Virus record (IMG/VR): IMGVR_UViG_3300046787_000675
Location: 1 to 64,000 of that record
From: a virus
Reading direction: 5' to 3' (one strand)
Length of the DNA stretch: 64,000 nucleotides
Below, piece after piece: positions 1 to 64,000 of this stretch. The number at the start of each line of letters is the position of its first letter. Position 1 is the first letter of the stretch. The translations under genes were made by a program, and so were the position numbers. A model generated the notes under the pieces. That model saw nothing but the letters and a program-made list of their open reading frames with translations, had not been told where the DNA came from and ran no database searches.

Positions 1-999
1 CTCCTGTACCAAGCGAAGAGATATAGAAGAGAAAGATGCCATAAGTTGTGGTTTACTTTTTCCGTTAGATATAGATATACTTCCGTCAGAATCAAACAGT
101 CCAGATAACAGCCCTATTTTAAACTCTCTAGGGGAACATAACCAAAAGGATGGTAAGTGTTTTTTATCTGCACCTTTACCCATTAATTTGAACAGTAGTC
201 TACTTGTATCTGTATTGCTATATACATAAGTATAAGAATCACCGTATGAGTCTGCTGTTTTTTTGCGGTGCAGATGTGCGGCTTTACCATCCTTACGTAT
301 TTTATTTAAGTCTTCCTGTATAGACTGTTCAACATTTCCATACGAAGTACTAAAACATAATTGACCTTTTACTTTACCGTTGCAAAAAGAGACCCATCCA
401 TCTCCGATTAAGAATCCAATTAAATGACCAAAGGATTTATTTAAAGGTATCTGATCTAATAAAGATGATCCTTCTCCTGGTATAGTCGTAATGCTTGCCT
501 CGTAATCCAACGCAATATTTTCTAAGTGTCTACCAGACGGGACTAACATACCTACAGAATCTTTTGGAGTTCTTCGGACTAATTCCAATGTTCCAGGAAG
601 ACACCCGTATACAGCTCGTTCATCATCATCTGTTATTATCTGATTTCTATTATGGAGATTAACCAGCCATATTTCTTTATCTCTGTGAATAGACCAGCCG
701 TGTACATCTGCTAATACTATCTTTTTAGTTTTTTCGCAATACGCAGGCACTTTTAAAAATTTCTCTGCTTCATAGAAATCAACTCCATCTTTGGATCCGA
801 GTAAACGATCTTTTCTGTAAGGGAAATCTTCTAGGTTAATACAATAATAGTTGCTACCTTTAACATAAGGTAAGTGTGTTGTAAAGCGTGCTGCCATAAG
901 TCGTGTTCTCCAATATTCTTTATTATATATATCAGATACACTATAATACTCTTCAAGATATTTACAAGGCAGATTTACAATAACATTCCCTATTTGCTT
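1..999 (-). mobile_element. Intein 2 (partial, LAGLIDADG) inserted immediately after the catalytic DFDGD; atypical N-terminus
   Basis: RNAP similarity stops at DFDGD. The downstream in-frame sequence contains LIGFLIGDGW and LLSGLFDSDGSI plus KKHLPSFWL, typical of intein endonucleases. C-terminal junction is outside the window. Confidence 0.8.
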
Positions 1000-3900
1000 G
1001 TCCCCGTCAAAGTCAGCCCCTAAAGGCTTAACAAGTGCCGGAGGAATCTGTAGAGAATGACCTTTTGTAATAACTGGCCACATTGCAATCATACTGTATT
1101 TATGCAGGGTAGGTGCGCGATTAACAATAACAGGTCTTGTTTTTATAACATCTCTTAACCCGCTCTGGGCAGCTTCTGTTTTATTAGCGACTGCTTTGGC
1201 TGCTTCTGTAGCAGGCATTCCAGCCTGGACTAAGCTTCTAACTATAAACGGCTCATACAGATCCCATGCTTTCTCCTCCGGTATTCCTACCTGATTAAGT
1301 TTAAGCGACGGGTTAAGAGATATAACAGCAAGACCGGAAGCATCGATATTAGTACCTATTACGCGTTTTTGGACAAAGCCTAATTTAGGAGATCCTTTAC
1401 CGAGAATATTGGTAAGTATACCTCCCACCTGTTTAGTCTGAAGTTCTGCCTGTACGGGGTCAGTTAATCCTACCAGAGCTCTATAATTCTTCTGTATATT
1501 TTCGCGAGCTTCATTCTTTACATCGTCCGGGAGATTAGCTGCGTCCTTATAATCCTCAATAGCCTCCATGGTAGCTTTATACATGTAGTTAGCATCATTT
1601 ACCATATTCATCCCGTTACTTTGTGTAATCGGTCTGTATTTAGGAGGTAATACAGGTATTCTGTCCATAAGGTAATCGCGAGGTGCTACACCTTGATCCT
1701 GCATAGCTTTTAGATAGCGGAACTTTTTAATAGCCAAAGGACGCGATGTTTTATTACCGTTCTTAATTAGTTCGATAGATTTAGTTATTTCATGTTCAAC
1801 ATCGATTTTATTTATCTTATCGTTAATAGCCCCATTACGAACTTCTTCATCAAATTGTTTTCTAGTCATCCCCAGTATATTTCTAATAGGATCTTCCATT
1901 ACAGGATTTACCATTGGCTCTGGCAAAGCAATATATCCCCAGCGTTTACCGTTGCCGAGAGAATCTGTAGCTACGGGGTCGAATAATCCGCCTTCTATAG
2001 GTTTAAAGTTACTCTGTGCAAATGTCGCGTTTTTAACTATCTGTCTATCGCCGGTTAGCTCCTGCGCACCTTTATTAGTTAAAGCTTGAATATTGTCGTT
2101 GTCCTTACCTTCATGAAAGTTTACTCCGGCAGCAGTAAGCATTGCCTTAAACTTATTATACACTTCAGGTGTATCCGGGACTTTAGGGGAATAGCCTAAT
2201 TTTAATTGCTTCCAGAACTCGTCGTTGCGTTGTCCTTTTATCAATTTCATATCTCTTAATACTTTTGTAGCATTGTGACCTAAGAGACCCTGCTCCTCCA
2301 TTACTCCTAAGTGCTTACTATTTGATACTAAGACGTTACCAGCAGTGTACTTATGTGTGTGATCTACAGTGAAGTCATAAACATTAATATATTCTACATC
2401 AGTTCTATGTTTATATTGTTTAATACTCCTAATAGTAGCTGGGACTTTACCAATCCTGCATATGTTATCTACCGGAACAGGTTTAATAGTTTTCTGTATT
2501 TCTTTTATAGTTTTGCGTAACCATATCTTACTACGAGGAACAGCTGTATAAGGGATATATTGTGCTATAAGCTCTACTAATTTAGAACACAGTTTAGCAG
2601 ATATATATAAAGAGTATTGTTCTGGGCGTTTATATATCTTACTTACGCACTTATCTCCGAATCTTCTTTCAAAGAACGCGATTATAAGATCTAATTCAGT
2701 CTCAGAGAACCCATGTGTAGATAATTCTCCTTGCAAGGCTATCTTTCCTTTCTTCTTAGCATGGTTTCCTATATACCCATCATCTAAAATCCAAGCACAT
2801 AGTCCTATATCGCCTATATAGTTAAGCCATTCTTCTGTAACCGTCTTCTTATCCTCTTTATAACACAGCTGTTTAAGTTCTTTTATAACCGCTTTATCGC
2901 ACATAGTCATTAGAGTACGTTTGTGTGATTTACCTTGAGGGTCTATTCCTTCGGATTTTATTTGAGACCATGTTCCATATAACCCCGCTACTACTTTTTG
3001 TTTAAAACTTATATACTCAGATTGCTTTATAGAATGCATTACCTGATATTGCTGCGATGTAAGATATGCGTCTCCAAGTAAAGACCCAGCTAAAAACTTT
3101 TTCTGATAATCTGTGGCAATTGGACCCCAACTGATAAGTTCGTCCCCCACCTTAAGCTCTCCAGCTGTTACTTTTTTACCGTTGTATAGATATACTTCAT
3201 GGTTGATTGTAGGAGTAAGAACAGATGTATGTTTAAATCTTTTACCCCCACACACTGATGCTGTTCCTTCTACTTCTATGTTAAGAATATCTGACACGCG
3301 TGCTCGATAAGTAAACCAATCCGTTATCGGTCTATAACACCAAGACTCAGTTTCCCCATCATATGTCCATACGTGTTCTGACTGCTGTTTCTCGACTATT
3401 CTACCTATCTCCCTCTCTCCATGAAGGGTTAATATTTTCTGTGTTGATGGGAAACATCCGGTCTTCCCTCCTTTCGCCGGTAAACCTTCTTCTGTGTATT
3501 TACCGGTCGAGCGCGCTTTTCCTTTGCCCTCTGCGGTATGTTGTAGTTTATAGAAGAAGCTTTTGCCTGTAAAAATTCCTGGTATTGTTTTACCTGTCCG
3601 CGGATCATATATATCTTCAACATCCTTTAAACCGTTTTTAGTTAATTCTTTCTCGGCAAACTCTACCATATCCTCGTCCAGAAATCCGGGGAGTGTGTAC
3701 GGTTTACCTGTTTTCTCTGCAATTTTTCCTAACTGCGCTTCTACTAATTGCGAGCTGTTTGTACGGGAGATAACTCCGAGAGGAGAAATTATAACGTCAA
3801 TAGGTCTTCCAGAAGAATCCCGCGGCATTTTATCGTCAGGAATAATATCGGAAATAACACCTTTACCTCCGAATCTATTAGACAGTTTATCGGCAATCAT

Positions 3901-6303
3901 CATAGGTACATTTGCCCGCGCTGCTACAGCAAAACCATTTTTAGTTTCAGTTGCATCGGTAACAACACCGGGAAACTTATGTGTCCATGTCTGGGTTATA
4001 TCAGTGCGCAGTCTTCTACCCAGGGTATTGCTTCCCTGTGTTTCATTAAAGGCGACTACCATAGGATCGCCGTAATTAAGTATACTGCCAGGCTTTACTA
4101 CGCCGTTCTCGTCGAGTTTATTTAATTGATCTTTGTTAAATTTAGATGGGAATACAGCCAGGAACTTTTTAAGTCCAGTCTGTGTATCTTCATTCTTCTC
4201 AAACTCCTCGTTATACATATGCTCTGAGGTTAATTTACTTCTAGCTGCGCTCTCCGAAATAAGTATAGAGTCTTCAAATACTTTTCCGTCGTAATTCATA
4301 TAGGCAACACGTAAATTTGTACCGAGAGCAGTTACACCTTTATCGTCTGTATAATTACTGCTTGCAAGTAGCTGTTGTTTACCTACCTTATCTCCTACTT
4401 TTACTGCAGGAATATTACGTATATAAGTCTTACGGGAAAAAGGAAATTTATTGTAGAGTTCGTGTGTTACGGATTTACCGTCGGCATATTTAACTGTTAC
4501 ACTATCGTCATCTAAAGCTGTAACAACGCCGTCGTTATCTGCTCTAAGAGCGCCCATATGTGTCCCTAGTTCCTCTTCCACGGACGACTCTCCGGATACC
4601 GTCCTTACAAGAGGAGCTTCCCGGGAAACTAGAGGGAGAGCCTGCACGGCAAATTTTGAACCCATTAAAAGGCGCATACCTTTAACTCCGCTTTTTAAAG
4701 GTACTGTATTGGCTCCATTAGAAAAGATATCGTCTCCTGTAGGAACTACAAAATCAAGATCTTTACGCGGTATAAGTTGTACGCCTTTCTCGGTTACAGC
4801 AGGGACGAATTCGTTTTTATCGTTAAGGTATTCTGATGTCGCGACGTTTTTATAGGCTGCTGTTTTGGAATCTACCCATTCTCTTTCCCCCGTACGGGCA
4901 TTAATAAATTGCGTATATAACTTATTATCTTTTCCTTTCCGTACATTCCGGGCAAGGCGCATATCGACACCTATTTTTAAGGATTCCGGACTGCGAATAA
5001 CATCAACAAAGTTCAAGTAAGAAGGCTGTACATCCCGCGCAGAAGAAGGTACACTATCGATATCTTCTAAGGCACCTTCGCCGAGACGCGTAATACGTTG
5101 GTTCTGATCGTAGTAATCTAACGGATTTATCTCTTCAATACCTTGGCTAACTCCCGAATTATTAAATAGATATGTGACATGGTCGTCTAAATGTGCCGGG
5201 GGAATAACTTCTGCGTTAGGTCCTTTGGAGCTAAGTCTCCAAAGTAATTTTTTAGAGACATTATGTTGGTCGCGACGAATTTTCTCTGTTAGGAAATCGG
5301 AGAAATCAAATACGCGTTGAAACGCCAGGGAATCCCTATTGTCATTACCTTCCTGTCCGCGAGATATACGTAACAATTTAGATGTTGCATCTGCCAACAA
5401 TTGGGGTTGGACTCTCTCGTAAGGTTTACCTAAAGTGCTTGTTGTTCCCTCTACATCCAAGTCCCCTTTAGAAAACGTGTCAATAAGATTTTGCCTTATG
5501 CGTTCTGTGTCATCTGCAGCTTCTTTATCCAGGGTAGGATCTTCCTGCTCTTTTATAAATTCTTCTTTAGGAGCTCTTCCTCCGGGATGTACAAAAGATT
5601 TAATAAAGCGGGTAGCATGCGATGTATTGCGCATTGTTTCGTTTACAGTATATATTTCTTTACCCCATCTACTCTTTAAATCCTGTGTATCATAGCCCAT
5701 TGCCTCCATAACAGGGAGAAGAGGTACTTTCTTATTAGCATATTTTAAATAAAATACCGCTGTAGATGGATCCATAAAAATACGGAAATTAGATCCTGTA
5801 CCCGGTTTAACATTTATTTGTGCCTCTACTTGCTGGTCATCTGTACGTTGGCTATAAACGCCGGGATTCAAACGGAATTGTTTATTTACAGTATATTCTG
5901 TGCCGTTTCGAATAAATGTACCTCTATCCGTCAGGAAAGGTACGTTCATAACAGTACGGGGGTTAGACTTAGACAAGATATTACCTTGTAGATCGTGTAC
6001 TTCCCATGAACCTTTAAGTTTTCTAACAAGGGATTTTCCTTTAAGAATAGCTTCTCGCTGTTCGCGAAGGTTATACCGTTCTTTAGGTTCATATTGTACG
6101 TCGGACAGTACAAGTTTATATTTATCGTTCGCAATAGGATAGGCATTAGATACAGCATCTTTAATGTTATTGTAGATAACTCCACGGAAGGAATTATAAT
6201 CGCTGTAGTCTATTAATTCATCGGGATTTACTTTTGGTAGTTCAAACAGACTATCTGCACTACCTGTAGCAGTACCTGTAGGTGCCGGGAGTATATTTGA
6301 CAT
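1..6303 (-). CDS. rpoBC: Fused beta-beta' multisubunit-type DNA-directed RNA polymerase (partial, >=2101 aa, 3' end beyond window), containing two inteins
   Basis: Hand translation from ATG at 6303; frame checked at 5160, 3456, 2340 and 1020. Beta motifs: VPFLTDRGTFIRNGTEY, SQGIEEINPL..RITRLGEG, RSPESLKIG, RLLMGSKFAVQALPL, ALGTNLRVAYMNYDGKVFEDSILISE, DKLSNRFGGKGVIS, KLQHTAEGK, KHLGVMEE. Beta' motifs: KPIEGGLFDP, IPVLPPKYRP, NRAPTLHK, GADFDGD (1020-1000). Confidence 0.95.
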   Translation of the reverse strand, partial: MSNILPAPTGTATGSADSLFELPKVNPDELIDYSDYNSFRGVIYNNIKDAVSNAYPIANDKYKLVLSDVQYEPKERYNLREQREAILKGKSLVRKLKGSWEVHDLQGNILSKSNPRTVMNVPFLTDRGTFIRNGTEYTVNKQFRLNPGVYSQRTDDQQVEAQINVKPGTGSNFRIFMDPSTAVFYLKYANKKVPLLPVMEAMGYDTQDLKSRWGKEIYTVNETMRNTSHATRFIKSFVHPGGRAPKEEFIKEQEDPTLDKEAADDTERIRQNLIDTFSKGDLDVEGTTSTLGKPYERVQPQLLADATSKLLRISRGQEGNDNRDSLAFQRVFDFSDFLTEKIRRDQHNVSKKLLWRLSSKGPNAEVIPPAHLDDHVTYLFNNSGVSQGIEEINPLDYYDQNQRITRLGEGALEDIDSVPSSARDVQPSYLNFVDVIRSPESLKIGVDMRLARNVRKGKDNKLYTQFINARTGEREWVDSKTAAYKNVATSEYLNDKNEFVPAVTEKGVQLIPRKDLDFVVPTGDDIFSNGANTVPLKSGVKGMRLLMGSKFAVQALPLVSREAPLVRTVSGESSVEEELGTHMGALRADNDGVVTALDDDSVTVKYADGKSVTHELYNKFPFSRKTYIRNIPAVKVGDKVGKQQLLASSNYTDDKGVTALGTNLRVAYMNYDGKVFEDSILISESAARSKLTSEHMYNEEFEKNEDTQTGLKKFLAVFPSKFNKDQLNKLDENGVVKPGSILNYGDPMVVAFNETQGSNTLGRRLRTDITQTWTHKFPGVVTDATETKNGFAVAARANVPMMIADKLSNRFGGKGVISDIIPDDKMPRDSSGRPIDVIISPLGVISRTNSSQLVEAQLGKIAEKTGKPYTLPGFLDEDMVEFAEKELTKNGLKDVEDIYDPRTGKTIPGIFTGKSFFYKLQHTAEGKGKARSTGKYTEEGLPAKGGKTGCFPSTQKILTLHGEREIGRIVEKQQSEHVWTYDGETESWCYRPITDWFTYRARVSDILNIEVEGTASVCGGKRFKHTSVLTPTINHEVYLYNGKKVTAGELKVGDELISWGPIATDYQKKFLAGSLLGDAYLTSQQYQVMHSIKQSEYISFKQKVVAGLYGTWSQIKSEGIDPQGKSHKRTLMTMCDKAVIKELKQLCYKEDKKTVTEEWLNYIGDIGLCAWILDDGYIGNHAKKKGKIALQGELSTHGFSETELDLIIAFFERRFGDKCVSKIYKRPEQYSLYISAKLCSKLVELIAQYIPYTAVPRSKIWLRKTIKEIQKTIKPVPVDNICRIGKVPATIRSIKQYKHRTDVEYINVYDFTVDHTHKYTAGNVLVSNSKHLGVMEEQGLLGHNATKVLRDMKLIKGQRNDEFWKQLKLGYSPKVPDTPEVYNKFKAMLTAAGVNFHEGKDNDNIQALTNKGAQELTGDRQIVKNATFAQSNFKPIEGGLFDPVATDSLGNGKRWGYIALPEPMVNPVMEDPIRNILGMTRKQFDEEVRNGAINDKINKIDVEHEITKSIELIKNGNKTSRPLAIKKFRYLKAMQDQGVAPRDYLMDRIPVLPPKYRPITQSNGMNMVNDANYMYKATMEAIEDYKDAANLPDDVKNEARENIQKNYRALVGLTDPVQAELQTKQVGGILTNILGKGSPKLGFVQKRVIGTNIDASGLAVISLNPSLKLNQVGIPEEKAWDLYEPFIVRSLVQAGMPATEAAKAVANKTEAAQSGLRDVIKTRPVIVNRAPTLHKYSMIAMWPVITKGHSLQIPPALVKPLGADFDGDKQIGNVIVNLPCKYLEEYYSVSDIYNKEYWRTRLMAARFTTHLPYVKGSNYYCINLEDFPYRKDRLLGSKDGVDFYEAEKFLKVPAYCEKTKKIVLADVHGWSIHRDKEIWLVNLHNRNQIITDDDERAVYGCLPGTLELVRRTPKDSVGMLVPSGRHLENIALDYEASITTIPGEGSSLLDQIPLNKSFGHLIGFLIGDGWVSFCNGKVKGQLCFSTSYGNVEQSIQEDLNKIRKDGKAAHLHRKKTADSYGDSYTYVYSNTDTSRLLFKLMGKGADKKHLPSFWLCSPREFKIGLLSGLFDSDGSISISNGKSKPQLMASFSSISLRLVQE
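2320..3456 (-). mobile_element. Intein 1 (379 aa, LAGLIDADG homing endonuclease) in the beta C-terminal region
   Basis: Starts CFPSTQKILT after ..KGGKTG. Block B TPTINHEV; LAGLIDADG motifs LAGSLLGDAY and AWILDDGY; ends VYDFTVDHTHKYTAGNVLVSN followed by +1 Ser. Removal restores GGKTG-SKHLGVME (cf. GGQRFGEME). Confidence 0.92.
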
Positions 6304-6306
6304 ATT

Positions 6307-7287
6307 CTACCCTTGTGCAAGTAATTTAGCGTAAGGATCTGTATCGTCGACAAGCGGCGCAGGAATCTTTTTTGCTTCTTCTCTTCTACCTAAAGGTACT
6401 ACAGATTGTTTTTTCTTTTTATCTTTTTCCAGTTCTTCGTCTATGTAACTCAGATCTGTAAATTTAGGTACGCCTTTTACCCGGGTAATATCCTGCATAA
6501 TAGTATTAAGTTCTTTAAGTCTTTGTCTATTCGGGTCTTTATTATCCATATACCCTTTAGCCGATTTATAGCTAAGTCCAGCAATACCTAATGCAGCAAG
6601 AATGTATAAAGATAAGGAGGCACGACCTATGTTAGAAGGATTAATGTAATCACCTAAACTATTCATTTCTGTTCTAGGAACATTTCCCGGTAAATAGCCG
6701 GAAATACTGTGTATAGCTTCTGCCGCTGTTTTATTGAGGCCACGTGTTCGTTTATACTCTTCATATAAAAGTTTATCGATTGTATTTTCTGTATCGGAAA
6801 TGCTATTGTTAAGCTCGTCTTTCTTATTATCATTGATAATACTGTCTGTAAGTTTCCATCCCCCGTATGTACCCGCCAGTAAAGCTGCAAGAGCTACTGC
6901 CGGATGGAAACGACTTGTTGTTTTGTCCGATAAAGTATCCCAGGCTTCTGTTGCCTGTTTCATTATAAGATCGGATGTTTCCTCTGCCCCTAATTCTTTA
7001 AGTTTTTCTTCCTTCTTAACGTCTCGTGTAGAGGCATCTAAACTAAGAATAGGGTTACGGGCATTTATATAGTTCTTCATTTCTTCTGTAGTTTTCGCTT
7101 CTACAGCCTGCTGACGAAGATGCGAAATATATTTTGCAAGAGCACCTAGGGTACCATAGCCAATAGCTAATCCTGCGCCGTGTTTTAATGCTTTAGATGT
7201 AGTTGTATCTCCAGACGATAAAGGAATATTTCCTGCAGCGAAAGGGTTGAAGAATAAATTAAAGTATTTTTGTGTGTTACTTGACAT
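6307..7287 (-). CDS. Putative virion (head-internal/ejection) protein with Gly/Ala-rich hydrophobic helices and internal KQA/KTA motifs
   Basis: 326 aa; GAGLAIGYGTLGALA, AVALAALLAGTYGGW; MKQAT, NKTAA; structural gene context. Confidence 0.55.
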   Translation of the reverse strand: MSSNTQKYFNLFFNPFAAGNIPLSSGDTTTSKALKHGAGLAIGYGTLGALAKYISHLRQQAVEAKTTEEMKNYINARNPILSLDASTRDVKKEEKLKELGAEETSDLIMKQATEAWDTLSDKTTSRFHPAVALAALLAGTYGGWKLTDSIINDNKKDELNNSISDTENTIDKLLYEEYKRTRGLNKTAAEAIHSISGYLPGNVPRTEMNSLGDYINPSNIGRASLSLYILAALGIAGLSYKSAKGYMDNKDPNRQRLKELNTIMQDITRVKGVPKFTDLSYIDEELEKDKKKKQSVVPLGRREEAKKIPAPLVDDTDPYAKLLAQG

Positions 7288-7630
7288 TTTTAGCAGTCTC
7301 CGGATCAGTATAATAAGTTTCGTACCATTCTAAATAAATACTAAAAGGAACTCTGTTCGTAAACAGCTCTTTGATTGAGACATTAATTTGTTTATGTATG
7401 GCTTTAGACATTAGCTCTTCATACTCTTTAGTGTCTTTCTCGTCTTCCATGTTAAATACTTTAGCCCGGGGAGAAGTCAAAACAAGTTTAGGTTGTTTGG
7501 ATTTTGGGTCTGATTTTTTAATGCTCATGTGACTACCTTTATATGGTCGTCCATTCCATTGTCCTTGAACAACGTCTGCAGAGTTAATAGAAAAAGGTTT
7601 ACCGTTCATAGGTATTTCGTAAGTAATCAT
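7277..7630 (-). CDS. Hypothetical protein
   Basis: 117 aa; overlaps neighbouring start/stop codons. Confidence 0.7.
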   Translation of the reverse strand: MITYEIPMNGKPFSINSADVVQGQWNGRPYKGSHMSIKKSDPKSKQPKLVLTSPRAKVFNMEDEKDTKEYEELMSKAIHKQINVSIKELFTNRVPFSIYLEWYETYYTDPETAKNVK

Positions 7631-7908
7631 AATCTTATCTCCCGCTCTTGTTTTACGGGTGCTTTAGTCTGTATTTCGGCTACTTTCTTTCTTCTCTCTA
7701 ATTCTGATTTAAATTCGGATAATTCCAAGTTATACAATTTGTCCTGTATAATTTTTTTATCTGCGACAGATGGGCTGGTTATTTTTGAGGCTACTACCCC
7801 AGCACCAATACCCAGTGTAGCCGGTGCCAGTATAGATAAAGCTAATAATGTATTAGAATCCAGGGCTGCTTCTTTCTGTAAGAATTGTTTAATTGCTTCT
7901 TTATCCAT
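7627..7908 (-). CDS. Small putative virion membrane-helix protein (KEA motif)
   Basis: QFLQKEAAL then hydrophobic LLALSILAPATLGIGAGVVA. Confidence 0.6.
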   Translation of the reverse strand: MDKEAIKQFLQKEAALDSNTLLALSILAPATLGIGAGVVASKITSPSVADKKIIQDKLYNLELSEFKSELERRKKVAEIQTKAPVKQEREIRL

Positions 7909-7910
7909 TT

Positions 7911-8888
7911 TTAAAATCCTTTACTCAAAATTCCAGTATTATATAATGCACCTGCTACAGCACCGATATCGCTTAAGCGCTCTGTCTGTGCTTTAGGTAA
8001 TGAGAATAATTTACCCATAGTAGAGCCAAATGCAATTCCCGCCCCCATACCAATACCTGCTTTTATCGCGGTTCCTGCTAAATCCATTCCACTAACGTGT
8101 CCGGAAGAGCCTTCGCTAGTTGACCCGAGAAGAGACTTTACCCGGGATTTATCCCCTAAAGTTAGAAATTCGTCGCGATCTATTAAATTACTGCTCTGGT
8201 GTACAGGAATAACTGGATGTGTGAAAGAGGATACTGTATTGCTAATTTCGTTGTTACCAAGGAACGCTTCTTTATTATGTCCATGGATATTTAATAGTAA
8301 ACAAAGCTCATTCCGTAGTTTGTCGCTGGGTACTTTATTTTCTGTTGCTTCTTTTTCCATTTCTATAAGTAATTTATTAAGTCCGCTCTTATCGTTAAGT
8401 CTATTGAAAATAACACTCCAGGCTTTCACTGCACCTTCTTTGTTTAATCTACCGGAATCGAACGGATTACCTGTAACATACTGAACTGCTCTAGGAGGAT
8501 TATGTAGTGCATCCATAATTTCCTGGTGCTGTACTTCGGGGTTATTCTTATAGAACTCTTGTTTATTGATAAATTTAGAGAGGTTATCTCCTGTAGATAT
8601 TTTTGAATTATAATTCTTTAATGCAGGATATGCAGCACCTACGCTGGCACCTGCCAGTGTCATTAGATTCTGTAAAGATTTAAAAGAGTCTCCTCTTTTC
8701 ATCTCTTCATACGCGAGTTCTTTTTCTTCACTGGATTTACCTATAAGAGATAATCCCAGTGCAAGGCGAGCAGCGGCCTTGGTACCGTATCTACCTATCA
8801 AGGCACCTGCGGTACCTAAGACAGCAGATTCAAGAACCGGTCTATTTTCTAATTTACCGTATGCTTTAGTTATTCCCGTAAAGCTCAT
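7911..8888 (-). CDS. Putative virion protein with glycine-zipper-like helices
   Basis: 325 aa; GIGMGAGIAFG, GAVAGAL; KEA motifs. Confidence 0.55.
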   Translation of the reverse strand: MSFTGITKAYGKLENRPVLESAVLGTAGALIGRYGTKAAARLALGLSLIGKSSEEKELAYEEMKRGDSFKSLQNLMTLAGASVGAAYPALKNYNSKISTGDNLSKFINKQEFYKNNPEVQHQEIMDALHNPPRAVQYVTGNPFDSGRLNKEGAVKAWSVIFNRLNDKSGLNKLLIEMEKEATENKVPSDKLRNELCLLLNIHGHNKEAFLGNNEISNTVSSFTHPVIPVHQSSNLIDRDEFLTLGDKSRVKSLLGSTSEGSSGHVSGMDLAGTAIKAGIGMGAGIAFGSTMGKLFSLPKAQTERLSDIGAVAGALYNTGILSKGF

Positions 8889-9333
8889 CTTCTTTCCTCG
8901 TTGTACTTAATCTCCATGCAGGTTTATCTGTATAATTGCCTGGATCTACTCTATTTTGTTTTAGAGCTTTCATAAGCTCATTATGTCTTTGTTGATTAGC
9001 TTGTTCATTTAGGAAGTTTGTACCCATGTACATTGCACCTGCTCCGAGAGCATAATTCTTAAATTCTTTTTTTGTATCATCTACCATTTTAGGGATATTG
9101 GAGAATGTATTAAATGCTCCGACTAAATTATTTATTGGGGCTCCTGTATTGTACTTCCGTTTTAAACCGTAATAACCTTGTTTAACATCTTCCTTAACGT
9201 TTTTAGCCGCGTTGTATGCCCGGACAGGTGAGCTTAATGCGTCGCTTGCCAAGTCTGTGTATTTATTCCAAGCATCTCCTGCCCATCCTGCCTGCTTATA
9301 TAAGTAACCGTCTAAAAATGCATCTTTGTTCAT
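8866..9333 (-). CDS. Putative virion protein with N-terminal AFLDGYLYKQA signal
   Basis: Shared N-terminal motif; GAGAMYMG helix. Confidence 0.6.
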   Translation of the reverse strand: MNKDAFLDGYLYKQAGWAGDAWNKYTDLASDALSSPVRAYNAAKNVKEDVKQGYYGLKRKYNTGAPINNLVGAFNTFSNIPKMVDDTKKEFKNYALGAGAMYMGTNFLNEQANQQRHNELMKALKQNRVDPGNYTDKPAWRLSTTRKEDELYGNN

Positions 9334-9389
9334 TGTAAGTAATCCGTTTTATTATTCTATACTATAATAGGTTTTTATTTTTTAGTCTT

Positions 9390-12092
9390 CTATACTTTTA
9401 GTCTATTTCGATGTTTTTTAGCTTGTTCGAAAATAGAAATTATATCCTCGCTACCGTTCTTCTGTAAACCGCCTACAGGAGTTACGGCTGTTTTAACCGG
9501 CGCAGGTACAGTTACAGGAGGTTTAGACTGTGCATCTAATATTTCCTGGAATGATTTATATTTGGTTTTGTGTGTTCCTGCGAGAGGTATTTTTGTATTA
9601 GTATGCGAACGGAAGAATTCCTGGCCCGGAGATTTCTTATTAGTAAGTTTTTCGTACTGGATCATTTGCCCAAGATTCTGCGGAAGTACAGCATAGTTAC
9701 CGTCGGATCCTTCCAACGCATCCATATACATAGGGGCGTATGTACCTACTTTAGATTTAAGAAACGCATCAAGGTTCTGTCTATGTGCATTCCGTTCTTG
9801 CGGTGTTTTAGCGGAATTCATTGCCTCGTATAAACTTTGTACATTCCCGCCTATCATTAACGGCTTGTTAATTATTTCAGGATTAGTCTCCAGCATATTC
9901 TGCATATGTTGTTTTGTAGCTGTTGTATAATAATTAGCAAAGCTATCGGAATCCGGACTAGGATATTTTTTCTGTTCTTGTACTAGTAAATTATATTGTT
10001 GCGGATCCAGTTTTTTAAGTTGCTGCATACGCATAGGATTAAATATCTGATTATAAAGCGCGTGTCTATCTTTTTTATACAAATTAAACAAACCTTGCGT
10101 TGCCTGTTTATTTGTATCTATAGCATCGGATTCGGCCTGCTCAATATGTTCTGGCGGTCTACTGCTTACCTGCCTTCCCCAAGGAGAGTCATAAAGTCCT
10201 TGACCTGCTTCGTCTACATATTTTTGAGATATATCGTCGAATTGTTCTTTGCTGATATTTCCTTCGAGGTAATCTGCAACATTATTAATTCCGCTTTTAA
10301 AGTCATCTTTAATATCGACTCCTGTTGTGACAATATTCTCCAGTCCTCTACCTGTAAAGGAATCTAAGGCCATGGTTCCTAATCCTGAGTCCAGCATTCT
10401 ATCCCGGGCAGCGTCCCTGTATTTCTCGTTTGTTGCAGCTAATAACCCGCGAGTTCCAGTTTCTGCTACTTGTAATACAGGTAATGCTTTTGTTGCCATA
10501 GAAGTGCCCTTTACCAACATCGACAAAGGAGACAATACCTTAGATACTACACCTGGTTTTTTAAAAGGCTCTAAAAACACATTGGATGCAGCAGCTTTGA
10601 TCGCGGACGGATTAGTTATCGCAGAGACTGCTTTTGCATAATCTGCAGGTCTACTTACTACATGTGCTAGACTGGTAATAGGCGATTTAACTGTGTTCGT
10701 TACGCCCTTTAATAAGTCAACACCTTTTATGGCGTTTATTGTAGGGGCAATATTATTAAATGTCTGTATAGGTTTCGCGATAGCTTTCGCAGTATTTATA
10801 ACAGGAGATACTATTTTAGACGCTGCCATTGCTTGACCAGGCTGTGTTGATTCATCTACTGGTAATAGAAACGAAGATACCATTCCTGCTCCTGTACCTA
10901 GGTCGACGCTTTGTTTCGGTTTAACTCCAGATTTATTGGCAAGATAAGTAAATATATCGGAAAGTTTTTTTGTTACAGCATCCGAATAGTAGGCGGAATC
11001 GCTCGCTTTTATTTTATCTCCATGTACGTAATTCATTGCTTTAGAGGCATTCTCCTGCATTCCCTGCGGTATATTATTTGCTAATGCAAAAGGCAAGCTC
11101 ACAAGATTTTCCGTCATAGTAGGTATACGTCCGGACGCATTAGGATCTATCAGAGGTGTTTGACTTATAACTGTTACAGGTTGACCGGTAACTGGGTTTA
11201 TTTGTTTTGCTAATACAGGTTTCGATAAATCGGCAACTTCATCCTGTGTCAGGATATTGGCCGGTTGTGTTCCTGCTCCCGGTGTATAATATCTGTTATC
11301 GGAGGCGAGTGTGTATAGCATTTCTCTGTAATTAGGGTTAGGGGGAAGTTTTTTAAAATAGTCTTGTGCTGCAACGCTCTGGAAGCGGGGATCTTTTTTA
11401 AGTTCTTCTACTTTCTGTTTGTTCAGTCCTATCTGTGCATTGTTATAATTTGCAACTTCCGGACTGTTATCTACTATCTCTTCTCCCTTATTAAATTTAA
11501 ATGTTTCCGGAAAGGCATGATATTCCGGGGAGTTTGCTAACTCTTTATTTAAATTTTCCGCTGTCAGATTTCCTGATGTTTTTCCTTCTGCCAGAGTTAC
11601 AGCAAAATCCTCTACTGCCTTTTCGGAATAACGCGGGTCGAGTAAAACATTTTTTATATCCTTGGGAACATTATCTAAGTTAGCAGCAGTTATAATTTTG
11701 TTCTTATTATCTAGGTTAGTTTTTTCTTGGGTAGCTCTGCTTAAAGCTTTCTCTTGCTCCGGAGTTAATTTACCCTCCTCTTTTTTCCCTTTCACAGCCG
11801 CTTGTACATTTTGTTCTGCTGTACCTTCTTTTTCCCATTCGCTATATTTCTTAAAAGCACTTTCAATATTACCGTCAAAGAAATTACTCGCGAGCCAACC
11901 GATAAGATAACCTAAAGCAGTACCGACTAACGATTGCAATCCGCTACCACCAGATGCGAGGGTTAGTCCTCCACCTAGTGTCGCGCCGATACCTCCCATA
12001 GCCATTGACCTGTTTCCCTGGTTATGTTGACCAAGTAAATGTTTATCTACGAAAGGTTCTTCTGCCTCTTTAAATATATTGTCGGTAGGCAT
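9390..12092 (-). CDS. Large (900 aa) putative ejection/head-internal protein
   Basis: NIFKEA start; glycine zipper GGIGATLGGGL..LVGTALGYLIGWLASNFFDG, paralogous to the N-terminal region of 12102-12860. Confidence 0.6.
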   Translation of the reverse strand: MPTDNIFKEAEEPFVDKHLLGQHNQGNRSMAMGGIGATLGGGLTLASGGSGLQSLVGTALGYLIGWLASNFFDGNIESAFKKYSEWEKEGTAEQNVQAAVKGKKEEGKLTPEQEKALSRATQEKTNLDNKNKIITAANLDNVPKDIKNVLLDPRYSEKAVEDFAVTLAEGKTSGNLTAENLNKELANSPEYHAFPETFKFNKGEEIVDNSPEVANYNNAQIGLNKQKVEELKKDPRFQSVAAQDYFKKLPPNPNYREMLYTLASDNRYYTPGAGTQPANILTQDEVADLSKPVLAKQINPVTGQPVTVISQTPLIDPNASGRIPTMTENLVSLPFALANNIPQGMQENASKAMNYVHGDKIKASDSAYYSDAVTKKLSDIFTYLANKSGVKPKQSVDLGTGAGMVSSFLLPVDESTQPGQAMAASKIVSPVINTAKAIAKPIQTFNNIAPTINAIKGVDLLKGVTNTVKSPITSLAHVVSRPADYAKAVSAITNPSAIKAAASNVFLEPFKKPGVVSKVLSPLSMLVKGTSMATKALPVLQVAETGTRGLLAATNEKYRDAARDRMLDSGLGTMALDSFTGRGLENIVTTGVDIKDDFKSGINNVADYLEGNISKEQFDDISQKYVDEAGQGLYDSPWGRQVSSRPPEHIEQAESDAIDTNKQATQGLFNLYKKDRHALYNQIFNPMRMQQLKKLDPQQYNLLVQEQKKYPSPDSDSFANYYTTATKQHMQNMLETNPEIINKPLMIGGNVQSLYEAMNSAKTPQERNAHRQNLDAFLKSKVGTYAPMYMDALEGSDGNYAVLPQNLGQMIQYEKLTNKKSPGQEFFRSHTNTKIPLAGTHKTKYKSFQEILDAQSKPPVTVPAPVKTAVTPVGGLQKNGSEDIISIFEQAKKHRNRLKV

Positions 12093-12101
12093 AAGTAATA
12101 A

Positions 12102-12860
12102 CTATGCATATGCTTTAGGCATAGAAACGTTATAAGGGTTCGTTGGCTGTTTGATTAATGGAGGGGTGGTATTTACAGCCGGAATTATTGCAGATGTATT
12201 ACTGACTGCAGGAGTTTGACCTTGTGTTTGACCTTGTGTTTGACCTTGTGTTTGACCTTGTGTTTGACCTTGTGTTTGACCTTGTGTTTGACCTTGAGGC
12301 TGGTTGGTAATTACTTTATCAGATTCATGTTTTACCTCTTGCTCATTAACTTTTGCTTTAGCTGCTGCTATTTTTGCTGCCTCTGCTTGTTGTTGTGCCT
12401 CCAGTGTAGCTCTACCTCTATCCTCTTGTATTTTTTGGATAGCTTTAGTTGTGTCTCCGCCGAAGTAATTAGTGGCAAGCCATCCTACTAAGGCACCGAA
12501 ACCACTACCTAATAGCGCGCTTGTAGCATTTCCGCCCATCATATACCCTAAACCTGCGCCGGCAGTAGCGCCTAATCCGGCACCGGCTATTTGTTGGTTT
12601 CTAGCTGCGTTGGGTCCTTGTGTGAAATTGTTGGCAAAGGAATAAGCTTTATCTCCTGCCAGGATTTTCTCTGCAGCGCCCGACCCATTAGCTTTATTAT
12701 ATGCTGCAATCATTTCCTGTAAAGGAACAGCTTCGTTTGCCTGCTTATGCATATATCCTTTTAGGAAAGCGTCTCTGTTAATAGATTTTTTATCCGTTTC
12801 GGATTTGTTTGATTTAAGCATGTAACCTTGCATGAAGGCTTCTTTAATGACAGTGTTCAT
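12102..12860 (-). CDS. Putative virion glycine-zipper protein with two copies of the N-terminal signal and a QGQT repeat
   Basis: AFMQGYMLK and AFLKGYMHKQA; GAGLGATAGAGLGYMMGG; LLGSGFGALVGWLATNYFGG. Confidence 0.65.
   Translation of the reverse strand: MNTVIKEAFMQGYMLKSNKSETDKKSINRDAFLKGYMHKQANEAVPLQEMIAAYNKANGSGAAEKILAGDKAYSFANNFTQGPNAARNQQIAGAGLGATAGAGLGYMMGGNATSALLGSGFGALVGWLATNYFGGDTTKAIQKIQEDRGRATLEAQQQAEAAKIAAAKAKVNEQEVKHESDKVITNQPQGQTQGQTQGQTQGQTQGQTQGQTQGQTPAVSNTSAIIPAVNTTPPLIKQPTNPYNVSMPKAYA
12213..12297 (-). repeat. 12-bp tandem repeat x7 encoding (QGQT)7
   Basis: GTTTGACCTTGT unit read directly. Confidence 0.95.
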
Positions 12861-12935
12861 ATTTTCTATTTCCTCTTATTTAACATTTCTTTTACTATAC
12901 AAATATCTAGCTAAATTACGAACGCGTATTCGTTT

Positions 12936-14771
12936 TTATTGTACAGGCATTTGTCCTTGACGCATAGCAAGTTTACCTTGCATCGAAGCATTTTGCTCGT
13001 AATCGGCAATAATGGATTTGACCTGCGCATGTAATGTTACATTACTGTGTTTAAGGTTAATTAATGCTTCTCTTCTTTGCGGCGGAGGCATCGCAATAAT
13101 TTCCTGTGCACGTTTATCCGCTTCCATCATTAAGCTTTCAAGAGAAACATCTCCTCCTTCTGCTGATCCTGTAGGCATCGGCGGCGGAGACATAGGCGCT
13201 CCTCCCGGTGCCGGCGCAGCTGCTGCCTGTTCCTCTTGCGATAAGATCATTGCACTCGCAGGCGGTTGTTGCAGGAATTGTTTATTAGCAGATTTTGTAT
13301 CTTGTTCCTTAGCACGTTTCTCGAGGAACTCGTTCATATCATCTTCTTCTTCTGCTATTTTTTCTCTTTCTGCTTTAACATCGATACCTATACCGCGATA
13401 AGCTGTTTCTCTTGATATCTCATTTGAAGCGGCTAAAGATAGTTTAATTTCGCGTATAGCAGGATCAGCATAAAGAGACGGAGGTACAAGTTCTACTTCT
13501 ACGCTTTCCCAGTTAAGTATCTCGCCGTGCCGTTTAGCTACCCAGGTCAAAAACTCGTTAAAGGATGTCGTTAGGTGTTTCCAGGACTGCTCAAACATTT
13601 TAAACGATAAAATAGGTCCTGCAGCAGATTGTACTGTACCTTTATAAAACTCCGGAGGTACTGCCATGGAATAAAGTAGGCGCTGTTCATGGAATTCTTG
13701 GATATCTACAGGAACAATGTTTTTAGCCTCTCCCCCCAATACTTGGTATTCTAGAGGAACAGGTAACCAGTTCCAATCTGTAGGGTTCTGTCTATGCCGT
13801 TCGATTAATTCCATTATATGTTGTCCGAACTCCGCCATATCCATGACAAGCATGGCATCGACGCGACTTCCTGCAGCGGATTGCGGCGGGGCTAATACCC
13901 GGAAAGGGATAAGGTAATCTGCAAGTATACCTTCAGTATATTTATCTAGTAACGCGACAAGCATAGCTGTCTCGAACTCTGCCATAAACTTAGGTAAACC
14001 CCAGCCTTTCAATACCGGTGTCAGGGACGTTACAGGTATATCCTTCAAATGCAGTACTTGTCCTGGTGCAAACTTAAACATCTTATTTTCCAGAACAGCT
14101 TCTACTATTTCCCAGGGAGTCTGCTCAAGGAACAACAAATGTCCTTGTATAATCCCGTCGCGTAGATGATCGTATCTGCCTACATCCAGAAAGTATTCTG
14201 CTTCCCGGGACATAGGATGCTCAATGAGCTCCATGTACTGAGGCGGCCAGTAAGTTATAGACGGTTTAATAGAAGAACGCGGGAGAGGTTTATCTTCACG
14301 TATATAATTAACGGTTAAATGGCATTTAGGACATTTACCGGTAAATTTTTTATTCATCCATTTAAAGTAAGGTTCCATTTTACGGATAGGAGCACGGAAA
14401 TAACATTTAGGGCAAATTAACTGACGCGAGAACGGAACATGTATAGAGGTAAAAACATTTCCGTAGGCGATAAGATTATCCCCTACTGTCTCGAGTTCGC
14501 TATGTAGCTTATATGTCTTATACAGTGCTTTCTTATATTTATCCCGGGTACTGGAATTTAAATCGTCTCCGGTTATCTGTGCCTCTGTTATAAAGTAGCG
14601 AACTGCTTTCTTTATAGCCTGCGAGTAGATACCATGGTGCATCCATAGTTCTTCTGCCCAATCCAGTGCCTGCTTTACTGTTTTAGGGTATAGCCTGCGC
14701 GACAAGCTTTCGAAAGGAGAACTAACACCTTTATCCCAGCTGGAAAGGGTAGAAGAATTTGAAGATGACAT
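12936..14771 (-). CDS. Probable portal protein with a Zn-ribbon insertion
   Basis: 611 aa. Portal-like features: N-terminal 'IYSQAIKK', 'NLIAYGNVF', 'VLHLK..GWGLP', 'LLYSMAVPPEF', 'ISRETAYRGIGID..E', Pro/Gly/Gln-rich tail. CPKC..CPKC insert. Lies near the terminase. Confidence 0.7.
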   Translation of the reverse strand: MSSSNSSTLSSWDKGVSSPFESLSRRLYPKTVKQALDWAEELWMHHGIYSQAIKKAVRYFITEAQITGDDLNSSTRDKYKKALYKTYKLHSELETVGDNLIAYGNVFTSIHVPFSRQLICPKCYFRAPIRKMEPYFKWMNKKFTGKCPKCHLTVNYIREDKPLPRSSIKPSITYWPPQYMELIEHPMSREAEYFLDVGRYDHLRDGIIQGHLLFLEQTPWEIVEAVLENKMFKFAPGQVLHLKDIPVTSLTPVLKGWGLPKFMAEFETAMLVALLDKYTEGILADYLIPFRVLAPPQSAAGSRVDAMLVMDMAEFGQHIMELIERHRQNPTDWNWLPVPLEYQVLGGEAKNIVPVDIQEFHEQRLLYSMAVPPEFYKGTVQSAAGPILSFKMFEQSWKHLTTSFNEFLTWVAKRHGEILNWESVEVELVPPSLYADPAIREIKLSLAASNEISRETAYRGIGIDVKAEREKIAEEEDDMNEFLEKRAKEQDTKSANKQFLQQPPASAMILSQEEQAAAAPAPGGAPMSPPPMPTGSAEGGDVSLESLMMEADKRAQEIIAMPPPQRREALINLKHSNVTLHAQVKSIIADYEQNASMQGKLAMRQGQMPVQ

Positions 14772-14774
14772 CGG

Positions 14775-15605
14775 TTATTCCTTATGTTTAAAATATACTT
14801 GCATAGATAAATTATCTGTCTCTAAATCTATATCCATGCCCAGGTAATACACCTTAGTTTTTTTACCTTGATATTCCAATTCTATTGGAGCACTACCAGG
14901 GGCATTGGATGCAGGTTCGAACATAGCATCTTTTTTACTATATATAACAATAACAGATGTTTCACTATCTGCAATATGTACACATCTTCCTTTGAATTTC
15001 CCAAACGGTGTTTTTATAACAATACTGTGTCTTGTTTTGTTATATATACTCAGAGTCGATACAGGACGAGCAGCCTGTACTACAGGGGCACGTGTTTCCG
15101 GTATAGGTTTACCTTTAATAATGTTTTCGAGAAGTTCTTCATTATCTTTAATAACTTGACCTAGATCCTCTTCGACTACCTCCTCCTCTTCTTCCGTAGA
15201 TTCTGCAGGGTCAGCTACCTGCTGAATAACGCTCTCTTTTTTACGGACTGCTGCAACAGGTGCTGCTTTCTCTACAGTTTCGTCCTCATCGTTATACTCT
15301 TCTTCCTCTGTCGGGAGGGAACTTGAATCTACTTTATTGTCTATCCCTGCTACAGATTTACGATTAGGTACCATATGTTTCAGTCTCCCTCTATCGCGTG
15401 TTCCTTTATAAGTCTTACCTATAATTATTTTACCGTAAGGATTATCGCTACCGTCTATTCCTCCGAACATAGTTTGTCGCGGTATTATTGTTGTACCGCA
15501 GTCTACGGAACCTTCTACTTCATCAGTAACTGTATACGGTTCCGTATCCAGAATTACTTTGATACCTGTAGAATGGACTTTTTTCTTTGTTTTCTTTGTT
15601 ATCAT
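14775..15605 (-). CDS. Hypothetical protein (acidic linker, C-terminal beta domain), directly upstream of portal
   Basis: 276 aa ORF. Confidence 0.7.
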   Translation of the reverse strand: MITKKTKKKVHSTGIKVILDTEPYTVTDEVEGSVDCGTTIIPRQTMFGGIDGSDNPYGKIIIGKTYKGTRDRGRLKHMVPNRKSVAGIDNKVDSSSLPTEEEEYNDEDETVEKAAPVAAVRKKESVIQQVADPAESTEEEEEVVEEDLGQVIKDNEELLENIIKGKPIPETRAPVVQAARPVSTLSIYNKTRHSIVIKTPFGKFKGRCVHIADSETSVIVIYSKKDAMFEPASNAPGSAPIELEYQGKKTKVYYLGMDIDLETDNLSMQVYFKHKE

Positions 15606-15628
15606 CTTTTTACTCTCGGCTGTTTTGT

Positions 15629-16855
15629 TTATAGTAACGACGGTTTAAGACTCACCTCGGTATTAGTCTCGAAATATATTCCTTTCCACACACCTCCTAG
15701 ATATTGTAATCTACACGACGGTTTGTTTTTTGATGCACCTAAAAACAAGTAAACCACTTTATCTTGGTGCTCTACCCACCATACTAATTCTGTTGCGGTA
15801 GGGTTTTCGGTTATAGCTCCGCCTGGCGCAAGGAGAATAGGTCTGTGTTTTCTTATTCCTTTAATAAATAGATATCTTTTACCTGCGATAGATTTTAAAA
15901 CATCGCGCATTTCAGATATATGTGGATGTACGGCAGTGGCTCTTGCAGGTTTTTTATTATAGACAGCTGCTCCTGTCCAAAGCTCGCGAAGTTTATCCAA
16001 AAACGAAAGACACTCGGTATGGTAAAGGAAACCAGGTATATGCAGGTTATCTTCAAATAACTGCCATTTAGCTAGGTTCCTGTGTTGGAATATACGTACT
16101 CCTTGCATATTGTGCTGACACATTGTTTTAGGAAGTCTATCGATTCCTCTCGAAGGCATTGCATATTCTTTTTTTAGCATTCTCCATGCCATGTGAAATG
16201 TATCTTTATCGCCATGTATGTGCTTATAATAGAAATCAGAATACTCGTTTAAATGCATTGTAAGATTTAATTCTTTCCAGCATGTTTGTTTATCTACAAT
16301 AATCTGTCCAGTCTCAAACTCCGGTTCGTCTCTATAAGCTACTTCACATATTTCCCAAATCTTTCGCGTAGGTTGTAAACGACCGAAATCCGGCCAGAAG
16401 ATAGATCCTTTGGCAAGGTAGTCCGGATCGTAGAGAAGATATTCCGGATTAGCTACTGGAACATTATCTGCATCTAGGAATATAATTTCGCGAAATTTAC
16501 TATGTATAATACTGTAGGGTTTGAGTTCCCATCCACCTAATACCCTTGCCGGATTTTTTGCTCTTACCTTATAGGCATCAACTACAGTAACACCTAAAGG
16601 CGAGATTATATCTTTCATTTGTTGAGACATCTCTTTATCGCCTAGATACCATAACTCTATCTCTAAATAACAACCTAATTTTCTAAGCATGTTAATACAT
16701 ACCCAGGCACATGTAAAATACTTAAATCCCCCGCCGCATATTACAATGCCTTTCCCGAAGAACTTGTCGTCTCCCGGATATTCCGGTATATCTTTTATAT
16801 ACTGCTTATACAGTTTTTTATGTTGCTCTATAACTTCAGGGCTGTTTACATCCAT
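15629..16855 (-). CDS. GT71 / Mnn2-like alpha-mannosyltransferase family glycosyltransferase
   Basis: GIVICGG, IELWY, LKPYSIIHSKF.EIIFLDADN, SIFWPDF, EFETGQIIVDK, HGDKDTFHMAW. Confidence 0.85.
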   Translation of the reverse strand: MDVNSPEVIEQHKKLYKQYIKDIPEYPGDDKFFGKGIVICGGGFKYFTCAWVCINMLRKLGCYLEIELWYLGDKEMSQQMKDIISPLGVTVVDAYKVRAKNPARVLGGWELKPYSIIHSKFREIIFLDADNVPVANPEYLLYDPDYLAKGSIFWPDFGRLQPTRKIWEICEVAYRDEPEFETGQIIVDKQTCWKELNLTMHLNEYSDFYYKHIHGDKDTFHMAWRMLKKEYAMPSRGIDRLPKTMCQHNMQGVRIFQHRNLAKWQLFEDNLHIPGFLYHTECLSFLDKLRELWTGAAVYNKKPARATAVHPHISEMRDVLKSIAGKRYLFIKGIRKHRPILLAPGGAITENPTATELVWWVEHQDKVVYLFLGASKNKPSCRLQYLGGVWKGIYFETNTEVSLKPSLL

Positions 16856-16856
16856 A

Positions 16857-17234
16857 TTACTTCTCTGTTCTTTTTTTAAATAGTGATTTTACTTTATTAA
16901 CAATTTTATTAAATGTATCTCTATGTTTAGATTTATGCATACATCTAGCCTTTAACAATGCGGCTTCGCAGCGTTCCTGAAAAGAGGACATGTCTTTTTT
17001 TACCTGCTCTACACTACATACAAGATCTGCTTCTGTATTCGAATAGAATTCTGCTTCTGTTTTTTTAACCCATCGCTCCGGTATACCTGTGTATAATTTA
17101 CCGTTAGACATCCTTAACGTATAGTATATGAATGTGGTTCCTAAACATTCATCTGTGTTTATATCTTCTACTACCGCCGGTTTTTGTGCGAAATAAACCT
17201 TTTCGCCTTGTTTATATTTACTATTGTGTTTCAT
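16857..17234 (-). CDS. Hypothetical protein (likely start at MKHNSK), SH3-like N-terminus
   Basis: AGAGGA RBS before ATG at 17234; the longer ORF overlaps the upstream gene. Confidence 0.55.
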   Translation of the reverse strand: MKHNSKYKQGEKVYFAQKPAVVEDINTDECLGTTFIYYTLRMSNGKLYTGIPERWVKKTEAEFYSNTEADLVCSVEQVKKDMSSFQERCEAALLKARCMHKSKHRDTFNKIVNKVKSLFKKRTEK

Positions 17235-17248
17235 AATATGTCCTCTTC

Positions 17249-18472
17249 TTATATAAAGGGATTTATATTTGTATGATATTGTTTCATTAAATCTATTACA
17301 TGTTTCGCAGAAATCATATCCATACACTTAGCTATTTTTTGTCCTGAAGCCGTAATTACTGGACTTACACATAGACTGCTGTTCTTTTTATCGTCTTTGT
17401 CGTTTAAAGGCTCTATACGGGATTTCCAACAACCGCCGGCACCGCTACAAGGAAGTACAGCACAGTTATGTAGATAGCTGTGGGTGCTATAAGCTTCCCA
17501 TTGCGCCGGCTCTCTGGCACCGGCAATAACTATCGTAGGGCGGTTAGGTACTTTATATCGCGTATGCATCGGTATTGCTGCAGACAAATGCATAGGGAAA
17601 CTAACCGGAGTAATACATCCGTAGGCATTATACATTAACCTGCAGAACTGACGTATGGATGTTTTTCCTACTTCGTTTATGACATTGTCTCCTTTTAAAG
17701 GGGGATGGTAATGGTTAATACCGACAGCTCCTACCTGTACAAATAACATCTCCGGGAAAGAATCGACAATATCCTGAAATCTCTGCACTTCCCAGAGTTT
17801 TAAAGTGTAGTCATTCTTTCTACCGGCATCTATTACCCAGTAAGGTTTCTCTTCGTTATATATTTCCCAAATTCTACTTGGCCAGGATTTCTCCTGTTCG
17901 CTTAAATAGACTTCCGGATATCCTTTAGATAAAGGTAAAGTCAAACCGGTTACCTCTTCAAAATTTTTATGGAAGGCACCTATAAAGTGACCGATTGCAC
18001 TATTAGACCGGTTTATCTGTGTCGTGTAATTAGCTGACCATATAAATACTTCCGGGTCATCTATATCCAGAGGAGTAATGTACGGGCTGTTTTCGAATAG
18101 TTCAGCACATCGGCCGTGTAATCCTCCGTTAGGTAAGTTAACGTCCGTTATAAACATATGAGGGTATGTCTTATGTATATCGCGAATAGTTGCTGTTAAC
18201 ATCAGTATATCCCCTGGAGCTTGGTGCTGGTGGATCATAAGTTTAAGTGGTTTATCAACCGTTATATTATATTCTTCCAGTACGTTCTTTGAACCTTTAG
18301 GTCTGTTGCTAAGTACAAGCCTGTTTGTTTTCCCGGAAATACTTTTATCTGACCGAACCATATAAGAACCCTTTAAGGTTTCGCTCTTGGATGGAGATAT
18401 AATAGACGGAACATTAAATGACCGCTTATTAATATTAACCATACGACTAGATAACACATCTATTCCGCGCAT
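17249..18472 (-). CDS. GT9-like (heptosyltransferase-fold) glycosyltransferase
   Basis: APGDILMLTATIRDIH, ELFENSPYI, NEVGKTSIRQF..YNAYGCITPVSFPMHLSAA, C-terminal Cys cluster. Confidence 0.8.
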   Translation of the reverse strand: MRGIDVLSSRMVNINKRSFNVPSIISPSKSETLKGSYMVRSDKSISGKTNRLVLSNRPKGSKNVLEEYNITVDKPLKLMIHQHQAPGDILMLTATIRDIHKTYPHMFITDVNLPNGGLHGRCAELFENSPYITPLDIDDPEVFIWSANYTTQINRSNSAIGHFIGAFHKNFEEVTGLTLPLSKGYPEVYLSEQEKSWPSRIWEIYNEEKPYWVIDAGRKNDYTLKLWEVQRFQDIVDSFPEMLFVQVGAVGINHYHPPLKGDNVINEVGKTSIRQFCRLMYNAYGCITPVSFPMHLSAAIPMHTRYKVPNRPTIVIAGAREPAQWEAYSTHSYLHNCAVLPCSGAGGCWKSRIEPLNDKDDKKNSSLCVSPVITASGQKIAKCMDMISAKHVIDLMKQYHTNINPFI

Positions 18473-18477
18473 ATAAC

Positions 18478-19119
18478 TTATTTACCTTTAAGTTGTCTCT
18501 CTTGTTCGTCGCATATAATTTTCGAAAAAGGAAGTGTGCTTCTCTTGAGGTATTCGTAGGAGCTGCCTTCCGGTATATAACCTGCTTCCTTTAATTCTGC
18601 TATAACTGTTCTGCGGGTATCATCTTTTAACGAACCGAGAATATTATTTGTATGGAGCAATTCTACTGCTTCTAGACCTAGACCGCGACTGATACCCAGA
18701 CCCATACAATTAGTTGTGTAGATATACACAAAGCAAGCTTGTATGAAAGCAGCGGTGTAATAAGCATATATTTCGCGGGCACGCGGTGTATCTAGATAAG
18801 TATACAAATCTGTAAACCCTGCCATTGCCTGCTTTCTATCTTGGATAGCAGCTTCGCGATATGCCAGGAAGAACTTACTAATGTAGTCAAGTATCTGCAT
18901 ATCTTTTTCCTGCCTCGTTTCAACAGGTATAACTTCTGTGTAGTATTGCTGTGTACGAAGACATGCTTCGTTTAATACCAGAGGGCTAAAATGTGAGAAG
19001 TTCATTTCCCACATTGTAAAAGGATCATTACTTCCTTTAGCTCTTACTGCTTGTCCTCCGCCTCGCAAAGACATTTTCTCGAGTACATTTTCCATCGGTG
19101 TTTTCATCGGCATTTGCAT
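18478..19119 (-). CDS. Hypothetical protein
   Basis: 213 aa ORF tightly packed in operon. Confidence 0.7.
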   Translation of the reverse strand: MQMPMKTPMENVLEKMSLRGGGQAVRAKGSNDPFTMWEMNFSHFSPLVLNEACLRTQQYYTEVIPVETRQEKDMQILDYISKFFLAYREAAIQDRKQAMAGFTDLYTYLDTPRAREIYAYYTAAFIQACFVYIYTTNCMGLGISRGLGLEAVELLHTNNILGSLKDDTRRTVIAELKEAGYIPEGSSYEYLKRSTLPFSKIICDEQERQLKGK

Positions 19120-19121
19120 TT

Positions 19122-20453
19122 CTATTTTCCTTTTAAGTTATTGTATTCTTCTGCTATTTTATCTTCCCACGGCGGAAACATAAGTTCGGAACCGATCGCA
19201 TAACATCTTTTATCTATGTTCTGCTTCCAGAACTCCAGCAACTTATCTCTATGTGCGGGAGTAGATAAACCGGTTATAAACGTTCTAAGAGTATATCCCA
19301 TTAGCTTATTTGCAGAACAACTGCTACAAGATCCTTTTTTAGCTATCTCTTCATTAAATTCCTTTGTATTGTTACGTATAAGATCTGTATCGAATAACTC
19401 TGGAATAAGCTTAATTAATGCGGAGGAATGGTGTCCTATAGATAAGGTATCCAGTTTAGTCTGCTCCATTATTTTTACTATATCATCCAGTCTTGTTTTC
19501 TCGGTATAACTTAACAGTAATCTTTGCCGGGTGTTTCCCGGTGCCGAAAGTTCTACTTGACGGGCAAGAGAAGTAAGCATCAATTCTATAGGGATATAAG
19601 GTATATACCTAAAAGGAGAATTTACCTCTGTTGTATATATACGCATGTAGTATTTCCGTAGCATATAGGAACACAACCGGTTATTGAAATCCGCTATTAT
19701 ATCCTTGTACGGTTTTTCTTTCGACGCGATAAAATTAGACAGGGAGCTCATTGTTATTGCAGGGGAGTACCATTTACCCGGATCTTCTAATGATGCCCCT
19801 AACGGGATACCGTTTAAAACAACATCACTTATTCCGAGACGCGAAGCAAGATATAAACCTTTATAGAAAGAATTTATAGGTAAGTCGCCGTATATGTCTT
19901 TACCTTTTTTATTCATTACTTCGAATACACCAGGATACTTATTTACAGTCTCTCCGCGAAATCTATTTACCTGTGCTGAGAAGAACCGGTGCTGCATATG
20001 CTCTGTATCGACAAACTTTATACAGTTGTCCCGGCGAAAAAGTGCACCGGAGTAGTTAACCGGTGATTCGCTCCCTATCCAGTAAGAAGCATAAGGATTA
20101 TCGAGCAGCCCGCTTCCTATAGCAATAATAACATGCCCTTTAAGGAAGGCTTGCTCTGTTAATGTCTTGTTATATGTATGTCCGGCCCCACAAAGTATTG
20201 CACATGCTCCGGCATGTATACCTACGAAAGGTTCGCGACTCTGTGCAATATTATCGAGGTGTACTTTTTTTCTGCTTAAAAACTCTTCATCGTAATTTAA
20301 CGAGTTGTCTCTTTTATCCAGGCGTATAAGTGTATCGGCAGATAATGCAGCTGTAAAGATAGCTTCGTTATTTTTATCTTTATAGACATCTTGAGCCATG
20401 GACACACGTAAATCGCGAGAAGAAAGAAAACTCTTCTTAAAACCGTATGTCAT
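19122..20453 (-). CDS. Divergent DUF115/Maf-like (sialyltransferase-like Rossmann) protein
   Basis: CAILCGAGHT, NSFYKGLYLASRLGISDVVLNG resemble the 'IxGxGPS' and 'AxxLGxxxIxLxG' motifs. Confidence 0.45.
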   Translation of the reverse strand: MTYGFKKSFLSSRDLRVSMAQDVYKDKNNEAIFTAALSADTLIRLDKRDNSLNYDEEFLSRKKVHLDNIAQSREPFVGIHAGACAILCGAGHTYNKTLTEQAFLKGHVIIAIGSGLLDNPYASYWIGSESPVNYSGALFRRDNCIKFVDTEHMQHRFFSAQVNRFRGETVNKYPGVFEVMNKKGKDIYGDLPINSFYKGLYLASRLGISDVVLNGIPLGASLEDPGKWYSPAITMSSLSNFIASKEKPYKDIIADFNNRLCSYMLRKYYMRIYTTEVNSPFRYIPYIPIELMLTSLARQVELSAPGNTRQRLLLSYTEKTRLDDIVKIMEQTKLDTLSIGHHSSALIKLIPELFDTDLIRNNTKEFNEEIAKKGSCSSCSANKLMGYTLRTFITGLSTPAHRDKLLEFWKQNIDKRCYAIGSELMFPPWEDKIAEEYNNLKGK

Positions 20454-20603
20454 TTATTTCTCCTTCTTAGAGGGCGTTTCCTGTGTCTGGAACTTATATG
20501 AACATACGTTACATCGCCTTTCCCGGACGATGCTGCTCGTGCCTGCTATCCTTATTGTGCGTAGTACACTACTATTATCTTTAGTACATTTGGGGCATTG
20601 CAT
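20454..20603 (-). CDS. 49-aa NrdR-N-terminus-like zinc ribbon protein (not in ORF track)
   Basis: MQCPKC..SSVLRT..IVRERRCNVCSYKFQTQE; abuts both neighbours. Confidence 0.75.
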   Translation of the reverse strand: MQCPKCTKDNSSVLRTIRIAGTSSIVRERRCNVCSYKFQTQETPSKKEK

Positions 20604-20810
20604 TTATAGCGTCCTTTCTTTATTAAACGGAATATCTAACGGATTTTTGCATATTTGTTTGTTCTGGCTTTTATCGCGAAGGGATACTTCGTTACCTTGT
20701 TCGTCTTTTATTACGAGCTCGTCTTTCTTTCCCCAGATCTTTTCGTACCCTCTCCCGTATGCATCGGGGTCGGACTCCGGGCGACGGGCATCGCCTTTAC
20801 CTGCTGACAT
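20604..20810 (-). CDS. Small conserved-looking phage protein
   Basis: MSAGKGDARRP..YGRGYEKIWGK; GAGGAG RBS. Confidence 0.65.
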   Translation of the reverse strand: MSAGKGDARRPESDPDAYGRGYEKIWGKKDELVIKDEQGNEVSLRDKSQNKQICKNPLDIPFNKERTL

Positions 20811-20981
20811 AAATTTCTCCTCGGTTTAATTAATATAGCTATTGAAATGTCCTTTTATGCTATATATGGTATAGATATACACTATTTATTTATTTGTGCA
20901 ATTCATAAATAGCTAAAAAAAAGAACCCCCGAGATGTAGAAAGGAACGAAACATCTCGAGGGTCCCAGCCGAGGGGAGTGT

Positions 20982-21227
20982 TTATCCTGTAGACTTCCGG
21001 TAATTATCTAACATTTTAGATATCGGAGGTCTAGCAGGATGTCTTAACATATCTGCCTGTATATCTGTCTCGAAGTTACTATGCTTCGACTTAAATACAG
21101 ATCTAGGTAAGTTTACGGACCTTAAATTTTTGGCTGTTGAACCGTTCATAAAGTTTTTAGTCGCGTTCCCTACTGATGCAGAAAACGCTGCGGTACTTCC
21201 AGCCGAAGCTTCTTTGTCTATACTCAT
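20982..21227 (-). CDS. Small putative virion protein (KEA motif)
   Basis: MSIDKEAS; AAGGA RBS. Confidence 0.55.
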   Translation of the reverse strand: MSIDKEASAGSTAAFSASVGNATKNFMNGSTAKNLRSVNLPRSVFKSKHSNFETDIQADMLRHPARPPISKMLDNYRKSTG

Positions 21228-21278
21228 TACATATATCCTTTCTTAAATATATCTTCCCTTTTCATTACAGCAATATAT

Positions 21279-22028
21279 TTAACGGGAAGAAATGTTTAAA
21301 TATTGCTGTGCTTGTCGCTTAAGTTCTTCATTATACTTATTCTGAAGGTAAGAATCGTAAACCTCGTAATAGCGCGGATCTTGTTCTCGCGTCATGCCTC
21401 TGTGTTTCTGTAGATATTTATTCCAGTCCCCTTTATATTCTACAGCTGTCCTATGTTGCATCATTTTTATCGCGAGTTTCTTGTACAGCTCTTGTTGTTC
21501 CGGAGTATTTCCCATGTCCCCTATGCCCGTTCCTCCTCTGTTAATATAATCGAAGTTCTTATCGTAGCCACGCAGATTTCTATTGTTACCGTGCAACGCG
21601 AATTTATCCGCCTGCGTTATTAATCCCTTCAGGTAGGTACTTAATTCCGGTTCATTACTTAGAATCTTTTCGTAGCGTCCTCCGGGAGCGTAGTCCTGGA
21701 GATAACCTTTATTTAGTTGCACCGGGCCGTATGCCGTTGTTCCTGGGTTTTGGTTGTAATTGGCACGAATAAACCGCGATCCTTTAGTAGCGGTATGTTC
21801 TGCCTCCGATACAGCATCGTAATGTAATTCCGGTGAAGCTTTCTTTAACCAGTCCTGATAAGAAGGTCTAACCAGAGGGGCTCTCTTTGGTTTTACCAGA
21901 GGGATATTCGCCCCGGCAGCAGCTTTAGCTCCGGCAGCAGCCGGGCTTGTATCTGCAGCTACTTTAAATATTATTGTCTCAGGTTTATATAAATAACCTT
22001 CGATATATGCTGCTGTATTTATATCCAT
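21279..22028 (-). CDS. Putative virion-associated lysozyme-like/transglycosylase protein with N-terminal signal
   Basis: AYIEGYLYK signal; 'AVSEAEH...TTAYGPVQLN' resembles the catalytic Glu + AxGxxQ motif; C-terminal 'RYYEVY'. Confidence 0.5.
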   Translation of the reverse strand: MDINTAAYIEGYLYKPETIIFKVAADTSPAAAGAKAAAGANIPLVKPKRAPLVRPSYQDWLKKASPELHYDAVSEAEHTATKGSRFIRANYNQNPGTTAYGPVQLNKGYLQDYAPGGRYEKILSNEPELSTYLKGLITQADKFALHGNNRNLRGYDKNFDYINRGGTGIGDMGNTPEQQELYKKLAIKMMQHRTAVEYKGDWNKYLQKHRGMTREQDPRYYEVYDSYLQNKYNEELKRQAQQYLNISSR

Positions 22029-22100
22029 CTGTCGTATCTCTCTTTTGCTTTATTATAAAAATAAACCCTATATCTTAAAAAACGAACACATATTCGTTTT

Positions 22101-22523
22101 CTAGGAAATGTTATCGTATATATCACTATAGAGAAAACCTTCGAAGGAAGGCGCGCTCTCCGATATTTGCAGGGCGTTTGTCAAGAAACCGCAGGTTACA
22201 TCTATTAACTCGCTTATAACTTCCGGTGGTGTAGTTGTTACATCGTACATTATTCTCTCTGTAAGATCTCCGTGGACCGGTTTGTTAATATTGTCTGCCT
22301 GTTCCTTTAGCGACAGTTCTATTGCATCTAGCATTTTAGTTAGATGATCCGACATCTCTTTCGTTGTCGACACCAGACACACTACACCGTTCTTCTTAGT
22401 GTAGTTATCCGGATTCTTTAAAAATGTTTCGAACTTCCTTTTATATTCTTTGTATTCTCCGTACTTTCTTACGAAGTTAAACAACCTTCTCTCGATATCG
22501 ATTTCCTGTTCTCGGCTAAACAT
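22101..22523 (-). CDS. Hypothetical protein
   Basis: 140 aa, AAGGAG RBS. Confidence 0.7.
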   Translation of the reverse strand: MFSREQEIDIERRLFNFVRKYGEYKEYKRKFETFLKNPDNYTKKNGVVCLVSTTKEMSDHLTKMLDAIELSLKEQADNINKPVHGDLTERIMYDVTTTPPEVISELIDVTCGFLTNALQISESAPSFEGFLYSDIYDNIS

Positions 22524-22684
22524 AGTTACTCCTTCATTTTTTTAGGTATTCGTCAACGTTAACCGTCGGTTTGTATTTCTCTGTCCAGCGTTCCGGCAGG
22601 ACTATCTTCTGTTTACAATCTTTGCAATATGCATTGTTCTTAGATAAATGTAAAATTCGAATATGTGCACACATATATAAATTC

Positions 22685-24493
22685 CTATTTTGTTGTTAAG
22701 TTCTGTACGAGTTTATTTAGTTCGCCGCGCTTATACCAGAGATAACCGCAACCGAAAGTAAGAGAGTGCGATGCGTCGTCGGATTTACCCGAACGTTTTA
22801 AAATACGCAGACGCTCTATACCGGTGTCACCGGATCGAGTATCGCGATACAAGGCGAGAAAATCGTTGGTAATGGACTGCGAGGATTTGTACTCTGGTAA
22901 TAATACTTTTCCTCTCCCCAGCATAGTAAAAAAGATAATAAGCATACGCGACCGGGCTACTTGCAACCCGCGACGCATACCTTCGTCTGTAGGTTCGATT
23001 AAAGAAGCTGTAGCATCTCCGCCGTGATACATCATAGGAACTATTTTTTCTGGGGGAATGACATTTGCTTTGACAATAAGGAACTCTTGATTGAATCCCG
23101 CGCCGCCGGCATCGTGTACAAAGGCAGTAGGGTTAAAAGATTTCCATCTCTCGCCTAATACATTTACCTGTTCGAGAGGTGTCATGGATTTAGGCAGTCT
23201 TTCCATGTATAACACATCAAAAGGATCTGCGGGTACATCTGTCTCTCCTATTATAGACAATAAGGTATAGGAAGTAGCATTCTCGTTTCCGTAACCCGAC
23301 CAGTCCACGGACATAACAATCCGGCGGTATTTTTTCCGGCGCTGTAAAGCTACTGTTAGGTCGTTTAAATATGCGTCGAGAGAAACATGTTTAATTTCGT
23401 CGGGACGGATAAGCATTTCCTCGGAGTCCATAGGTATGCCTAAAATCTCGTTAACAAAGGTAGTTCGCGGGAGAGGATCTATATCCAATTCTGCGCTTCC
23501 TTTGTAAAATGCCCGGAGTACATCCCATTTACGTTTTGAGCTCCAGTGCGCGTAATGTATTACCTGCGGGACGTGTATTCCCTCGGCATAGGCAAGTCTA
23601 TCGGGGTACCGGTGTACATATTGTCCGTTTAGCGGTGCTTCGCCTAGAGGTCTATGACAATGTAAACATATTGGACCGTTTTCTCCTATCATTAACTCTA
23701 CATTATATAATCCGGATACAGAGTCAATGTCGTCGGAGGCAATACTCCATTTATTACAATGCGGACAGCGCGTCGCCCAGTATCCCTGGGAAGTTGCCCG
23801 GAATTTAACATCCAGTGTACCTGTTGTTCCTTTAGGTGTACCGGAGAAAAGTTTATCGTAATAGAGTTGCGAACCGGACATGCACTGGTCAATAATATCT
23901 GTGTAGGCAAGAACAATGTCTTGTGTCTCGTCGTAGTTTATCCCGTTTACAGAATATCCCCTTGCAGCATCCGGTCCCTTAAAGCAATGTGTGTACTGTA
24001 CTTTATTACCGTTTACAAGTTCCCTTTCCATAGCACGCTGTACACATTTCTTATCTGTAAATACACCGGGTACTGCATCTCTTAACAGCGGGGCTGCTTT
24101 ATCGACAGACAGGCGTCGGCTTTGTTCGTATCGCGGACACACCATTAAAGTATTGTACATAGTCCGCAACCTTCCCCGGAGGTAACTCGACGAGGTAAGG
24201 TTCTCAGATTTACCTACCTGGCGGGCACATCGCATTACTTTGACAGGCGCGCCGTTTAGATTGAAAAGAGGTTTAAATTGAGGGTAATATTGCAGGGAGT
24301 AAGGAGCTTTACCTAACTTACACCATGCAGCAAGCAACACATCTGTCTGTCCTGTTTGTTTAATGTATGTTGCTAATGTTTCGTAGAGGGCATTTGTTTG
24401 TTTCTTATTTATCTTGTCTCCCGAATTACTGTCTACGATATTGAATTCGGCATGTACTGTTGTAGGGGTTTCTTCGATCCTCGGCAAAAACAT
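22685..24493 (-). CDS. terL: Terminase large subunit (GpA-like, with Zn finger)
   Basis: Walker A CARQVGKS, Walker B INYDETQD, SGTPK, CPHC..CLHC, nuclease MSVDWSG, HDAGG, DDASHS. Confidence 0.9.
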   Translation of the reverse strand: MFLPRIEETPTTVHAEFNIVDSNSGDKINKKQTNALYETLATYIKQTGQTDVLLAAWCKLGKAPYSLQYYPQFKPLFNLNGAPVKVMRCARQVGKSENLTSSSYLRGRLRTMYNTLMVCPRYEQSRRLSVDKAAPLLRDAVPGVFTDKKCVQRAMERELVNGNKVQYTHCFKGPDAARGYSVNGINYDETQDIVLAYTDIIDQCMSGSQLYYDKLFSGTPKGTTGTLDVKFRATSQGYWATRCPHCNKWSIASDDIDSVSGLYNVELMIGENGPICLHCHRPLGEAPLNGQYVHRYPDRLAYAEGIHVPQVIHYAHWSSKRKWDVLRAFYKGSAELDIDPLPRTTFVNEILGIPMDSEEMLIRPDEIKHVSLDAYLNDLTVALQRRKKYRRIVMSVDWSGYGNENATSYTLLSIIGETDVPADPFDVLYMERLPKSMTPLEQVNVLGERWKSFNPTAFVHDAGGAGFNQEFLIVKANVIPPEKIVPMMYHGGDATASLIEPTDEGMRRGLQVARSRMLIIFFTMLGRGKVLLPEYKSSQSITNDFLALYRDTRSGDTGIERLRILKRSGKSDDASHSLTFGCGYLWYKRGELNKLVQNLTTK

Positions 24494-24684
24494 CTAGGTT
24501 CCCTTTAGTTTAAAGCACATTCTATTTAATAACGGGTCTCGTGTAGTTATATAGTCGTCCGGTGTATACGGGACATCTGTATAAATAAAGACCTGACAAA
24601 GCTGCAATTGTGCATATTGCATCTGCTCTTCGTCCGACTTGTTTTTTACTGCAGCTAAACTGCAGCTGTAGGTTTCTAATCTTT

Positions 24685-25395
24685 TCATTGAAATAAATTC
24701 TTATATCTTTCTCGTATTTTAATACTTTCACTACTTCCTTTACTATTAGGACGTGTAGATATACCGTTAGGATTATTAAAATATGTCCCTACGGTAGTCT
24801 CTATTCTTTTAAATTTAATACCGTTAGCTACGCACCTTAACCAGAACTCGTAGTCGGCGGCAGATTCGTACTGTTCATCGAATTTCCCTATTTTATCGTG
24901 TATACTTTTTCTCCACATAGGATGATTGTGCGGAGGATTTCCTCCTCTAAAATTAATAACTGTTGGTTCTAAGCCCTGTATGTATTTTATATTTATCCCT
25001 TTTGTGTTAGTGACGTTCGGTTTATTTGTTACTATGACCTGTCCGTATACAACATCTATGTGGTCGCGAACATTATCGAAGGCTGCTATCTGTAGAGCAA
25101 GACTGTGTTCAAATCTCCCGTCGTCAACATTCCAGTTACAGACTAAAGGAGATTCGGCAAGATCCAGTCCCTTATTCCATGTCTCATATATAGTGTATTT
25201 TTTATCCAGACGTATATAGGATATATTCGGGTGTGTTAGCTTCCGACATATATTTTCTGTATTATCTGTAGAAGCGGCATCGAGCAGTAATACTTGTATA
25301 TCTTTAATGCACGACTGTTTTAATACATTATTTATAAATGCGGGTAAAAATTTATCGGCATTATACAATGAGGAGATAACAGTACATTTATACAT
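24685..25395 (-). CDS. GT2 family glycosyltransferase
   Basis: VISSLYN, LLDAASTDNT, WNKGL, WNVDD, FDEQYESAADYEFWLR. Confidence 0.92.
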   Translation of the reverse strand: MYKCTVISSLYNADKFLPAFINNVLKQSCIKDIQVLLLDAASTDNTENICRKLTHPNISYIRLDKKYTIYETWNKGLDLAESPLVCNWNVDDGRFEHSLALQIAAFDNVRDHIDVVYGQVIVTNKPNVTNTKGINIKYIQGLEPTVINFRGGNPPHNHPMWRKSIHDKIGKFDEQYESAADYEFWLRCVANGIKFKRIETTVGTYFNNPNGISTRPNSKGSSESIKIRERYKNLFQ

Positions 25396-25506
25396 CTTTT
25401 TGTTCCTTTAAAAAGACCCCTGTTTCTGTCTGTTATTGGAGTCGGGAGTTTGGGTAGGGGAGTCATAGCAGGACGCTATATAAAAAGAGCAGAAACAGGG
25501 GTAAAA

Positions 25507-26406
25507 TTATGCCGGGGCATTCTCTCTATATAATTTATACTTATCTTTTTCTTTTTTAATAAGCATATTTAAGTATTCTTCTTTTTCTTTTGCTTCGCGA
25601 GCTTTTCTATAATAATTATAGATCATTGCCAAGGTCAATGCACCTGTACCGATTGTAAGGGGTACTTTATATTTGTTAGTAAATTTCATTAAAGGATCCA
25701 GGCTCCCGGATATTGCTTTACCGTATTCGCTGAATTCGTTTATCTTTTCATTGGCACGTTCGCCTACGCTACCTACTGTTTCCGTAGCTTTCTCTACTAA
25801 ATTATTTATCTTATCTACCGTGCCTTTCTTCTCTGCCGATTGCAGGACTTTACCTAGAGGGTCTACAACATTGGTTATAGAATTAGCTGTATTAGCTAAG
25901 TTAGACACAAGGTTCTGTGTACCTTCGGCGTTTAAACCTTTAGATATACCTCTTAATGTGTCTAGTGCTTTTATCCCGCCGATAATAGATCCTCCTTGGA
26001 GACCTCCCATTACTCTGTTTTTCATATTAGCGTTTGTTAACATAGCATCTTTGACTTTTGCTAATTGTTCCGGTGTGTAATCTGCATATTTCTTAGAGGA
26101 TAGATCGTTTAATATATTATGCTCTGCTTTAGCAAGGGCTGCTTTGCGGCGTCCTCTGCTGCCTAAGAAACCGGCTAAACCTGCAAGACTGTATTTTGCA
26201 TAAGGGTTATCTATATTAGGCGTAGCATAGTAGGCAGTTGTTCCTGCTGCAGCTAATCCTGTATAGCCGAGCGGTCCGGGAAGATTATATAATTTCTGCC
26301 CTACATTTTTCATTGTACTGCCGGAGATTTCTCCGAGTACGCTCTTGGTACCGTCTGCCTCTTTATACAGGTAACCGTCTACATATGCTGCTTTATCCAT
26401 ATACAC
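25507..26406 (-). CDS. Putative virion protein with AYVDGYLYKEA signal and C-terminal hydrophobic helix
   Basis: Shared N-terminal motif; LTIGTGALTLAMIY. Confidence 0.6.
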   Translation of the reverse strand: MYMDKAAYVDGYLYKEADGTKSVLGEISGSTMKNVGQKLYNLPGPLGYTGLAAAGTTAYYATPNIDNPYAKYSLAGLAGFLGSRGRRKAALAKAEHNILNDLSSKKYADYTPEQLAKVKDAMLTNANMKNRVMGGLQGGSIIGGIKALDTLRGISKGLNAEGTQNLVSNLANTANSITNVVDPLGKVLQSAEKKGTVDKINNLVEKATETVGSVGERANEKINEFSEYGKAISGSLDPLMKFTNKYKVPLTIGTGALTLAMIYNYYRKAREAKEKEEYLNMLIKKEKDKYKLYRENAPA

Positions 26407-26412
26407 TTGTCC

Positions 26413-26958
26413 TTATACGGTCGCGAGTTGTTGGGCTGCGGCTTCTTCCTCTTCTTTTTTCTTTTTGTACAGTACATAGGCTGCAATTAATCCTGCTGTT
26501 CCTATACCTGCACCGACACCGTAGGCGAGTTTATTATCTTTAACATGCTGTAACGCGGAACCGACTATACCTTTGTCGTTTGTTTTAGTGTTCTCGGGCA
26601 AAGATACTTTCTTAACTTGTTTGTCTTTTTTAGCGATGTTATCTGCACGTTCTTGGTTGAGTACTTCGCGTTTAGCATCCAGTTTGCTGTTCTTTAAATT
26701 TGTAGCATTAGTCTTGTCATATGCATCTAGCATCAGTGCACCGCCTACAGATGTCGGAGGTATAGCTAATCCGGTAGTTATTGCTGTTGTTTTTGCTAGG
26801 TTACCGGCTGTTGGTTTTTTCAAGAAACTTGTATCTATTTTAACATTTAAAGGCGGATTCGCGAGTTTCTTTGCCTGATCGGATATACTTTCCGCTACTT
26901 TACCTGTGCCGTCTGCTGTCTTATATAAGTAACCTTCGATGTACGCTTTGTTATGCAT
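26413..26958 (-). CDS. Putative virion protein with AYIEGYLYKTA signal and C-terminal TM helix
   Basis: Shared motif; YGVGAGIGTAGLIAAYVLYKKKK. Confidence 0.6.
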   Translation of the reverse strand: MHNKAYIEGYLYKTADGTGKVAESISDQAKKLANPPLNVKIDTSFLKKPTAGNLAKTTAITTGLAIPPTSVGGALMLDAYDKTNATNLKNSKLDAKREVLNQERADNIAKKDKQVKKVSLPENTKTNDKGIVGSALQHVKDNKLAYGVGAGIGTAGLIAAYVLYKKKKEEEEAAAQQLATV

Positions 26959-27250
26959 TGTTTATTTCCTTGTTAAATTTCTCTACAATATACCTGTTCT
27001 TTATAAAAATCTAGGAGCTAATATCTTTATCGCATGACCTAATTATGATTGTACCGTTGTGTAGTACCTGGATATCGTTTATATCGTAAAGGAGATCTCC
27101 TATCCGGATAAATACCGGCGGGGAATATGTAGGCTCTCCTTTAACATATTGCATCGGTACGTCCTTTGTCTGTCGACATACCTCTTCTGTAAACTTCCGC
27201 AGTGTCATTTCGTGTCTCTCGTTTATTAAAATATAAACGATTAATGCAAA

Positions 27251-27562
27251 TTAAACAGTATGCCTTTTCTTTTTTCGAGGTATGTCAATAATAAGTTCTG
27301 TAACCAGATCATCGTCGTCTACTATCTCCGCTTCCTGTATACCGTTTTTCCTGCGATCAATATACTTCTCCAGGGATTCTATTGCCCTAACCAGTCCGTT
27401 CGTCCTCTCGGGGCCGAAACCTATTTCGTTTGCTTCGGAAAGGTATTCTTTTCGCATTTCCAAAACTCTCTGCATCTCCTCCAAAGTCAATTCTGTACCA
27501 TCTTGTAAGGTACAATAAGCATATATCTCCTGTTCTCGCGAGTTTAAAAAATCTTTGGACAT
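27251..27562 (-). CDS. Hypothetical protein
   Basis: 103 aa, AAGGAACAGG RBS. Confidence 0.6.
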   Translation of the reverse strand: MSKDFLNSREQEIYAYCTLQDGTELTLEEMQRVLEMRKEYLSEANEIGFGPERTNGLVRAIESLEKYIDRRKNGIQEAEIVDDDDLVTELIIDIPRKKKRHTV

Positions 27563-28181
27563 GTTCCTGTTCCTTCATTTTATCAAAAGAATAACCGTAC
27601 AGGTGTTTCTCTTCAAGGTCTTCTCTTCTTATTTTATATTTCTGTATAACACCTTTAATGTGTTTTCTCCGGGATTCCTGGAGAACTACATCCCACCGGT
27701 TTAAGCTCCGCAGCTTTAATTGTCTGTTATGTAACTCTACACCGAATAGATATTCGGCAAAGGCCTGTACCGGTAACCAGTATTTATCGAGTTCCGGATG
27801 TACAGGTCTCATAGACGGAATTATAGTCCGCAAATCAAAAGCATACTCTACGAACTTTATATCTGTGTACGCCTGTCGCGATATCCAGAATATCGTATCC
27901 CCTTTCTTGTGTTTATGCTTACCTATTATTGCTACCCGGGCGTACATCCCGCCTTTTGTATCGCGGACATAAGGACACACTACTCTATATGCGAAGTTAT
28001 CTATGTCTACGATAAACTCATCCTCCGGTCTATCGCGGTGTACTATCTCTTTAACGATTCTTATCATGTCCTTGTATCTATCGAGTTTCGGAACTTTACC
28101 GAGAACCGCGAAAACATACTGCTCCAGTCCCTCTGTTACAGGGAGACCGAAAGGATCAAGCAGTTCGTCGAAGACTTCCAT
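27387..28181 (-). CDS. Hypothetical protein
   Basis: 264 aa; 3' end overlaps next gene by 176 nt. Confidence 0.65.
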   Translation of the reverse strand: MEVFDELLDPFGLPVTEGLEQYVFAVLGKVPKLDRYKDMIRIVKEIVHRDRPEDEFIVDIDNFAYRVVCPYVRDTKGGMYARVAIIGKHKHKKGDTIFWISRQAYTDIKFVEYAFDLRTIIPSMRPVHPELDKYWLPVQAFAEYLFGVELHNRQLKLRSLNRWDVVLQESRRKHIKGVIQKYKIRREDLEEKHLYGYSFDKMKEQEHVQRFFKLARTGDICLLYLTRWYRIDFGGDAESFGNAKRIPFRSKRNRFRPREDERTG

Positions 28182-28196
28182 ACAACAGATACTTCC

Positions 28197-29063
28197 TTAA
28201 TGTAAGCCGGCAAAGACACGGACATTTACATTATATACACCGGCGTTATGTTCTATAAGTAATTTTAACCCGGAGGCAGACCAATTAACAGGAAATTCTG
28301 CGACGAGAGCTGTTATCTGTCCGTGTATTATATTAAGCACTTCTTTGCAATTAATACTGTTGTCATCTTCTTGCAAAGGCACAATTGCAGTTTGTATCTG
28401 GGAAACTGCTTTAAAGGTTTTTTCTTCCTCTGCTGTACAGATATGGATTCCTTTACTTGCTTCTTTTACTGCGTCTTTAAACCAGGCAGGTAATTGTTTA
28501 TCTGCCTCTTCAAGGATCTCTATTATAGTTTTTTGTTTAATACTCTTTCTGTGTTCCGAGGAAAGTAACCCGCTTTTGTCCTGGTCGCGCATACGCTGCC
28601 GGAATTCCTCTAACAAAACAGCATCCTGTTCTTTTTTTAGCTGTCTCTTTGTTTTTTTCTTTACAGGAGTTTCCTCTGCCTTTACCGAATCTTCCTCTGC
28701 CTCTACCAGATTAATTATATTTAATTGCTTATCTTTTAAATCTGTCGTGTAGGCTTCGAATCTACGTATAATATTGTCCTGTTGTGTTTCACGTGTAATA
28801 ATAGTTTTTGTTAATCTATACAGAATTGTATTTACTAAAGACATAGCGGTAAAAATATCAACTTCTTTATCTGCTATCTTTACTTTACCTACAACAAGAT
28901 TCTCAGTAGAGTTACTTGGTTGACTGTTAACCGGCATATTTACAGATAAAAGAAACTGCAATGCCACAGGATCTGTTTCGAGGAATTGATTAAGTACATC
29001 CTTAGCAGTTTTTATTAGTTGTTTCTTGGATATGTGTTCTTCTGTTTTTGTATTGTTGTTCAT
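28197..29063 (-). CDS. Hypothetical protein
   Basis: 288 aa, AAGGAAC RBS. Confidence 0.7.
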   Translation of the reverse strand: MNNNTKTEEHISKKQLIKTAKDVLNQFLETDPVALQFLLSVNMPVNSQPSNSTENLVVGKVKIADKEVDIFTAMSLVNTILYRLTKTIITRETQQDNIIRRFEAYTTDLKDKQLNIINLVEAEEDSVKAEETPVKKKTKRQLKKEQDAVLLEEFRQRMRDQDKSGLLSSEHRKSIKQKTIIEILEEADKQLPAWFKDAVKEASKGIHICTAEEEKTFKAVSQIQTAIVPLQEDDNSINCKEVLNIIHGQITALVAEFPVNWSASGLKLLIEHNAGVYNVNVRVFAGLH

Positions 29064-29256
29064 GTATCTTGTTCCTTTATTATTTATTCTTTCCTTAAAA
29101 GCAGCATTAACAAAACTACCGGCCAGAGAACGGCTACGATAAATGCATTACCTATACCTTTGAGATTAAAGCCATCGTGCTCTATTAAAAGATTTATAAG
29201 TAGCACCATCATTATAATCATTCCTATTAAGTAAAATGTAAGCATTGTCTGTTCCT

Positions 29257-30252
29257 TTATTTTCTCCGGAAGGCTTTTATTTCCTCGGCATCGTCCGGTA
29301 GCATATTTTGTTGTAGAGAGGCTTCTATTGCATCCATTACAGCCTCGGTGTGTGTCTTTACAGGATTGCTTAACGAGTTCTTTGCTGCGATAGACCCTGT
29401 ATCGAGTATTCGCTTGTTCTCCAGTGCATTTGTAAAGTCTATTAATCGCGAGGATATATTCGGATTAGTTATATCTGTTTCAGGATTTCCTAAAGAAGTA
29501 CCTGTTCCTGCTCCTATACCGGCGTTCTTTGCTATCTGGTGTGCTATCAGTTTGTGTCGCTGCATCGCGACTTCTATCGATAGGGCTTTTAACGTGTCAT
29601 AGCTTATTAACTGTTCCAGGAGCAGTTTCTTTAGATTTATCTCTTCGAGGCTCTCTCGTATATTGTCTACATTTATTATTTCCTGCATATTTCCTATGTA
29701 TAGATTCCATAGATTAAGGCCGAATTGCGCAGAAATAACCTTGGCATTCCGATCCTCTTTTATATCGCTGCAGTATTGCTCGGCGTAGGAAGTTATTTTA
29801 GAGGGCGTCCAATTAGATACATCGAAGAAAACTATAGAATAAGTATTAAGGACTGTCAAGTCAAGACCTGTTAATCTCTTTATCTCTTCGAGACGGGTTT
29901 TAGAACAGAGCATTGCTTCTATTGTCCATTTAAGGGAGTGTCTTTCTTTGTTAAGGTAAATCTTATATGTGTCGAGGAGAATACGTGTGTCTTGCCGCAG
30001 TCTGTGTTTATCCGGAAAGAAGTTATGCTTCACCCATTCCGCAAGGCGTATTACCGCTTCTTCGAAATTACCTACATAAGGTCTGTTAGCCCGGGGAAGA
30101 CATGCTTTTATCATGCAGCTCTTCCAGTAATCGTCGGGATGCTCTGCTCCTTTTGTACTGTCTGTATATTGTATTGTTTCAAGATATTTGTTCTGTTGTC
30201 TCTTAAGCATATTATACTCAAGATCCAGTTGCTTGCTGTACTGCATATACAC
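29257..30252 (-). CDS. Hypothetical protein (possible HTH; terminase small subunit not excluded)
   Basis: 331 aa; 'LEEIKRLTGLDLTVLNTYSIVFFDV'. Confidence 0.6.
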   Translation of the reverse strand: MYMQYSKQLDLEYNMLKRQQNKYLETIQYTDSTKGAEHPDDYWKSCMIKACLPRANRPYVGNFEEAVIRLAEWVKHNFFPDKHRLRQDTRILLDTYKIYLNKERHSLKWTIEAMLCSKTRLEEIKRLTGLDLTVLNTYSIVFFDVSNWTPSKITSYAEQYCSDIKEDRNAKVISAQFGLNLWNLYIGNMQEIINVDNIRESLEEINLKKLLLEQLISYDTLKALSIEVAMQRHKLIAHQIAKNAGIGAGTGTSLGNPETDITNPNISSRLIDFTNALENKRILDTGSIAAKNSLSNPVKTHTEAVMDAIEASLQQNMLPDDAEEIKAFRRK

Positions 30253-30519
30253 TGCGATATTATTTTGTTTCTCTAACTCTTTCCTCGGCCTGCTGCTGTA
30301 TATAGGTTAGAGGTGTTATCTATACAGCGCAAGGTTATTATATAGTCTGTTATTGTATCTGCAATGTATCTGTATATAAAAAAACCCTTCTTATATACTT
30401 TGTTTATTTAACTAATCAAGGATTAAGGGATATATAAGAAAGGGCGGATTATTATTTAATTATGCCTGTTAGCCGGTAACAGTCTTTCGATCTCTTTAAC
30501 AGTGTGTACATCCATGTTT

Positions 30520-31326
30520 TTATAAAAACGAATACGTGTTCGTTTTTTTAAGTACTTCATTTAAAGGTACTCTCGGAAAAAGCTCTAACGAACCTCCTAC
30601 AGTACTGTTAATAATTTCTACATTTCTTCTACTATATACTGTCTTTGCAATTTTGTACACATCCAGCATCTTATTTGCATTGATTGTAGACCTGTATCTT
30701 AATCCCCTTGCACAGTCTTTATCGAAGTGCGCAGGATCATCTCCCTTGTCATATGTATGCTTGTTACCTTTTACCTGTGCGTAGGTATTATCCACACCTA
30801 TTAAAATCACCTGCTTGTATCCCATTGCCAGGGCAAGCTGCATATTTACGAATGTTACTGTCTCTACGACATGTATTTTTTTAACGGCGTCCTCGGAGAA
30901 ATTATGCGACAAATCTATATTAAAATACCGGACATTAGGGTCCGGGAGAATACAATAGGAAAAAACAAGAGGAACTATCTTTACAGCGTGCTTTATACTG
31001 TTTATCTGCCGGCTGTATATTTCCGCGAATTGTGTATCGACTGTTGTGTAATACGTCAACAGCGGGAAAATATCCTTATGCAGCATAATGTTATTGGAAC
31101 CTATTACATCTTCCCCTGCCAACAGACTCGGATCTATATGTTGCAGACTCGGGCCGTTACCTACGATAATTACCCTGTCGCTTTTCTTCTGCCGGATTAA
31201 GGCAGCAAACATTTCCAGCTGCTCAGCTTTCCATTGCTTATTTATCCCCCATGTCTTATTATACATTTTTACCTTCTCGTACCCAGGAGGCAGATTGTCC
31301 GAGAAAGCAGGTATTATTCTGTTCAT
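30520..31326 (-). CDS. DUF115/Maf-like (sialyltransferase-like) protein
   Basis: VIIVGNGPSL, VIGSN, TVTFVNMQLALAMGYKQVILIGVD, IINSTVGGSLELFPRV. Confidence 0.85.
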   Translation of the reverse strand: MNRIIPAFSDNLPPGYEKVKMYNKTWGINKQWKAEQLEMFAALIRQKKSDRVIIVGNGPSLQHIDPSLLAGEDVIGSNNIMLHKDIFPLLTYYTTVDTQFAEIYSRQINSIKHAVKIVPLVFSYCILPDPNVRYFNIDLSHNFSEDAVKKIHVVETVTFVNMQLALAMGYKQVILIGVDNTYAQVKGNKHTYDKGDDPAHFDKDCARGLRYRSTINANKMLDVYKIAKTVYSRRNVEIINSTVGGSLELFPRVPLNEVLKKTNTYSFL

Positions 31327-31371
31327 TTTCTACTCTACTTCATCGATAGCTAAAAAAAAGAGCGGAAGACT

Positions 31372-31405
31372 TTCTCCGGTACACTTTTTAGGGTGTACCG
31401 GAGAA
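31372..31405. terminator. Perfect 13-bp hairpin ending the ribozyme-containing cassette (probable terminator)
   Basis: TTCTCCGGTACAC / GTGTACCGGAGAA; U-run about 12 nt further downstream on minus strand. Confidence 0.55.
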
Positions 31406-31414
31406 CAATATATC

Positions 31415-31642
31415 TTAAAGAGCTTGCGGTTTTAACGCCTCAATCACAAGGTTATTAAGATATATCGGGGGGACGGTTAGCGATATTAACCCATTGAGCT
31501 CGGGGGCAATCAATCCTTTATCGTCTATCCTATAAAGTATATTTCCTGTTTTCAGGAAATCACTTTTTATAAATATTTTACCGTCTTTTCTGTGCAATGA
31601 AAAGGGTTCAGTACCCTTTTTTGTTTCTAGTAAGATAAGCAT
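31415..31642 (-). CDS. Hypothetical protein
   Basis: 75 aa with repeated leader and AAGGAG RBS. Confidence 0.65.
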   Translation of the reverse strand: MLILLETKKGTEPFSLHRKDGKIFIKSDFLKTGNILYRIDDKGLIAPELNGLISLTVPPIYLNNLVIEALKPQAL

Positions 31643-31683
31643 AATTTGTTCTCCTTTTAAAAGACGGGCTTATGTCTGCCCTT

Positions 31684-31760
31684 ACTGAATTAAAACTTCT
31701 ATTTAACAACTGCATTAAATAGAAGGGGCTGTTGGTTCAGTGTCTACCAACAGCCCTATT
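31684..31760 (-). ncRNA. Structured RNA motif C, copy 1 (two hairpins + pseudoknot), unassigned
   Basis: GGGCUGUUGG/CCAACAGCCC and CUUCUAUUUAA/UUAAAUAGAAG stems; loop ACUGAA complementary to downstream UUCAGU; covaries with 35398-35476. Confidence 0.75.
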
Positions 31761-31900
31761 TAGTAGCTTTTTTAACATAGGGAGCTACACTAACCCTATC
31801 CCGTATAAAGTAGTCTATGTAACGCCAAGACTCCTGCGCCTGACTTTATAAAGGTCAGGTACTTGCTGTAGCCTTTTAGTGTCTTGCTTAGGACAAGTTT

Positions 31901-32719
31901 TTAGTTAGAGGCGAGCCATTCTTTTATGGCTTTCGAAAGCTCTTCAGGACTGGGTATTGCACCCGTCGGGGCGAACGGGCTTCCACCTATGGTATCGGCG
32001 CCTCCCCAATTTCCTATTTGAAACTGCTCACTCAAGAACGGCCAAAGGGATTTAAGAGAAGGGACTTTACTAAAGGGCAACTTACCTATGGTGATCTTAT
32101 CACCTAACAAAAAGCCGAACCCAGCAGACTTGTAAATGTCTGCGAAATTGTTCTCCCCATCACGAGAGAATACAATTTCTCCTTTCGGGGAGAGGCCAAT
32201 TGCTGTTCCTTTGAACTTGTGGAGTTTGTCTCTCCGATAGAGAGTACCCTCGGTATATTCCTTACCGACTCTCTCCACTAGGGAGAGTAAAATCTCGGTC
32301 GATGGAACGACCCCGCGTTCGGGGCGAGCCCATCCAAAGATGGAAAGACCCTCTACGTTATCGGCTGCTGACGCGCCGTTCGCGTCTATCTGACTAACTT
32401 CGCGAACGAAGTTAGCAAATTGCGGGTCGTCCGCCGCAGCGGGGTTTAAAACCAGCCACGTACTCAATATAGAGTCCGCATCGATCGAGCTAACCCGCAT
32501 TTCCTCAATGTCCGGGAGGAATTGTCTCAGCCCAAGCCTCAGGGCATTCAACACCTGCAAGCAGGTTGCCGACAGAGGGAATCGTTCCCCTTCGCCATGA
32601 TGGTCGAAGGAGAAACTATTTGTCTCTGGTTTCGCGGCATAGCCTCGGTAGGCACCATCAATGTATATGGTGTTGTTTTCCATTTCATTTACGGGATCAG
32701 TTAGTAGTTGGATATTCAT
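31901..32719 (-). CDS. DHH-phosphoesterase-fold-like protein
   Basis: IYIDG, SFDHH, IDADSILS, WGGADTIGGSP. Confidence 0.55.
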   Translation of the reverse strand: MNIQLLTDPVNEMENNTIYIDGAYRGYAAKPETNSFSFDHHGEGERFPLSATCLQVLNALRLGLRQFLPDIEEMRVSSIDADSILSTWLVLNPAAADDPQFANFVREVSQIDANGASAADNVEGLSIFGWARPERGVVPSTEILLSLVERVGKEYTEGTLYRRDKLHKFKGTAIGLSPKGEIVFSRDGENNFADIYKSAGFGFLLGDKITIGKLPFSKVPSLKSLWPFLSEQFQIGNWGGADTIGGSPFAPTGAIPSPEELSKAIKEWLASN

Positions 32720-32798
32720 AATTTTCTCCTTATAAGACGGGCTATGACTGCCCTTATTTTTTCAAAACAACCCGCCTTGCATACACAAGCCAGAGTTT

Positions 32799-32861
32799 AT
32801 TACCCCCTGTAGTACAGGGACGCACTAAGCTTAAAATCTATTTATAGTCGCTTAGTCGACT
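32799..32861 (-). ncRNA. Pistol ribozyme, copy 1 (predicted cut between 32803/32802)
   Basis: AGUCG-ACUAAG-CGACU-AUAAAUAG-AUU-UUAAG-CUUAGU-GCG-UCCCUGU-ACU-ACAGGGG-G^U-AAU: P1, pseudoknot, P2, P3 and conserved AAAUAG/UAAG/GCG/GU of pistol. Confidence 0.9.
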
Positions 32862-33307
32862 TCCTCCTCATCCTCATCCAGAGCAGGGGCATTCTCCCAC
32901 CACTCGTAGATCAACGATCTTAAATCCGACAGTCTGTCGGACTGTTCTCGTTGGAGATGAAGACGAGGATCTTCCTCGTCTAGGATCGGGAGACCTACAC
33001 GACTTTTTAAATCGTCAGGTAATTCTTCAAATCCTAGGTAGTTGCAATAGCTTACAGTCAGGACATCCTTTACATCCTGCTCTGTTACTTCCCCAACTAC
33101 GGGGAAGGTTTTAAATATATCTTTCGGGATGTCGAGGAATACCCCCGAAAGAGTTAAGTTGTTACTTACAGCCACTTCTTGGGAGGAACATGGCGGTCTT
33201 GTAGTTATTACAGGAGCGACGAGATAGGTCTCGTCGTTATCCCGTACAGCGCAAAGGAGGGCTTCGCGCCATTTAACTACCTTCAATCGAGGAGTTCCCA
33301 TAACCAT
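32852..33307 (-). CDS. Hypothetical protein; stop codon lies inside pistol copy 1
   Basis: 151 aa; ends GUC GAC UAA within P1/loop. Confidence 0.7.
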   Translation of the reverse strand: MVMGTPRLKVVKWREALLCAVRDNDETYLVAPVITTRPPCSSQEVAVSNNLTLSGVFLDIPKDIFKTFPVVGEVTEQDVKDVLTVSYCNYLGFEELPDDLKSRVGLPILDEEDPRLHLQREQSDRLSDLRSLIYEWWENAPALDEDEEEVD

Positions 33308-33696
33308 TCCTCGTTGAATTCCTCAAAATCCTCTCTGAAGAATCTATTCGGAGTGGGCCCACCCCCTATGATTAGCCCTGAGGCGAGCATAAATATGCTA
33401 CCAAGTCCTTTCCCTAGAGAGCGGGAGGAGCCTCCCTCCTTCCAGAATTTCTCTGGAATATAGAGGGCTTCTTCATCGCCCTCTATATTCTCTCCTGGTA
33501 GACATGTGTAATGCTCCAGCTCATTTTGAGCATCCTCCTCTTCCCCTACGGCAGTAGGGTCATAGGTATACCCCTTTTTACGGGGTGTTTTCAATTTTAA
33601 CCCCGCAGGGGTTATAATTATAGATCCACCCTCTGGGGTGGGCAGTACGGAACCGCCCGCGGCGTAAAACTTATAATTTAGGTTTCTTTTATTCAT
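33283..33696 (-). CDS. Hypothetical protein
   Basis: 137 aa, repeated leader and AAGGAG RBS. Confidence 0.65.
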   Translation of the reverse strand: MNKRNLNYKFYAAGGSVLPTPEGGSIIITPAGLKLKTPRKKGYTYDPTAVGEEEDAQNELEHYTCLPGENIEGDEEALYIPEKFWKEGGSSRSLGKGLGSIFMLASGLIIGGGPTPNRFFREDFEEFNEEWLWELLD

Positions 33697-33773
33697 AATT
33701 TTTCTCCTTATAAGACGGGCTTATGAAACCCTTATTTTAAAACAACTCGCCTTACCTACGTAAGCCCAAGTTT

Positions 33774-33836
33774 ATTACCCCCTACAGCGTAGGGACGCAC
33801 TAGGCTTAAAATCTCTTTATAGTCGCCTAGTCGACT
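33774..33836 (-). ncRNA. Pistol ribozyme, copy 2 (predicted cut between 33778/33777)
   Basis: AGUCG-ACUAGG-CGACU-AUAAAGAG-AUU-UUAAG-CCUAGU-GCG-UCCCUAC-GCU-GUAGGGG-G^U-AAU; compensatory changes versus copy 1 in pseudoknot and P3. Confidence 0.9.
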
Positions 33837-33871
33837 GCTACGTTTTACGCCCAGCTCGGCGCGGACGGTTT

Positions 33872-34150
33872 TTACATCAAGTCTTCCTTAGATGCGATTC
33901 CGTCTGCTATTTTAATAGCAGTGTGTCGGAACCATCCGAGAAGACTGTCCACGTCTTGGCTATTTTGCCAGTGGTATTCCTGGCAGGTTAGCCCTCTGGC
34001 GGGACAGCCCTTAATGTAGAACCTATACCCTTTGTACAGGATATAGATTCCATCCGCCTCTACTCTAAGATCGTAGTCCTTTTCAGGTAATACATTAGAG
34101 TAGAAGGCGATTTCTTGGATTAGATCCAAGGTATCTTTGTTATTTAACAT
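33872..34150 (-). CDS. Hypothetical protein
   Basis: 92 aa, AAGGAG RBS. Confidence 0.65.
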   Translation of the reverse strand: MLNNKDTLDLIQEIAFYSNVLPEKDYDLRVEADGIYILYKGYRFYIKGCPARGLTCQEYHWQNSQDVDSLLGWFRHTAIKIADGIASKEDLM

Positions 34151-34184
34151 GGATACTCCTTGTAGGCTGGTCAGGCCTGTTAAA

Positions 34185-34649
34185 TTATTTTTTTAAGAGC
34201 ATAACGCGACCTACGTTAAACACTTTGACATGGTAATTTAGAGCCCTCGTTTCAGCCTCATCGGCTTCTGCTAAGTACTCCGGTGTGACCCATACTCCTT
34301 TGTTCAAAACCCTTTCAAGTTTTTGCACATAAGGTGCGGAGTCATGTCCATGTCCACCGAAAAATATTACAGCCTCGGTGTGGCTGTTGGCTTGTTGCCA
34401 TGCCGCACATCCGCTGTGGCTACGCCGTTTAACTTGAACCGGGTAAACGATACCGGTGCTCTTGTTTGCAAGAGCTACGTCCACTCCCTGATGATCCAGG
34501 TCATGAGTGATGAACGCCTCCCAGCCTCTAATCTGGTCGATTACCCTTACGAGGATTTCCTCGTTTAGATAACCAACCTCTTGAGCACGGCTGGCGTTCA
34601 CTGGGATACGTGCTTTTTTATCCCAATCATACGACTTAAAAACTTTCAT
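34185..34649 (-). CDS. Putative PD-(D/E)XK nuclease-fold protein
   Basis: LDHQGVDVAL...YPVQVKRR. Confidence 0.6.
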   Translation of the reverse strand: MKVFKSYDWDKKARIPVNASRAQEVGYLNEEILVRVIDQIRGWEAFITHDLDHQGVDVALANKSTGIVYPVQVKRRSHSGCAAWQQANSHTEAVIFFGGHGHDSAPYVQKLERVLNKGVWVTPEYLAEADEAETRALNYHVKVFNVGRVMLLKK

Positions 34650-34666
34650 AAAAAAATCCTTATAAT

Positions 34667-34729
34667 ATTACCCCCTACAGCGTAGGGACGCACTAAGCTT
34701 AAAATCTATTTATAGTCGCCTAGTCGACT
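34667..34729 (-). ncRNA. Pistol ribozyme, copy 3 (predicted cut between 34671/34670)
   Basis: Same layout; ACUAGG/CUUAGU pseudoknot has a G-U pair that works only on the minus strand. Confidence 0.9.
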
Positions 34730-34737
34730 GTTAAGAA

Positions 34738-35070
34738 CTACCAGGGGTAGCGGTAGTTCTTTGTTCCGGACCATTTAAACCTAGGGTTCCTAGGCACCCC
34801 CCGTAGGTCCATATACGGGAGGTGAAAAGATATTTGATGCCCTTTCCAACATACGTATAGTATGTCAGAAAAGGCATCTCCACCAATTACTACCTTAGGT
34901 AGATCGGGGAGATTTTTATCTCTTTTTATTTTCCATTCTTTTATGAACAGATCAAGGTATTTCTCCTTGTGTTCATAAAAGAATGTAGAGTCTTCCTTGG
35001 CTCGTATATTGGCCAAGAAAGCTCTTTTTAGTAAATAATTCAGGAATTTATCCATCCATAGATACTCCAT
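34738..35070 (-). CDS. Hypothetical protein
   Basis: 110 aa; QISFHLP...KWSG motif. Confidence 0.65.
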   Translation of the reverse strand: MEYLWMDKFLNYLLKRAFLANIRAKEDSTFFYEHKEKYLDLFIKEWKIKRDKNLPDLPKVVIGGDAFSDILYVCWKGHQISFHLPYMDLRGVPRNPRFKWSGTKNYRYPW

Positions 35071-35397
35071 TAAGGTTGTTACATAGTAGAGATAGCATCC
35101 GCGCTATTTCTACCGACATGTACTCACCTTGTTAAGTACACAGCTAAGGTTTTTTATGGGTCATATAGAGGATACCTGTAAAACCCCTACTAGAAAGTCT
35201 TTCGCGCCTTCTTTCGCGCCCCCTTGGGGGAACTGTGGTACACATGAGCCTGTACCAAGCCCCGGGGAAACTAGTGATCCTTCACTAGAGACTGATGTCC
35301 CGGAATTTTTCATTTGTATCCCGCCCCGCTTTGCGGTCGGCGGATAATTACTGTTTCATAATTTCGCTCCTTATTAAAGACGGGCTTATGAAACCCT

Positions 35398-35476
35398 ACT
35401 GAATTTATATACTTCTACTCACCCACTGTAGTAAATAGAAGGGGCTACAAGTTCAGTTACTACTTGTAGCCCTATT
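35398..35476 (-). ncRNA. Structured RNA motif C, copy 2
   Basis: GGGCUACAAG/CUUGUAGCCC (compensated stem), CUUCUAUUUAC/GUGAGUAGAAG, loop ACUGAA + downstream UUCAGU. Confidence 0.75.
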
Positions 35477-35547
35477 CAAAGATAACTATGCGCTATCTCA
35501 TTATATTATGACCGTTTTTACCTAAAAATTAAGGCTATATAATCCTG

Positions 35548-35814
35548 TTACTTTAGGAGTATTATAGCCCCTAGTAAGCAGGTTAGAAAAAACGATAAAA
35601 CACAAAATAACTGATAGTTATCGAGTTTTTTATTTAGAGATGCAATATCGTTTTTATTGACTTCATAATTAGTTTTAATATCTGTCAACCGATAATCTAT
35701 ATCGTTTCTATGATCTATATTTAACCGAAGGTCTCTTTGGATGCCTTCAGAAACTGTCTTGATTTTATCTATATTTTTATGAAGCTTCTTTAAATTTTTT
35801 TTCTTATTTTTCAT
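35548..35814 (-). CDS. Coiled-coil protein with C-terminal TM helix
   Basis: LFCVLSFFLTCLLGAIILL. Confidence 0.6.
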   Translation of the reverse strand: MKNKKKNLKKLHKNIDKIKTVSEGIQRDLRLNIDHRNDIDYRLTDIKTNYEVNKNDIASLNKKLDNYQLFCVLSFFLTCLLGAIILLK

Positions 35815-36274
35815 CGTCTACCTCTACGGCATTATACAATAGAGAAACTGTATTTTCAAACGCTGTTCGAAGAAGCGTGTCGCTTATTACGAAAGGATAT
35901 ACCACTCCTGTACGTGCTTTGCCAGCCATAACACCGTCCACAATAAAATCCAGTATATCAATAAGATGTATATCTTCCGGTATACCATCCTCTGCTGTTA
36001 AATGGTGCCTGTTTACTTTCCTATGGTTATCCCACCAGGTAGTGTTCTTAAAGCCCCCGACGAAATCTCTATGGAAACCGTCGATGTCCGAGAACTTGTC
36101 ATGATCATGGTGTTTAACCTGTTCATCAATCAGCTCTTTAAAGAAGTCAAACCCTTTACGGATATCCCCTACATGCTGCTCAGAGCTTTTTAACAGTTGT
36201 TCTTTCGTTACCTTTGTGTAATCGCAGCTTCGTGTGTCAGCTGTCTCGCTTTTGCGAATTGTTATTTTTTTCAT
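35804..36274 (-). CDS. HD-like (DUF5662-like) protein
   Basis: HVG..HDHDKFS..HRKVNRHH..LIDILDFIVD. Confidence 0.6.
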   Translation of the reverse strand: MKKITIRKSETADTRSCDYTKVTKEQLLKSSEQHVGDIRKGFDFFKELIDEQVKHHDHDKFSDIDGFHRDFVGGFKNTTWWDNHRKVNRHHLTAEDGIPEDIHLIDILDFIVDGVMAGKARTGVVYPFVISDTLLRTAFENTVSLLYNAVEVDDEK

Positions 36275-37218
36275 ATTTTACCTTTTTTGAAATATTCCCA
36301 CAATGGCTGAGGAAATTTAACATTACTTTTTATAAGCTTTGCCACTTCATCGTTGCCATTAACTAATGACTGGGCTATTATATTTTCTGCCAGCTTTTTA
36401 GAGGCTTTACAGTTTACTGTTGAATCACAAATAGGTGTATACCAGAACAGGTATGAATCTCCTAACTTTATGAAATTTATACATCTTATTACACTTTTTG
36501 GATTTTCTAAACGAACAAATGCTACACAGCCCGAATAACTACAAGATACCTTGGTATTATACTGGGCAAAAGGATTTAGCTCTTCTACTATACTTTTTGC
36601 AATATCACCTGATTTTGTTCCTATTTCCAGTTTTTGAAGCTCTGTATCTTCTTTCTTCTTAACTACTGACTCATATATTTCTTTTAAGCTCATACTTTTA
36701 TCTTTTCCTTATTCTTTAAACCATTTATGGAAACCGCATAGTTCCCAATTAACCGGTTCTATCTCTTTTGCGAATTTTATTACTCGAATCTTATTAACGG
36801 ATCTAACTATAGACTGCCAAATAGTTTCATTATCGTAGTCGTATACTACCTGCAAGGCAATACATATACCAGAGTAGAAAGATATTTCCGATGGTGCATA
36901 AGGTAGTTCTTTATCTTGCTCATTCATATCCTCGTCTGACATGCCTATTAGACTGTATTTATCATCTTCAGCCATAATCTACTCCTTTTTCTTTTTTGTC
37001 AGTATTTTCATTTTATTTCCTTTTCCTGTTGTTTAATACCATCCTGTTAGTAGCAATGGCATCCCTCGCATGTTCCAGAGTAGAGATCAGACACTTATCT
37101 TCGGGAGATAAGTCGCCGGCTTTCTGCAGCTTCTCTATTTCCTCTGTGTAGTAGTATATCTGCCTGTTCATCTGCTCCAGCTCCTTTGCATGCTGTTCGC
37201 GTGTCAGAGCATTGTTGC

Positions 37219-37638
37219 TCATTGCTTATCTTCCTTTGCTTTCAGGTTGTTTATCAGTTTAAACCACTCTGCGTCATCCCCTCTTCTCAGTCCTTGTTTA
37301 TCGATACCGTTATACATATCGTTATACAGACGGGTAAGCCCTGTAACCGGTCCGTTTAATCTCTGTACGAGTACGTATATAATTCTTACGTTGTCTGCAC
37401 GTATGGCGTCTATAAGCTCAAGCTTATTACACCATTCAGTGCCCATGTCGCGAGGGTACAGGTGCTTAGATATATCACAGTTCAGGGTCTTTGCCATAAT
37501 AGATCCTGCTATACATACATGACACTTGTCTCCTTCAACTATATGGAATGCGTCCGGGTCGAAGATATATCTACTGTCCTGCTTCACGAGCATCATATCT
37601 CTATAGGCTGTCTCCAGGAGTTCAATTAATTCTTTCAT
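37219..37638 (-). CDS. Hypothetical protein, paralogue of 38416-38826
   Basis: LIELLETA.RDM..VK.D..YIFD..AFH...KCHVC.AG.IMAKTL in both. Confidence 0.8.
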   Translation of the reverse strand: MKELIELLETAYRDMMLVKQDSRYIFDPDAFHIVEGDKCHVCIAGSIMAKTLNCDISKHLYPRDMGTEWCNKLELIDAIRADNVRIIYVLVQRLNGPVTGLTRLYNDMYNGIDKQGLRRGDDAEWFKLINNLKAKEDKQ

Positions 37639-37667
37639 TTTATAAACACCTTTAGTTGTTATTACTT

Positions 37668-38267
37668 TTATACACAGTAGAGCAGCGTAGGGTTGTTTTT
37701 ATGTATTCCTACATCCTTCCACTCCGGTTTTAGGGCGGTAAAAGAGGCTAGGTTAAAAGGAGTTGTAAGTATATGGCAACCGTTCTTTGTCGGAATAGTC
37801 GTCAAGATCTTATTCTTCTCTAGAGGCTCTATCTTGGATAGAATATCTCTTAACTCTACGATATTTATATCGTACCATTCAGGGTCATCGATATCCAGTA
37901 TCCATACTTTAGATGCGTCGGGTGCGTTTACCGACCCGGACGCAGAGTCAAATAAATGATCATTCCGTAGTTGCCCGCACGAAATTCCTTTAGCCAGTTC
38001 TGTTAACATAAACATCGTAGACTTGTAGAATGACTTTTTATTAAGGTTCAGATACGCCCGACCTTTAATAGCTTTGCAGATATTTACAATGTCGTCTTTC
38101 ATCTTCCATAGCTTCTCTACACTTGTTATTGTGAAAGAGCACACCTTATGTGTACTCTGCGTCATTTCCGGATTATCTTTCCGTCGCTTTATGATTTGTA
38201 TAAAATAGTAGTCGTCTGGAGACTTAAAATCCAGGAGAGGAGCTATTCTTTCAAAATTATCTATCAT
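37668..38267 (-). CDS. Conserved phage protein, possible primase-polymerase (AEP)-like fold
   Basis: WILDIDD and TKNGCHIL resemble AEP motifs I/II. Confidence 0.5.
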   Translation of the reverse strand: MIDNFERIAPLLDFKSPDDYYFIQIIKRRKDNPEMTQSTHKVCSFTITSVEKLWKMKDDIVNICKAIKGRAYLNLNKKSFYKSTMFMLTELAKGISCGQLRNDHLFDSASGSVNAPDASKVWILDIDDPEWYDINIVELRDILSKIEPLEKNKILTTIPTKNGCHILTTPFNLASFTALKPEWKDVGIHKNNPTLLYCV

Positions 38268-38415
38268 ACCTTATTCCTTTTTGTCTTGTTTAATTTCTTC
38301 CGGCTTTTAAGTATTTCTACATCGTAGAAAAGACTGCCGTCAGTATGTCTCTTATCCGTATGTATGTTCAGCACATAACGGGCCTTTCCAATATTCTGAT
38401 GTACGTAAAAATGTT

Positions 38416-38826
38416 TCATTTATTTAATCCTTTTAGATTGTCTATTATATGGAACCAAGCATCGTCGTCTCCGTTTTTTATATCTTGGAGGTCTATACCT
38501 GCGTACATGACTTCTAAATCAGGTATTTCCCAGTATAGCCTTCGCAAGGTATCTCGTATACTGCAGCGATTGTCGAGCCTTATCTCATCTATAAGACATA
38601 ATTTTAAATCCCATTCCCTACCCAGCTGCCAGGGATACTTTGTATCGCGTCTATAACAATGTAAAGTCTTTGCCATAATAGCACCTGCCACACATACATG
38701 ACATTTATTCCCTACTGCAGTATGAAACGCATTTACATCGAAAATGTATTTAGTATCTTTCTTCACTAGTTTCATATCGCGATGAGCTGTCTCCAAAAGC
38801 TCTATTAGCCCTTTCATAAACAACAC
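38416..38826 (-). CDS. Hypothetical protein, paralogue of 37219-37638
   Basis: See paralogue. Confidence 0.8.
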   Translation of the reverse strand: MLFMKGLIELLETAHRDMKLVKKDTKYIFDVNAFHTAVGNKCHVCVAGAIMAKTLHCYRRDTKYPWQLGREWDLKLCLIDEIRLDNRCSIRDTLRRLYWEIPDLEVMYAGIDLQDIKNGDDDAWFHIIDNLKGLNK

Positions 38827-39032
38827 CTCTTATATTTCTTTCCACTGCCACATAGGCAAGGGTCGTTTCTACCGAGTTTATTAGGGGCGTAGTACTGCTC
38901 TACTCTACAGGTGAGGACTCTATTAAAGTTCTCAATTTCAGAGTTATATTGTCGCCTAGTCGCACACTTTATACATAGTTCTTCGCTTTCTATTCTAGGA
39001 GGGTAATACCCGCACTCAGCACACACTTCCAT
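38814..39032 (-). CDS. SEC-C motif Zn-binding protein
   Basis: KLGRNDPCLCGSGKKYKRCC. Confidence 0.85.
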   Translation of the reverse strand: MEVCAECGYYPPRIESEELCIKCATRRQYNSEIENFNRVLTCRVEQYYAPNKLGRNDPCLCGSGKKYKRCCL

Positions 39033-39243
39033 AATGTTCCTTTAAATTATTTGTTTCTTCGGAAGATACATACCTGCTATTCCAATCTGTTATTACCGAC
39101 CTCTTAGTAGACCGCTTCATACTGCAGCACCATGTCATGCAAGTTATCGTCCATGTAGGTCTTTTACCTGTACGTGATGTCTTCTCCGGGTCGAAAGCAT
39201 TCGAACCGCAGAAAGGGCATTTTTTTAATTTATAGTTACACAT
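39016..39243 (-). CDS. Lar-like (restriction alleviation) Zn-ribbon protein
   Basis: LKKCPFCGS...ITC..C...WNSR. Confidence 0.65.
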   Translation of the reverse strand: MCNYKLKKCPFCGSNAFDPEKTSRTGKRPTWTITCMTWCCSMKRSTKRSVITDWNSRYVSSEETNNLKEHYGSVC

Positions 39244-39384
39244 ACTTCTTCACCTATATACCATTGAAACAGTTCTGTGTGCAAAGGGTACAACAGTTAC
39301 ATAAGGTCTTATCACTGTGTATATTATCCTGATTTATTTTTTATATCAGGTTCTTTTATACCGAACCATTGTCAATCTCCTGCT

Positions 39385-39939
39385 TTATTTTTCCTTTTGT
39401 TGTTTGTTAGGTGACATATCCGCAAGTGCTTGCACACCTGTTTTAAACTCGCCGTTAATAACGACACCGGAGGGTGCCCATCCAGCACCGTAAACGAAGG
39501 CCTCAGCTTCTTTACGAGTCCAGGGGTCACAAGGCATCTGAAATAAGCCTGTCCCTCTTTTTCTTCTGGCTTGGTCACAAAAGTCCACGTTTCCCACAAG
39601 GTACTCTACGAGCTCTTCTTTTGTCGCAAAAGGAGGCGTTACAGGAGTTCCTTCCGAAACAGTTTCGTATACTTGGTACCAAGTCATTTCTTCAGGCTTC
39701 CAGTCCGGGCGGTAATACTTGACGCTAGGGGGCTCTCCTGCCCACTCGGCGTAATAGCGATATTCTGAACGGTTATCTGTTTTCTGGTCTGGATGTTCTC
39801 CACGCTCCCATTGGAGGTGCTCCGATATCCATTCAGCTATATCCTCTGTGTAGGGTCGGTCGCACAACGGTTGGTAGTTTCCGTCTTCTTTTTTAGGGTG
39901 CTCCCAATCAGGGGGCACTCGTCTGATTTCTCTTCCCAT
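39385..39939 (-). CDS. Conserved-looking phage hypothetical protein
   Basis: MGREIRRVPPDWEHP...YQVYETVSEGTPVTPPF. Confidence 0.75.
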   Translation of the reverse strand: MGREIRRVPPDWEHPKKEDGNYQPLCDRPYTEDIAEWISEHLQWERGEHPDQKTDNRSEYRYYAEWAGEPPSVKYYRPDWKPEEMTWYQVYETVSEGTPVTPPFATKEELVEYLVGNVDFCDQARRKRGTGLFQMPCDPWTRKEAEAFVYGAGWAPSGVVINGEFKTGVQALADMSPNKQQKEK

Positions 39940-39969
39940 GTTTTTTATTCCTTACTGTGTTGTTTTGTA

Positions 39970-42900
39970 TTAATCCACGTCACCGGTGGTAGTAAATGAA
40001 AAATCTTCGTATCGAGGGTCATCCCACTCAACATCCGATGTCTTAATTTCCCCAGAATCTATCTGACGCTGTACTAGTTCTATTGCCTGTTCTTCCGTAT
40101 CACATTCCACTGTAACTGATCCAGTTGAACGTGTTACTTTTTCCACACTAACTATGTATTTCATTTATTTGTCCTTATTTATTTATTTATTTATTTAGTT
40201 AACCGAGCCCGTCCTGTAATAGTGTAGAGATACATCGTCTTATACGTTCCTCTCCGAAGAACGGGATTAGCTTAGTTTTCATTTCGGTTGCTGTTATTTG
40301 GTTGGTTCCACCCGAACACCCTCCCATAGCCCCTAGTGAAAGGATCTTAGTACACAACTCATCTAACGGGTCCCCAACTTCAGCGGGAACAGGAGGTACG
40401 TACTCCGCTATTATAATCCAAGGGTCTCCTGGGTTTTCTCCATGCACCCTCTCTTTGGCGTCTCGACAATCCTTGGCATTGTGTTGCCAAACAATTTTGT
40501 CGTCTAACTCTAAAGGATGACACCAGCATATTTTCTGTGCGGAGTGTATGTGGGTATCACCTAAAGGGAGCACGTGTAACCTACGTGTATAAGACTTCTC
40601 TAGACACCCGGGATCTTCAGATGTTATATCATCCATAACACTGTACAACCTTGTTGTTTCGTCTTCTCGATTAGTTTTACCAATCCCTTGCAAGGAGGGG
40701 TAGAGGACTCTTCAATGTCTTGGATGCAGACTGCTACGTCTGTATCTGTAGACGTCAGACAGTTGTAATGTTCTATTACAAAGTCCCTGACACTATCAGG
40801 GGATTTTTCCATATAGGCTTGTATTACCATTCTTTCACCTTATACCTTTTTGAGTTGTTGATGTTCTCTAAACATTTGCTATACAGATCTTGTAATAGCT
40901 CGTCTAAACAGTAGCAATCGTCTAAGGTTACCTTAGCGGATTTTATTTCCTTAGTTGGGCTATAAGCTACGAACTTTCTGAAGGCTCGTTGCAAGATAAA
41001 CACCGTTAAAGAGTGTTTGTTTTCAGTGTCTGTAATCGGAATGTTTAAAGATACAGCTCTGCTTATGTAGCTGTCGCATTCCTCTTGCAGTCCTTTAATG
41101 TTCTGATGTATCATCTTCGTCACCTAATATATCCGCATGAAGTTCTATAATCTCTTCATTGCTGAAGTTATCATAACCAGTGCAGCCCTCTCGCATGATG
41201 TCGTACAAGGAGCCTTCATCTAGGGTGTCTACATCGTGCATTGCCAGCTCGTGGCGCATTTTTTCTATTTCTTGTTCTGTAGGTTTATTCATTTTATTTT
41301 TTCCACTTAGTTTAGATTAATTTATTACCCGTCATGAACGCATTCTTCCCATGTTGTCATATTCTATTCCTTATATTAACCATAGCATTGAACAACCGCT
41401 TTCGCGGGCTAATTCTATTAGTTTTGTTATTTCTGGGTGTGGTTTTACTGGAGGTATCTCCTGTATATCTTGGAGGTCAAGGATATAATCACCATCATCG
41501 CAGCTTTTATATTTGTAGTTACCTTCCAGAGCATCTTTTGTATTGGCAGACACTTTTATCATGAAGACCTTAACAGTGTTTATAGCACTGTCTTCTCTTA
41601 TAGACAGTTCATCTATTACCTCATCGTAATAGAGATGACCTTTTTTATAAGGATATTCAAGTACCTGGAGTTCTCTTCACGATAACAGCTCAGGAGTACC
41701 CACTGGATAACTGCTACTACTGTTAAACCACATATTATTGTTATTAACATTGTTATTTCCTTATGTTTATCTTGTTAAGAATTTACCTATATACGGAGGA
41801 ACCTCTGCCCTATATTTCATAGCCAGCTTTTCCAGCTCGTATACTGCATTTTTATCTAAACCTCCTTCTTCTATCAGACAAGTGTCGTGCCAATATTGTA
41901 GATCTTCTAACAAATCTAAAAAATCATAAAATCGTTTAATACCCGTAGTCTCTAACATAGTTCTTACAGGATCATGATTACAGTTATACTCATCCATTAC
42001 CCTGCATAGTTCTTTCTGTGTTAATAAAACACCTACTCCGCATTTATCTCCATTAGGAGAGCGATACATACACCGGTTGTTTTCTTTCGATTTCGAGACT
42101 CTAAAGTTTTGTTTGGCTAGTCCTTTTAAGGACTTATAAAATAATACTTGTTCAGTCATATTTTGTTTCCTTATTGTAATAGCTTCTCGTACATTGTAGC
42201 TACTTCGTTGTCAAATAGAAATTCTAAACGCTCGCGCATCTGTACAGGAAAGTTGTCTTCATTTGTCACGCCATTTACCGCTACATGGTGGTTCCACAGT
42301 AAAGCGTCATCCGCCATTGCATCTATGTAAGGGTTTGTAAGGAAAAAGACGCATAGTGTGTAACAAGGGGAGACTTTGAATAGATCACTTGTCCATACAT
42401 GCTTACCTTGTCTTGTAGTTTGTACACTATCTACAGATATATCCACGCCGTGTTTGTCTAAGGTAATAGTTCTTATCTTGTTGTTTATATCATTTACTTT
42501 TTGCGTAAAAGTCTCTACAACATCAAACCCTAACGCCACAGCACATTTAAATTCATTCTCCACGTATCGACCCCGATACTCCGAACCTAGCTTTTCTCCT
42601 GTCAAAGCATAGAATAGACAGAATTTACCGTATTTATTTAGGTACTCTGTCTTATCCCCGTCCGGTTGTATTGTAGGTATGGTTTGTGCTTTTTTATACG
42701 TTAACCATCCTTTACCGTACACAAATAGCTCTTTTCTGCGTCTCGATGTTTCACAAGGATACAGTACATCATCTATCAGCGCTGCTTTAAAAGGACTAGT
42801 CACCTTTGTTTCTTTATCTAAGTAATACATCTACTTCCTGCTTGTTGTTATTTTGTCTAGTCTGCTTTGTAGTCGCTCAGCAATAGCATCTAGATAAGGT

Positions 42901-44623
42901 TTATTATCTTCACATTCCATTCCAATGGAAGCCTCAGCTACATCTTCTTTATCTAACCATCCACCGGCCTCCTTACAGAGGACAGTGCCGTCTTCATAGT
43001 AGAAAAGATGGTCACCTACAAGGAAAGTACCGTCGTCACTTTCCTTGGTTACTATTTTTGCTGCTGTTAGCATACATTTACTAGTTCTTTATGTATTTTT
43101 TTGCACAAGGTTGTCGTCTTACGTATCTCTTCCTTAAGTGATTTACCCTTATCTTGTAAATTCTTCTTAAGACACTTCAGCATCTTCCTGCGGATGCTTC
43201 CTGTGCCTATACTCTGATTTAAAGTAAAGAAGTACACAGTCTGTGTTGTAGCCGATACGCTTGTTTTATCGACCTCATTTATTTTTATAATAGGGCAGCC
43301 ATTATATGCGGAAGTAAAGAAAGATCCCTCTTCGTAGACCTCTATTATGTCCATTGACAATTTAAGATCTATGTCTAGTTTAAATCTATGTAATGCTTTT
43401 TTCATTTTGATTTCCTTGTAATTAACTCTTGTATCTTTTCGGACACGTCTTTGTGCATACCTTGTTTAAGCTCTAAAGCAAGTATTCGCAGAGCACAGTT
43501 ATGAAGTTTTTTCTCGAGTTTTTTAATTCGGCTCTTGGTTTTCATTGTCTTACTTTTTGTATATTCTGTGGATCGTATACTCGTATCCTTGACAGTCGGT
43601 TATCATATAAGGTGTTTTAATTTTACCTTCAAATAACCCTTCCTGTTCTAAGGCTTCTGCAAGGGCAAAGTCCGAGATAGACATATCCTCGCCTACTAGG
43701 TCATCGGCATAATTTCTTGTATATCGGACTCCGTAGGATTCAATATCTAACATTATATCGAAGTAACGTATCCCCAGTTTACGGGTGTCCGGGGGATTGC
43801 TATTGCGTATCTTCTCAAGTATTCTCGCGTCTAATTGTCTATTGAGTATGAAAAGCCTAATTGTAAATACTACAAATATAAGGACGCTCATTATCGATAC
43901 GGTAAGGGATATTAATGTGAGTGTAGTCATTTTATTCCTTTGTGCTGTCTGCACGTTTTAGTTTTGCTAGTTCTTCGAAGGTAGCTCTTCGAGATCTTTA
44001 GCGCGTTTTTCTTATAGTATTCGCGCTTACGTTTTCTCGCCTCCTCGTTATGAATACGGTAGTGTTCGCGCCGTTTTGTATTCCGCTCTATACGGCGCTC
44101 TTCAGGAGTTTTTTTATCCATATAAATTATTTATCGGTTATTTTGTTTCTGTAGGGAAGTCTATATAATGTTCGGAGTCTTCTTGAGCACATCCTTCAAC
44201 ACCGCATATACCGCTTCCGATATATTCAGATATAGTCGCTTCTTCTAATTGTTCCTCGTGTTTAGTTAAACATTTATCACATATCTGACTCCGAGTACCT
44301 TCGTCACCTACGGTAACATCATCAAATGTAACACCGTTAAACGCGTATACAGCTTTGTGTTCGACTCTCCTTCTCCTTTCCTGCTCGCGGATTTCACTTA
44401 GTGTTTCCTTCGCGATGTCTCCCTCTAGTATCATTTTATATAACATAAACCATTCCTTATTGTTTAAGGACTCCGGCTTATCTCTGAGAAGTCTGCTTTC
44501 GTCATTATCGTATACATCCTCCCCGTCGATAAGTCTTTGTAGTATATCGATATCTGTTATTGTAGAGCATGAATAATACTTTGTATAATTTTTCTCTATT
44601 GTGTTATTTATTTCTGTGTCCAT
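39970..44623 (-). CDS. Run of ~13 small hypothetical phage genes (e.g. 40199-40693, 40624-40830, 40824-41123, 41095-41292, 41371-41562, 41767-42159, 42171-42830, 42831-43073, 43067-43405, 43550-43954, 43927-44121, 44138-44623)
   Basis: Co-oriented, tightly packed or overlapping ORFs, many with AAGGA-type RBS. Confidence 0.65.
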
Positions 44624-44640
44624 AGTCTCTCCTTATGGTT

Positions 44641-44886
44641 TTATTTTCTAATTTGTTGTTTATAATATTGCCATTTCTGGGCTTCCCGGATTTTAAGTTC
44701 TCTCCTGCTGTCTACTTTTTCACTTCCAGGCAGTTCCGGGGCTTTCTTTACGATATTCATCTTCAGGTAGGACTTATGGGCGTGTATAGGGTATTTAAAC
44801 TCTATAAGCCCTGCATGATCCGGGATATCTCCCAGAGATACTAATCCCTCTGGAACACAGAAATAGAAATGCTTTAGTTTAGACTT
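44641..44886 (-). pseudogene. 3' part of an IS607-interrupted gene (resembles C-terminal half of MmcB-like nucleases)
   Basis: KSKLKHFYFCVPEGLV..IPDHAGLI..; joins MSRRKR (46666-46649) in frame if the IS is removed at GG, giving 87 aa. Confidence 0.65.
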
Positions 44887-44900
44887 CCGATCACTTTTTA

Positions 44901-46493
44901 TTAATTGTTATTAACAATGCATGCTCGCATTTCTGCGAACAAGGGCTGATCTGCCAACGCACGTAGGAAAATCCCACGCGCTCCATTTATATCTCGGCAC
45001 ATACTCTGTCCGAGACTCTTGATGGTCTTACGACCACCTAGATTTTGGATAACTTCTCCTGTCCAACTAGCGGTTTTACTTGTGTATGCTTCGCATTGTC
45101 TTATTATTATTTTTCCTGCCTCGTTAGCTTTACTTAAAAGCTTTTGAGAGAACTTGTAGTGGGATAAGGTAAGCATTTGACGTACTGACTTTTTGCGTAG
45201 CTTACGAGCAGCTTTACAAACCATATTACTTACTTCGAAAGGAGGTAGGATTATAACATCAAAGTTATTAACAAGCATAGCTACAGCTTTGTTGTGTAGT
45301 TCGGCTATTAAGTCTTTGATTTTCCAACGCATCCTATCTGCAGCTTTCTTAAGCCTATATCGTTGCTTAGCTGTACATTTAGTTTGTCGACTTATCAAGT
45401 CGTCTAAATAAATACACAATCTTGTTATTCTGCTCATAGCGCCTGAACCTATTTTAAAAACACCTGCAGGAGAGTAGCCTGTTAAGAATGTTCGTACACC
45501 TGGATCAAGAGCTACAATCCTACCTTGGTTTTCGGCAGGTACTGTAGTTACTTGTTCCGGTATACAGACAAACCATCTACCTTGTTGGTAAATAAGTCTG
45601 CTGTCCATAGGGGAATTTGGAATAGCTTCAGAATAGCGCAATACGCCTGACAATCTTTGATAAATACCTTTATCGCTTATCGCGCTCTTAGGGATGTAAC
45701 AAGAGTGTACAGGCTCTTTCTTACTTTTAAATTTAGGTACTTGGGGTACCCCTGTCTGCTTAGTAGTCATACGGCATTTAACAAGGCAAGAGTGCGCTTC
45801 TTTTACAGCTATAGACTTTATTTGATATGGTATTTCTTTCGACCATACAGGAGCGTCTTTGAAAAGAATATTTCTAAGATCCATCCAAGACACTCTTTCT
45901 GCAGGGTTTTTGTTTAACCAATCTAAAGCTAAGTTGTAGAAGAAACGGAAAGAACCTAGCCATTTCTTAAAGGCTATTTTCGTCTCTTTCAACGGATAGA
46001 TTCGTATCTTTCTCGATTTTGTTAGCGTACTTCCCAAATCGTGCGAAGCTGCTGGAGAAGTATTGTGATAATTCATTAACGTTTGTTGTGAGTTCTTCTT
46101 TGGAGCTAAAGCGGTGGTCATTGAGAACCACGATTTCTCCGCCGTTCTTCCTAACCATGGACTCAATGAGGTCAAATCCAAGTCTAACAAGTCGGTCTTT
46201 ACTGGTAACCACAAGCGTGAGCTTATCTCCCTGCATAAGTCGTTCCAGTAAGGCTTGAAGTCCTTTTCTTTTGAAGTTAAGAGCACTTCCGGTGTCTTCG
46301 ATGACTTCAGCGTTTGGGTACAGCTGTCTAAGTTGCGCGGTTTGTCGGACGAGGTCGTCCTTTTGTTCCGGCGAGTGGACTCTGCAGTAAAGGACGATAG
46401 AACTGTCTGCTTGTCCTCGAATGTACGATTTGACATCGTACAATCGCTGACCTGCTTCATTTTTGACTGTTCTAATCTTTCCTTCATCTGCAT
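44901..46493 (-). CDS. tnpB: TnpB, catalytically rearranged (Fanzor2-like/pro-Fanzor type); true start uncertain
   Basis: KIRIYP, ALDPGVRTF, VIILPPF (no canonical Glu), QCEAYTSKT, RDINGARGI. Confidence 0.88.
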   Translation of the reverse strand: MQMKERLEQSKMKQVSDCTMSNRTFEDKQTVLSSFTAESTRRNKRTTSSDKPRNLDSCTQTLKSSKTPEVLLTSKEKDFKPYWNDLCREISSRLWLPVKTDLLDLDLTSLSPWLGRTAEKSWFSMTTALAPKKNSQQTLMNYHNTSPAASHDLGSTLTKSRKIRIYPLKETKIAFKKWLGSFRFFYNLALDWLNKNPAERVSWMDLRNILFKDAPVWSKEIPYQIKSIAVKEAHSCLVKCRMTTKQTGVPQVPKFKSKKEPVHSCYIPKSAISDKGIYQRLSGVLRYSEAIPNSPMDSRLIYQQGRWFVCIPEQVTTVPAENQGRIVALDPGVRTFLTGYSPAGVFKIGSGAMSRITRLCIYLDDLISRQTKCTAKQRYRLKKAADRMRWKIKDLIAELHNKAVAMLVNNFDVIILPPFEVSNMVCKAARKLRKKSVRQMLTLSHYKFSQKLLSKANEAGKIIIRQCEAYTSKTASWTGEVIQNLGGRKTIKSLGQSMCRDINGARGIFLRALADQPLFAEMRACIVNNN

Positions 46494-46557
46494 ACTTCCT
46501 TAATGTGTTAGGATGCATTCCTAATTCTTTACTCGCCTTTCTACTTGGTAGTAACAT
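45967..46557 (-). CDS. tnpA: IS607 serine recombinase TnpA
   Basis: N-terminal HTH (LGMHPNTLRKY), YCRVHS, QKDDLVRQ, EDTGSALNFKRKGL, KDRLVRLG. Confidence 0.93.
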   Translation of the reverse strand: MLLPSRKASKELGMHPNTLRKYADEGKIRTVKNEAGQRLYDVKSYIRGQADSSIVLYCRVHSPEQKDDLVRQTAQLRQLYPNAEVIEDTGSALNFKRKGLQALLERLMQGDKLTLVVTSKDRLVRLGFDLIESMVRKNGGEIVVLNDHRFSSKEELTTNVNELSQYFSSSFARFGKYANKIEKDTNLSVERDENSL

Positions 46558-46637
46558 TATTACCTCCTTTCAATAGGTTACTTAATAGTAACATAGTAAA
46601 TGTTAATTTCAAGTAGTATTTGTTAATAAAAAATCAT

Positions 46638-47300
46638 TTAGTTAAAATCCTCTTCCTGCGGGACATACTTTTTCTTATCGCTGTCGTAGCACATGGTAAA
46701 AGTTATATCGAGAGCTACAGGTATTTTTAGTATAGACACGACTTTGTCTATTACATCATCGTCCAATACAACACATCCCTGATCTTCATAATAGGTCTGG
46801 TGTTTTATAAACATATCCCATTCCGCTCTAGGTACCTTAGGGATAGGGTGGTTTCTATTCCCATAAACACTTTCGTACTCATAAGAGGTCATAAGTCTTG
46901 TATTTAATTTATGCAATCTGCGAATCTCCGGATATGCGCCTACATCTGTATCTAGTGTTAAGATCATACCTTCAGACTTCCAGGTTATACCTATGCGATG
47001 TTTATTTTTTTCCTTACTTCTATTTTTATAGAATACGCTTATTTGATATACGAACTTTTTACCGGATTGGTTTATCTGAGTAGTACCGTCAGTAGGAAAT
47101 ACCTCAAGGGCTTTTGCCAGCTGCTCCCTTGTAGCAGATGCTATATAGGTATTATGTCCGTACCCTCCTGTAGACTCAATACCGGTCTTATCGTAGATAA
47201 GTTTCTCCTCCGTGGCTACGCGTATATCTTCTTTATACTTCTTTTCCAAACGTACCAAGGCTTCTGCGTGTTCCTCGTGTACCTGTTGTATTGTTTTCAT
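46638..47300 (-). CDS. Hypothetical protein; last codons supplied by the IS left end
   Basis: 220 aa; ends EEDFN* now, EEEV* in the reconstructed empty site. Confidence 0.7.
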   Translation of the reverse strand: MKTIQQVHEEHAEALVRLEKKYKEDIRVATEEKLIYDKTGIESTGGYGHNTYIASATREQLAKALEVFPTDGTTQINQSGKKFVYQISVFYKNRSKEKNKHRIGITWKSEGMILTLDTDVGAYPEIRRLHKLNTRLMTSYEYESVYGNRNHPIPKVPRAEWDMFIKHQTYYEDQGCVVLDDDVIDKVVSILKIPVALDITFTMCYDSDKKKYVPQEEDFN

Positions 47301-48036
47301 AATTTTCCTTTGTTATTCTTATTATTTAGAACTACGGCCTGTACATGGGAATTTATACTGACATCATTTATACTATCTCTTACGTTGTCCAGTGCTGCTA
47401 TAGATACACCTACAGGTAAATTTGCTGAATTAAGATATAATGTTAAATGTTCAACAGCTTTATCTACTGTTAGGTCTACGCTTCTCATATTTTTCCTTTT
47501 TTGTTATATTTGTTTACTTATTATTGCGACTAAGGAGGATTTGTATACGGGGGATGTTTTACATAAATCTCCCGCTGCTTTAGCTAGAGATTGTTCCAGA
47601 CTTAAGACCTTAGCTTCTTTAATATTTGTTATACAGAATGAGTCGTTTCCCTTATATCCTCCAATATCATAGATCTTGAAGGACGGAATACTTTGGTGTA
47701 AATAGATGAGCCTATTTTCTTATTTATTATACACATATAGAAGTACTATGCACGATATTAACCCGACTATCTATCACAGGTGCCTTGACTTTTTCGCTAA
47801 CAGAATACCATGGTTTATCAGTCACTTTGTGATATACTAACTCGCTCGATAGTTTTCTTACATTAAAACCCCCAGACTCTTCTATTCTCTCTGATATGTT
47901 ATTCATGTATGACCTCTTCTGCTTCAGACGATGTATCTTTGCATATTTTAGAGAGGGTCGTTAAAAGTTAAAATATCAGTTGACATTTGTTGATTCCTAT
48001 TTATATTCGTTGTATGGTTAAAACAACGAGGTTTAT

Positions 48037-48609
48037 ATGTTTTTAAAAAAGTGGGCTAAACAGCAACAAATAAGCTACTGGACAGCCCTTAGGTGGTTTC
48101 ATTCTGGTAAGTTACCTGTTAAAGCTATCCAAACTGAAACAGGGTCTATTTTAGTAATTGAAGAGTCTTCTGCACCGTTATCTAATTGTGTAGGAGTACA
48201 CCTGTACGCTAGGGTAAGTAGTCACGACCAAAAACAAGATCTCAATAGACAGCTACAGAGGTTGCGTGACTACTGCGCTTCTAGAGGTTTTAATATACTT
48301 AGTGAAACAGCTGAAATTGGTTCAGGGTTAAACTCTGAACGCAAAGGTCTGGCTAAGATTCTTAAAAAAGAAGCTGGGGATATTGTCGTCGAACATAGAG
48401 ATAGACTTGCACGCTTCGGTGTCCCTTACATAGAAGAGGCGCTGTCTGCTAGACATAGAAAACTTGTAGTTATCAATGAGACTGAAAGTTCTCAAGAACT
48501 TGTACAAGACTTTATTGATATTGTCACATGTATGTGTGCTCGAATCTATGGAAAACGATCTGCCTCTAATAAAGCTAAAAAAGCTTTAGCAGCCACTCAA
48601 CAGGATTAA
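48037..48609 (+). CDS. tnpA: IS607 serine recombinase TnpA
   Basis: WAKQQQISYWTALRWF, YARVSSHDQKQDL, EIGSGLN, EHRDRLARFG, CARIYGKR. Confidence 0.95.
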   Translation: MFLKKWAKQQQISYWTALRWFHSGKLPVKAIQTETGSILVIEESSAPLSNCVGVHLYARVSSHDQKQDLNRQLQRLRDYCASRGFNILSETAEIGSGLNSERKGLAKILKKEAGDIVVEHRDRLARFGVPYIEEALSARHRKLVVINETESSQELVQDFIDIVTCMCARIYGKRSASNKAKKALAATQQD

Positions 48610-48610
48610 T

Positions 48611-49684
48611 ATGAAAAGGTCTAGTAAATGCTCTATTAAGTTTACTACTAAGAGTAAACAACACAAGCTTTCTCTTATTTTAGACGAATATGCCCGTGTA
48701 GTAAATTCATTTATAGACCTCTTTTGGACATCCTGCCCAAGTAAGGCTGCCCTTTTAAAACCTGTTGTAGACTCTGTTAATTCTTATTTTTCCGCACGTC
48801 TTAGAAAAGTAGCTGCTCGCGAAGCTATAGATATGGTAGTAGCCATGAAGCAACGAGGCGGGAATAAACCTGTACATACAGGTAAACGTATGTGCCTTTC
48901 CGAAACAATTGCAAACTACAAACCTTCGAAAGCAAAGCATTTCGAAGGTTGGATAGAGTTGCGGTGTATAGGTGCTAAAATAGCTATTGACCTTCCTATA
49001 AAGCTGCACAAACACTTTAATAAGTTACATGCTTCGATGGATTTATGTAAATCCATCGTACTTACGCCTACCTACGCGATGTTCTCTTTTTCTAAAGAAA
49101 TAGAGTACCCTGCGGTTGTGTCTGCACCTCTAGCTATAGACTCCGGAATAAAAGCTCTTGCTTCGTGTTCGGACAACACCCAACTAGGTGCCGATATAGA
49201 AACATACATTAAAAGAGTTAGACGTTGTAAACAGAACTCTAGAGGGCAGCAAACTGCTCGAAGAGCCTTAAAACAACGAATAGACGAAGTAGCTAAACAA
49301 GTTTTACAGAAGGGCGCTGATGTTGTCATCGTAGAAAACTTAAAGAACATAACAAAAAACACTAAAGTCAAACGACGCTTGACTAAAAATATGCGTTGCG
49401 TTCTCGGTACTTGGAACCTGAGATATTGGTTAAGCAGATTAGAACAGCGCTGCGAATCGAACCGTGTTCGATTCGTTAGCGTTCCTGCTTACTACACATC
49501 TCAGAAATGTTCTAAGTGCGGTCACACCGAGAAGAGAAACAGGCAACAAGAAATATTCCGATGCTGTGTCTGTGATTACACAGCTAACGCTGACGTGCAA
49601 GCGTCTATGAATATTTTAGGTCTGTTTCTTGCCGGCACCTACGGTTCCGGCTGCAAAGACAAGTTTGCTATAAAAGTAAACTGA
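48611..49684 (+). CDS. tnpB: TnpB RNA-guided nuclease (compact, 357 aa, intact D-E-D and Zn finger)
   Basis: AIDSG, IVENL, YTSQKCSKC..CCVC..NADVQASMNI. Confidence 0.93.
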   Translation: MKRSSKCSIKFTTKSKQHKLSLILDEYARVVNSFIDLFWTSCPSKAALLKPVVDSVNSYFSARLRKVAAREAIDMVVAMKQRGGNKPVHTGKRMCLSETIANYKPSKAKHFEGWIELRCIGAKIAIDLPIKLHKHFNKLHASMDLCKSIVLTPTYAMFSFSKEIEYPAVVSAPLAIDSGIKALASCSDNTQLGADIETYIKRVRRCKQNSRGQQTARRALKQRIDEVAKQVLQKGADVVIVENLKNITKNTKVKRRLTKNMRCVLGTWNLRYWLSRLEQRCESNRVRFVSVPAYYTSQKCSKCGHTEKRNRQQEIFRCCVCDYTANADVQASMNILGLFLAGTYGSGCKDKFAIKVN

Positions 49685-52600
49685 TTGTCAACGGTTAACC
49701 TTATCTGTTACACCCTTCGTAACTATATCCTCTACACTCTGGGGTATTTTTTCTAAAAAACGACACCACTTGTTCTCCTTCTCTAAAATACGGTTCCACA
49801 CTATTTCATTGACGTTGCGCATATTTATTACCTCGTTTTGTTTATTATGTATGTTTCAGTACTTTATATTTCTTTAAGATTGAAAAAAGAGTTGTCTGGT
49901 TTTATAAAGTATGTCGAGAGACCTCACACATACTTCTCGATATACTAACATGTGTGTACTTGTATGAACTTCCTGGGATACTACCTTAGATTTTTCTGTG
50001 CTTAAAGGTGTACGCAATCCTTCCCAGATTTCCGTAGCTATCTTTTCATTAATATTATCCATTAGCTTTCTCTATTATCGTTTAAATTCATTACGACATC
50101 TGTAATCTGTAGATGTATGGTGTTTATAGGTATTTCCGTGAAATGGTTACGACCTACCAGATATAATGTATTCTGGTGTATCTGTTCCTCGAATATTTTA
50201 TCTATAGGCTTTCGTATATAATCCCTCACTGTGTTAAAGGGAATAACATCTATGTTTTGCAAGTAGTATTACCTCATGGATGTAGGGTGTTATGATCTTT
50301 GTAGTATGATTTTTGACGGTACATATGTTATGTATTACTTCTCGCATCATCGGATGCTTCTCTATTGATCTTCTTATGTCGACTACAGTTGTTACAACCT
50401 TGGATGAAACGTTAGTCATACTTTCGCTACCTCTTCCATAAACCCTCCGCTGTTGCTGTAGCGATATCATCTATTCCTCCTATCTCGGTGTCGCGTAAAC
50501 CGTGTCTGACATACAGATTTACATCTATATTGACGGATTCCCTTACTTGAGGATATAATTTAAATTCCATTATATCCTCTATTGTAGTTGTCACTTTTTT
50601 ATCGACTTTTCTCATAGGTTATAGTTTATCCTAGCTACCAATCCTTCATCCTCACCGTCTATTACACTCCACGTATTGTCCATTGTAAAAAAGTATACAT
50701 AGTCACTTACATCTTCTTTTAGACTTATTATTTCCTCAAATCTTTTTGTCATTACTTTACCTATAATTTTTGTTACGTTTTTCATAGTTTATCCTTCTGT
50801 ATCCCCTCGCGAGTGTCCATAACCACCCTGCTCTTAAGACCGTGTGTCACCGCCAGGTACTCGGTAAAGATATATACCGGTAATATTTTAGGTATAGTGT
50901 GTTTTAATTCATTGAGGGGTACTTGCGGGCTTTCTTTTATTAGCTTTTGTATATTTTTCATATTCAGATATTTTTTTCAATGTTAAGGGCATTACCCACA
51001 AACCTGTCTACCTTGTTTTTTTTGGCTAAATAGTTCGGTATATGTTTTCATAGGGACAGTAACCGTGCTTGTAATTGAACCTCTAAGGTCGTAACAACTT
51101 ACGGTACATATCTGTTCATGAGTCCTCCTGCGCATAATACCCTCATATTTGTATGTTTCGAAGTCTTCCCGGTCATTTCTGTTTACCAGATTTAAGGGAT
51201 CTAGAGGAGCCGTCTCTATAGATAGTCTCGTTAGGTACCTTAATCTATTTTTAATATTACCGTTTACATTAATCATAAACCATCTCACCTAATGTCTGTA
51301 GATAGGATCTTATTATCGCGTGTTCTTTATTGGAAGTAACTGTGTTTTTTACGATAAATACTACGTTAGCAATATCCAAACTCGTAGACACTTTCTCATT
51401 GCCGAGGCTTATAATACAATACTGCGTATTGCGGTATATAGGTTCGCAAGGTGGGTAAGGTTTATATATATTTAAATCATAACCATTGCCGGAACCGTCA
51501 TTAAATTCTACAGATATTTTAAATCGCTTATGTATTTCGTTTTGTACGGTGTTTTTTATGTTTTTCATAGCATTGTCCTTTCTAAACGGAGTCTATATCC
51601 TATAGATATCTTTATTATCTCTTGTAGTATAGAGTTCTGTACTTTGTTTCTAATGTCCGATACTTTTATAACATCATCCATATACATCATTACATTCTGC
51701 TCACCTTGAGGTGTATAAAAAACGTAGATTTCTCTATCTATTTCTTGTTTTCCGCTTCTGTACGATGGTGATGTTAGATCAATCACCGTTGTCAATACGA
51801 AACACTTTTGTAGTTTTTCTAATACTTTATCGCTTGTGTTTTTCAAGATATATTCCTTATACAGGAGGTTTCTTAGTATATATGTTTTCCGATAAGCTGA
51901 ATTTGTAGCTGTCTACAGTATCCCATATAGCGTCGCTCACGGTAGACCTTGTCTTTTCTGATACAGAGTTCTCCAAGTCTATCTTGACCTGTTTAAGGAG
52001 TCCTTTAAATATTGTATTGAATACTATTCTGTTGTTGTTTTTCATATGTCCTTACCTAAAAAAAAGGGAACTTTCTTCTTTTTATAAAAAGAGAATTCGG
52101 TGTTTGGTAGTCAGTGTGGGGAGGTAGCTTCAAACATGTATCTACCCTGTGTGCGATGTTTATTCGGAGGTTTATCTCTATCTCTTTAGATAAAGAGTTT
52201 ATGACCCCACATATGATTTTATGATGATAGAGTTTGTAAGCTACGATATCATGTACAGTTCGCATATTTATCATTCCTTTATTATTACTTCTTTTAGATC
52301 TCCTTTATTACTACGTTGGATATGCTTGTAGCCTTATTGTATTTGTTGACTTTATCCCTAACATCCCAGTGTATACTGTGCCATGCTGTACTCAGCGACA
52401 CTTTCTCATCGCCGCAGCTTATAATACAATACTGAGTATTTAACTGCTCATTAAAGTCTACAGATATTTTAAATCGCTTATGTATTTCGTAGTGTACAGT
52501 GTTTTTTATGTTTTTCATATCATTGTCCTTTCTATACCTTTAGATGTTCCTATAGGTAAAGTTCTAGGTGTTTTTTCGTGTACGGCTGTCTGTACCTCGC

Positions 52601-53225
52601 TCCATATACCATTAGAGTCACATACGGTGTTAAGTTTATTTGTTAGTGAGGCATCTAATGCTATTAACCTGTTGGTAATTTTATGCTCTACGTTGTTCAT
52701 AATCACATATCCTTTAAATTATTAGAACCTAGAATAGTTCTTCTAAACTCTTCTGCATTTACCGGCATAGGAGGGGCGATCAACCGGAAAGGTCTATATG
52801 TTATGGCATCGTCTGTTTTTGCAATAATGTCTATAACAGTTATTTTATCGTCTATTTCGATCCACATATGTTTAGTAATAGCCTCAGATACGTCAATAGC
52901 ATTTTCAAATACCAAAAATCTGACTTTTAAACGGATACTTGCGCTTACGTTTCTCATTATATCTCTTCTTTTTCTATGACATGTAGTCTTATTATTTGAT
53001 GTCGTGCAAGTTCACGATCCACCGGTACCCTAACCTTTCTATACACAGCGTTAGAAACACCCATTGTCATTAGATTAGCTGTATCCGGATATATCTTTTT
53101 ACTTAGCTCCTTTAATACATGAATACTTCCCACATTAATCATTGCTTACCTCTGTACATATGGGTTTTATATCTATTTCTGTTCTGTTTTCCGGTCCTAT
53201 GTTGTACATACGGATCCTCTCTGTT

Positions 53226-53260
53226 AAAAAAAAGCCCTGTTTTTAGGCAGGGCTTTTTTT
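53226..53260. terminator. Bidirectional intrinsic terminator
   Basis: A8-GCCCTG..CAGGGC-T7. Confidence 0.85.
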
Positions 53261-53278
53261 GTTTATATAATATGGAGA

Positions 53279-53635
53279 TTAGTCTTTAACTAGCTCCTTA
53301 GACATTTTGAAGTAGTCAAACTGCTTGGCTACTTTCTTCTTATAGATTCCGGGATTAATGATCATATCATCATGTCTACCTGTTATAACGCAGCCGGCGA
53401 TTACCGGTTCTTTTACTTTCATGTATAACTGTCCGTCTTTCTCGTAGAACTCGATTTTACTCGGATCTGTTTCGACTACATGATGGTTTCCGGTTGTCTC
53501 GGATTTACCTACGATCAGTTTATCTCCTACCATCTCCTCTTTCGCAGGGATGTAAGATATTACATCTCTAGGTAGTTCGTTTACTTGATAAAAGATTACT
53601 TCCCCATGGAAGCTTGTTTTTAGTTTGCTTTGCAT
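53279..53635 (-). CDS. Small His-motif (cupin-like) protein of the type usually adjacent to DUF6745 genes
   Basis: FHGEV, ETTGNHHVV, RHDDMIINPGIY. Confidence 0.65.
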   Translation of the reverse strand: MQSKLKTSFHGEVIFYQVNELPRDVISYIPAKEEMVGDKLIVGKSETTGNHHVVETDPSKIEFYEKDGQLYMKVKEPVIAGCVITGRHDDMIINPGIYKKKVAKQFDYFKMSKELVKD

Positions 53636-53701
53636 CTTTTTGTTCCTTGTTTTTTGGGTAATTAGTATACCTGTGCCTTCTGTTTAGTAAATAAGAAGAC
53701 T

Positions 53702-54640
53702 TTATTTGATGTCTTCAATAACATGTCCTGTCATATCCTCTTCCGCACGGTCTTCTAGAGCCTGGGGGATAGTGCGTACATTTGGCGATACGCCTTCTAT
53801 GGCATAAATACCCATGGTCTGGTGTTTCATAAACAGGTGTGGAGCATATTGTACTTTATCGAATAGTCTGGCCATATCATAGAGTCTATACTCAGATTTC
53901 GCGTACCACTCATTTCCGGGATAGTTTTTATAGGTGTCGATCAATTTCCCTAGTTCTACCATCCTGTCGATACCATATTTCCGCACAAACTCCATTTTAA
54001 TGTCCGAAGATTGGATCTTATGATAATCCGACAGCTTTAGTTGAGCGGTCGGTGTCATAACAAGCCATTCTGGGACATGTATCCCGTTTAACCAATACTG
54101 ACAATATCCGTCGCGCCATACGACAGCAGGGCCCATATCTTTATGGAGAACATCTCTTTGCAAGGTGTGTGTCACTACAGGAGACTCACATACTACCCAG
54201 GCTCCGTCGAGCTGTATGGTATCCCATATACCGGTTTCCAGAGATTCTTTATATCTTTCGAACTCCTCGTGTTTTAAAACACTTATTTCGCGAAAATAAT
54301 CATAGAACGCAAGCCATCCGAAATCCTTAACGCCCCCGTAGGAACCAAAACTCGTACGGGCATTCGGATCCGGAGTAGCCTTACGCAAGTCTTCCAGACT
54401 CATTTCATCCAGGATATCCTGCCGGATTAACGGCAGATCGGCAATTAGGTAGTTACCTAGATATTGGGCGGCCATAGGAGATTTAACGAAAAATACCGGG
54501 GCTTTCTTTAAACCCGATAGCTGCATTATGTATTGGCAGTATACTGTCGCCAATTCTCTATTTAGGGGTTTTATTGTGGACCATTTATCTACGATCGGCG
54601 CAAAGAGTGCTTTTTGCTCTTTTGTTAGTTCTGTAATCAT
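53702..54640 (-). CDS. DUF6745-like protein
   Basis: MITELTKEQ, VKSPMAA, GWLAFYDYF, VCESP, LHKDMGPAVVWRDG..YWLNGIHVP. Confidence 0.7.
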   Translation of the reverse strand: MITELTKEQKALFAPIVDKWSTIKPLNRELATVYCQYIMQLSGLKKAPVFFVKSPMAAQYLGNYLIADLPLIRQDILDEMSLEDLRKATPDPNARTSFGSYGGVKDFGWLAFYDYFREISVLKHEEFERYKESLETGIWDTIQLDGAWVVCESPVVTHTLQRDVLHKDMGPAVVWRDGYCQYWLNGIHVPEWLVMTPTAQLKLSDYHKIQSSDIKMEFVRKYGIDRMVELGKLIDTYKNYPGNEWYAKSEYRLYDMARLFDKVQYAPHLFMKHQTMGIYAIEGVSPNVRTIPQALEDRAEEDMTGHVIEDIK

Positions 54641-55778
54641 CGGTTGTTCCTTTTGTTGTTTTGCATGTAGGTTTTTATGAATGTCTCGATATTAGGGTCC
54701 TCGAGATCTAATTTAAAATAGGCAAAGCCTGCGTCCTCCGACGGTTCGTCGGCGGTGTAATGCAGAAACTTAGCGCCTTCTTTTGTGTATGCCAGGTAGT
54801 ATATCTGGACAGGTCCATCCGAGGGGATTGTTGTGTAGAGGTGTAGTCCTTCGACTTTTACGCCGTTAAAATACACGCTCTGCACACCTGTCTTTCTATT
54901 TACAGGCTTTGTATCTCCGTATGTTATGATAGGCATACTCAACCCTCGTTAGGTTTAAACGGAAAGCTCGCGACAATATAGGTCTCGTCGTCGTACTTCC
55001 AATGCAGCTGAAACTTATATCGGTTAACCATGGCGTAGGTTAAAGAAGCTTTTACAGGAAGATTAAGCTCTTCATCCATTATACTTGCTTCTACAGAAGG
55101 TAGGTTAGTGATACCTATCTCTCCTGGAGCTTCCGATGCCTGTATATAAGGAGATAGTATCTCCGCCATGTGTTTTATGTCTTTTTCTTTCACATGGAGG
55201 GTAACATGCCCTATACAAGGACCTTCCGTATTGTAACCTTTATACAGAATATACGGACGATCTATCTTCAGAAACTTTTCTGCTCTTTCTTTATCTACGA
55301 TATCTAATATCGCCTCTATCTCACGATGTAGATGCTCCTTGGTTATAGAAGTATTATCTATATCGCGAATTAAAACAAAGAGTGCCTCTAGATCTTTAAC
55401 TGCCGCTGTGCGTAGAAAATTCTCTATACATTTACTCTCTGTTATAGTTTTATACAGGTACCGGTGTACATCTTGTTTGTGTACAGAATCGTACTCTATT
55501 CTATCCAGCTCCTCTTTCGATAAGCGCCGTACATGTATAGAAGATGCAGAACTATCCAGCTCTATTTCTATTCCGTGTGCATGTATACCGGAGCCTATGT
55601 TATGGATATCATAGATACTTTTCATAGGATCATACAACTCCAGGAAGTGCGTGTTTCTCGGAGATATATCCGGGATAACCATACGTAGCTCCCGGATAGG
55701 CACATCCCGCCATTCAGCCGGCATTTCGTCGAATGCCTTTCTCAGGTCTGCCTGTAGCTGATCTAAGTCTTTTTGCAT
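54637..55778 (-). CDS. Two hypothetical proteins (54637-54942, 54939-55778)
   Basis: ATGA-overlapped ORFs. Confidence 0.7.
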
Positions 55779-55780
55779 AT

Positions 55781-56347
55781 CTACTCCTTTGTTTGTTCTA
55801 CGACAACAGACGAACGATCTTCAATAACCCATTTACCCTCGTGTATATAAGCACGCGTTGTCTGTTCGTATTCTATTTGGGCTTTGTCTAAGTCGGCGAG
55901 AAGCTCTGTATAGACCTTCGAGCCTTCTTCCTCGGCATACAGATCTTCTCTTTTCTCTATTACATTTACTAGAGCGGGCGGCGCTCCTTTTAGATATCCG
56001 CATTTCGAAGAGAAGAAATGATTCTCTCTAAGGGAGGTATATTGGGAGAGCATGCTTTCGGATAGACTATAGGCACATATACCCGGTTTTTTATCCTGCA
56101 ACATACATACATTATCTCCTTCCAGAAAAGGACAGGTAAATACGATGCGTTTAGCCTCTACAGCCATTTCCGCCGCCTGTTTCCATTTTTCCATAAAATC
56201 CGGAGTATAATTACCTCTATCCCTATCCCGCTTGTCCATTTCCTGCATTTTCTGTACGTACTCCAGGGTATTGGTTGCTACAAGGTTTTTGCAGCAACCT
56301 CCTGTTCGCATACAGCGAGGAGTGTTTTCAGATATGTCTTTACTCAT
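55781..56347 (-). CDS. YkgJ/CxxCxxCC-family cysteine-cluster protein
   Basis: CMRTGGCC, CPFL..NVC..KPGIC. Confidence 0.7.
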   Translation of the reverse strand: MSKDISENTPRCMRTGGCCKNLVATNTLEYVQKMQEMDKRDRDRGNYTPDFMEKWKQAAEMAVEAKRIVFTCPFLEGDNVCMLQDKKPGICAYSLSESMLSQYTSLRENHFFSSKCGYLKGAPPALVNVIEKREDLYAEEEGSKVYTELLADLDKAQIEYEQTTRAYIHEGKWVIEDRSSVVVEQTKE

Positions 56348-56808
56348 TTAAAACGCACTCCGTCTGAATTAAAGAACACATCGTTTAGAATAAGTTTATC
56401 TCCTTCGCGCATTATATTACGCCGGGATATCTCAAACGATAAGCTATTACATTCTATGTAGTCACATACTCTGTCTAAAAGCTCGAATATCGCGTCCTTT
56501 AATTCCTCGAAAGGTATTTTATCGAATTTTTCGTATATTCTGGGGTATGTATGTATGCAGGGAGTACGCATTAAATATCTGTAATACATATAATCCTGTT
56601 TACATAATTCTCTGCGCGGGGACTTTACTTTATCATATTTCTTACCGAATATATGGAATTCTTTATCTCTCCATAGTTTAGGCAATAACCTATGTTCTAT
56701 GTCCATCTCCGCCAGACAGTATTTTACAGGGTCTATTGTTGTTATCTTGACTGTATTCTCGTCTGCTAGATATACCCTGGAAAAGGCTCCTTTACCTATT
56801 AACGGCAT
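56344..56808 (-). CDS. Minimal protein-kinase-like protein
   Basis: LIGKGAFSRVY, TVK, FEISRRNI, LILND. Confidence 0.65.
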   Translation of the reverse strand: MPLIGKGAFSRVYLADENTVKITTIDPVKYCLAEMDIEHRLLPKLWRDKEFHIFGKKYDKVKSPRRELCKQDYMYYRYLMRTPCIHTYPRIYEKFDKIPFEELKDAIFELLDRVCDYIECNSLSFEISRRNIMREGDKLILNDVFFNSDGVRFK

Positions 56809-57616
56809 GTTCTTTCCTCAGTTTATTCCAGATAGACAGTTCCTTACGGGTACTGTTATCCGGTGTTTTTATCTCTGTACCGTCCTTATTCCAATAGGTT
56901 GTATAGTTATAAGGAGTACAGTAGTTCCGCTCTACACGTGTAATGCTTTTAGCAAAACCGTCGGTATACACATATATTTTAGTATTGTAGTTACAAATAA
57001 AAGGTGTCTGCCTTTTATGTCGATATCCGTAGGATGTAGGCACGGCTACCGAAGAGTAGTGACCTTTCTCACAGAAGTCTTCAGCAGCATCTACCCGGAA
57101 CTTTTCTCTCCATGTCTCAGCCATCTTTAGATAACTCCTTGTTTAGTCTTTCTAGCTCATCTAAAAAGAAAGTAGCTTTCTCTCCTTTAACGAGACTTTT
57201 TTCAGGTTCTTTCTTCTCCGGTTCAACCATTATAATATCCTGCGGGTTTTTACGGTACAAAGCCTCTGTCAGGAGGGCAATTTTAGCTACATTGCCTAAC
57301 CCTACAATACCCAGGACTTTATTCTTCATTTTTAGACAGATCCTCTTCCTGTATATGTATTTCCTTATCGAGGTTAGGTATAACTTCCGTCAGATTCATT
57401 TTTATTAGTTCTGTACTCAACATGTCTCCGTATGAATCTACTAAAGCCAAACAAGATAGAGTATATATAATTGTCTTATTATACTCCGTAGATACTCTCC
57501 CCCAAATCTCCCCTGTATTTACTTTAGCAATCAAATCTTCTCTATTAAGACTTAAAAGGTCTGTTACAAATGCTTTTAGTTTATTTAACAACTCTATTTG
57601 TTGTTCTATTCTTTGT

Positions 57617-58216
57617 TTAGTAGTTTTCATTTTCTTGTTCCTTATTGTTTGTTATTTTGTAAATGTATAGTCTATCATGTAGTCCGTACCAAGTAGGTAT
57701 ATCAATGCAGGTTATAATCTTTTTATTCTTAAATAGAAAAAAGGAATCTGCTGCTGTACAACCTCCTCGGCTTTCTCCTATATAATATAGAAGTCTGCCG
57801 GGCTTCATACGCTTTACCGCTCTTGTAAACCACTCGCCTTTGTAACTAGGCCAGGAGCAGAATACATCACTGTCGGGATTAGCTGACACGGCTGTCTCCG
57901 CGCCCATTTCTGTAACAGCTTCCCGGTGTTTAAACCCGTACTGACCTGTTTTATCGTCATAAGCAGGTATACTCAACATTTCCTCCCAATAACCGGTACC
58001 AGATCCTATTCCTATAAGATTTTCGGATTGTTTTATTCTGTCGAAAGCTTCCTTACAAGGGATAGAAAATCCAAACTTTTCTCTAAAAGCGTCTCGGTCA
58101 CGATGTTGATCATACAGAGATATGTTATTTAATAACTTCTGTATTTCAGCACGAGGCATTGTTATAAGATTTTCAAAAGACAAATCTCTAAACTCTACTT
58201 GTTTTTCGTCGTCCAT
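57617..58216 (-). CDS. SAM-dependent methyltransferase-like protein
   Basis: IGIGSGTGYW, AYD, FCSWP, YIGE..GGCTA. Confidence 0.7.
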   Translation of the reverse strand: MDDEKQVEFRDLSFENLITMPRAEIQKLLNNISLYDQHRDRDAFREKFGFSIPCKEAFDRIKQSENLIGIGSGTGYWEEMLSIPAYDDKTGQYGFKHREAVTEMGAETAVSANPDSDVFCSWPSYKGEWFTRAVKRMKPGRLLYYIGESRGGCTAADSFFLFKNKKIITCIDIPTWYGLHDRLYIYKITNNKEQENENY

Positions 58217-58415
58217 ATTTAATCCTTTGGGTTGTCTTCCCCGTCCTGTAGGTGTTGAGGAAGTTGTTCATTGTTTTTAGACCAGATATATATCTCAAAC
58301 TCTTGGTCACCCGTACACTCACACAACCAGCCAGATATCCATCCGGATAAGTCCTCTAGCTGTATGCGTGCTTTAACCATACTCGACTTACAATCAGGGC
58401 ATTCCATATAGAAAT

Positions 58416-59326
58416 TTACCCTAATCTATGAGAAACGGAATGTAAGAGTATTATTACGTCATTTATAACCTTCGTATTTTGAATAAGTTGCAATCCAGAC
58501 ACAATATGTCTCAGCGACCTCTTTACAATAACGTCGTCAGTGTCTACCTCTAACGCTTTTTTACAGAGTTTCGACGTATCCGGACACCGCAATATTTTAT
58601 TTCGCTGTTCCTGACTAGTTGCTTTTAAAGCTGCCTCTGCTGCGATAAGTAAAGAAGATACTATCTCTTTTACAGATATAGAATCAGGTACATTTTTAGC
58701 TTCTCCTAAACTCATTCTGTATTCGAGGGATTGTTTGATAACTTCATCTATGACATGATCGGCAGCAGTTGTAAGTGCGCTGTGTAAACCAGTAACCGAC
58801 GATCCTGCTACATCCGACCCTATTAATATATTCATCGATGCCCCTACCGCTTTACTATTATTGTCTAAAGCTACGAGAACAAATGTTGTTTCAGGGAATT
58901 TGTCTTTTAGACACTTGTCCATTTCATGGAGTACATGGTTATCCATATATTTTTCCTTTATTTATTTTTCTCTATTGTGTCTATAAGAAGGATTATCGCT
59001 TCCATAGCTGCATCCGACCTATGGTTTAATAAACCTTCGACGATATGATCCAGAGACTCTTGCAGGAACGCGTCGCCGTCGGTATGATTGGATGCTAAGT
59101 CGCATACAGTCATTGTTTCCTCACTGTCGAGTATCTTCTTTTTAACCTCTTCCGGTGCTTCCAAAACAGAACGGGCTGTCTCTTTAAGAGTTTGCAGGAG
59201 TATATCTGTAGGGATATCATTTCTCTGTGTTGTTCTAACTACCTCTACAATGTCCTTGAGTCTATGCTGTGCTAGTACTCTCTTTAAGTTATCCTTCATT
59301 TTATGTGCTATGTGCTCTTCGCTCAT
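58416..59326 (-). CDS. Tandem paralogue pair (58416-58946, 58958-59326)
   Basis: Shared 'L.A..E...KIL...T...C..A....D.....SL.HIV.GL......IILL'. Confidence 0.75.
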
Positions 59327-59506
59327 ATCTATACCTTGTGTTTAATTTGCTTTATACGGACATAGTTTTTTACGTCCTGCTCGAATAAGTACTTAGCATG
59401 TCCTTTAGAGTTTGCTGTACATACATATTCCTGCCTTTTACCTGTGCTATCCTGATAATGGATAACCCAAGCACGGGCTAATTCTTCCGACATATTTTTT
59501 CCTTTT

Positions 59507-60830
59507 TTAGCTATTACTTGATTCTTTCATGCGTCGGCATATCTCGTCGAACGCCTCGAACACAACCCGTAGTTGAGGGTGTGTATCGAACTCTTCCGGA
59601 AGCTCCATACATAAGTGATCCGGTCTATTCTTCATACAGGCCATGTAAACTAAATGACCTTCGTTAAGAGTCTCTTTAGCGTCTATAAGCCACTCTAAGG
59701 CTTCTAGTATGTCCTCCGGACAATCCGGCACCACATCCTGTACCTTATGTGAACTACAGGTCTCCAATCTACTCAGCACAGTTACATCTGGAGCCCCTAT
59801 ACTGTACGCGTCCCATACATCTTCCCGTAAAATTTCGAGAAGTCTTTTCCGGGTTCTCTCTATGTTGAAGACCAGTGGGTTTTGGGTAGAATTGTTTTGT
59901 AACTTTTCTATCCAATAAGCCTCGCTTACCTTTTCACCGGCTTCCGGATGAAACTCTCTGCAGAACGTCCATCGACCGTAATACCCTGTTACCAGCAGTG
60001 TTCCAGCCACATTTATAAAATGTACGGCATACATATTTCTGTCAGGTATGCGGAGACTTACGCAAGAGAACCCAGGAGAGCTTTCTTCTTCTACTACATG
60101 TTTTGACCAATCCATAAAGTGTTCCTTATTATTTTTCTTTTTGCATTCTTTGACATATCTCGTCAAAAGCATCAAATACGGCAAGCAGTTGAAAGTGTAT
60201 TCCAAACTTCTCGACTATGCTTTCGGAGTCTAAAGACCCTGGTAGTTCATCGGCAGCATATGTTATATATGATCTGTGACTACCTACGTTTAATTCATCT
60301 AAACATCCTTTCAGATACTCAATTTCTTTAATTAGGGGTGTATGGTAGCCTTTGAGCAATTCTTCTAAGTCGTAAGTAGAACAATCCTCGATTTCCCCTA
60401 TATTATTAGGGATACTCTCTCCATAACACTCCCATATCTCTTCTCTCAGCATCTCTAAGAGTTTTTTTCTTGTAGCTTCTTCACTAAAGACAACCGGATC
60501 CTGTATAGAATTGTCTTCTAGTTTCTGTATCCAGTATCCGTCGTCGACGCACCCTTCTACACTAGGTTGGAATTCTTGGGAGAATATCCAGTTACCGTAA
60601 GCCCCTGTAACTACTAACACGCCTGATGTGTTAATAAAGTTTACAGAGTTCTCCTCTTCTCTGTCCGGTATAGTAAGACTTGTTTTTAGAAAGTTTTCCG
60701 ATTGTATTGTCTTTACGATATGCTTGCTCCAATCAATTTTCGGATTTCTTTTTTTATTCATCTTTTTGTTCCTTATTATTTTACGAAGTGAAAAATAATT
60801 CACCCGGTTTGTATATTTTACTCGGAACAT
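59507..60830 (-). CDS. Tandem paralogue pair (59507-60205, 60129-60830; real starts probably at MDWSKH / MNKKRN)
   Basis: DWSKH..L.IPDR..V.FIN..G.L.VTG.YG.W.F..EF.P..YWI.KL..AFDEIC.RM in both. Confidence 0.8.
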
Positions 60831-62339
60831 CCCCCTGGATTCCTATCATTATCATTGTACCGTTGCGAAGACCGGTAGCGTATTTGTTTTCTCCTGCTTT
60901 TGCATAAGCCTCTGCATAAAGCTCATTCAGGTCAGATCTATTTTGAACATTATGCATAGGTTGGTTGGTTAAGTCTATTCTTAAGGAGCCTTGGCTTATG
61001 GGTTTTGCGAGGTCGGCCGGCAACTTATCTAATACTTCCGGCAATCTATATTCTCCTGCCATATTTTTTTCCTTATTATCTTCTTTGTTCATATAAAGGA
61101 GTCTGTAGAAAATCTTCATCTACTATTCGGGTATAAGTATGTATATCCAGCTCCTGTAGCAGCTTGTCTACAATTTCGATTAATTCCTCATCCCCTAGAT
61201 CTGTTTCCATTACAATGGACCCGGAGTACTCATACATAATGCGACAGCCTTCTTGCGACAGTCTATGACATATACGAGCCATTACAGCCGGGACTTTATC
61301 CGACCATACTCCTCGGATGAACTTGGCGAATCTATGAGAAGTGGTTACCTCACTGTATAGGGTATGTTGAATTAGATACTTTTTCATTAGAACTGCCTGA
61401 AGGCAATCATCTTGTTCCATACCGTCCAGTCTATCTCCTTCTAACATCGACAGAAGAGCTCTTTTAGCTTGCTCCCTTGTTATTCTCGGTACTTGCGTAC
61501 CTGCTTTTACATTAAACCAATCTGCAAGTACCTTCCAGAAATCTTTCTTGTTAGAATCTGTTAGTAATTTATCCAGGGCAGGGTTTAGAAGGTAGTTTAA
61601 TTCTCGAGCTATTACAGCTATCTCGTTTAATACTATTTCTATTGCTTTTGTTTTCATATGTTTTCCTTATTGTTAGTAACAGTATTTATCACACAGGTTA
61701 GCGATAAAATGCTTAGCTGCTCTCTCTGTGTTAAACTTCTCGTACCATGTGCAGTATCCTCCTACATTCCCTTGTAAGGAATAATCCATTTTTCTATTGG
61801 AATAAGATACGACGAAGAAAGGAACGTCCAGTTCTACTTCTTCATAGTCTGATACTAGATCGTCGTCTTCATTCCACTCCCCTCCTTCTCTATCTAAATC
61901 CTCAGGGTTGTAGATATTATCGTCGATAATACCTTCCGAGTGTTTTCCGCGATATTGTATGTCACGGAGCCTGCCGCACAGGGAAGGCTCTATAGATTGT
62001 AAATTAGGCGGATCCTGCCACCATTGTCCATTGTACAGATAGCAACCGCTATCCTTATGCCGGGCTATAGTTACTGATTTTTTCATATTGTGTTCCTTAT
62101 TGTTAAGTTGTTCTTTTGCCGAAGACTTCTTCTTCGGTTTTATAGCCGCTATATACGGCTGCGTCCTGCAGAGCGTCTATAAGGTGTACAACACCCTGTA
62201 TCTTCTCTACAACAGATACATCCTGCACATTCAGACTATGAAGTATCAAGGTATCTTTCTGTACCCGTAGCTGTTCCCAGTCTATGGGTAAATCACTAAA
62301 TAAGACTGGAGATAATTCCTCTTCTGTTATTTGATCCAT
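60781..62339 (-). CDS. Four hypothetical proteins (60781-61119, 61076-61657, 61673-62086, 62103-62339)
   Basis: Co-oriented ORFs with AAGGA RBS. Confidence 0.65.
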
Positions 62340-62418
62340 AATAGGTCCTTTTATTTAATTGAATAGGTCGACAAAAGATATGTCGGCTTATATATTATAA
62401 AAAATTAAAGTATAAAAA

Positions 62419-63876
62419 ATGAGCATCGACAATAAACAATTATTAAGCTTCCTATTTAAACAGGCGGACAATAATAATCTCCTAACTACTTTGCAGTACC
62501 AGCAACAGAGAGTAGTGGATAAGATGAATGAGCCCGCTAGAACGGGACTTGTTGTTGCTCATGGGTTGGGGTCAGGTAAAACACTGACAAGTATTGCAGC
62601 TATTAATTCTCTTAATTTACCTGCAGATGTTGTGGTTCCTGCGGCTTTAAAAGATAACTATCTTAAAGAACTTAAAAAACATCTAAAAAAAGAACTAGAT
62701 ATATCCCTCCATAGTTTACAAAATACAGCATTAAATAAAGGAGAACACTTAAATAAACAGTTATTAGTAGTTGACGAGGCACATAGACTTAGAAATCCGG
62801 GCAAAGCATCAACAGCTTTAAAGACACATACACCGTCTAAGATTATGGCATTGACCGCCTCTCCTTTCTATAATCATCCGGCGGATATAGCAAGCCCTAT
62901 AAATCTGGTTGCGGGGGAAAATATTTTACCGGAGAATGTTAAAGATTTCGAAGAAAAATACATAACATCTGTCCGTATTCCTCCTAGTTTTCTAGAACGT
63001 CTTCAAGGTATTAAAGGTTATACTGCACAAACTATAAAAGAATCCAACAAAGAAAAACTTCGTAAAATTCTAAATAAGTATGTCGATTATTATCCTGGCT
63101 CGGCCGAAGGTTTTCCGACACGAACAGATGAAACTATAAAAGTCGAAATGTCGCCGGATCAAGTCGAAACATACGATAAAGTAATGAAGGATATACCCCC
63201 AGAACTACTTTATAAAATAAGACAGAATATGCCGGCTAATGCACGCGAGACAGCAAATTTAAATGCCTTTCTTACTGCGGCCAGGCAAGTGTCAAATACT
63301 ACGGCTAAATACACGTCTGCAATAGAGCAACCCAAAATAGATACTGCTGTGTCTTATCTGATGGATCACTTGAAAGAAAATAATAAAAATAAAGCTATAG
63401 TCTATTCTAATTTCCTAGATTCCGGGATTAATCCTTACAAACAAATGCTGGATAAGAATAAAATACCTTATGGGGAATTCACCGGTGAAATGCCGCATGC
63501 TGTACGCGACCAATTAATCAGGGATTACAATAAAGATAAAATAAAAGCTCTTTTATTATCTAGTGCTGGTGGGGAAGGGTTAGATCTTAAGGGTACCAGT
63601 TTAATTCAAATACTCGAACCTCACTGGAATGATGAGAAGATAAAACAGGTAATAGGAAGAGGTATTCGCTATAAAAGTCACGAACACCTCTCCCCAGAAG
63701 AACGGAAAATAAAGATTCAAAAATTTATTTCTACCTTACCTCGTAGCGGCTTGTTACAAAAACTAAGGCTTAAGGATCCGGACACATCTACGGATGAATA
63801 TCTCCAAGAAATGTCGGATAGGAAAGAAAGATTATTGAATCAATTTAGAGAACTTCTTAGCGAGAAAATCTCTTAA
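62419..63876 (+). CDS. SF2 (SNF2-like) helicase with N-terminal KQA motif
   Basis: HGLGSGKT, VVDEAH, LTASP, GGEGLDLKG, QVIGRGIRYKSH. Confidence 0.9.
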   Translation: MSIDNKQLLSFLFKQADNNNLLTTLQYQQQRVVDKMNEPARTGLVVAHGLGSGKTLTSIAAINSLNLPADVVVPAALKDNYLKELKKHLKKELDISLHSLQNTALNKGEHLNKQLLVVDEAHRLRNPGKASTALKTHTPSKIMALTASPFYNHPADIASPINLVAGENILPENVKDFEEKYITSVRIPPSFLERLQGIKGYTAQTIKESNKEKLRKILNKYVDYYPGSAEGFPTRTDETIKVEMSPDQVETYDKVMKDIPPELLYKIRQNMPANARETANLNAFLTAARQVSNTTAKYTSAIEQPKIDTAVSYLMDHLKENNKNKAIVYSNFLDSGINPYKQMLDKNKIPYGEFTGEMPHAVRDQLIRDYNKDKIKALLLSSAGGEGLDLKGTSLIQILEPHWNDEKIKQVIGRGIRYKSHEHLSPEERKIKIQKFISTLPRSGLLQKLRLKDPDTSTDEYLQEMSDRKERLLNQFRELLSEKIS

Positions 63877-64000
63877 TTACCTGAGGATCTGTTTCTTCCT
63901 GCAAATCCTCTTCCTTTGGTCCAGAATAACTGTAAAATACGTGTTCGTATTTATATTTTGCGATTGTTATCGCTATATTACGGAACATTCTTTGTGTGGT

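Follow-up and report, generated by a model that had tools for sequence, protein, structure and literature searches.

Background

How can an intein leave the catalytic loop of an RNA polymerase (RNAP) when its first residue is not a nucleophile? The question is raised by a viral gene for a fused RNAP beta/beta' protein, in which an in-frame insert of 522 amino acids (aa) separates the catalytic motif DFDGD from the sequence TMSYSVPVS. A polymerase with an unspliced domain of this size in its Mg-binding loop should be inactive. As there is no Cys, Ser or Thr at position 1, a linear (thio)ester cannot be formed, and a non-standard route would be needed. To our knowledge, splicing without an N-terminal nucleophile is achieved in only two ways, each thought to be of single origin, i.e. 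by the KlbA orthologues (class 2) and by the helicase inteins with a WCT triplet (class 3). A preliminary description of the locus had offered three outcomes: splicing of the protein by a non-standard route, splicing at the RNA level, or inactivation of the enzyme. In a literature search that lay mostly outside subscription journals, we found no description of an intein at DFDGD or of the set of motifs reported below.

Results and discussion

The contig and its RNAP gene

The window, i.e. the whole stretch of DNA that was analysed, comprises the first 64 kb of a viral contig from IMG/VR that is 160,705 bp long. The last 166 bases of the contig repeat its first 166 (Table 1), and the one mismatch in this overlap is an Ala/Thr difference inside the intein. 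Judged by the overlap, the contig is apparently circular; the IMG/VR record is labelled linear and 84% complete, yet appears to close on itself. The RNAP gene is therefore continuous across the contig ends: its open reading frame (ORF) runs through window 6303..1 on the minus strand and on into the other end of the contig (L003 12540..11701), and it encodes a product of 2,380 aa. In this protein Pfam finds domains of RNAP beta and, after them, domains 1 and 2 of beta', an order that identifies it as a fusion of beta with the N-terminal part of beta'. A separate gene located 3.4 kb downstream of the fused one encodes the remainder of beta'. No second, uninterrupted beta' gene was found in the genome, and the beta' catalytic domain found here is the sole one; likewise, a complete 176-kb relative, which carries DFDGN/C (the slash marks a splice junction throughout), has no other beta' catalytic domain.

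The whole genome contains at least four inteins. One canonical class 1 intein lies in the beta part of the same gene (Table 1), and two further canonical inteins lie at the contig end (L003 5265-8246 and L003 1-1806, both on the minus strand). The intein junctions in the gene for the beta' C-part are GY/CLAKGT...VVSN/SDT, and those in a head-module gene are DV/CFTKGT...VHN/CSV. Upstream of the RNAP gene lie seven large ORFs (window 6307-22000, minus strand) for which PHROG gave no match at E ≤ 1e-5; the gene for the large terminase is at window 22685-24493 (minus strand).

Table 1. Features of the insert and of its host gene (window coordinates unless stated otherwise)
Feature	Position	Strand	Remarks
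Fused RNAP beta + beta' N-part, remainder of host gene	1015..6303	-	ORF, Pfam
Canonical class 1 LAGLIDADG intein, 379 aa, C...VSN/S	3456..2320	-	LAGLIDADG_2; in beta part, after ..AKGGKTG
Codons of RNAP catalytic loop DFDGD, the last Asp being N-extein residue -1	1014..1000	-	Pfam RNA_pol_Rpb1_2 ends here
Intein residues 1-333 of 522	1..999	-	LAGLIDADG_3, E 2.9e-7; first codon (K) 999..997
Intein residues 1-6, K-Q-I-G-N-V	982..999	-	non-nucleophile at 1, family-typical Gln2, conserved Val6
W-S-I-H motif between blocks A and B	685..696	-	conserved in type A inserts
Block B, T-D-D-D-E-R-A-V-Y-G (IITDDDERAVYG)	633..604	-	B7 Thr, B10 Asp replacing His, B12 Arg
First LAGLIDADG motif, LIGFLIGDGW (..GHLIGFLIGDGW)	429..394	-	G195 and W202 invariant; acidic residue present
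Second LAGLIDADG motif, LLSGLFDSDGS (..FKIGLLSGLFDSDG)	123..82	-	G300 and G306 invariant
Other 189 intein residues, Thr+1 and 89 further C-extein residues	contig 159700-160539 = L003 11701-12540		
Terminal repeat stretch	1..166		copy at contig 160540-160705, one mismatch

Junctions and anatomy of the insert

At the N-terminal junction the ORF reads ...KPLGADFDGD followed by KQIGNVIVNLPCKY; at the C-terminal junction the insert ends in ...GYDLTVPGYETFMSVDGTILSN (ILSN/T) and the host sequence resumes with TMSYSVPVSEDAVQEA. Intein-free homologues (34 alleles), the flanks of which are up to 75% identical (e.g. in P0075), read DFDGD/TMSYSVPVS. Since K differs from T and D from N, the boundaries of the insert are unique, namely D/K and N/T, and they place it precisely between the third catalytic Asp and the Thr next to it. 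Furthermore, hundreds of homologues carry a like insert at the identical site, which puts the insertion far beyond chance. The preliminary description had placed an in-frame insert with a non-nucleophilic K-Q start directly after DFDGD, and the intein-free alignments fix the junction at just that place, not at a downstream Cys; the C-terminal junction, expected there in the form N/[CST], was found as N/T. Its two LAGLIDADG motifs could be located (Table 1), and its reading of block B as IITDDDERAVY rather than TxxH was confirmed, T-D-D-D having Asp in place of the B10 His.

The inserts at the DFDGD site are of three kinds, types A, B and C, and the window's copy is of type A. The evidence for an intein architecture comes from sequence profiles and from a structural model. 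In the continuation at the contig end, Pfam detects LAGLIDADG_3 (PF14528) with an E-value of 1.1e-12, and the C-terminal part of Intein_splicing with an E-value of 1.5e-5, the latter below the curated cut-off. A profile of 17 type A members aligns in blocks F and G to the Ssp DnaB mini-intein (1mi8) and in its endonuclease part to PI-PkoII, PI-PfuI and PI-SceI. The fold was predicted on the closest contiguous homologue (L013:79-1650:-), which is 46.6% identical to the window's insert over the full length, and the AlphaFold model has a pLDDT of 83.8 and a pTM of 0.86. The best PDB match of this model in Foldseek is the TliVMA intein (7qss, E 3.7e-21), followed by the endonuclease-bearing inteins PI-PfuI, PI-PkoII, PhoVMA and PI-SceI, and there are structural matches to I-DmoI and I-SceI too. 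Thus, according to the model of the homologue, the Hint fold on which the preliminary description had made its reading depend is present, in the likeness of TliVMA, PI-PfuI, PI-PkoII and PI-SceI. Both LAGLIDADG motifs keep their acidic residues, D303 and D305 of the second being conserved in at least 92%, and a LAGLIDADG homing endonuclease is predicted. By its sequence and by the predicted fold of its homologue, the insert is a genuine, mobile LAGLIDADG intein.

A large family of inserts at one site

A first homology search returned 790 proteins, and an insert at the RNAP site was present in most of the top 120. A profile search of the full library yielded 596 clusters (50% identity) at E ≤ 1e-30, the best 150 of which all lie below 1e-117. 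The type A inserts, of which there are more than 200 distinct members, have the form DxDGD/x-Q-[IL]-x-x-V ... [TS]-D-[DNE]-D-x-R-A-V-Y-G ... G-Y-D-L-T-V-P-G-x-E-T-F ... L-S-N/T, and they apparently make up a large, undescribed intein family.

Our census, with counts uncorrected for phylogeny, comprises 98 distinct complete type A inserts. As the pattern by which they were gathered prescribed Asp at F4, Asp at B10 and Arg at B12, the conservation of these three residues was taken from unconstrained alignments instead. Position 1 is occupied by Q in 39 inserts, A in 11, D in 11, E in 10, L in nine, C in five, K in four and S in three, with a few others; a Cys, Ser or Thr is thus found in eight of the 98 and a non-nucleophile in 90. 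Gln2 is present in 72. Glu at F13, Thr at F14, Ser at G6 and Asn at G7 are invariant (98/98), and Leu at G5 occurs in all inserts but one (97/98). The +1 residue is Thr in 97 cases and Ser in one, whereas in 7 of 27 intein-free alleles this position is taken by A, V, L or K (Fisher p 1e-5, with relatedness ignored), as would be expected if the intein needs Thr+1. In an alignment of 64 type A inserts, D124, D126, R128, A129 and G132 of block B as well as the F4 Asp (Asp503) are 100% conserved, while the W-S-x-H motif has W in 86%, S in 95% and H in 100%; across type A, the range of block B is [TS]-D-[DNE]-D-[PE]-R. The window's copy agrees with the family at each conserved position, and is thus not decayed.

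Three type A-like inserts (P0167, P0176 and P0243) have a penultimate His (..LHN/T), and at F13/F14 they show Q-N or E-N where E-T is usual; they might represent intermediate stages of the rebuilt active site.

A single-protein search of IMG/VR found no close relatives, but DNA patterns did find some. When IMG/VR and the JGI metagenomes were scanned with the block B pattern for type A inserts at other host sites, only DxDGD and DxNGD sites, split forms and three chance matches were found. Among isolated phages, the closest, Vibrio phage D181 and Salmonella phage Arash, have exteins only ~30% identical and no intein.

Relatives at the same site and Asn in the catalytic loop

The other two kinds of insert at this site bear an N-terminal nucleophile. 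Type C has Ser1, a canonical block B (S-x-D-H) and a C-terminal Asp; type B has Cys1, S-D-N-E-S in block B, a C-terminal Asp, and Asn at -1. In the alignment, position 1 of type A falls in the column of Ser1 and Cys1 of types C and B, respectively, and its block B columns are equivalent to S-x-D-H of the Ser1-type relatives. In a FastTree phylogeny of 91 inserts, type A together with the Ser1-type P0108 forms a clade with a support of 1.0, and type A alone has 0.22. P0108, the nearest relative of type A, retains a normal nucleophile and has S-Q-D-H in block B. These alignments and the tree suggest that type A descends from Ser1-type inteins of the same site by loss of the N-terminal nucleophile. 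The motif x-S-x-H is common to the Ser1-type relatives also, and is therefore not specific to the loss; on this ground Ser103/His105 of W-S-x-H, considered as a new catalytic pair, was down-weighted.

Table 2. Catalytic loop sequences at the site, counted as unique junction contexts (uncorrected for phylogeny)
Junction	Total	DxDGD	DxNGD	DxDGN
Type A	216	194	22	0
Other Cys1 inteins	19	2	1	16
Other Ser/Thr1 inteins	15	10	5	0
Intein-free alleles	34	34	0	0

Asn in place of a catalytic-loop Asp is confined to intein-bearing alleles (Table 2), and the Cys1 inteins with Asn at -1 belong to at least two block A lineages. Canonical splicing of type B would leave DFDGN in the mature catalytic loop. The loop Asn may be tolerated by the enzyme, deamidated, or tied to the splicing chemistry; Asn-Gly is a classic hot spot of deamidation.

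Type B inserts with DFDGN/C (codons AAT/AAC) and the end ..YD/T were seen in P0073, P0074, P0076, P0077, P0094, P0103, P0106, P0113, P0120, P0265 and P0276, as well as in L054:7703-7946 and from L055:4419 onward. A host clade with DFNGD, i.e. with the middle catalytic Asp changed to Asn, carries type A or Ser1-type inteins (L082:5913-10106 and L099:3-2681, both on the minus strand); P0201, P0210, P0215, P0226, P0232 and P0246-P0251, among others, are further members.

Natural split forms

In L052 (minus strand, ~9675-9842 on the plus strand) and L050, which come from two independent metagenomes, the RNAP ORF stops 21 residues past DFDGD (L-Q-I-N-S-V...), and a new Met-initiated ORF in another frame encodes the remainder of the intein and the C-extein. 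The same split occurs after 24 residues in L040 and L078. Moreover, at least nine of the best 150 representative proteins begin at the split place within the intein, seven of them with Met. The split point falls within a variable helical insertion that follows the first strand. These forms favour joining at the protein level and disfavour explanations at the RNA level. The known atypically split metagenomic inteins of the TerL type have very short N-fragments that start with Cys; the type A N-fragments are similarly short (21-24 aa), but have no Cys or Ser at position 1 and begin with L, F or E.

Split type A proteins were noted in P0145, P0182, P0189, P0193, P0213, P0240 and P0242. Three type B (Cys1) proteins (P0086, P0096 and P0110) end 37-49 residues past DFDGN/C, and are probably split inteins too.

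A candidate route of splicing

Judged by these sequences, protein splicing by a non-standard route is by far the best supported of the three outcomes considered. Splicing itself we infer from what has been established on the sequence and on the homologue's model, namely the anatomy of the insert, its exact junctions, the homologue's fold, the conservation in the family, the occurrence of split forms and the lack of a second gene copy. That Asn522 and Thr+1 are invariant suggests that the reaction ends in the normal way, with a branched ester, cyclisation of Asn and an acyl shift. As to how it begins, we propose by analogy with class 2 that Thr+1 would directly attack the Asp(-1)-Lys1 amide, and we give this reading a probability of about one half. 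The attack would yield the block G branched ester, and cyclisation of Asn522 with a subsequent O-to-N shift would restore DFDGD-TMSY. Activation of the scissile bond would fall to a rebuilt, histidine-free site made up of T-D-D-D-x-R in block B, Asp F4, Glu F13 and Ser G6. The direct attack is favoured by the parallels to class 2 in the missing nucleophile, Ser G6 and Asp F4 (PMC4031507). On the other hand, the documented cases of direct attack on an amide all involve Cys+1, the Thr hydroxyl being weaker, and class 2 needs His at B10, where type A has Asp; moreover, the case for splicing by type A is built on sequence and on the predicted structure of a homologue.

The main alternative to the direct attack is assistance by the extein: the carboxylate of Asp(-1) would attack its own backbone carbonyl, the cyclic anhydride thus formed would free the N-terminus of the intein, and Thr+1 would then attack the anhydride. 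We regard this route, which would represent a new mechanistic class, as possible but doubtful, since we know of no precedent in inteins for the formation of an anhydride from an unactivated amide. Asp is the -1 residue in 216 of 216 type A junctions, while Asn is common there in the Cys1 inteins of the same site; however, RNAP function fixes the -1 Asp anyway, so that its invariance is non-discriminating. Also in favour of the anhydride, though not decisively, every type A copy found sits at one site, and the same-site relatives that end in Asp must cleave their C-junction by Asp cyclisation, which suggests a lineage capable of such chemistry. The block B Asp and Arg would provide a general acid and an anchor that holds the -1 side chain, and the Arg, invariant in type A, occupies B12, the position that activates the N-junction in class 3 (PMC2807308). 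That type A is a fourth mechanistic class, in which a histidine-free carboxylate/arginine site uses the host's catalytic Asp(-1) either through the anhydride or through a metal shared between DFDGD and T-D-D-D, seems to us unlikely on the whole; if it were true, the Asn in the loop (DFDGN/C, DFNGD/x) would mean that active-site residues of the RNAP are chemically coupled to splicing, or restored after it. It is improbable that, in a manner resembling class 3, an internal Ser or Thr (Thr F14 in E-T-F, Ser G6, or Ser103 of W-S-x-H) attacks the N-junction and passes the N-extein to Thr+1. The invariance of Thr F14 and Ser G6 in the 98 inserts and the 95% conservation of Ser103 would fit such a nucleophile, as would the Thr or Ser at +1, which is also found in class 3 (PMC2807308); yet type A has no WCT triplet (Arg at B12, Asp at F4 and Leu at G5), so that the class 3 bypass mentioned in the preliminary description falls away, and Thr F14 and S-x-H are shared with the Ser1-type relatives and are hence not innovations tied to the loss of the nucleophile.

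The remaining explanations dispense with canonical ligation, with an insert starting at DFDGD, or with protein splicing altogether. Both junctions might be cut without ligation and the RNAP function in one more split form, interrupted right after DFDGD; although beta' is already encoded by two genes and natural split inteins exist, the invariant Thr/Ser+1 would be unexplained if no transesterification were needed, and a free chain end at this point of the loop would probably do harm, which makes this reading decidedly improbable. It is very unlikely that we are dealing with a decayed, non-splicing intein and a dead polymerase, or with one that needs a helper protein: not only the nucleophile but also three of the usual assisting His (B10, F13, G6) are missing, but the junction residues are invariant and the ORFs intact across hundreds of diverged family members, both endonuclease motifs are intact, and the catalytic beta' domain is the sole one both in this genome and in the complete 176-kb relative. 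With that single domain and with the family-invariant residues intact, inactivation of the enzyme, the last of the three outcomes offered earlier, is unlikely as well. A class 1 intein with some extra extein residues, truly starting at Cys12 (NLPC/KY) or Cys53 (YYC/INLEDF), was rejected as contradicted by the alignments and is extremely unlikely; the window's copy does have two Cys within its first 53 residues, but neither is conserved, nothing lies between DFDGD and T in the intein-free alleles, and the split N-fragments, which end after 21-24 residues, contain no Cys. Finally, LAGLIDADG genes often lie within group I introns, and a group I or II intron with an in-frame ORF might be considered. 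However, Rfam gave no match at E ≤ 1 in the 15.7 kb spanning both contig ends, the reading frame is unbroken through both junctions in all homologues, the Hint blocks F and G are present, and protein-coding split forms exist; the probability of an intron is next to negligible, and splicing at the RNA level, one of the outcomes offered in the preliminary description, is unsupported in view of the missing Rfam match and the split forms.

Significance

If type A inserts splice, they would represent a third, independent and very abundant loss of the N-terminal nucleophile, and as canonical Ser1 relatives still reside at the same site, the evolutionary path is directly readable. They would offer a splicing site free of both cysteine and histidine, and N-fragments of 21-24 residues, short enough for synthetic peptides, would be attractive for protein ligation. 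Their location in the metal-binding loop of the RNAP raises the question whether phage transcription is gated by splicing, and also why Asn replaces the catalytic Asp only where an intein is present.

Comparison with known intein classes

The class definitions were taken from PMC2807308 and PMC4031507. Class 1 was rejected on the basis of Lys1 (no Cys, Ser or Thr) and of Asp instead of His at B10, B7 Thr being present, and class 3 was rejected on all three WCT positions. In overall architecture, type A resembles the class 1 inteins TliVMA (7qss), PI-PfuI (1dq3), PI-PkoII (2cw7) and PI-SceI, which likewise combine Hint with LAGLIDADG, and its blocks F and G are closely similar to those of the Ssp DnaB mini-intein 1mi8 (D-L-T-V-P-G-x-x-x-F). 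Unlike the class 1 homing-endonuclease inteins and Ssp DnaB, however, type A lacks Cys/Ser1 as well as His at B10, F13 and G6. The class 3 inteins of the type of mycobacteriophage Bethlehem DnaB are alike in being phage-borne, in lacking an N-terminal nucleophile and in having Thr/Ser+1 (PMC2807308), but they differ in the WCT triplet and in their helicase or P-loop sites, neither of which is found in type A.

By its sequence, the closest class is class 2, the members of which have no nucleophile and no WCT triplet (PMC2807308), all contain Ser G6, need Asp F4, and start with a direct attack by the +1 residue (PMC4031507). Type A shares with KlbA of Methanocaldococcus jannaschii and its orthologues the lack of an N-terminal nucleophile and of WCT, Ser G6, Asp F4, Thr B7, the C-terminal Asn and, presumably, the bypass of the linear ester through +1 attack. 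In contrast, KlbA has Ala1, Cys+1 and a required His B10, whereas type A has a variable position 1 (Q > A, D, E, L; Ala in 11/98), Thr+1, Asp B10 and Glu F13. Class 2 is confined to KlbA orthologues, while the host of type A is the catalytic loop of a phage RNAP; and unlike KlbA, type A has an intact LAGLIDADG domain and would have arisen independently, from Ser1-type inteins of the same site. [quoted passage not shown]

Follow-up and report, generated by a model that had tools for sequence, protein, structure and literature searches.

A phage RNA polymerase of bacterial type with beta fused to the first third of beta' and the rest of beta' encoded separately

A beta-beta' fusion at the edge of the window

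The DNA analysed here (the window) is a stretch of 64,000 nucleotides, positions 1 to 64,000 of the IMG/VR record IMGVR_UViG_3300046787_000675, and is part of a circular contig of about 160 kb from an uncultured phage. A single stop-free frame on the minus strand, named here beta::beta'N, extends from an ATG at position 6303 to the first base of the window and resumes at the far end of the contig, for an overall length of 2,380 aa (Table 1). The default ORF list omits this gene because the frame is cut by the edge of the window, and an earlier note on this DNA was right in describing a polymerase hidden from the ORF track. Within this one frame, Pfam detects Rpb2 domain 6 (PF00562, E 6e-47, well over the cut-off) and Rpb1 domain 2 (PF00623, E 9e-16), together with two LAGLIDADG endonuclease domains; PF04565 and PF04561 (beta domains 3 and 2) give only weak matches, under their cut-offs.

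Table 1. Features of the polymerase locus and of neighbouring head genes, in window coordinates
Feature	Position	Strand	Remarks
beta::beta'N precursor, window part	1..6303	(-)	2,101/2,380 codons; crosses circular contig junction, ends at genome position 159700
Intein 2, first 333 residues (K1769-N2290, 522 aa, +1 Thr; LAGLIDADG_3)	1..999	(-)	directly after DFDGD
Mg-binding motif DFDGD (GADFDGD context)	1000..1014	(-)	read in translation
beta' N-terminal part to catalytic DFDGD, residues 1401-1768	1000..2103	(-)	alignment, AlphaFold model
Fusion junction HEGKDNDNI	2089..2115	(-)	beta C-terminus to beta' N-terminus, about 5 linker residues, no stop; conserved in family
beta C-terminal extein, residues 1329-1400	2104..2319	(-)	terminal helix PEVYNKFKAMLTAAGVNF
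Intein 1 (C950-N1328, 379 aa, +1 Ser), LAGLIDADG_2 endonuclease	2320..3456	(-)	interrupts beta motif GGKTG|SKxLGxME; bounds from intein-free homologues
beta N-terminal extein, residues 1-949	3457..6303	(-)	Rpb2 domain 6 and weak domains 2, 3; collinear with Thermus beta, E 2e-63
Portal gene (Arash gp204 homologue)	13329..14720	(-)	upstream, same transcription direction; E 4e-57
Large terminase (Arash gp1 homologue)	22751..24337	(-)	E 5e-25

The terminal helix of beta, PEVYNKFKAMLTAAGVNF, was confirmed at positions 2116-2169, and the linker sequence is AGVNFHEGKDNDNIQALTNKG. Landmarks and coordinates thus match the proposal of the earlier note that beta passes into beta' in one frame, with neither a stop nor a long linker. 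The sizes proposed there, about 1,020 aa for beta and about 370 aa of beta' up to DFDGD, agree with those obtained by alignment with intein-free homologues, which gives a beta of 1,021 aa and places DFDGD 369 aa past the junction. The N-terminal part of beta' aligns almost residue by residue with E. coli beta' 173-464, and its AlphaFold model (pLDDT 78.5) resembles bacterial beta' with a Foldseek TM of 0.7. The chain stops 90 aa past the second intein, roughly 90 aa from DFDGD, where residue 569 of E. coli beta' aligns. The zinc-binding domain of beta' (CxC...CxxC) is missing, about 32 residues being absent from the alignment. The enzyme had also been called minimised; it is indeed smaller than the cellular enzymes, but the term is overstated, as beta is collinear with that of Thermus and is longer than a beta from a bacterium of the candidate phyla radiation (CPR). 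The real losses of the phage core are the beta' zinc-binding domain and lineage-specific inserts.

The remainder of beta' in a separate gene

The rest of beta', including the bridge helix and the trigger loop, is encoded by a separate gene of 993 aa (beta'C), which lies 3.5 kb downstream of beta::beta'N with four genes in between. Rpb1 domain 5 (PF04998) is recognised in it with an E of 3e-14, and its translation shows the bridge-helix and trigger-loop motifs. It also carries a Hint/LAGLIDADG intein, the third of the set, located in the bridge helix. After splicing, the two chains are predicted to measure 1,479 and 607 aa. The idea of a single-chain polymerase, put forward when the window had cut the gene inside intein 2, does not hold for the present genome, where another gene supplies the last 607 aa of beta'; it is correct for relatives further away, whose polymerases are true single chains.

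Inteins in catalytic motifs

The three inteins have Hint splicing blocks and an endonuclease domain, are inserted in conserved motifs of their host proteins and are missing from orthologues. Inteins 1 and 3 start with Cys1 and end in Asn|Ser. Intein 2 starts with Lys1, which is no N-terminal nucleophile, ends in Ser-Asn followed by Thr, and has TDDD in block B where TxxH is usual. The inteins interrupt catalytic motifs, and all three would have to be removed from the precursor chains before the enzyme could work; a failure of intein 2 to splice would leave a dead enzyme. It could be argued from these atypical features of intein 2 (first residue, block B and penultimate residue), and from the presence of three inteins in catalytic motifs, that the polymerase of this genome is inactive or decaying. 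Nevertheless, the two precursor frames run uninterrupted for 7.1 and 3.0 kb, the exteins of both chains are 60-68% identical to intein-free homologues and retain every catalytic motif, and no other polymerase set exists in the genome. In addition, at least 17 homologues have an intein at the site of intein 2, with D, E, Q, K, A, S or T as first residue and a conserved +1 Thr, which suggests that these same-site sequences make up a working non-canonical intein lineage. Decay is thus regarded as very improbable.

Distribution and phylogeny of the fused polymerases

The fused-plus-split layout has been found in more than 100 metagenomic protein clusters and in the Salmonella phage Arash. At least 120 clusters carry PF00562 and PF00623 in one protein, nearly all of them ending 85-94 aa past DFDGD. 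The entire 440-aa junction stretch is covered by all 120 clusters listed, and also by the top 150 representatives from a HMMER search run exhaustively and by 80 IMG/VR loci. Stand-alone beta'C proteins, mostly of about 605-626 aa, are encoded by at least 120 clusters, and beta'C sequence was present in none of the 239 closest fused proteins. The true single chains, of about 1,985-2,160 aa, occur in some 45 of the 80 IMG/VR loci. According to the alignment, the zinc-binding domain of beta' is missing in every fused member examined and present in bacteria and in the phages Carin-5 and YerA41. Altogether, the lineage of fused polymerases amounts to something on the order of a thousand clusters at 50% identity. 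These data bear on the suspicion that the fusion or the split arose by misassembly, frameshift or wrong gene calling, which a single metagenomic contig with no read data, classed in IMG/VR as linear and 84% complete, might raise. However, the same junction and stop position recur in more than 100 independent clusters, cultured phages provide peptide evidence for both proteins, and the two polymerase genes are kept apart by the four intervening ones. We give the artefact virtually no credence; judged by the conservation of the sequences, it is effectively refuted.

When the junction was used as a query against 185,579 prokaryote genomes, the junction itself was matched in only one contig, of 204 kb and phage-like. 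This result, together with the terminase, portal and major capsid protein (MCP) homologues of the genome, bears out the earlier view of a phage enzyme of bacterial type. A host chromosomal origin was considered and rejected: bacterial rpoC loci match only residues 164-440, approximately, of the junction query, at 27-33% identity. In the phylogeny, split and single-chain forms together make up a clade with support of 100/100. In this polymerase tree, built without the mReC sequences, the split forms have a support of 100/97, come out as one clade in each of the 200 bootstrap trees and are nested among the single-chain forms. This indicates that the cut inside beta', at the equivalent of E. coli residue 569/570, is derived and happened once, from single-chain forms. 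The split subclade records a moved subunit boundary, in which the ancestral limit between beta and beta' was erased and a new one appeared inside beta'.

Partner subunits and the sigma factor

The genome contains only one polymerase set, and a search of it for a second set such as that of phiKZ found none. The partners for which the earlier note suggested a search, alpha- and sigma-like, were found in part: there is a sigma-70-family gene, and profile searches of the genome with PF01193 and PF01000 gave no match for alpha. For omega, the best match to PF01192 (11.9 bits, E 0.04) was sub-threshold and fell at window positions 7277-7630; the gene was rejected as an omega candidate, having no Pfam support and being conserved only in the five nearest loci. 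Host alpha and omega subunits may contribute to the phage enzyme. The sigma gene (241 aa, genome positions 119347-120072) is a homologue of Arash gp10 (E 2e-14) and of phrog_351 (E 1e-10), its family profile matches solved sigma factors (E 7e-8), and sigma and polymerase genes co-occur on the same contigs. Most likely, this factor gives promoter recognition to the phage core; alternatively, it could redirect the host polymerase. A naive count of intergenic 9-mers, a quick and insensitive search for a repeated phage-specific promoter motif, returned only AT-rich words.

Position in the head module and packaging

The polymerase genes are placed between the portal and the major capsid genes, in the head module. 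PHROG and Pfam names of the flanking genes are mostly blank, and synteny was established by tblastn with Arash proteins. The order that this phage has in common with Arash is portal, polymerase, beta'C, gp218-like, gp222-like and MCP. In every relative examined, the polymerase genes lie within the head module. The earlier note had located the gene in a virion-protein cluster and thought it possibly packaged. The location among head genes stands, and as for packaging, Arash, the cultured phage most closely related to this one, has both chains in purified virions. In those virions, Gp206 gave the most spectra of any protein (3,516) with 100% sequence coverage, and Gp216 and the sigma Gp10 are also present (PMC10585845). 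This virion evidence for both chains belongs to Arash only, the present phage being uncultured.

Another way to read these data is that the polymerase is active but not carried in the virion, being made after infection for middle or late genes, with the early ones left to the host polymerase, which the phage sigma may redirect. The authors of the Arash study concede that virion preparations can be contaminated by late proteins when these are abundant (PMC10585845), some phage sigma factors work with the host enzyme (PMC7824862), and both polymerase chains lack the N-terminal tag that is common to other head-module proteins and has been proposed as a capsid-loading signal. On the other hand, contamination has to be reconciled with the first rank of Gp206 among the Arash spectra and with the constant head-module location; moreover, there is no separate early enzyme, because the genome has only one polymerase set. 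We hold this post-infection role to be unlikely.

Proposed mechanism and meaning

The data show the gene structure, its conservation, the domain content, the absence of partners, the sigma homology and the phylogeny; splicing, assembly, sigma use and packaging we infer as follows. Chain 1 would comprise beta joined to beta' up to the equivalent of E. coli 569, with both double-psi barrels and the sigma-binding clamp helices, and chain 2 the remaining beta', with the bridge helix, a second zinc site and the trigger loop. Each chain would first be made as a precursor, and three homing-endonuclease inteins would be spliced out of catalytic motifs (the beta GGxxG|SK motif, the site directly after DFDGD and the bridge helix). 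The spliced chains may then assemble without alpha or omega, the beta-beta' tether replacing the alpha-dimer assembly platform, and the phage sigma would direct the core to promoters. The enzyme is probably packed into the head, since its genes sit between portal and capsid genes and the Arash chains and sigma are abundant in virions; once injected, it would start early transcription. It is reasonably probable that the phage has no other transcription enzyme of its own, and that this one is a reduced, spliced, two-chain core of bacterial type, free of alpha and omega, sigma-using and probably head-packed and injected.

A more general proposal, which we advance only tentatively, is that the whole fused clade represents a self-contained machine in which a phage sigma joins one or two polymerase chains, free of alpha and omega, loaded in the capsid and injected in the manner of N4 but with an enzyme of cellular type. 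If so, a fusion that came first and was later cut elsewhere would show that a covalent tether can replace the alpha-dimer platform, and that, with the catalytic barrels tethered, the C-terminal module of beta' can come separately. Cellular-type RNA polymerases are normally made of five or more chains assembled on an alpha-dimer scaffold. This phage lineage appears to build its catalytic core from one or two chains and to dispense with alpha, omega and the zinc domain of beta', yet sigma is kept. Such enzymes would be a naturally minimal setting in which to study the role of the accessory subunits, a compact candidate for structural and biotechnological work, and a new data point on the independence of phages from host transcription. 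The cultured members, such as Arash and the Vibrio phage D69, make these predictions directly testable.

Comparison with known systems

The closest systems are Arash (Gp206 and Gp216) and the Vibrio phages D69, D148 and D181, which have the same layout of beta::beta'N and separate beta'C (1,525 and 606 aa in Arash), the polymerase likewise between portal and capsid genes and a homologous sigma, and fall in the same split clade. Their proteins are only 26-31% identical to those of the present phage; Arash has no inteins, and the genes between its two polymerase genes are different. The Arash paper and GenBank record name the proteins plain beta and beta', the fusion and the split going unremarked. 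Our literature search for phage beta-beta' fusions found only the crAss-like gp66 and the Helicobacter and synthetic E. coli fusions, and no description of a fused-plus-split or single-chain phage layout was found in the searchable literature. The single-chain polymerases of uncultured phages of 150-200 kb (e.g., loci L041, L057 and L064) share the beta to beta' junction, the absence of the zinc-binding domain and a similar total size; in them beta' is continuous in one frame, whereas in the present phage it is cut at the equivalent of E. coli residue 569/570.

Other tailed phages of about 100-300 kb, namely the mReC phages (PMC7481178) and two phages in culture, the Cobetia phage Carin-5 and the Yersinia phage YerA41, also encode compact bacterial-type beta and beta', with a beta of about 920-1,030 aa, and in Carin-5 a sigma gene adjoins the polymerase genes. 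Unlike the present fusion, their beta and beta' are separate genes (for mReC, PMC7481178, Supplementary Data 2). By the criteria of PMC7481178, mReC have separate beta and beta' proteins, neither of them shorter than 800 aa, and NADxDGD is carried by beta'; in the present phage the protein that bears DFDGD is the beta fusion. Carin-5 and YerA41 differ further in having beta' before beta, in keeping the zinc-binding domain and in branching outside the fused clade, and beta' of YerA41 is split at another site, around E. coli residue 636. The polymerases of phiKZ/AR9 type are phage-encoded relatives of beta and beta', likewise without alpha or omega, with beta' divided after the catalytic barrel and with a virion-packaged form (PMC7824862, PMC13282480). 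However, their beta is also split (4-5 chains in total), they come in two paralogous sets with no sigma-70 homologue, and they are far more diverged; the present phage has an unbroken, fused beta, a single set and a sigma.

Finally, the rpoB-rpoC fusions of Helicobacter and Wolinella and a synthetic E. coli fusion have the same polarity, from the C-terminus of beta to the N-terminus of beta'. The bacterial fusions are full-size chromosomal enzymes, unlike that of the present phage; alpha, omega and the zinc-binding domain are retained in them, and no split of beta' is known from them. Both natural and synthetic beta-beta' fusions function in bacteria, and a tether between the two subunits is thus compatible with function (10.1101/2021.11.05.467461; PMC1557499).

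Organization of the polymerase genes

The polymerase of this phage is made of two chains, beta fused to the N-terminal part of beta' (chain 1) and a separate beta'C (chain 2), and not of one, as had been proposed in the earlier note. The landmarks quoted there (beta C-terminus, beta/beta' join and DFDGD) were all found at exactly the positions given. They lie on a minus-strand frame without stop, from an ATG at window 6303 to window base 1 (open-ended ORF listing), in which Rpb2 domain 6 (E 6e-47), LAGLIDADG_2, Rpb1 domain 2 (E 9e-16) and a second LAGLIDADG follow each other (Pfam). The gene had been described as hidden from the ORF track; it is indeed absent from the default list, because this list leaves out frames running off the source. 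The window is the first part (1-64000) of one IMG/VR contig of 160,705 bp, whose ends (window 1-166 and genome 160540-160705) are identical over a 166-bp overlap except for one C/T mismatch at position 39. When the contig is closed as a circle, the fused frame reads seamlessly over the join (2,380 codons, end at genome 159700); therefore, the contig is a circular or circularly permuted genome, though classified by IMG/VR as linear and 84% complete.

After intein 2 the frame contains 90 further beta' residues and stops. Beta' is completed by a 993-aa frame on the minus strand, four small genes downstream (genome 153264-156245). Rpb1 domain 5 and an intein of the Hint plus LAGLIDADG_3 type are found in this frame, whose bridge-helix, second zinc-site and trigger-loop motifs are readable. 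Positions were taken from a 53-row alignment by reference to Salmonella rpoB/rpoC: DFDGD ends at E. coli beta' residue 464, chain 1 ends around residue 569, chain 2 starts around 570 and intein 3 is inserted around 783. This places the enzyme on two chains, with predicted spliced lengths of 1,479 and 607 aa. The four intervening genes (genome 156254-159046, outside the window) are mostly not conserved in the relatives examined; one of them (157635-158270) codes for a Nudix hydrolase (Pfam E 1e-10) that could act on RNA 5' ends.

Table. Features of the polymerase and its genome context
Feature	Position	Strand	Details	Basis
Beta C-terminal landmark PEVYNKFKAMLTAAGVNF	window 2116-2169	minus		translation
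Beta/beta' join, reads AGVNFHEGKDNDNIQALTNKG		minus		translation
DFDGD, then KQIGNVIVNL	window 1000-1014	minus		translation
Intein 1	C950-N1328 of chain 1 precursor		379 aa, +1 Ser	alignment
Intein 2	K1769-N2290 of chain 1 precursor; window 1-999 + genome 159970-160539		522 aa, +1 Thr	alignment
Intein 3	C197-N582 of beta'C precursor		+1 Ser; interrupts bridge helix	
Sigma-70-family factor	genome 119347-120072		241 aa	homology to Arash gp10, phrog_351
TerL	window 22751-24337	as polymerase		tblastn, Arash protein
Portal	window 13329-14720	as polymerase		tblastn, Arash protein
Major capsid protein	genome 144214-145101	as polymerase		tblastn, Arash protein

Junction and size

The C-terminal helix of beta can be aligned to where bacterial beta ends, and the alignment resumes around residue 20 of bacterial beta'; this leaves a linker of about five residues, in agreement with the claim that beta runs into beta' without a stop or long linker. 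Residues 1481-1768 match E. coli beta' 173-464 almost one-to-one in a search of solved structures. Structure prediction, also suggested in the earlier note, gave for a 440-aa piece spanning the join (junction piece) an AlphaFold model (mean pLDDT 78.5) that superposes at TM ~0.7 on bacterial beta' and cyanobacterial gamma subunits. This enzyme lacks the N-terminal zinc-binding domain of beta' (about 32 residues); in the 53-row alignment the domain is absent from all fused-clade rows displayed and present in bacteria and in the phages Carin-5 and YerA41, and its loss appears to be clade-wide in fused enzymes. With regard to size, "streamlined" is appropriate, given a beta plus beta' total of 2,086 aa vs 2,276-2,787 aa for the sampled bacteria, but "minimised" is not, since beta, at 1,021 aa, aligns collinearly with that of Thermus and exceeds that of a CPR bacterium (952 aa).

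Family breadth and origin

The junction piece was matched in at least 120 clusters among the matches listed by a word-indexed search (40-67% identity), nearly all spanning its whole length and all with PF00562 and PF00623. An exhaustive HMMER search retrieved 1,057 representatives at E <= 1e-30, and the junction is present in all of the best 150. In nearly all complete homologues the chain ends 85-94 aa past DFDGD, none of the 239 closest fused homologues contains beta'C sequence, and a stand-alone beta'C occurs in at least 120 clusters (most ~605-626 aa), often on the same contigs as the fused protein. Fusion and split are therefore both family traits, and this recurrence rules out an artefact. 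An origin from host rpoBC is likewise ruled out by a survey of 185,579 prokaryote species (one genome each): the junction matched at one locus only, on a phage-like contig of 204 kb that had been binned into a Bacteroidales MAG, and the remaining matches were ordinary rpoC genes, aligned to the beta' part only (27-33% identity). Nesting among host chromosomal rpoBC, named in the earlier note as the contrary outcome, was not found.

Inteins

Three inteins, one of them non-canonical, interrupt catalytic motifs of this polymerase; the boundaries of inteins 1 and 2 were set by alignment with intein-free homologues, and the precursors would be spliced. Intein 2, directly after DFDGD, begins with Lys and so lacks an N-terminal nucleophile, has TDDD instead of TxxH in block B, and ends in Ser-Asn followed by Thr. 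An intein occupies the same site in at least 17 homologues, with D, E, Q, K, A, S or T as first residue and a frequent xQIGxV motif; among those whose ends were read, P0045, P0048 and the ORF of L098 (the Bacteroidales-binned contig) have Asp|Thr instead of Asn|Thr. Together these look like a distinct non-canonical lineage. An 864-aa homologue of the structural protein gp222 of the cultured Salmonella phage Arash (genome 147211-149805, outside the window) also contains a Hint/LAGLIDADG intein, which brings the genome to at least four inteins.

Single-chain relatives and phylogeny

Among 80 IMG/VR loci sampled, the split layout was seen in about 30, where beta'C follows 1-4 kb downstream, and about 45 encode beta, beta'N and beta'C in one frame without inteins (~1,985-2,160 aa, 29-34% identity); single frames of 2,021-2,067 aa contain Rpb2 domains 3 and 6 and Rpb1 domains 1-5 (Pfam). 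Another example is L098:3175-11793, on the 204,271-bp contig of the MAG 'Bacteroidales bacterium', a 2,873-aa single-chain beta-beta' whose two inteins lie after DFDGD and in the trigger loop; the binning is a possible host hint for that branch.

A phylogeny, as proposed earlier, was built from concatenated beta and beta' (IQ-TREE, 53 rows, 2,023 columns, LG+G4, ultrafast bootstrap/SH-aLRT), under a site-homogeneous model, with compositional heterogeneity in many rows and no archaeal or mReC rows (mReC being a phage group with bacterial-type beta and beta'). The fused enzymes form one clade (100/100), and the 15 bacteria (100/100) and the unfused Carin-5 and YerA41 (100/100) fall outside it. 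Within the fused clade, the 13 split enzymes (among them this one and those of Arash and Vibrio phage D69) are one clade (100/97; 200/200 bootstrap trees) nested among single-chain forms, with a single-chain sister at 94/96; two rows with a single chain diverge before the others, whose grouping has 96/97 support. With a root outside the fused clade, complete fusion would be ancestral and the cut inside beta' would have arisen once. YerA41 also splits beta', but around E. coli residue 636 vs 569/570 here, and hence independently.

Partners and likely role

The genome has one polymerase set. Of the partners suggested in the earlier note, a sigma-70-family protein was found, and alpha was not found in the genome by profile search. 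Arash Gp10 (E 2e-14) is a homologue of this sigma, which also matches phrog_351 (E 1e-10); its family profile matches sigma factors of solved structure at E 7e-8 to 1e-5, near full-length sigma-F among them, and several homologues, on the same contigs as the polymerase, show Pfam sigma regions 3 and 4. Chain 1 retains the beta' stretch holding E. coli's sigma-binding clamp helices (within residues 173-464), where the AlphaFold model has a helical hairpin, and the phage polymerase, presumably active, may use sigma. A 117-aa protein two genes upstream of the polymerase (window 7277-7630, minus strand) gave a sub-threshold omega match (PF01192, E 0.04), probably by chance because conservation of the gene does not extend beyond the five nearest loci.

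On one strand, TerL, portal, polymerase genes, gp218-like and gp222-like head proteins and major capsid protein follow each other, and the TerL-to-capsid order is the same in Arash. In Arash virions, Gp206 (beta::beta'N) gave the most spectra of all proteins, and Gp216 (beta'C) and the sigma Gp10 were also detected, although contamination was considered possible by the authors (PMC10585845). Given these homologues and the shared order, packaging and injection is the most likely role here. A helicase (window 62491-63858, plus strand), 41% identical to Arash gp217 (E 4e-93), is the best conserved of the Arash proteins compared with this genome; in Arash, gp217 adjoins beta'C and is abundant in virions.

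Comparison with known polymerases

Overall, the sequence observation was confirmed and its earlier interpretation was right in part. Fusions of rpoB and rpoC are known, both bacterial and synthetic, and no description of a bacterial-type beta-beta' fusion in phages was found in the literature searched. In the mReC study, beta and beta' are always separate ORFs, and a fused-plus-split layout would escape its selection rules (PMC7481178). Jumbo-phage polymerases are described in reviews as multiply split only and without sigma, whereas here beta is fused and a sigma gene is present; the Arash paper names its two chains simply beta and beta'. The cultured Cobetia phage Carin-5 and Yersinia phage YerA41 have compact bacterial-type polymerases as well, but unfused, in the order beta' then beta, and with the zinc domain kept. 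To these, the window adds the split variant and its probable derivation from single-chain ancestors, an apparently clade-wide loss of the zinc domain, and inteins at three catalytic motifs, including the non-canonical one.

Follow-up and report, generated by a model that had tools for sequence, protein, structure and literature searches.

An unassigned two-hairpin RNA shares the intercistronic gaps of a phage operon with pistol ribozymes

Ribozyme-punctuated operons and the present locus

Phage and prophage operons punctuated by ribozymes, be they clustered hammerheads (PMC3088659) or the mixed array of the phage locus L069, contain small accessory genes, each headed by a structured RNA together with a recurring translation leader, and the RNA classes are exchangeable between the slots. 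In L069, one shared leader recurs behind eight pistols and two hammerhead-like elements, and nearly every slot is filled, which supports a precedent for the exchange of RNA classes ahead of the leader. The pistol ribozyme itself consists of stems P1 to P3 and a pseudoknot that connects the P1 loop to the P2-P3 junction (PMC4604425), and known ribozyme classes were first discovered through such neighbourhoods (PMC4604425, PMC10085705). Another point of comparison is the put RNAs of phage HK022, which are ~70-80 nt long, form two stem-loops and come in two related copies, with irregular stems, non-canonical pairs and a triplex (PMC9378689).

The element described here, motif C, lies in a window of 64,000 nucleotides (positions 1 to 64,000 of the IMG/VR virus record IMGVR_UViG_3300046787_000675) and occurs twice in the whole 160,705-bp genome. 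It fills the first and last intercistronic gaps of an operon whose inner gaps are filled by pistols, with all genes on the minus strand. Copy B (35396..35478, minus strand) stands in the first gap, 3' of an 88-aa gene, and copy A (31682..31762, minus strand) in the last, flanked by a 272-aa and a 75-aa gene; the two score 106.8 and 104.5 bits, respectively, to model R1. The pistols of units 2, 3 and 4 (34666..34729, 33773..33836 and 32798..32861, all minus strand) reach 67.5, 64.5 and 69.3 bits against a gathering threshold of 34.5. A hairpin and the shared leader follow in unit 3 (33772-33694) and unit 4 (32797-32717), while the pistol of unit 2 has no leader hairpin behind it. Behind copy A, the shared leader (31640..31681, minus strand) comprises a short G+C hairpin (31681-31666), a U-rich run, a Shine-Dalgarno sequence (31656-31651) and an ATG (31642-31640). 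Behind copy B (35352..35396, minus strand), the hairpin (35396-35382), U-rich run and Shine-Dalgarno sequence lead into a mini-ORF of three codons (35363-35352). The best match to a sigma-70-like promoter ahead of the operon (35831..35859, minus strand; 11 of 12 positions, a consensus match only) and a terminator-like operon end (31353..31405, minus strand), where a 13-bp hairpin is followed by a short G+C hairpin with an eight-U run (31378-31353), place both copies inside one predicted transcription unit.

The initial annotation had assigned motif C to the slot upstream of the shared leader hairpin that a pistol plus a hairpin takes up in sibling units. Operon, strand, gaps and leader are indeed those of the pistols, but the equivalence is narrower than proposed. 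An alignment (A3) sets hairpin 2 (H2) and the U/A-rich linker of motif C opposite the hairpin that trails the pistols of units 3 and 4, with weak sequence resemblance. H2, linker, leader hairpin and ribosome-binding site thus hold the position of the module that trails two of the three pistols, and because of this alignment only hairpin 1 (H1) with its 5' AAUA, not the whole of motif C, occupies the pistol's place.

Fold and conservation of the two copies

The analysis confirms motif C as a tightly folded RNA of the gene strand. Both structured copies noted initially were recovered, with edges extended by 2 nt per side (31762-31682 and 35478-35396 as read on the minus strand), and their minimum free energy structures are two abutting hairpins at -31.2 kcal/mol (z -7.1) in copy A and -32.3 kcal/mol (z -5.3) in copy B against dinucleotide shuffles. 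The sequence outside is not significantly structured (z -0.14 and -1.26), so motif C is a discrete block. Its stems are perfect, 11 bp in H1 and 12 bp in H2, without internal loop, bulge or junction nucleotides. In copy A, H1 (31726..31756, minus strand; -19.0 kcal/mol alone) pairs 31756-31746 with 31736-31726 around a 9-nt loop (31745-31737) with ACUGAA at 31741-31736, and H2 (31696..31725, minus strand; -10.2 kcal/mol alone) pairs 31725-31714 with 31707-31696 around a 6-nt loop (31713-31708) with CAGU. The corresponding stems of copy B are 35472-35462 with 35452-35442 in H1 (35442..35472, minus strand; loop 35461-35453, ACUGAA 35457-35452; -17.0 kcal/mol alone) and 35441-35430 with 35423-35412 in H2 (35412..35441, minus strand; loop 35429-35424 with CAGU; -12.6 kcal/mol). 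As H2 of copy B contains three G-U pairs, the fold is specific to the gene strand: copy B folds at -32.3 kcal/mol on the minus strand versus -23.1 on the plus strand, where H2 collapses.

The copies, 81-83 nt long, share 61 of 83 columns in a pairwise alignment and differ at the other 22 (26%). The conserved blocks reported initially are identical in both, namely the 5' AAUAGGGCU, loop 1 with ACUGAA, a 15-nt H1/H2 junction, the loop-2 CAGU and the tail AAUUCAGUA; blocks of 15, 9, 9 and 7 nt are untouched and ~25 unpaired nucleotides are the same. All 28 proposed pairs (11 in H1, 12 in H2 and five between loop and tail) form in both copies in the two-copy alignment (A2), and pairing falls to 33-56% when partners are slid by 1-3 columns; the shuffle control of this alignment has a floor of 1/32 with two sequences (16/500 shuffles). 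Four pairs of H1 are changed on both sides, which bears out the stem swap with retained pairing seen initially, as is one pair of H2, and two further H2 pairs pass from U-A to U-G. When 1.03 Mb of phage DNA was scanned with a descriptor, no other site combined abutting stems this long with a loop-tail complement, and the four other sites that passed have stems of just 8-10 bp.

Loop 1 has a complement of 5-6 bp in the 3' tail and one of 4 bp in the CAGU of loop 2, as had been pointed out. The tail UUCAGU (31684..31689 in copy A, with a duplex energy of -4.7 kcal/mol, and 35398..35403 in copy B, both minus strand) is a candidate pseudoknot strand, and the hexamer occurs 12 times on the gene strand of the genome versus ~39 expected, two of the 12 being the motif C tails. 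The initial description of a covarying pseudoknot holds for the H1 and H2 stems, which covary, but not for the pseudoknot: loop 1, loop 2 and tail segments never vary between the two copies, so both contacts count only as complementarity, that is, as candidate pairings. The tail can alternatively pair with the 5' flank and close a three-way junction. With flanks included, the minimum free energy structure of both copies closes this weak outer stem round the two hairpins, although the gain is just 0.1 to 1.5 kcal/mol and the stem of copy A is interrupted by a mismatch.

Family assignment and distribution

An Rfam scan found the three pistols only and matched motif C to no family, in line with the initial failure to place it among hammerhead, twister, twister-sister, hatchet or HDV ribozymes. 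The pistol model (RF02679) gave no match to motif C up to E 10, even on a 151-base search, leaving it below the gathering threshold where the true pistols here score 64-69 bits. Motif C resembles a pistol in being small and in having a 5' hairpin loop complementary to a downstream single strand. Unlike a pistol, it has just two hairpins, no P2/P3 arrangement and none of the conserved pistol nucleotides, and loop 1 finds its complement beyond H2, in the 3' tail, rather than at a P2-P3 junction. The hammerhead core boxes (CUGAnGA, GAAA and the cleavage triplet) are absent and no Rfam match appeared up to E 10, whereas the hammerhead-like elements of L069, which carry these boxes, are detected at E 0.08-0.2. 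Twister, twister-sister, hatchet, hairpin and HDV-like ribozymes were not among the 19 weakest-allowed matches on 151 bases. The HDV-like order P1-P2-P3-P1-P4-P2 also appears incompatible with our reading of the fold, in which the tail-pairing loop strand lies directly against the 3' arm of H1 and leaves no room for P3; here the exclusion is weaker than for the remaining classes, because structure-defined variants can escape Rfam models. A match to the DUF2815 RNA (RF03084; 19.3 bits versus a gathering threshold of 41.2) falls on the leader and ribosome-binding site (31682-31640), not on motif C.

No relatives emerged from seven pattern searches across viral, metagenomic and genomic collections, nor from blastn or protein-cluster look-ups. 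The covariance-model search proposed with the initial annotation, run on 75 phage loci that carry pistols, was equally unproductive. Judging from public data, motif C is confined to one phage lineage, which puts comparative proof out of reach.

Possible roles between the genes

We tentatively favour, at somewhat less than an even chance, a cis-acting structured RNA of the intercistronic leaders that serves as a non-catalytic message boundary ("insulator") or shielding module. H1, with its G+C-rich base, A-rich 5' flank and U-rich 3' flank, might form or protect the 3' end of the upstream message, either by terminating leakily or by halting 3' exonucleases. H2, possibly clamped by pairing between loop 1 and tail, might shield the 5' terminus of the message downstream and give the shared translation leader constant surroundings. 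While pistol units cut themselves, motif C units would depend on a host endonuclease acting at the conserved AU-rich single strand of the 5' edge, or on partial termination. Stem-loops near the 5' end protect bacterial mRNAs from RNase E and RNase J, and hairpin processing sites lie between the early genes of phage T7. Long perfect stems without internal loop characterise protective hairpins and terminators rather than catalytic cores. The strand-specific structure, the compensatory changes, the discreteness of the block, the single predicted transcription unit, the equivalence of H2 and linker with the post-pistol module and the high rank of both H1 copies among terminator-like sites (see below) also argue for a boundary module. 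Of the two functions offered initially, 5' protection fits this anatomy at least as well as self-cleavage. The role is read from anatomy, with the RNase site, the transcript ends and termination at motif C all putative. Against it, the identity of loop 1, the loop-2 CAGU and the tail amid varying neighbours is left unexplained, an efficient terminator at H1 would cut off expression of the genes beyond it, which have no strong predicted promoter inside the operon, and by analogy with comparable arrays, where such a slot nearly always holds a true ribozyme, a catalytic occupant might be expected.

A new small self-cleaving ribozyme class replacing the pistol in two slots is, in our view, unlikely, though the principal competitor. 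Its core would consist of H1, the loop-tail pseudoknot, the unpaired 5' AAUA, the UAG of loop 1 and the CAGU of loop 2, with a cut at the 5' edge or in the linker. The same modest likelihood applies to the broader proposition that an unseen self-cleaving class, or a processing signal equivalent to a ribozyme and recognised by a dedicated nuclease, substitutes for the pistol in ribozyme-punctuated phage operons. Operon, slot and leader shared with Rfam-confirmed pistols, the exchange of pistol and hammerhead-like elements in L069, the unpaired nucleotides kept identical despite 26% divergence and the unusual hexamer pair with its under-represented UUCAGU all speak in favour. However, motif C has no internal loops, bulges or multi-helix junction, its candidate pseudoknot shows no covariation, and only H1 is slot-specific, a plain 11-bp hairpin being an unusual stand-in for a catalytic core. 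Nor was a relative found in any searched collection, whereas known classes have hundreds of members (PMC4604425). In the ribozyme-punctuated arrays compared here the slot elements are recognisable ribozymes, whereas two slots here hold an element without a catalytic signature.

It is rather improbable that motif C is an RNA switch or operator controlling leader translation or read-through, in which loop 1 engages either the tail (pseudoknot) or loop 2 (kissing), or the tail engages the 5' flank, with a protein, small molecule or temperature making the choice. Three mutually exclusive complementarities in both copies, the outer stem that appears once flanks are added, helices of near-equal length (11 and 12 bp) as a loop-loop contact would need, and the location directly upstream of the terminator-like leader hairpin and ribosome-binding site would suit such a device. 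Yet that outer stem is weak, the junction has almost no unpaired bases for a pocket, the hairpins (-31 kcal/mol jointly) are too stable for remodelling, and no RNA-binding protein is recognisable among the operon products.

Motif C resembles HK022 put in size, in its two neighbouring stem-loops, in having two related yet non-identical copies per genome and in a presumed cis action on the transcript (PMC9378689), and terminator-like hairpins do follow motif C. A put-like RNA that binds elongating RNA polymerase and promotes read-through of these hairpins is nevertheless very unlikely. There is no sequence or model similarity, the best hit of model R1 in the whole HK022 genome with filters off (11.9 bits, E ~1) being outside the put sites, and perfect stems face irregular ones with bulges, non-canonical pairs and a triplex (PMC9378689). 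Moreover, both copies lie in one operon of a different phage group rather than directly behind early promoters, copy A being ~4 kb from the promoter-like site, and pistol units have the same leader without motif C.

H1 shares with intrinsic terminators and protective mRNA hairpins a long perfect stem based on G+C, U-rich sequence on its 3' side and a location between genes of a phage polycistronic message. Six of the next 9 nt are U, the A-rich 5' flank is complementary to the U-rich 3' flank, and the two copies rank 2nd and 4th of 16 minus-strand sites genome-wide under a relaxed hairpin and U-rich-tail rule, although the 9-nt loop exceeds the limit of a stricter terminator scan. That H1 is merely a duplicated intrinsic terminator, the remainder being conserved through recent duplication, is highly doubtful all the same. 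Blocks of 7 to 15 nt are untouched while 22 of 83 columns differ, H2 keeps its pairing through three changed pairs, one of them altered on both sides, the loop and tail sequences are conserved, and one arm of the abutting H2 is built from the U-rich tract. Both copies also fall within the predicted transcription unit, whose terminator-like U-run hairpin is at 31378-31353, and no promoter is predicted for the downstream genes themselves. Finally, direct DNA repeats that mark the edges of an acquired island for recombination deserve hardly any credence: the copies are in direct orientation and enclose a stretch of 45-54% G+C versus 33-42% around it, but the fold is valid on one strand only, compensatory changes are purposeless in a recombination scar, the repeat runs on into the leader and ribosome-binding site common to units inside the island, and no integrase or transposase adjoins motif C.

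To our knowledge, natural self-cleaving ribozymes fall into only about ten classes, three of which came to light in phage DNA next to ribozymes already recognised. An RNA fold that is clearly under selection, matches no family and stands in the slot of a ribozyme therefore makes an inexpensive, sharply delimited candidate for the bench. Should motif C turn out not to cleave, it would follow that non-catalytic elements too can occupy slots of ribozyme arrays, which would bear on whether operon ribozymes serve to make ends, to insulate translation leaders or to stabilise messages.

Fold and conservation of the two copies

Motif C, a two-hairpin RNA on the gene strand, is present in two copies in the whole genome, copy A at 31762-31682 and copy B at 35478-35396 (both minus strand). 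They bracket the pistol cassette as described in the initial annotation, with three pistols between them. In the minimum-energy and centroid structures of both copies, two hairpins stand directly next to each other without a linker; hairpin 1 has 11 bp and a 9-nt loop, hairpin 2 has 12 bp and a 6-nt loop. Fold energies of -31.2 kcal/mol (copy A) and -32.3 kcal/mol (copy B) lie 7.1 and 5.3 standard deviations, respectively, below those of dinucleotide shuffles. There was no significant structure just upstream of either copy, and when 1.03 Mb of phage DNA was scanned with a descriptor, no other equally long abutting stems with a loop-tail complement came up.

The copies differ in 22 of 83 aligned columns, and these differences are distributed very unevenly. 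Blocks of 15, 9, 9, and 7 nt are unchanged, while eight differences fall within hairpin 1, where they make up four doubly compensated pairs of its inner stem, bearing out the earlier observation of a swapped inner stem with pairing kept. In hairpin 2, two differences make up one compensated pair and two further ones turn U-A into U-G. All proposed pairs form in both copies (28/28), and pairing falls to 33-56% when the 3' partners are slid by one to three columns; a shuffle control has a floor of 1/32 with two sequences. This pairwise placement of changes is unlike the outcome of independent drift. Moreover, three of the pairs in hairpin 2 of copy B are G-U, and the fold of this copy is 9 kcal/mol worse on the plus strand, so the selected structure is that of the gene-strand RNA and not a DNA palindrome.

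ACUGAA in loop 1 is complementary to two segments, the tail UUCAGU located 3' of hairpin 2 (duplex of -4.7 kcal/mol) and, more weakly, the CAGU of loop 2 (-1.8 kcal/mol). The alternative pairing of loop 1 with loop 2 or the tail, as initially proposed, is thus upheld as complementarity, but the segments are identical in both copies, so that both contacts are candidate pairings only. UUCAGU is underrepresented on the minus strand (12 copies vs. about 39 expected). ACUGAA recurs in the loop of a 9-bp hairpin at 31621-31599 (minus) inside the 75-aa gene, which has 8 nt in common with copy A and whose plus strand resembles a perfect terminator; there is no counterpart downstream of copy B. Overall, motif C is a genuine, selected RNA fold standing in a ribozyme's place, its structure being well supported and its pseudoknot and function putative.

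Operon organization and the phage genome

Every gene around motif C is encoded on the minus strand. The best promoter-like site is located at 35859-35831 and a U-run terminator-like site preceded by a 13-bp hairpin at 31378-31353 (both minus). The operon starts with an 88-aa gene, copy B, a mini-ORF of three codons behind the copy B leader (35363-35352, minus), approximately 290 nt of hairpins, and a 110-aa gene, continues with a pistol, two genes, a pistol, two genes, and a third pistol, and ends with the 272-aa gene, copy A, and the 75-aa gene. The first and last intercistronic gaps (units) therefore hold motif C and the three inner ones a pistol, at 34729-34666 (unit 2), 33836-33773 (unit 3), and 32861-32798 (unit 4), all minus and all identified with Rfam at 64-69 bits (threshold 34.5). 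The hairpin-dense stretch in front of the 110-aa gene (within 35071-35363, minus) is rich in G+C hairpins (-111 kcal/mol, z -3.3), has no Rfam match at E up to 10, and may represent either a structured RNA in its own right or an extended, regulated leader. G+C content reaches 45-54% across the three pistol units (~31.8 to 34.8 kb) vs. 33-42% on either side, which suggests that the pistol cassettes were acquired, and that the backbone and the motif C units have a different origin.

All but one of the five units have a common leader, in which a short G+C hairpin is followed by GUCUU, a U/A-rich run, and a Shine-Dalgarno sequence (31681-31640, 32760-32717, 33737-33694, and 35396-35361, all minus). 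Its hairpin stem varies among units with pairing kept, and a terminator scan calls one of the copies terminator-like. The leader scores weakly, and below threshold, with the DUF2815 RNA model (RF03084; 19.3 vs. 41.2 bits), in a match that does not cover motif C. When the four units are aligned, hairpin 2 and its U/A-rich linker fall opposite a hairpin and linker that come after the pistol in units 3 and 4 and resemble them somewhat in sequence. The part peculiar to motif C units is therefore hairpin 1, together with the AAUA 5' of it and its loop, both conserved. The earlier placement of motif C in the pistol's slot ahead of the leader accordingly holds for operon and leader, but it is hairpin 1 only that distinguishes these units.

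That such a slot can change its RNA class is exemplified by another viral contig (L069, IMGVR_UViG_3300042922_000923) with eight pistols, each followed by the same AU-rich leader. Two elements with hammerhead core boxes (2916-3010 and 5014-5112 of that contig) are located among these pistols. They precede the same leader, indicating that RNA classes do exchange within one slot, and with 21-25 bits (E 0.08-0.2) they are below the Rfam gathering thresholds and would be missed by ordinary annotation. A further viral contig carries an array of four pistols, and clusters of ribozymes around small phage genes were already described in 2011 (PMC3088659).

The genome record comprises 160,705 bp at 38.7% G+C, the window being its first 64 kb. 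Its ends (1-166 and 160540-160705) overlap by 166 bp at 99.4% identity, so the record may be a complete genome, circularly permuted or terminally repeated, although it is classed as linear and 84% complete. The sole additional contig carrying the region, a 10,227-bp Logan contig from an independent sequencing run, corresponds to window positions 44916-34690 at 100% identity, i.e. the phage recurs unchanged in independent data. This contig terminates inside the unit-2 pistol, where the repeated ribozyme probably broke the assembly. The 272-aa protein (31901-32719, minus) has DHH, DxD, and glycine-rich motifs that are invariant in seven homologues and no Pfam match. Its structure model (pLDDT 85) has DHH-family enzymes as top structural matches (PAP phosphatase, RecJ, pGpG phosphodiesterase PggH) with Z scores of just 5-6, and it is probably a divergent DHH/DHHA1-type phosphoesterase. 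One homologue adjoins an mCpol gene, a neighbourhood that hints at a role in signalling-nucleotide degradation. The phage also carries a TnpB-like gene at 44901-46493 (minus), whose 530-aa product combines a Cas12f1-like TNB domain with an IS605 OrfB helix-turn-helix domain.

Known families and public distribution

Rfam searches at gathering thresholds across the window and the rest of the genome recovered the three pistols and nothing else, and relaxing the cutoff to E 10 on stretches of 5.2 kb, 151 bases, and 171 bases brought up no relevant match, leaving motif C without a family. Model searches place it outside the pistol, hammerhead, twister, twister-sister, hatchet, hairpin, and HDV-like families, and its topology misfits them as well, in agreement with the initial failure to match hammerhead, twister, twister-sister, hatchet, or HDV. 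Likeness to pistol is limited to a hairpin loop able to pair downstream. A decayed pistol upstream of copy A, with a P1-like stem and two common hexamers by eye, was rejected (local alignment z about 1, no model match).

Seven exact-pattern scans, each aimed at different parts of motif C, covered viral contigs, metagenome contigs, and prokaryotic species genomes. Viral contigs had no match to hairpin 1 plus junction, hairpin 1 with a free inner stem, the leader hairpin, loop 1 plus tail with free stems, or hairpin 2. The junction pattern matched 12 times in metagenome contigs, all by chance, with the 5' arm in none and the covariance model of motif C negative on them, and the hairpin 1 pattern gave six chance matches with non-complementary inner stems in 185,579 species genomes (one per prokaryote species). 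Blastn against 50,697 records of cultured phages returned only chance matches of 19-45 nt. The covariance model, a check proposed at the outset, detected no credible relative in 75 pistol-bearing viral loci, the whole genome, and other loci (top foreign score 18 bits, E 0.25). As the large collections were covered by pattern and identity searches and the model was run on selected loci only, the absence of relatives holds for close ones, and diverged ones may exist.

The neighbouring genes are similarly isolated. Close relatives of the 272-aa and 268-aa proteins were not found in viral contigs, distant homologues of the former have unrelated contexts lacking motif C wherever these were obtainable as DNA, and the 75-aa and 110-aa genes are orphans. 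All eight operon-neighbourhood proteins found in a 15-billion-sequence collection are single-member clusters, and the operon proteins match no Pfam or PHROG family. Judged by the 900-aa protein of this phage, five large pistol-bearing phage records are not related to it. As far as public data show, the distribution of motif C is restricted to one phage.

Candidate functions

We tentatively favour motif C as a non-catalytic module at a message boundary, a reading that we hold at somewhat less than even confidence. The base of hairpin 1 is G+C-rich, its A-rich 5' flank is complementary to its U-rich 3' flank, and six of the next 9 nt are U. Intrinsic terminators and protectors of 3' ends have this anatomy, and the copies of hairpin 1 rank second and fourth of only 16 hairpin-plus-U-rich sites on the minus strand of the whole genome. 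Hairpin 2 occupies the position of the hairpin that, once a pistol had cut, would lie only a few bases from the 5' end so created. This hairpin anatomy, the very stable strand-specific double hairpin, its intercistronic place, and the modular way in which it relates to the pistol units favour the boundary module. Hairpin 1 would end and protect the upstream message, while hairpin 2 would protect the downstream message and hold the shared leader in a constant context, perhaps clamped by loop-tail pairing. Partial termination might separate the messages, or a host endonuclease might cut at the 5' edge, which is AU-rich and conserved.

What a boundary module leaves unexplained is why loop 1, loop 2, and the tail are so strictly conserved. 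Mainly for this reason we still reckon with a new self-cleaving ribozyme, although we deem it unlikely. A switch built on three mutually exclusive pairings is decidedly improbable: an outer stem closing a three-way junction is present in both minimum-energy folds but contributes almost no energy. Slightly less probable again is a polymerase modifier like put, the RNA of phage HK022, with which motif C shares solely size, two-hairpin plan, and two copies (architecture and copy number from PMC9378689); no similarity to HK022 was found, and put stems are irregular whereas those of motif C lack such irregularities. We give very little credence to a merely duplicated terminator, to which the anatomy of hairpin 1 would be pertinent, and least of all to a DNA-level repeat, which is contradicted by the G-U pairs.

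Several other readings were rejected. A 35-codon ORF begins in loop 2 of copy A and is without counterpart in copy B, ARAGORN was negative for tRNA-like elements in the window, and the core sites of an integron attC site are absent. A diversity-generating retroelement repeat pair would show adenine-specific differences and a reverse transcriptase nearby, neither of which is seen here, and the copies are not tandem as in a ToxI-type antitoxin. We rate motif C as falling within a known kind, the structured intercistronic RNAs of ribozyme-rich phage operons, and consider it well suited to a straightforward cleavage assay.

Follow-up and report, generated by a model that had tools for sequence, protein, structure and literature searches.

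Three co-oriented pistol ribozymes in a gene cassette of an uncultured phage and their predicted role in dividing its transcript

Results

A phage gene cassette contains three pistol ribozymes

The locus lies on an IMG/VR contig of an uncultured virus (160,705 bp, 84% complete), on which terminase-like PHROG matches elsewhere point to a phage context. The window, i.e. the whole 64-kb stretch of DNA analysed here, was scanned with cmscan against Rfam 15. Three matches above the gathering score were obtained, all to RF02679 (Pistol), all on the minus strand and all full length (model 1-68). With E-values of 1e-9 to 1e-10, the three scores are nearly double the RF02679 gathering score of 34.5 bits (Table 1). 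The covariance-model search thus bears out the pistol identity proposed in a first-pass annotation. That annotation had described three 63-nt copies on the coding strand; number and strand are correct, but each copy comprises 64 nt. The copies are 92-97% identical to one another, and pistols 1 and 3 share an exact repeat of 36 nt. The whole contig holds no pistols beyond these three, and no close pistol relatives were found when searching by exact pattern. By identity, position and orientation, the three elements are genuine pistol ribozymes.

Table 1. Features of the pistol cassette, in the order of minus-strand transcription
Feature	Position	Strand	Remark
Best sigma-70-like promoter (TTGAAA, 17 nt, TATAAT)	35831..35859	-	11/12 consensus match; candidate start
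Two-hairpin element D6a with shared leader module	35360..35480	-	upstream island edge
ORF110	34738..35070	-	from ORF list; ahead of pistol 1
Pistol ribozyme 1	34666..34729	-	RF02679 67.5 bits; own model 71.4 bits
ORF154	34185..34649	-	unit 1, gene 1; 21-nt leader after predicted cleavage
ORF92	33872..34150	-	unit 1, gene 2; no family match
Pistol ribozyme 2	33773..33836	-	RF02679 64.5 bits; AUAAAGAG variant; fully Watson-Crick pseudoknot
5'-proximal leader hairpin after pistol 2	33744..33772	-	predicted fold; 5 nt from predicted new 5' end
Shared leader module after pistol 2	33697..33731	-	GGG...CCC hairpin, GUCUU, AAGGAG, AUUAUG
ORF137	33283..33696	-	unit 2, gene 1; 25-nt overlap with ORF151
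ORF151 (151 aa)	32852..33307	-	unit 2, gene 2; ends inside pistol 3
Pistol ribozyme 3	32798..32861	-	RF02679 69.3 bits, E 1.5e-10
5'-proximal leader hairpin after pistol 3	32769..32797	-	predicted fold
Shared leader module after pistol 3	32720..32753	-	GGG...CCC hairpin, GUCUU, AAGGAG, AUUAUG
ORF272	31901..32719	-	follows pistol 3; family of uncharacterised proteins
Two-hairpin element D6b with shared leader module	31643..31765	-	downstream island edge, ahead of ORF75
ORF75	31415-31642		follows D6b at downstream island edge
Intrinsic-terminator-like hairpin and T run	31353..31378	-	hairpin at 31378-31363; candidate transcript end

The ribozymes, spaced by 893 and 975 nt, are located between open reading frames of the same strand. 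For ORF110, an ATG at 35055 preceded by GGAG is the likely true start. The TAA stop codon of ORF151 (32854-32852) falls within pistol 3, in the loop closed by P1. Searches of PHROG, Pfam, NCBIfam and PADLOC gave no match for any cassette protein, and ORF154, ORF137 and ORF151 matched only themselves among 5.8 billion proteins; a PD-(D/E)XK-like nuclease is weakly indicated for ORF154. ORF272 belongs to a family of ~160 uncharacterised phage and bacterial proteins with the invariant positions D21, H40, H41, D80, D82 and D112 and a WGG motif, and has a DHH/DHHA1-like fold. The contig of its closest relative (53% identity) is without a pistol. At the nucleotide level, the cassette had no blastn match in 50,697 phage records. 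Protein-based locus searches found no related locus with ORF154 and one weak, unrelated match with the downstream 268-aa gene. The SNF2 helicase of the contig has two distant phage relatives only, from Salmonella and Pseudanabaena phages. A 530-aa protein was considered as a host indicator and rejected as a mobile TnpB-like gene.

The only strong sigma-70-like promoter match lies upstream of the cassette and a good terminator-like hairpin downstream, and a consensus scan found no further minus-strand promoter-like site between them; it is therefore plausible that all three pistols reside on one transcript. The scan used a sigma-70-like consensus; an RNA polymerase seems to be encoded by the phage itself, and promoters of that enzyme would fall outside the model. 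The earlier proposal of a probable early cassette found no support beyond one promoter-like site and the small uncharacterised genes.

The copies preserve the pistol architecture

Every structural element listed previously is present, namely a 5-bp P1, the loop pseudoknot, UUAAG, GCG, P3, the G^U junction and P2. In pistols 1, 2 and 3, GCG has its first G at 34691, 33798 and 32823, respectively. P1 is formed by AGUCG/CGACU in all three copies, and in each of them the 6-nt loop of P1 pairs with the P2-P3 junction (ACUARG with CYUAGU). The core sequence given in the annotation has to be amended for the middle copy, pistol 2, which reads AUAAAGAG and not AUAAAUAG. The exchange (U to G) affects a linker position that is U in 82 of 88 other pistols and also occurs as C, A or G among natural representatives. 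Where the copies diverge in the pseudoknot and in P3, the changes are compensatory or produce a wobble. For P3, the annotation gave the change correctly (CCCUGU/ACAGGG versus CCCUAC/GUAGGG). Its compensatory pseudoknot change holds for copies 2 and 3, which are Watson-Crick paired; in copy 1, ACUAGG faces CUUAGU, resulting in a G.U wobble. Thus, the varying pair is A-U in copy 3, G.U in copy 1 and G-C in copy 2. P2 consists of three A-U pairs and one G.A, and this weak helix, like the G of pistol 2, counts against the reading of the copies as active, functional ribozymes.

When compared with the 88 other pistols, a set seeded with a pattern that itself holds part of the nucleotides tested, all three copies match at the 22 columns of at least 90% conservation, bar one variable position. 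Across 91 distinct pistols, P1, pseudoknot, P2 and P3 were jointly paired at 95.2% (33-43% in slid controls), with 99.3% for P1 and 97.2% for the pseudoknot, and double changes were present at 20 of 20 pairs. The three copies share with the family the 5-bp P1, the 6-bp pseudoknot between the P1 loop and the P2-P3 junction, P3, the 2-nt G-U junction, the short P2 and the conserved UAAA.AG, UUA.G and GCGU blocks. Their position near phage genes agrees with the published distribution (PMC4604425). They differ from it in the A-U-based P2, in the G of one copy at the usually-U linker position and in the fusion of two copies to a conserved leader of ~80 nt that lies outside the family.

Predicted cleavage sites divide the cassette into two-gene units

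The source for the pistol self-cleaving class is reportedly Weinberg et al. 2015. At all three sites 2 nt, GU, separate the 3' strand of P3 from that of P2; a strict 2-nt junction, usually G-U, is characteristic of pistols and is their cleavage site (PMC4604425). Cleavage is accordingly predicted between G34671 and U34670 (pistol 1), G33778 and U33777 (pistol 2) and G32803 and U32802 (pistol 3). These positions reproduce the internal fragments of 893 and 975 nt calculated earlier, and the intergenic pistols split the cassette into two internal bicistronic units of these sizes, as had been proposed. The ends left by a pistol cut are a 2',3'-cyclic phosphate and a 5'-OH, and with Mg2+ at a physiological level a pistol from Lysinibacillus sphaericus cleaves at ~10 per min (PMC4604425).

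Leader modules and two-hairpin elements in a GC-rich island

Pistols 2 and 3 are each fused to a common leader of ~80 nt, which consists of a 5'-proximal hairpin followed by a hairpin and Shine-Dalgarno module. The 5'-proximal hairpins covary between the two copies. Homology between the units begins exactly at nucleotide 1 of the ribozyme, and in units 2 and 3 it continues through the leader up to the start codon. The genome has exactly four copies of the shared leader module, and each of them lies within the cassette. A search for relatives of the cassette with the pattern of this module gave 40 matches, which were dismissed as chance since none has the hairpin context.

The cassette coincides with a GC-rich island (44-51%, compared to 33-41% in the flanks), which is bounded by direct repeats of ~120 nt, each composed of a two-hairpin element and the leader module. 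At both island edges the two-hairpin elements (D6a, 35480-35397, and D6b, 31765-31682) occupy the equivalent slot. They represent an unclassified RNA that covaries and possibly forms a pseudoknot between loop and tail. A pattern search for relatives of this element found none. In a narrow Rfam scan one copy scored 18.7 bits for twister-P1, an assignment rejected in view of the gathering score of 67.2, and the other copy gave no match.

Pistol arrays occur in further phage loci

Among 73 other IMG/VR loci, 15 carry 2 to 8 pistols, which lie on one strand in every case. The arrays L068, L030, L060 and L021 comprise 8, 7, 3 and 3 copies, respectively. In L068 and L030 nearly all intergenic gaps hold a pistol, ~30 nt 5' of the next start codon. 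Most pistols (82 of 92) are on the strand with the greater ORF coverage, and for 76 of 93 an open reading frame of 40 codons or more ends between -30 and +25 nt from the ribozyme start, often with a stop triplet within the ribozyme. In 25 of the 93 the upstream frame uses a stop triplet at ribozyme position 8, 18 or 22, and in another 22 it stops within 3 nt 5' of the ribozyme. The stop in the P1 loop seen for pistol 3 recurs in nine of the 93. According to Harris et al., pistols are prevalent in Firmicutes (PMC4604425).

Like the cassette described here, the four arrays are confined to one strand, intergenic and situated just 5' of the next start codon, amid uncharacterised genes, and their pistols often overlap the upstream stop codon, as pistol 3 does. 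They are denser, with mostly one gene per unit instead of two, and show a uniform gap of ~30 nt to the start codon without a long shared leader, unlike the ~80-nt leader here. The proteins they encode bear no relation to the cassette proteins.

Discussion

We consider it probable that the three pistols are functional ribozymes that, in sense orientation within a polycistronic phage mRNA, cut it into shorter messages. Judged from the sequence, cleavage is expected to take place in vivo at the three predicted junctions. Each pistol would fold during transcription and then cut its own G^U junction, so that a minus-strand transcript running from ~35.8 kb to ~31.35 kb would give rise to four pieces. 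The first would be the upstream part ending in pistol 1, the second (893 nt) would bear ORF154 and ORF92, the third (975 nt) ORF137 and ORF151, and the fourth, downstream part ORF272. Upstream pieces would retain all but five of the ribozyme's 64 nucleotides (59 nt), folded into a compact pseudoknot at the 3' end and terminating in a 2',3'-cyclic phosphate, and downstream pieces would begin with 5'-OH-UAAUA, the start codon following 21 to 83 nt further on. In the leaders released by pistols 2 and 3, the hairpin that starts 5 nt behind the 5'-OH could act as a built-in 5' stabiliser, and the hairpin and Shine-Dalgarno module would then serve translation start; this stabilising role of the flanking structures is suggested by predicted folds. 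Processing would be independent of host RNases and thus likely of benefit by uncoupling the stability and translation of neighbouring units, here in a horizontally acquired island of accessory genes. Some features count against this processing model. Pistol 3 could be hindered in folding by a ribosome that stops in its P1 loop, and termination or processing of the RNA could also be brought about by the two-hairpin elements that border the island. Moreover, promoter and terminator are consensus matches.

Tentatively, and compatibly with the processing model, the ribozyme-plus-leader modules may be seen mainly as portable gene-cassette junctions, at which homologous recombination shuffles accessory genes between phages and cleavage is secondary. 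The near identity of the copies (92-97%) between genes that are unrelated and without relatives fits this possibility, as do homology starting precisely at the first ribozyme nucleotide, the elevated GC content of the island and the ~120-nt direct repeats that bound it. However, the searches for relatives brought up no phage in which presence or absence of the island could be compared, and hence no recombination event is shown. Moreover, the catalytic core and the compensatory changes have been kept, which argues for selection on RNA function beyond sequence identity alone.

It appears unlikely that cleavage is conditional and coupled to translation, such that a ribosome at a stop codon in or before P1 would delay folding and the cut would report or time upstream translation. 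The ORF151 stop within pistol 3 and the 25 of 93 other pistols with an upstream stop inside, together with the 22 that have it within 3 nt before, would suit such coupling. Genome economy explains the tight packing equally well, however, and pistols 1 and 2 begin 8 and 35 nt past the upstream stops. To our knowledge, no ligand- or protein-dependent pistol has been described. We regard as similarly doubtful an extension of the processing model in which the island constitutes a host-RNase-independent cut-and-protect expression system and the two-hairpin element a second RNA-processing element, possibly of a new self-cleaving class. There, the pistol would cut, the hairpin 5 nt from the 5'-OH end would shield it and the hairpin and Shine-Dalgarno module would start translation.

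Two proposals of the annotation on the fate of the RNA ends found no support. That 5'-OH ends escape decay depends on the host, because in Bacillus subtilis RNase J1 rapidly degrades the 5'-OH product of the glmS ribozyme (PMC3328962, citing Collins 2007). The other proposal, that RtcB joins the 893- and 975-nt fragments end to end into circular mRNAs, is very improbable. RtcB does accept 5'-OH and 2',3'-cyclic phosphate ends (Tanaka and Shuman 2011, in the reference list of PMC8782182), and the end chemistry would fit. However, a search of the 84%-complete contig for RtcB (PF01139) gave no match, with control genomes positive, nor were Rnl1-type (T4) or Rnl2-type ligase or PNK-type kinase domains found in it. 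Circular products of hammerhead clusters, like spliced products, were sought and not detected by Perreault et al. (PMC3088659). A public Logan contig of 1,892 bp, identical to 34713-32822 and ending on both sides in the same pistol segment, was rejected as evidence of a circle or of cleavage, because its ends sit exactly where the k=31 assembly graph branches at the 36-nt repeat of pistols 1 and 3, and an assembly break explains it fully. Samples SRR35439270 and JGI 3300049477 contain identical DNA. Finally, that the copies have decayed to inactivity or resemble pistols by chance, as the weak P2 and the prediction of activity from sequence might suggest, is scarcely credible given the E-values, the intact invariant positions and the compensatory nature of the differences between copies.

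RNase III cuts the early mRNA of phage T7 at structured intercistronic sites into stable shorter mRNAs with a structured 3' end. In both systems intercistronic structures divide a polycistronic phage RNA and leave such an end; in T7 a host enzyme generates 5'-phosphate and 3'-OH ends, whereas here self-cutting would generate 5'-OH and 2',3'-cyclic phosphate ends. Also comparable are the clustered hammerheads of prophages, which flank genes singly or in short blocks; for these, Perreault et al. (2011) proposed that long phage transcripts are cut down to mRNAs the length of a gene, and circular products were considered as well (PMC3088659). Those ribozymes cut as expected in vitro and, in one arrangement, also in vivo (PMC3088659). 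They share with the present locus co-oriented ribozymes within a few kb between mostly uncharacterised phage genes; here only the pistol class is present, the units contain two genes and cleavage is predicted from sequence. The arrangement is thus not new, ribozyme clusters in phages having been described since 2011, and the idea that they process polycistronic phage RNA is already in print (PMC3088659, PMC6765202). Bacteria and phages harbour thousands of self-cleaving ribozymes, whose biological role is a matter of continuing enquiry (PMC6765202).

The locus leaves existing knowledge unchanged and adds a clean new example, a tidy one of a single class with an attached leader. This leader suggests what may follow the cut, namely protection of the 5' end and restart of translation. 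Together with the denser arrays elsewhere, the locus supports pistols as a general intercistronic punctuation in phage mRNAs.

Identification and conservation of the pistol ribozymes

The whole window was scanned with Rfam 15, in which the Pistol family (RF02679) has a gathering score of 34.5. Exactly three matches lay above gathering, all of them RF02679, with E-values of 1e-9 to 1e-10. A permissive Rfam scan of the window gave no further credible RNA family, and no pistol beyond these three was found across the full source contig, a linear IMG/VR virus of 160,705 bp (CheckV 84% complete, 38.7% GC) whose first 64 kb make up the window. The three elements are genuine pistol ribozymes. Pistols cut at the 2-nt P3-P2 junction, leaving a 2',3'-cyclic phosphate and a 5'-OH (Harris et al. 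2015, PMC4604425), and under physiological conditions a representative from Lysinibacillus sphaericus reaches ∼10 per min (PMC4604425).

Reading of the sequence recovered every pistol element named in the first-pass annotation: P1 (AGUCG/CGACU), a 6-nt loop pairing with the P2-P3 junction, UUAAG, GCG, a 7-bp P3, the G-U junction and a short P2. The annotated core motif holds for copies 1 and 3, but the middle copy reads AUAAAGAG, not AUAAAUAG. Likewise, the pseudoknot does vary in a compensatory manner between copies, although the loop pairing in copy 1 includes a G.U wobble. Because of this wobble, one pseudoknot pair runs from A-U (copy 3) over G.U (copy 1) to G-C (copy 2), which is a textbook compensatory path. 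The proposed internal fragments of 893 nt and 975 nt follow from the predicted cut sites (34671/34670, 33778/33777 and 32803/32802).

Other IMG/VR pistols were gathered by a degenerate core pattern (77 loci, 14 of which contain 27 Rfam-confirmed pistols). Our own pistol covariance model was then built, and with it 107 pistols were found across the window and 73 of the 77 loci. Over 91 distinct pistols, the P1, P2, P3 and pseudoknot helices were 95.2% paired and 20/20 helix pairs had changed on both sides; slid controls, with partners moved by 1-3 columns, were 33-43% paired. The window copies match all columns conserved at ≥90%, save for a U to G change in copy 2, a comparison that is partly circular because the seeding pattern fixes part of the compared columns. 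At the changed position C, A and G are also seen in other pistols. Pistols 1-3 are very probably active in cleavage.

Organization of the cassette

All three pistols share the coding strand and sit between neighbouring ORFs. ORF137 and ORF151 overlap by 25 nt, and nucleotides 8-10 of pistol 3, within the P1 loop, form the TAA stop of ORF151. The region from 31.7 to 35.3 kb looks like an acquired island, since its GC content is 44-51% compared to 33-41% in the flanks. A single transcription unit is plausible for the whole cassette because the best sigma-70-like promoter of the region lies upstream, a good candidate terminator lies downstream, and no minus-strand promoter-like site was found between the two. 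Cutting by the pistols would most likely divide a single phage transcript into four: a leader piece, two messages of two genes each (unit 1, ORF154 and ORF92; unit 2, ORF137 and ORF151) and a tail piece.

Features of the cassette, with ORF110 to ORF272 in gene order
Feature	Position	Strand	Detail
Sigma-70-like promoter	35859-35831	minus	11/12 consensus match
ORF110	34738-35070	minus	
Pistol 1	34729-34666	minus	RF02679, 67.5 bits, full length
ORF154	34185-34649	minus	
ORF92	33872-34150	minus	
Pistol 2	33836-33773	minus	RF02679, 64.5 bits, full length
ORF137	33283-33696	minus	
ORF151	32852-33307	minus	
Pistol 3	32861-32798	minus	RF02679, 69.3 bits, full length
ORF272	31901-32719	minus	
Terminator-like hairpin and T run	31378-31363	minus	candidate
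66-nt two-hairpin repeat	35476-35411 and 31760-31695	minus	bounds the GC-rich island
Two-hairpin RNA, larger extent	35480-35397 and 31765-31682	minus	direct repeat at island edges

Alignment of the three units revealed that similarity begins precisely at ribozyme nucleotide 1; in units 2 and 3 (the latter being ORF272 after pistol 3) it runs ∼80 nt further, up to the start codon. The first part of this leader is a hairpin starting 5 nt past the 5' end that cleavage is predicted to create; its two copies differ by compensatory changes. The second part, a small GGG...CCC hairpin followed by GUCUU, AAGGAG and AUUAUG, occurs in exactly four copies in the genome, all within the cassette. Ribozyme and leader together would form a fused "cut, protect, translate" arrangement.

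Two of the four module copies come after the 66-nt two-hairpin repeat, whose folding is far more stable than that of shuffled sequences (z -4.6 and -4.8). Its two 11-bp stems each show compensatory differences between the copies, and the first loop carries a conserved ACUGA, complementary to a UUCAGU that is conserved further downstream. This RNA takes exactly the slot held by pistol plus hairpin in the other units. It matched no family convincingly in the Rfam scans, including the permissive one, and searching IMG/VR turned up no relatives. Candidate roles are those of a terminator, an RNase site and a new processing RNA. As for coding sequence, the ∼290 nt that follow the first leader module (35070-35360, minus strand) offer no more than a 3-codon mini-ORF (35359-35348) plus a 50-aa ORF of low complexity; hairpins abound here, and the region may be a non-coding RNA.

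Cassette proteins

The cassette proteins had no match in PHROGs, Pfam, NCBIfam or PADLOC, and ORF154, ORF137 and ORF151 matched only themselves among 5.8 billion proteins. Language-model and structure comparisons give weak hints that ORF154 is a PD-(D/E)XK nuclease. ORF272 is a member of an uncharacterised family found in phages and bacteria (164 representatives), with invariant D21, H40, H41, D80, D82, D112 and WGG, and conserved FDHH, NDxDAD and WGGG motifs. AlphaFold predicts the fold of ORF272 with confidence (pLDDT 95.4), and the best structural neighbours, at a modest Z of 5.1-6.5, are DHH/DHHA1 phosphoesterases (pAp phosphatase, RecJ, Cdc45, PggH); against DUF6687 the TM was 0.62. With moderate confidence, ORF272 is interpreted as a divergent DHH-like phosphoesterase, perhaps a phosphodiesterase acting on nucleotides or oligonucleotides.

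Elsewhere in the window, a TnpB/Cas12f-like protein (44901-46493, minus strand) combines Cas12f1-like TNB and OrfB helix-turn-helix domains, its nearest relatives being annotated transposases in Vibrio and Bacillus phages. A 12-nt unit, GTTTGACCTTGT, is present in seven tandem copies at 12202-12309.

Pistol arrays in other phages

At least two pistols were present in 15 of the 73 other IMG/VR pistol loci, on a single strand in every case. One 131-kb contig (L068) carries 8 pistols within 5.2 kb (3360-8574) and another (L030, 1-4313) carries 7. In both, nearly all intergenic gaps are filled by a pistol co-oriented with the genes, ∼30 nt ahead of the next start codon and often overlapping the previous stop. 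The L068 array genes are again mostly of unknown function. These are related AT-rich phage contigs with homologous genes between pistols, and the densest single-class pistol arrays among the loci examined here. The strand with more ORF coverage carries 82 of 92 non-redundant pistols. For 76/93 pistols, an open frame spanning 40 codons or more ends -30 to +25 nt from the ribozyme start, with peaks just ahead of the ribozyme and at internal stop triplets (positions 8, 18 and 22). Given these arrays, strand bias and upstream frame ends, a typical pistol is an intercistronic element of a phage mRNA, and the window is an ordinary case of this. On a further phage contig (L052, 1867-2616), a pistol lies ∼300 nt from a GOLLD RNA (211.7 bits).

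Fate of the predicted cleavage products

Circularisation of the products by RtcB, proposed in the first-pass annotation, has only the end chemistry in its favour; RtcB, Rnl1, Rnl2 and PNK-type domains were not found in the 160,705-bp contig (84% complete). A public 1,892-bp contig repeats the same pistol segment at both ends and was rejected as evidence for a circle: pistols 1 and 3 have a 36-nt repeat in common, at which a k=31 assembler yields exactly such ends. Nor does a 5'-OH generally protect from decay, since the glmS ribozyme of Bacillus subtilis releases a 5'-OH product that RNase J1 accepts as a substrate and that is quickly degraded (PMC3328962). The conserved hairpin behind the predicted new 5' end in units 2 and 3 would be easier to reconcile with a 5' end that needs protection.

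Relation to earlier work

Harris et al. (2015, PMC4604425) reported that pistols frequently neighbour phage genes and are especially common in Firmicutes. In prophages, multiple hammerheads flank single genes or short gene blocks, and Perreault et al. (2011, PMC3088659) proposed that long phage transcripts are thereby turned into gene-length mRNAs; they showed cleavage of ∼2-kb native fragments and considered spliced or circular products, which went undetected. Here, likewise, several ribozymes border genes in phage DNA, of the pistol instead of the hammerhead class. A 2019 review (Weinberg, Weinberg, Hammann; PMC6765202) restated the earlier suggestion that polycistronic transcripts are processed, and described the purpose as still undefined. 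The core idea of self-processing is right and already known, because these papers had proposed ribozyme processing of phage transcripts. The added value is modest and comes from three features: a leader fused to the ribozyme, the make-up of the island, and an unclassified RNA of two hairpins at both island edges.
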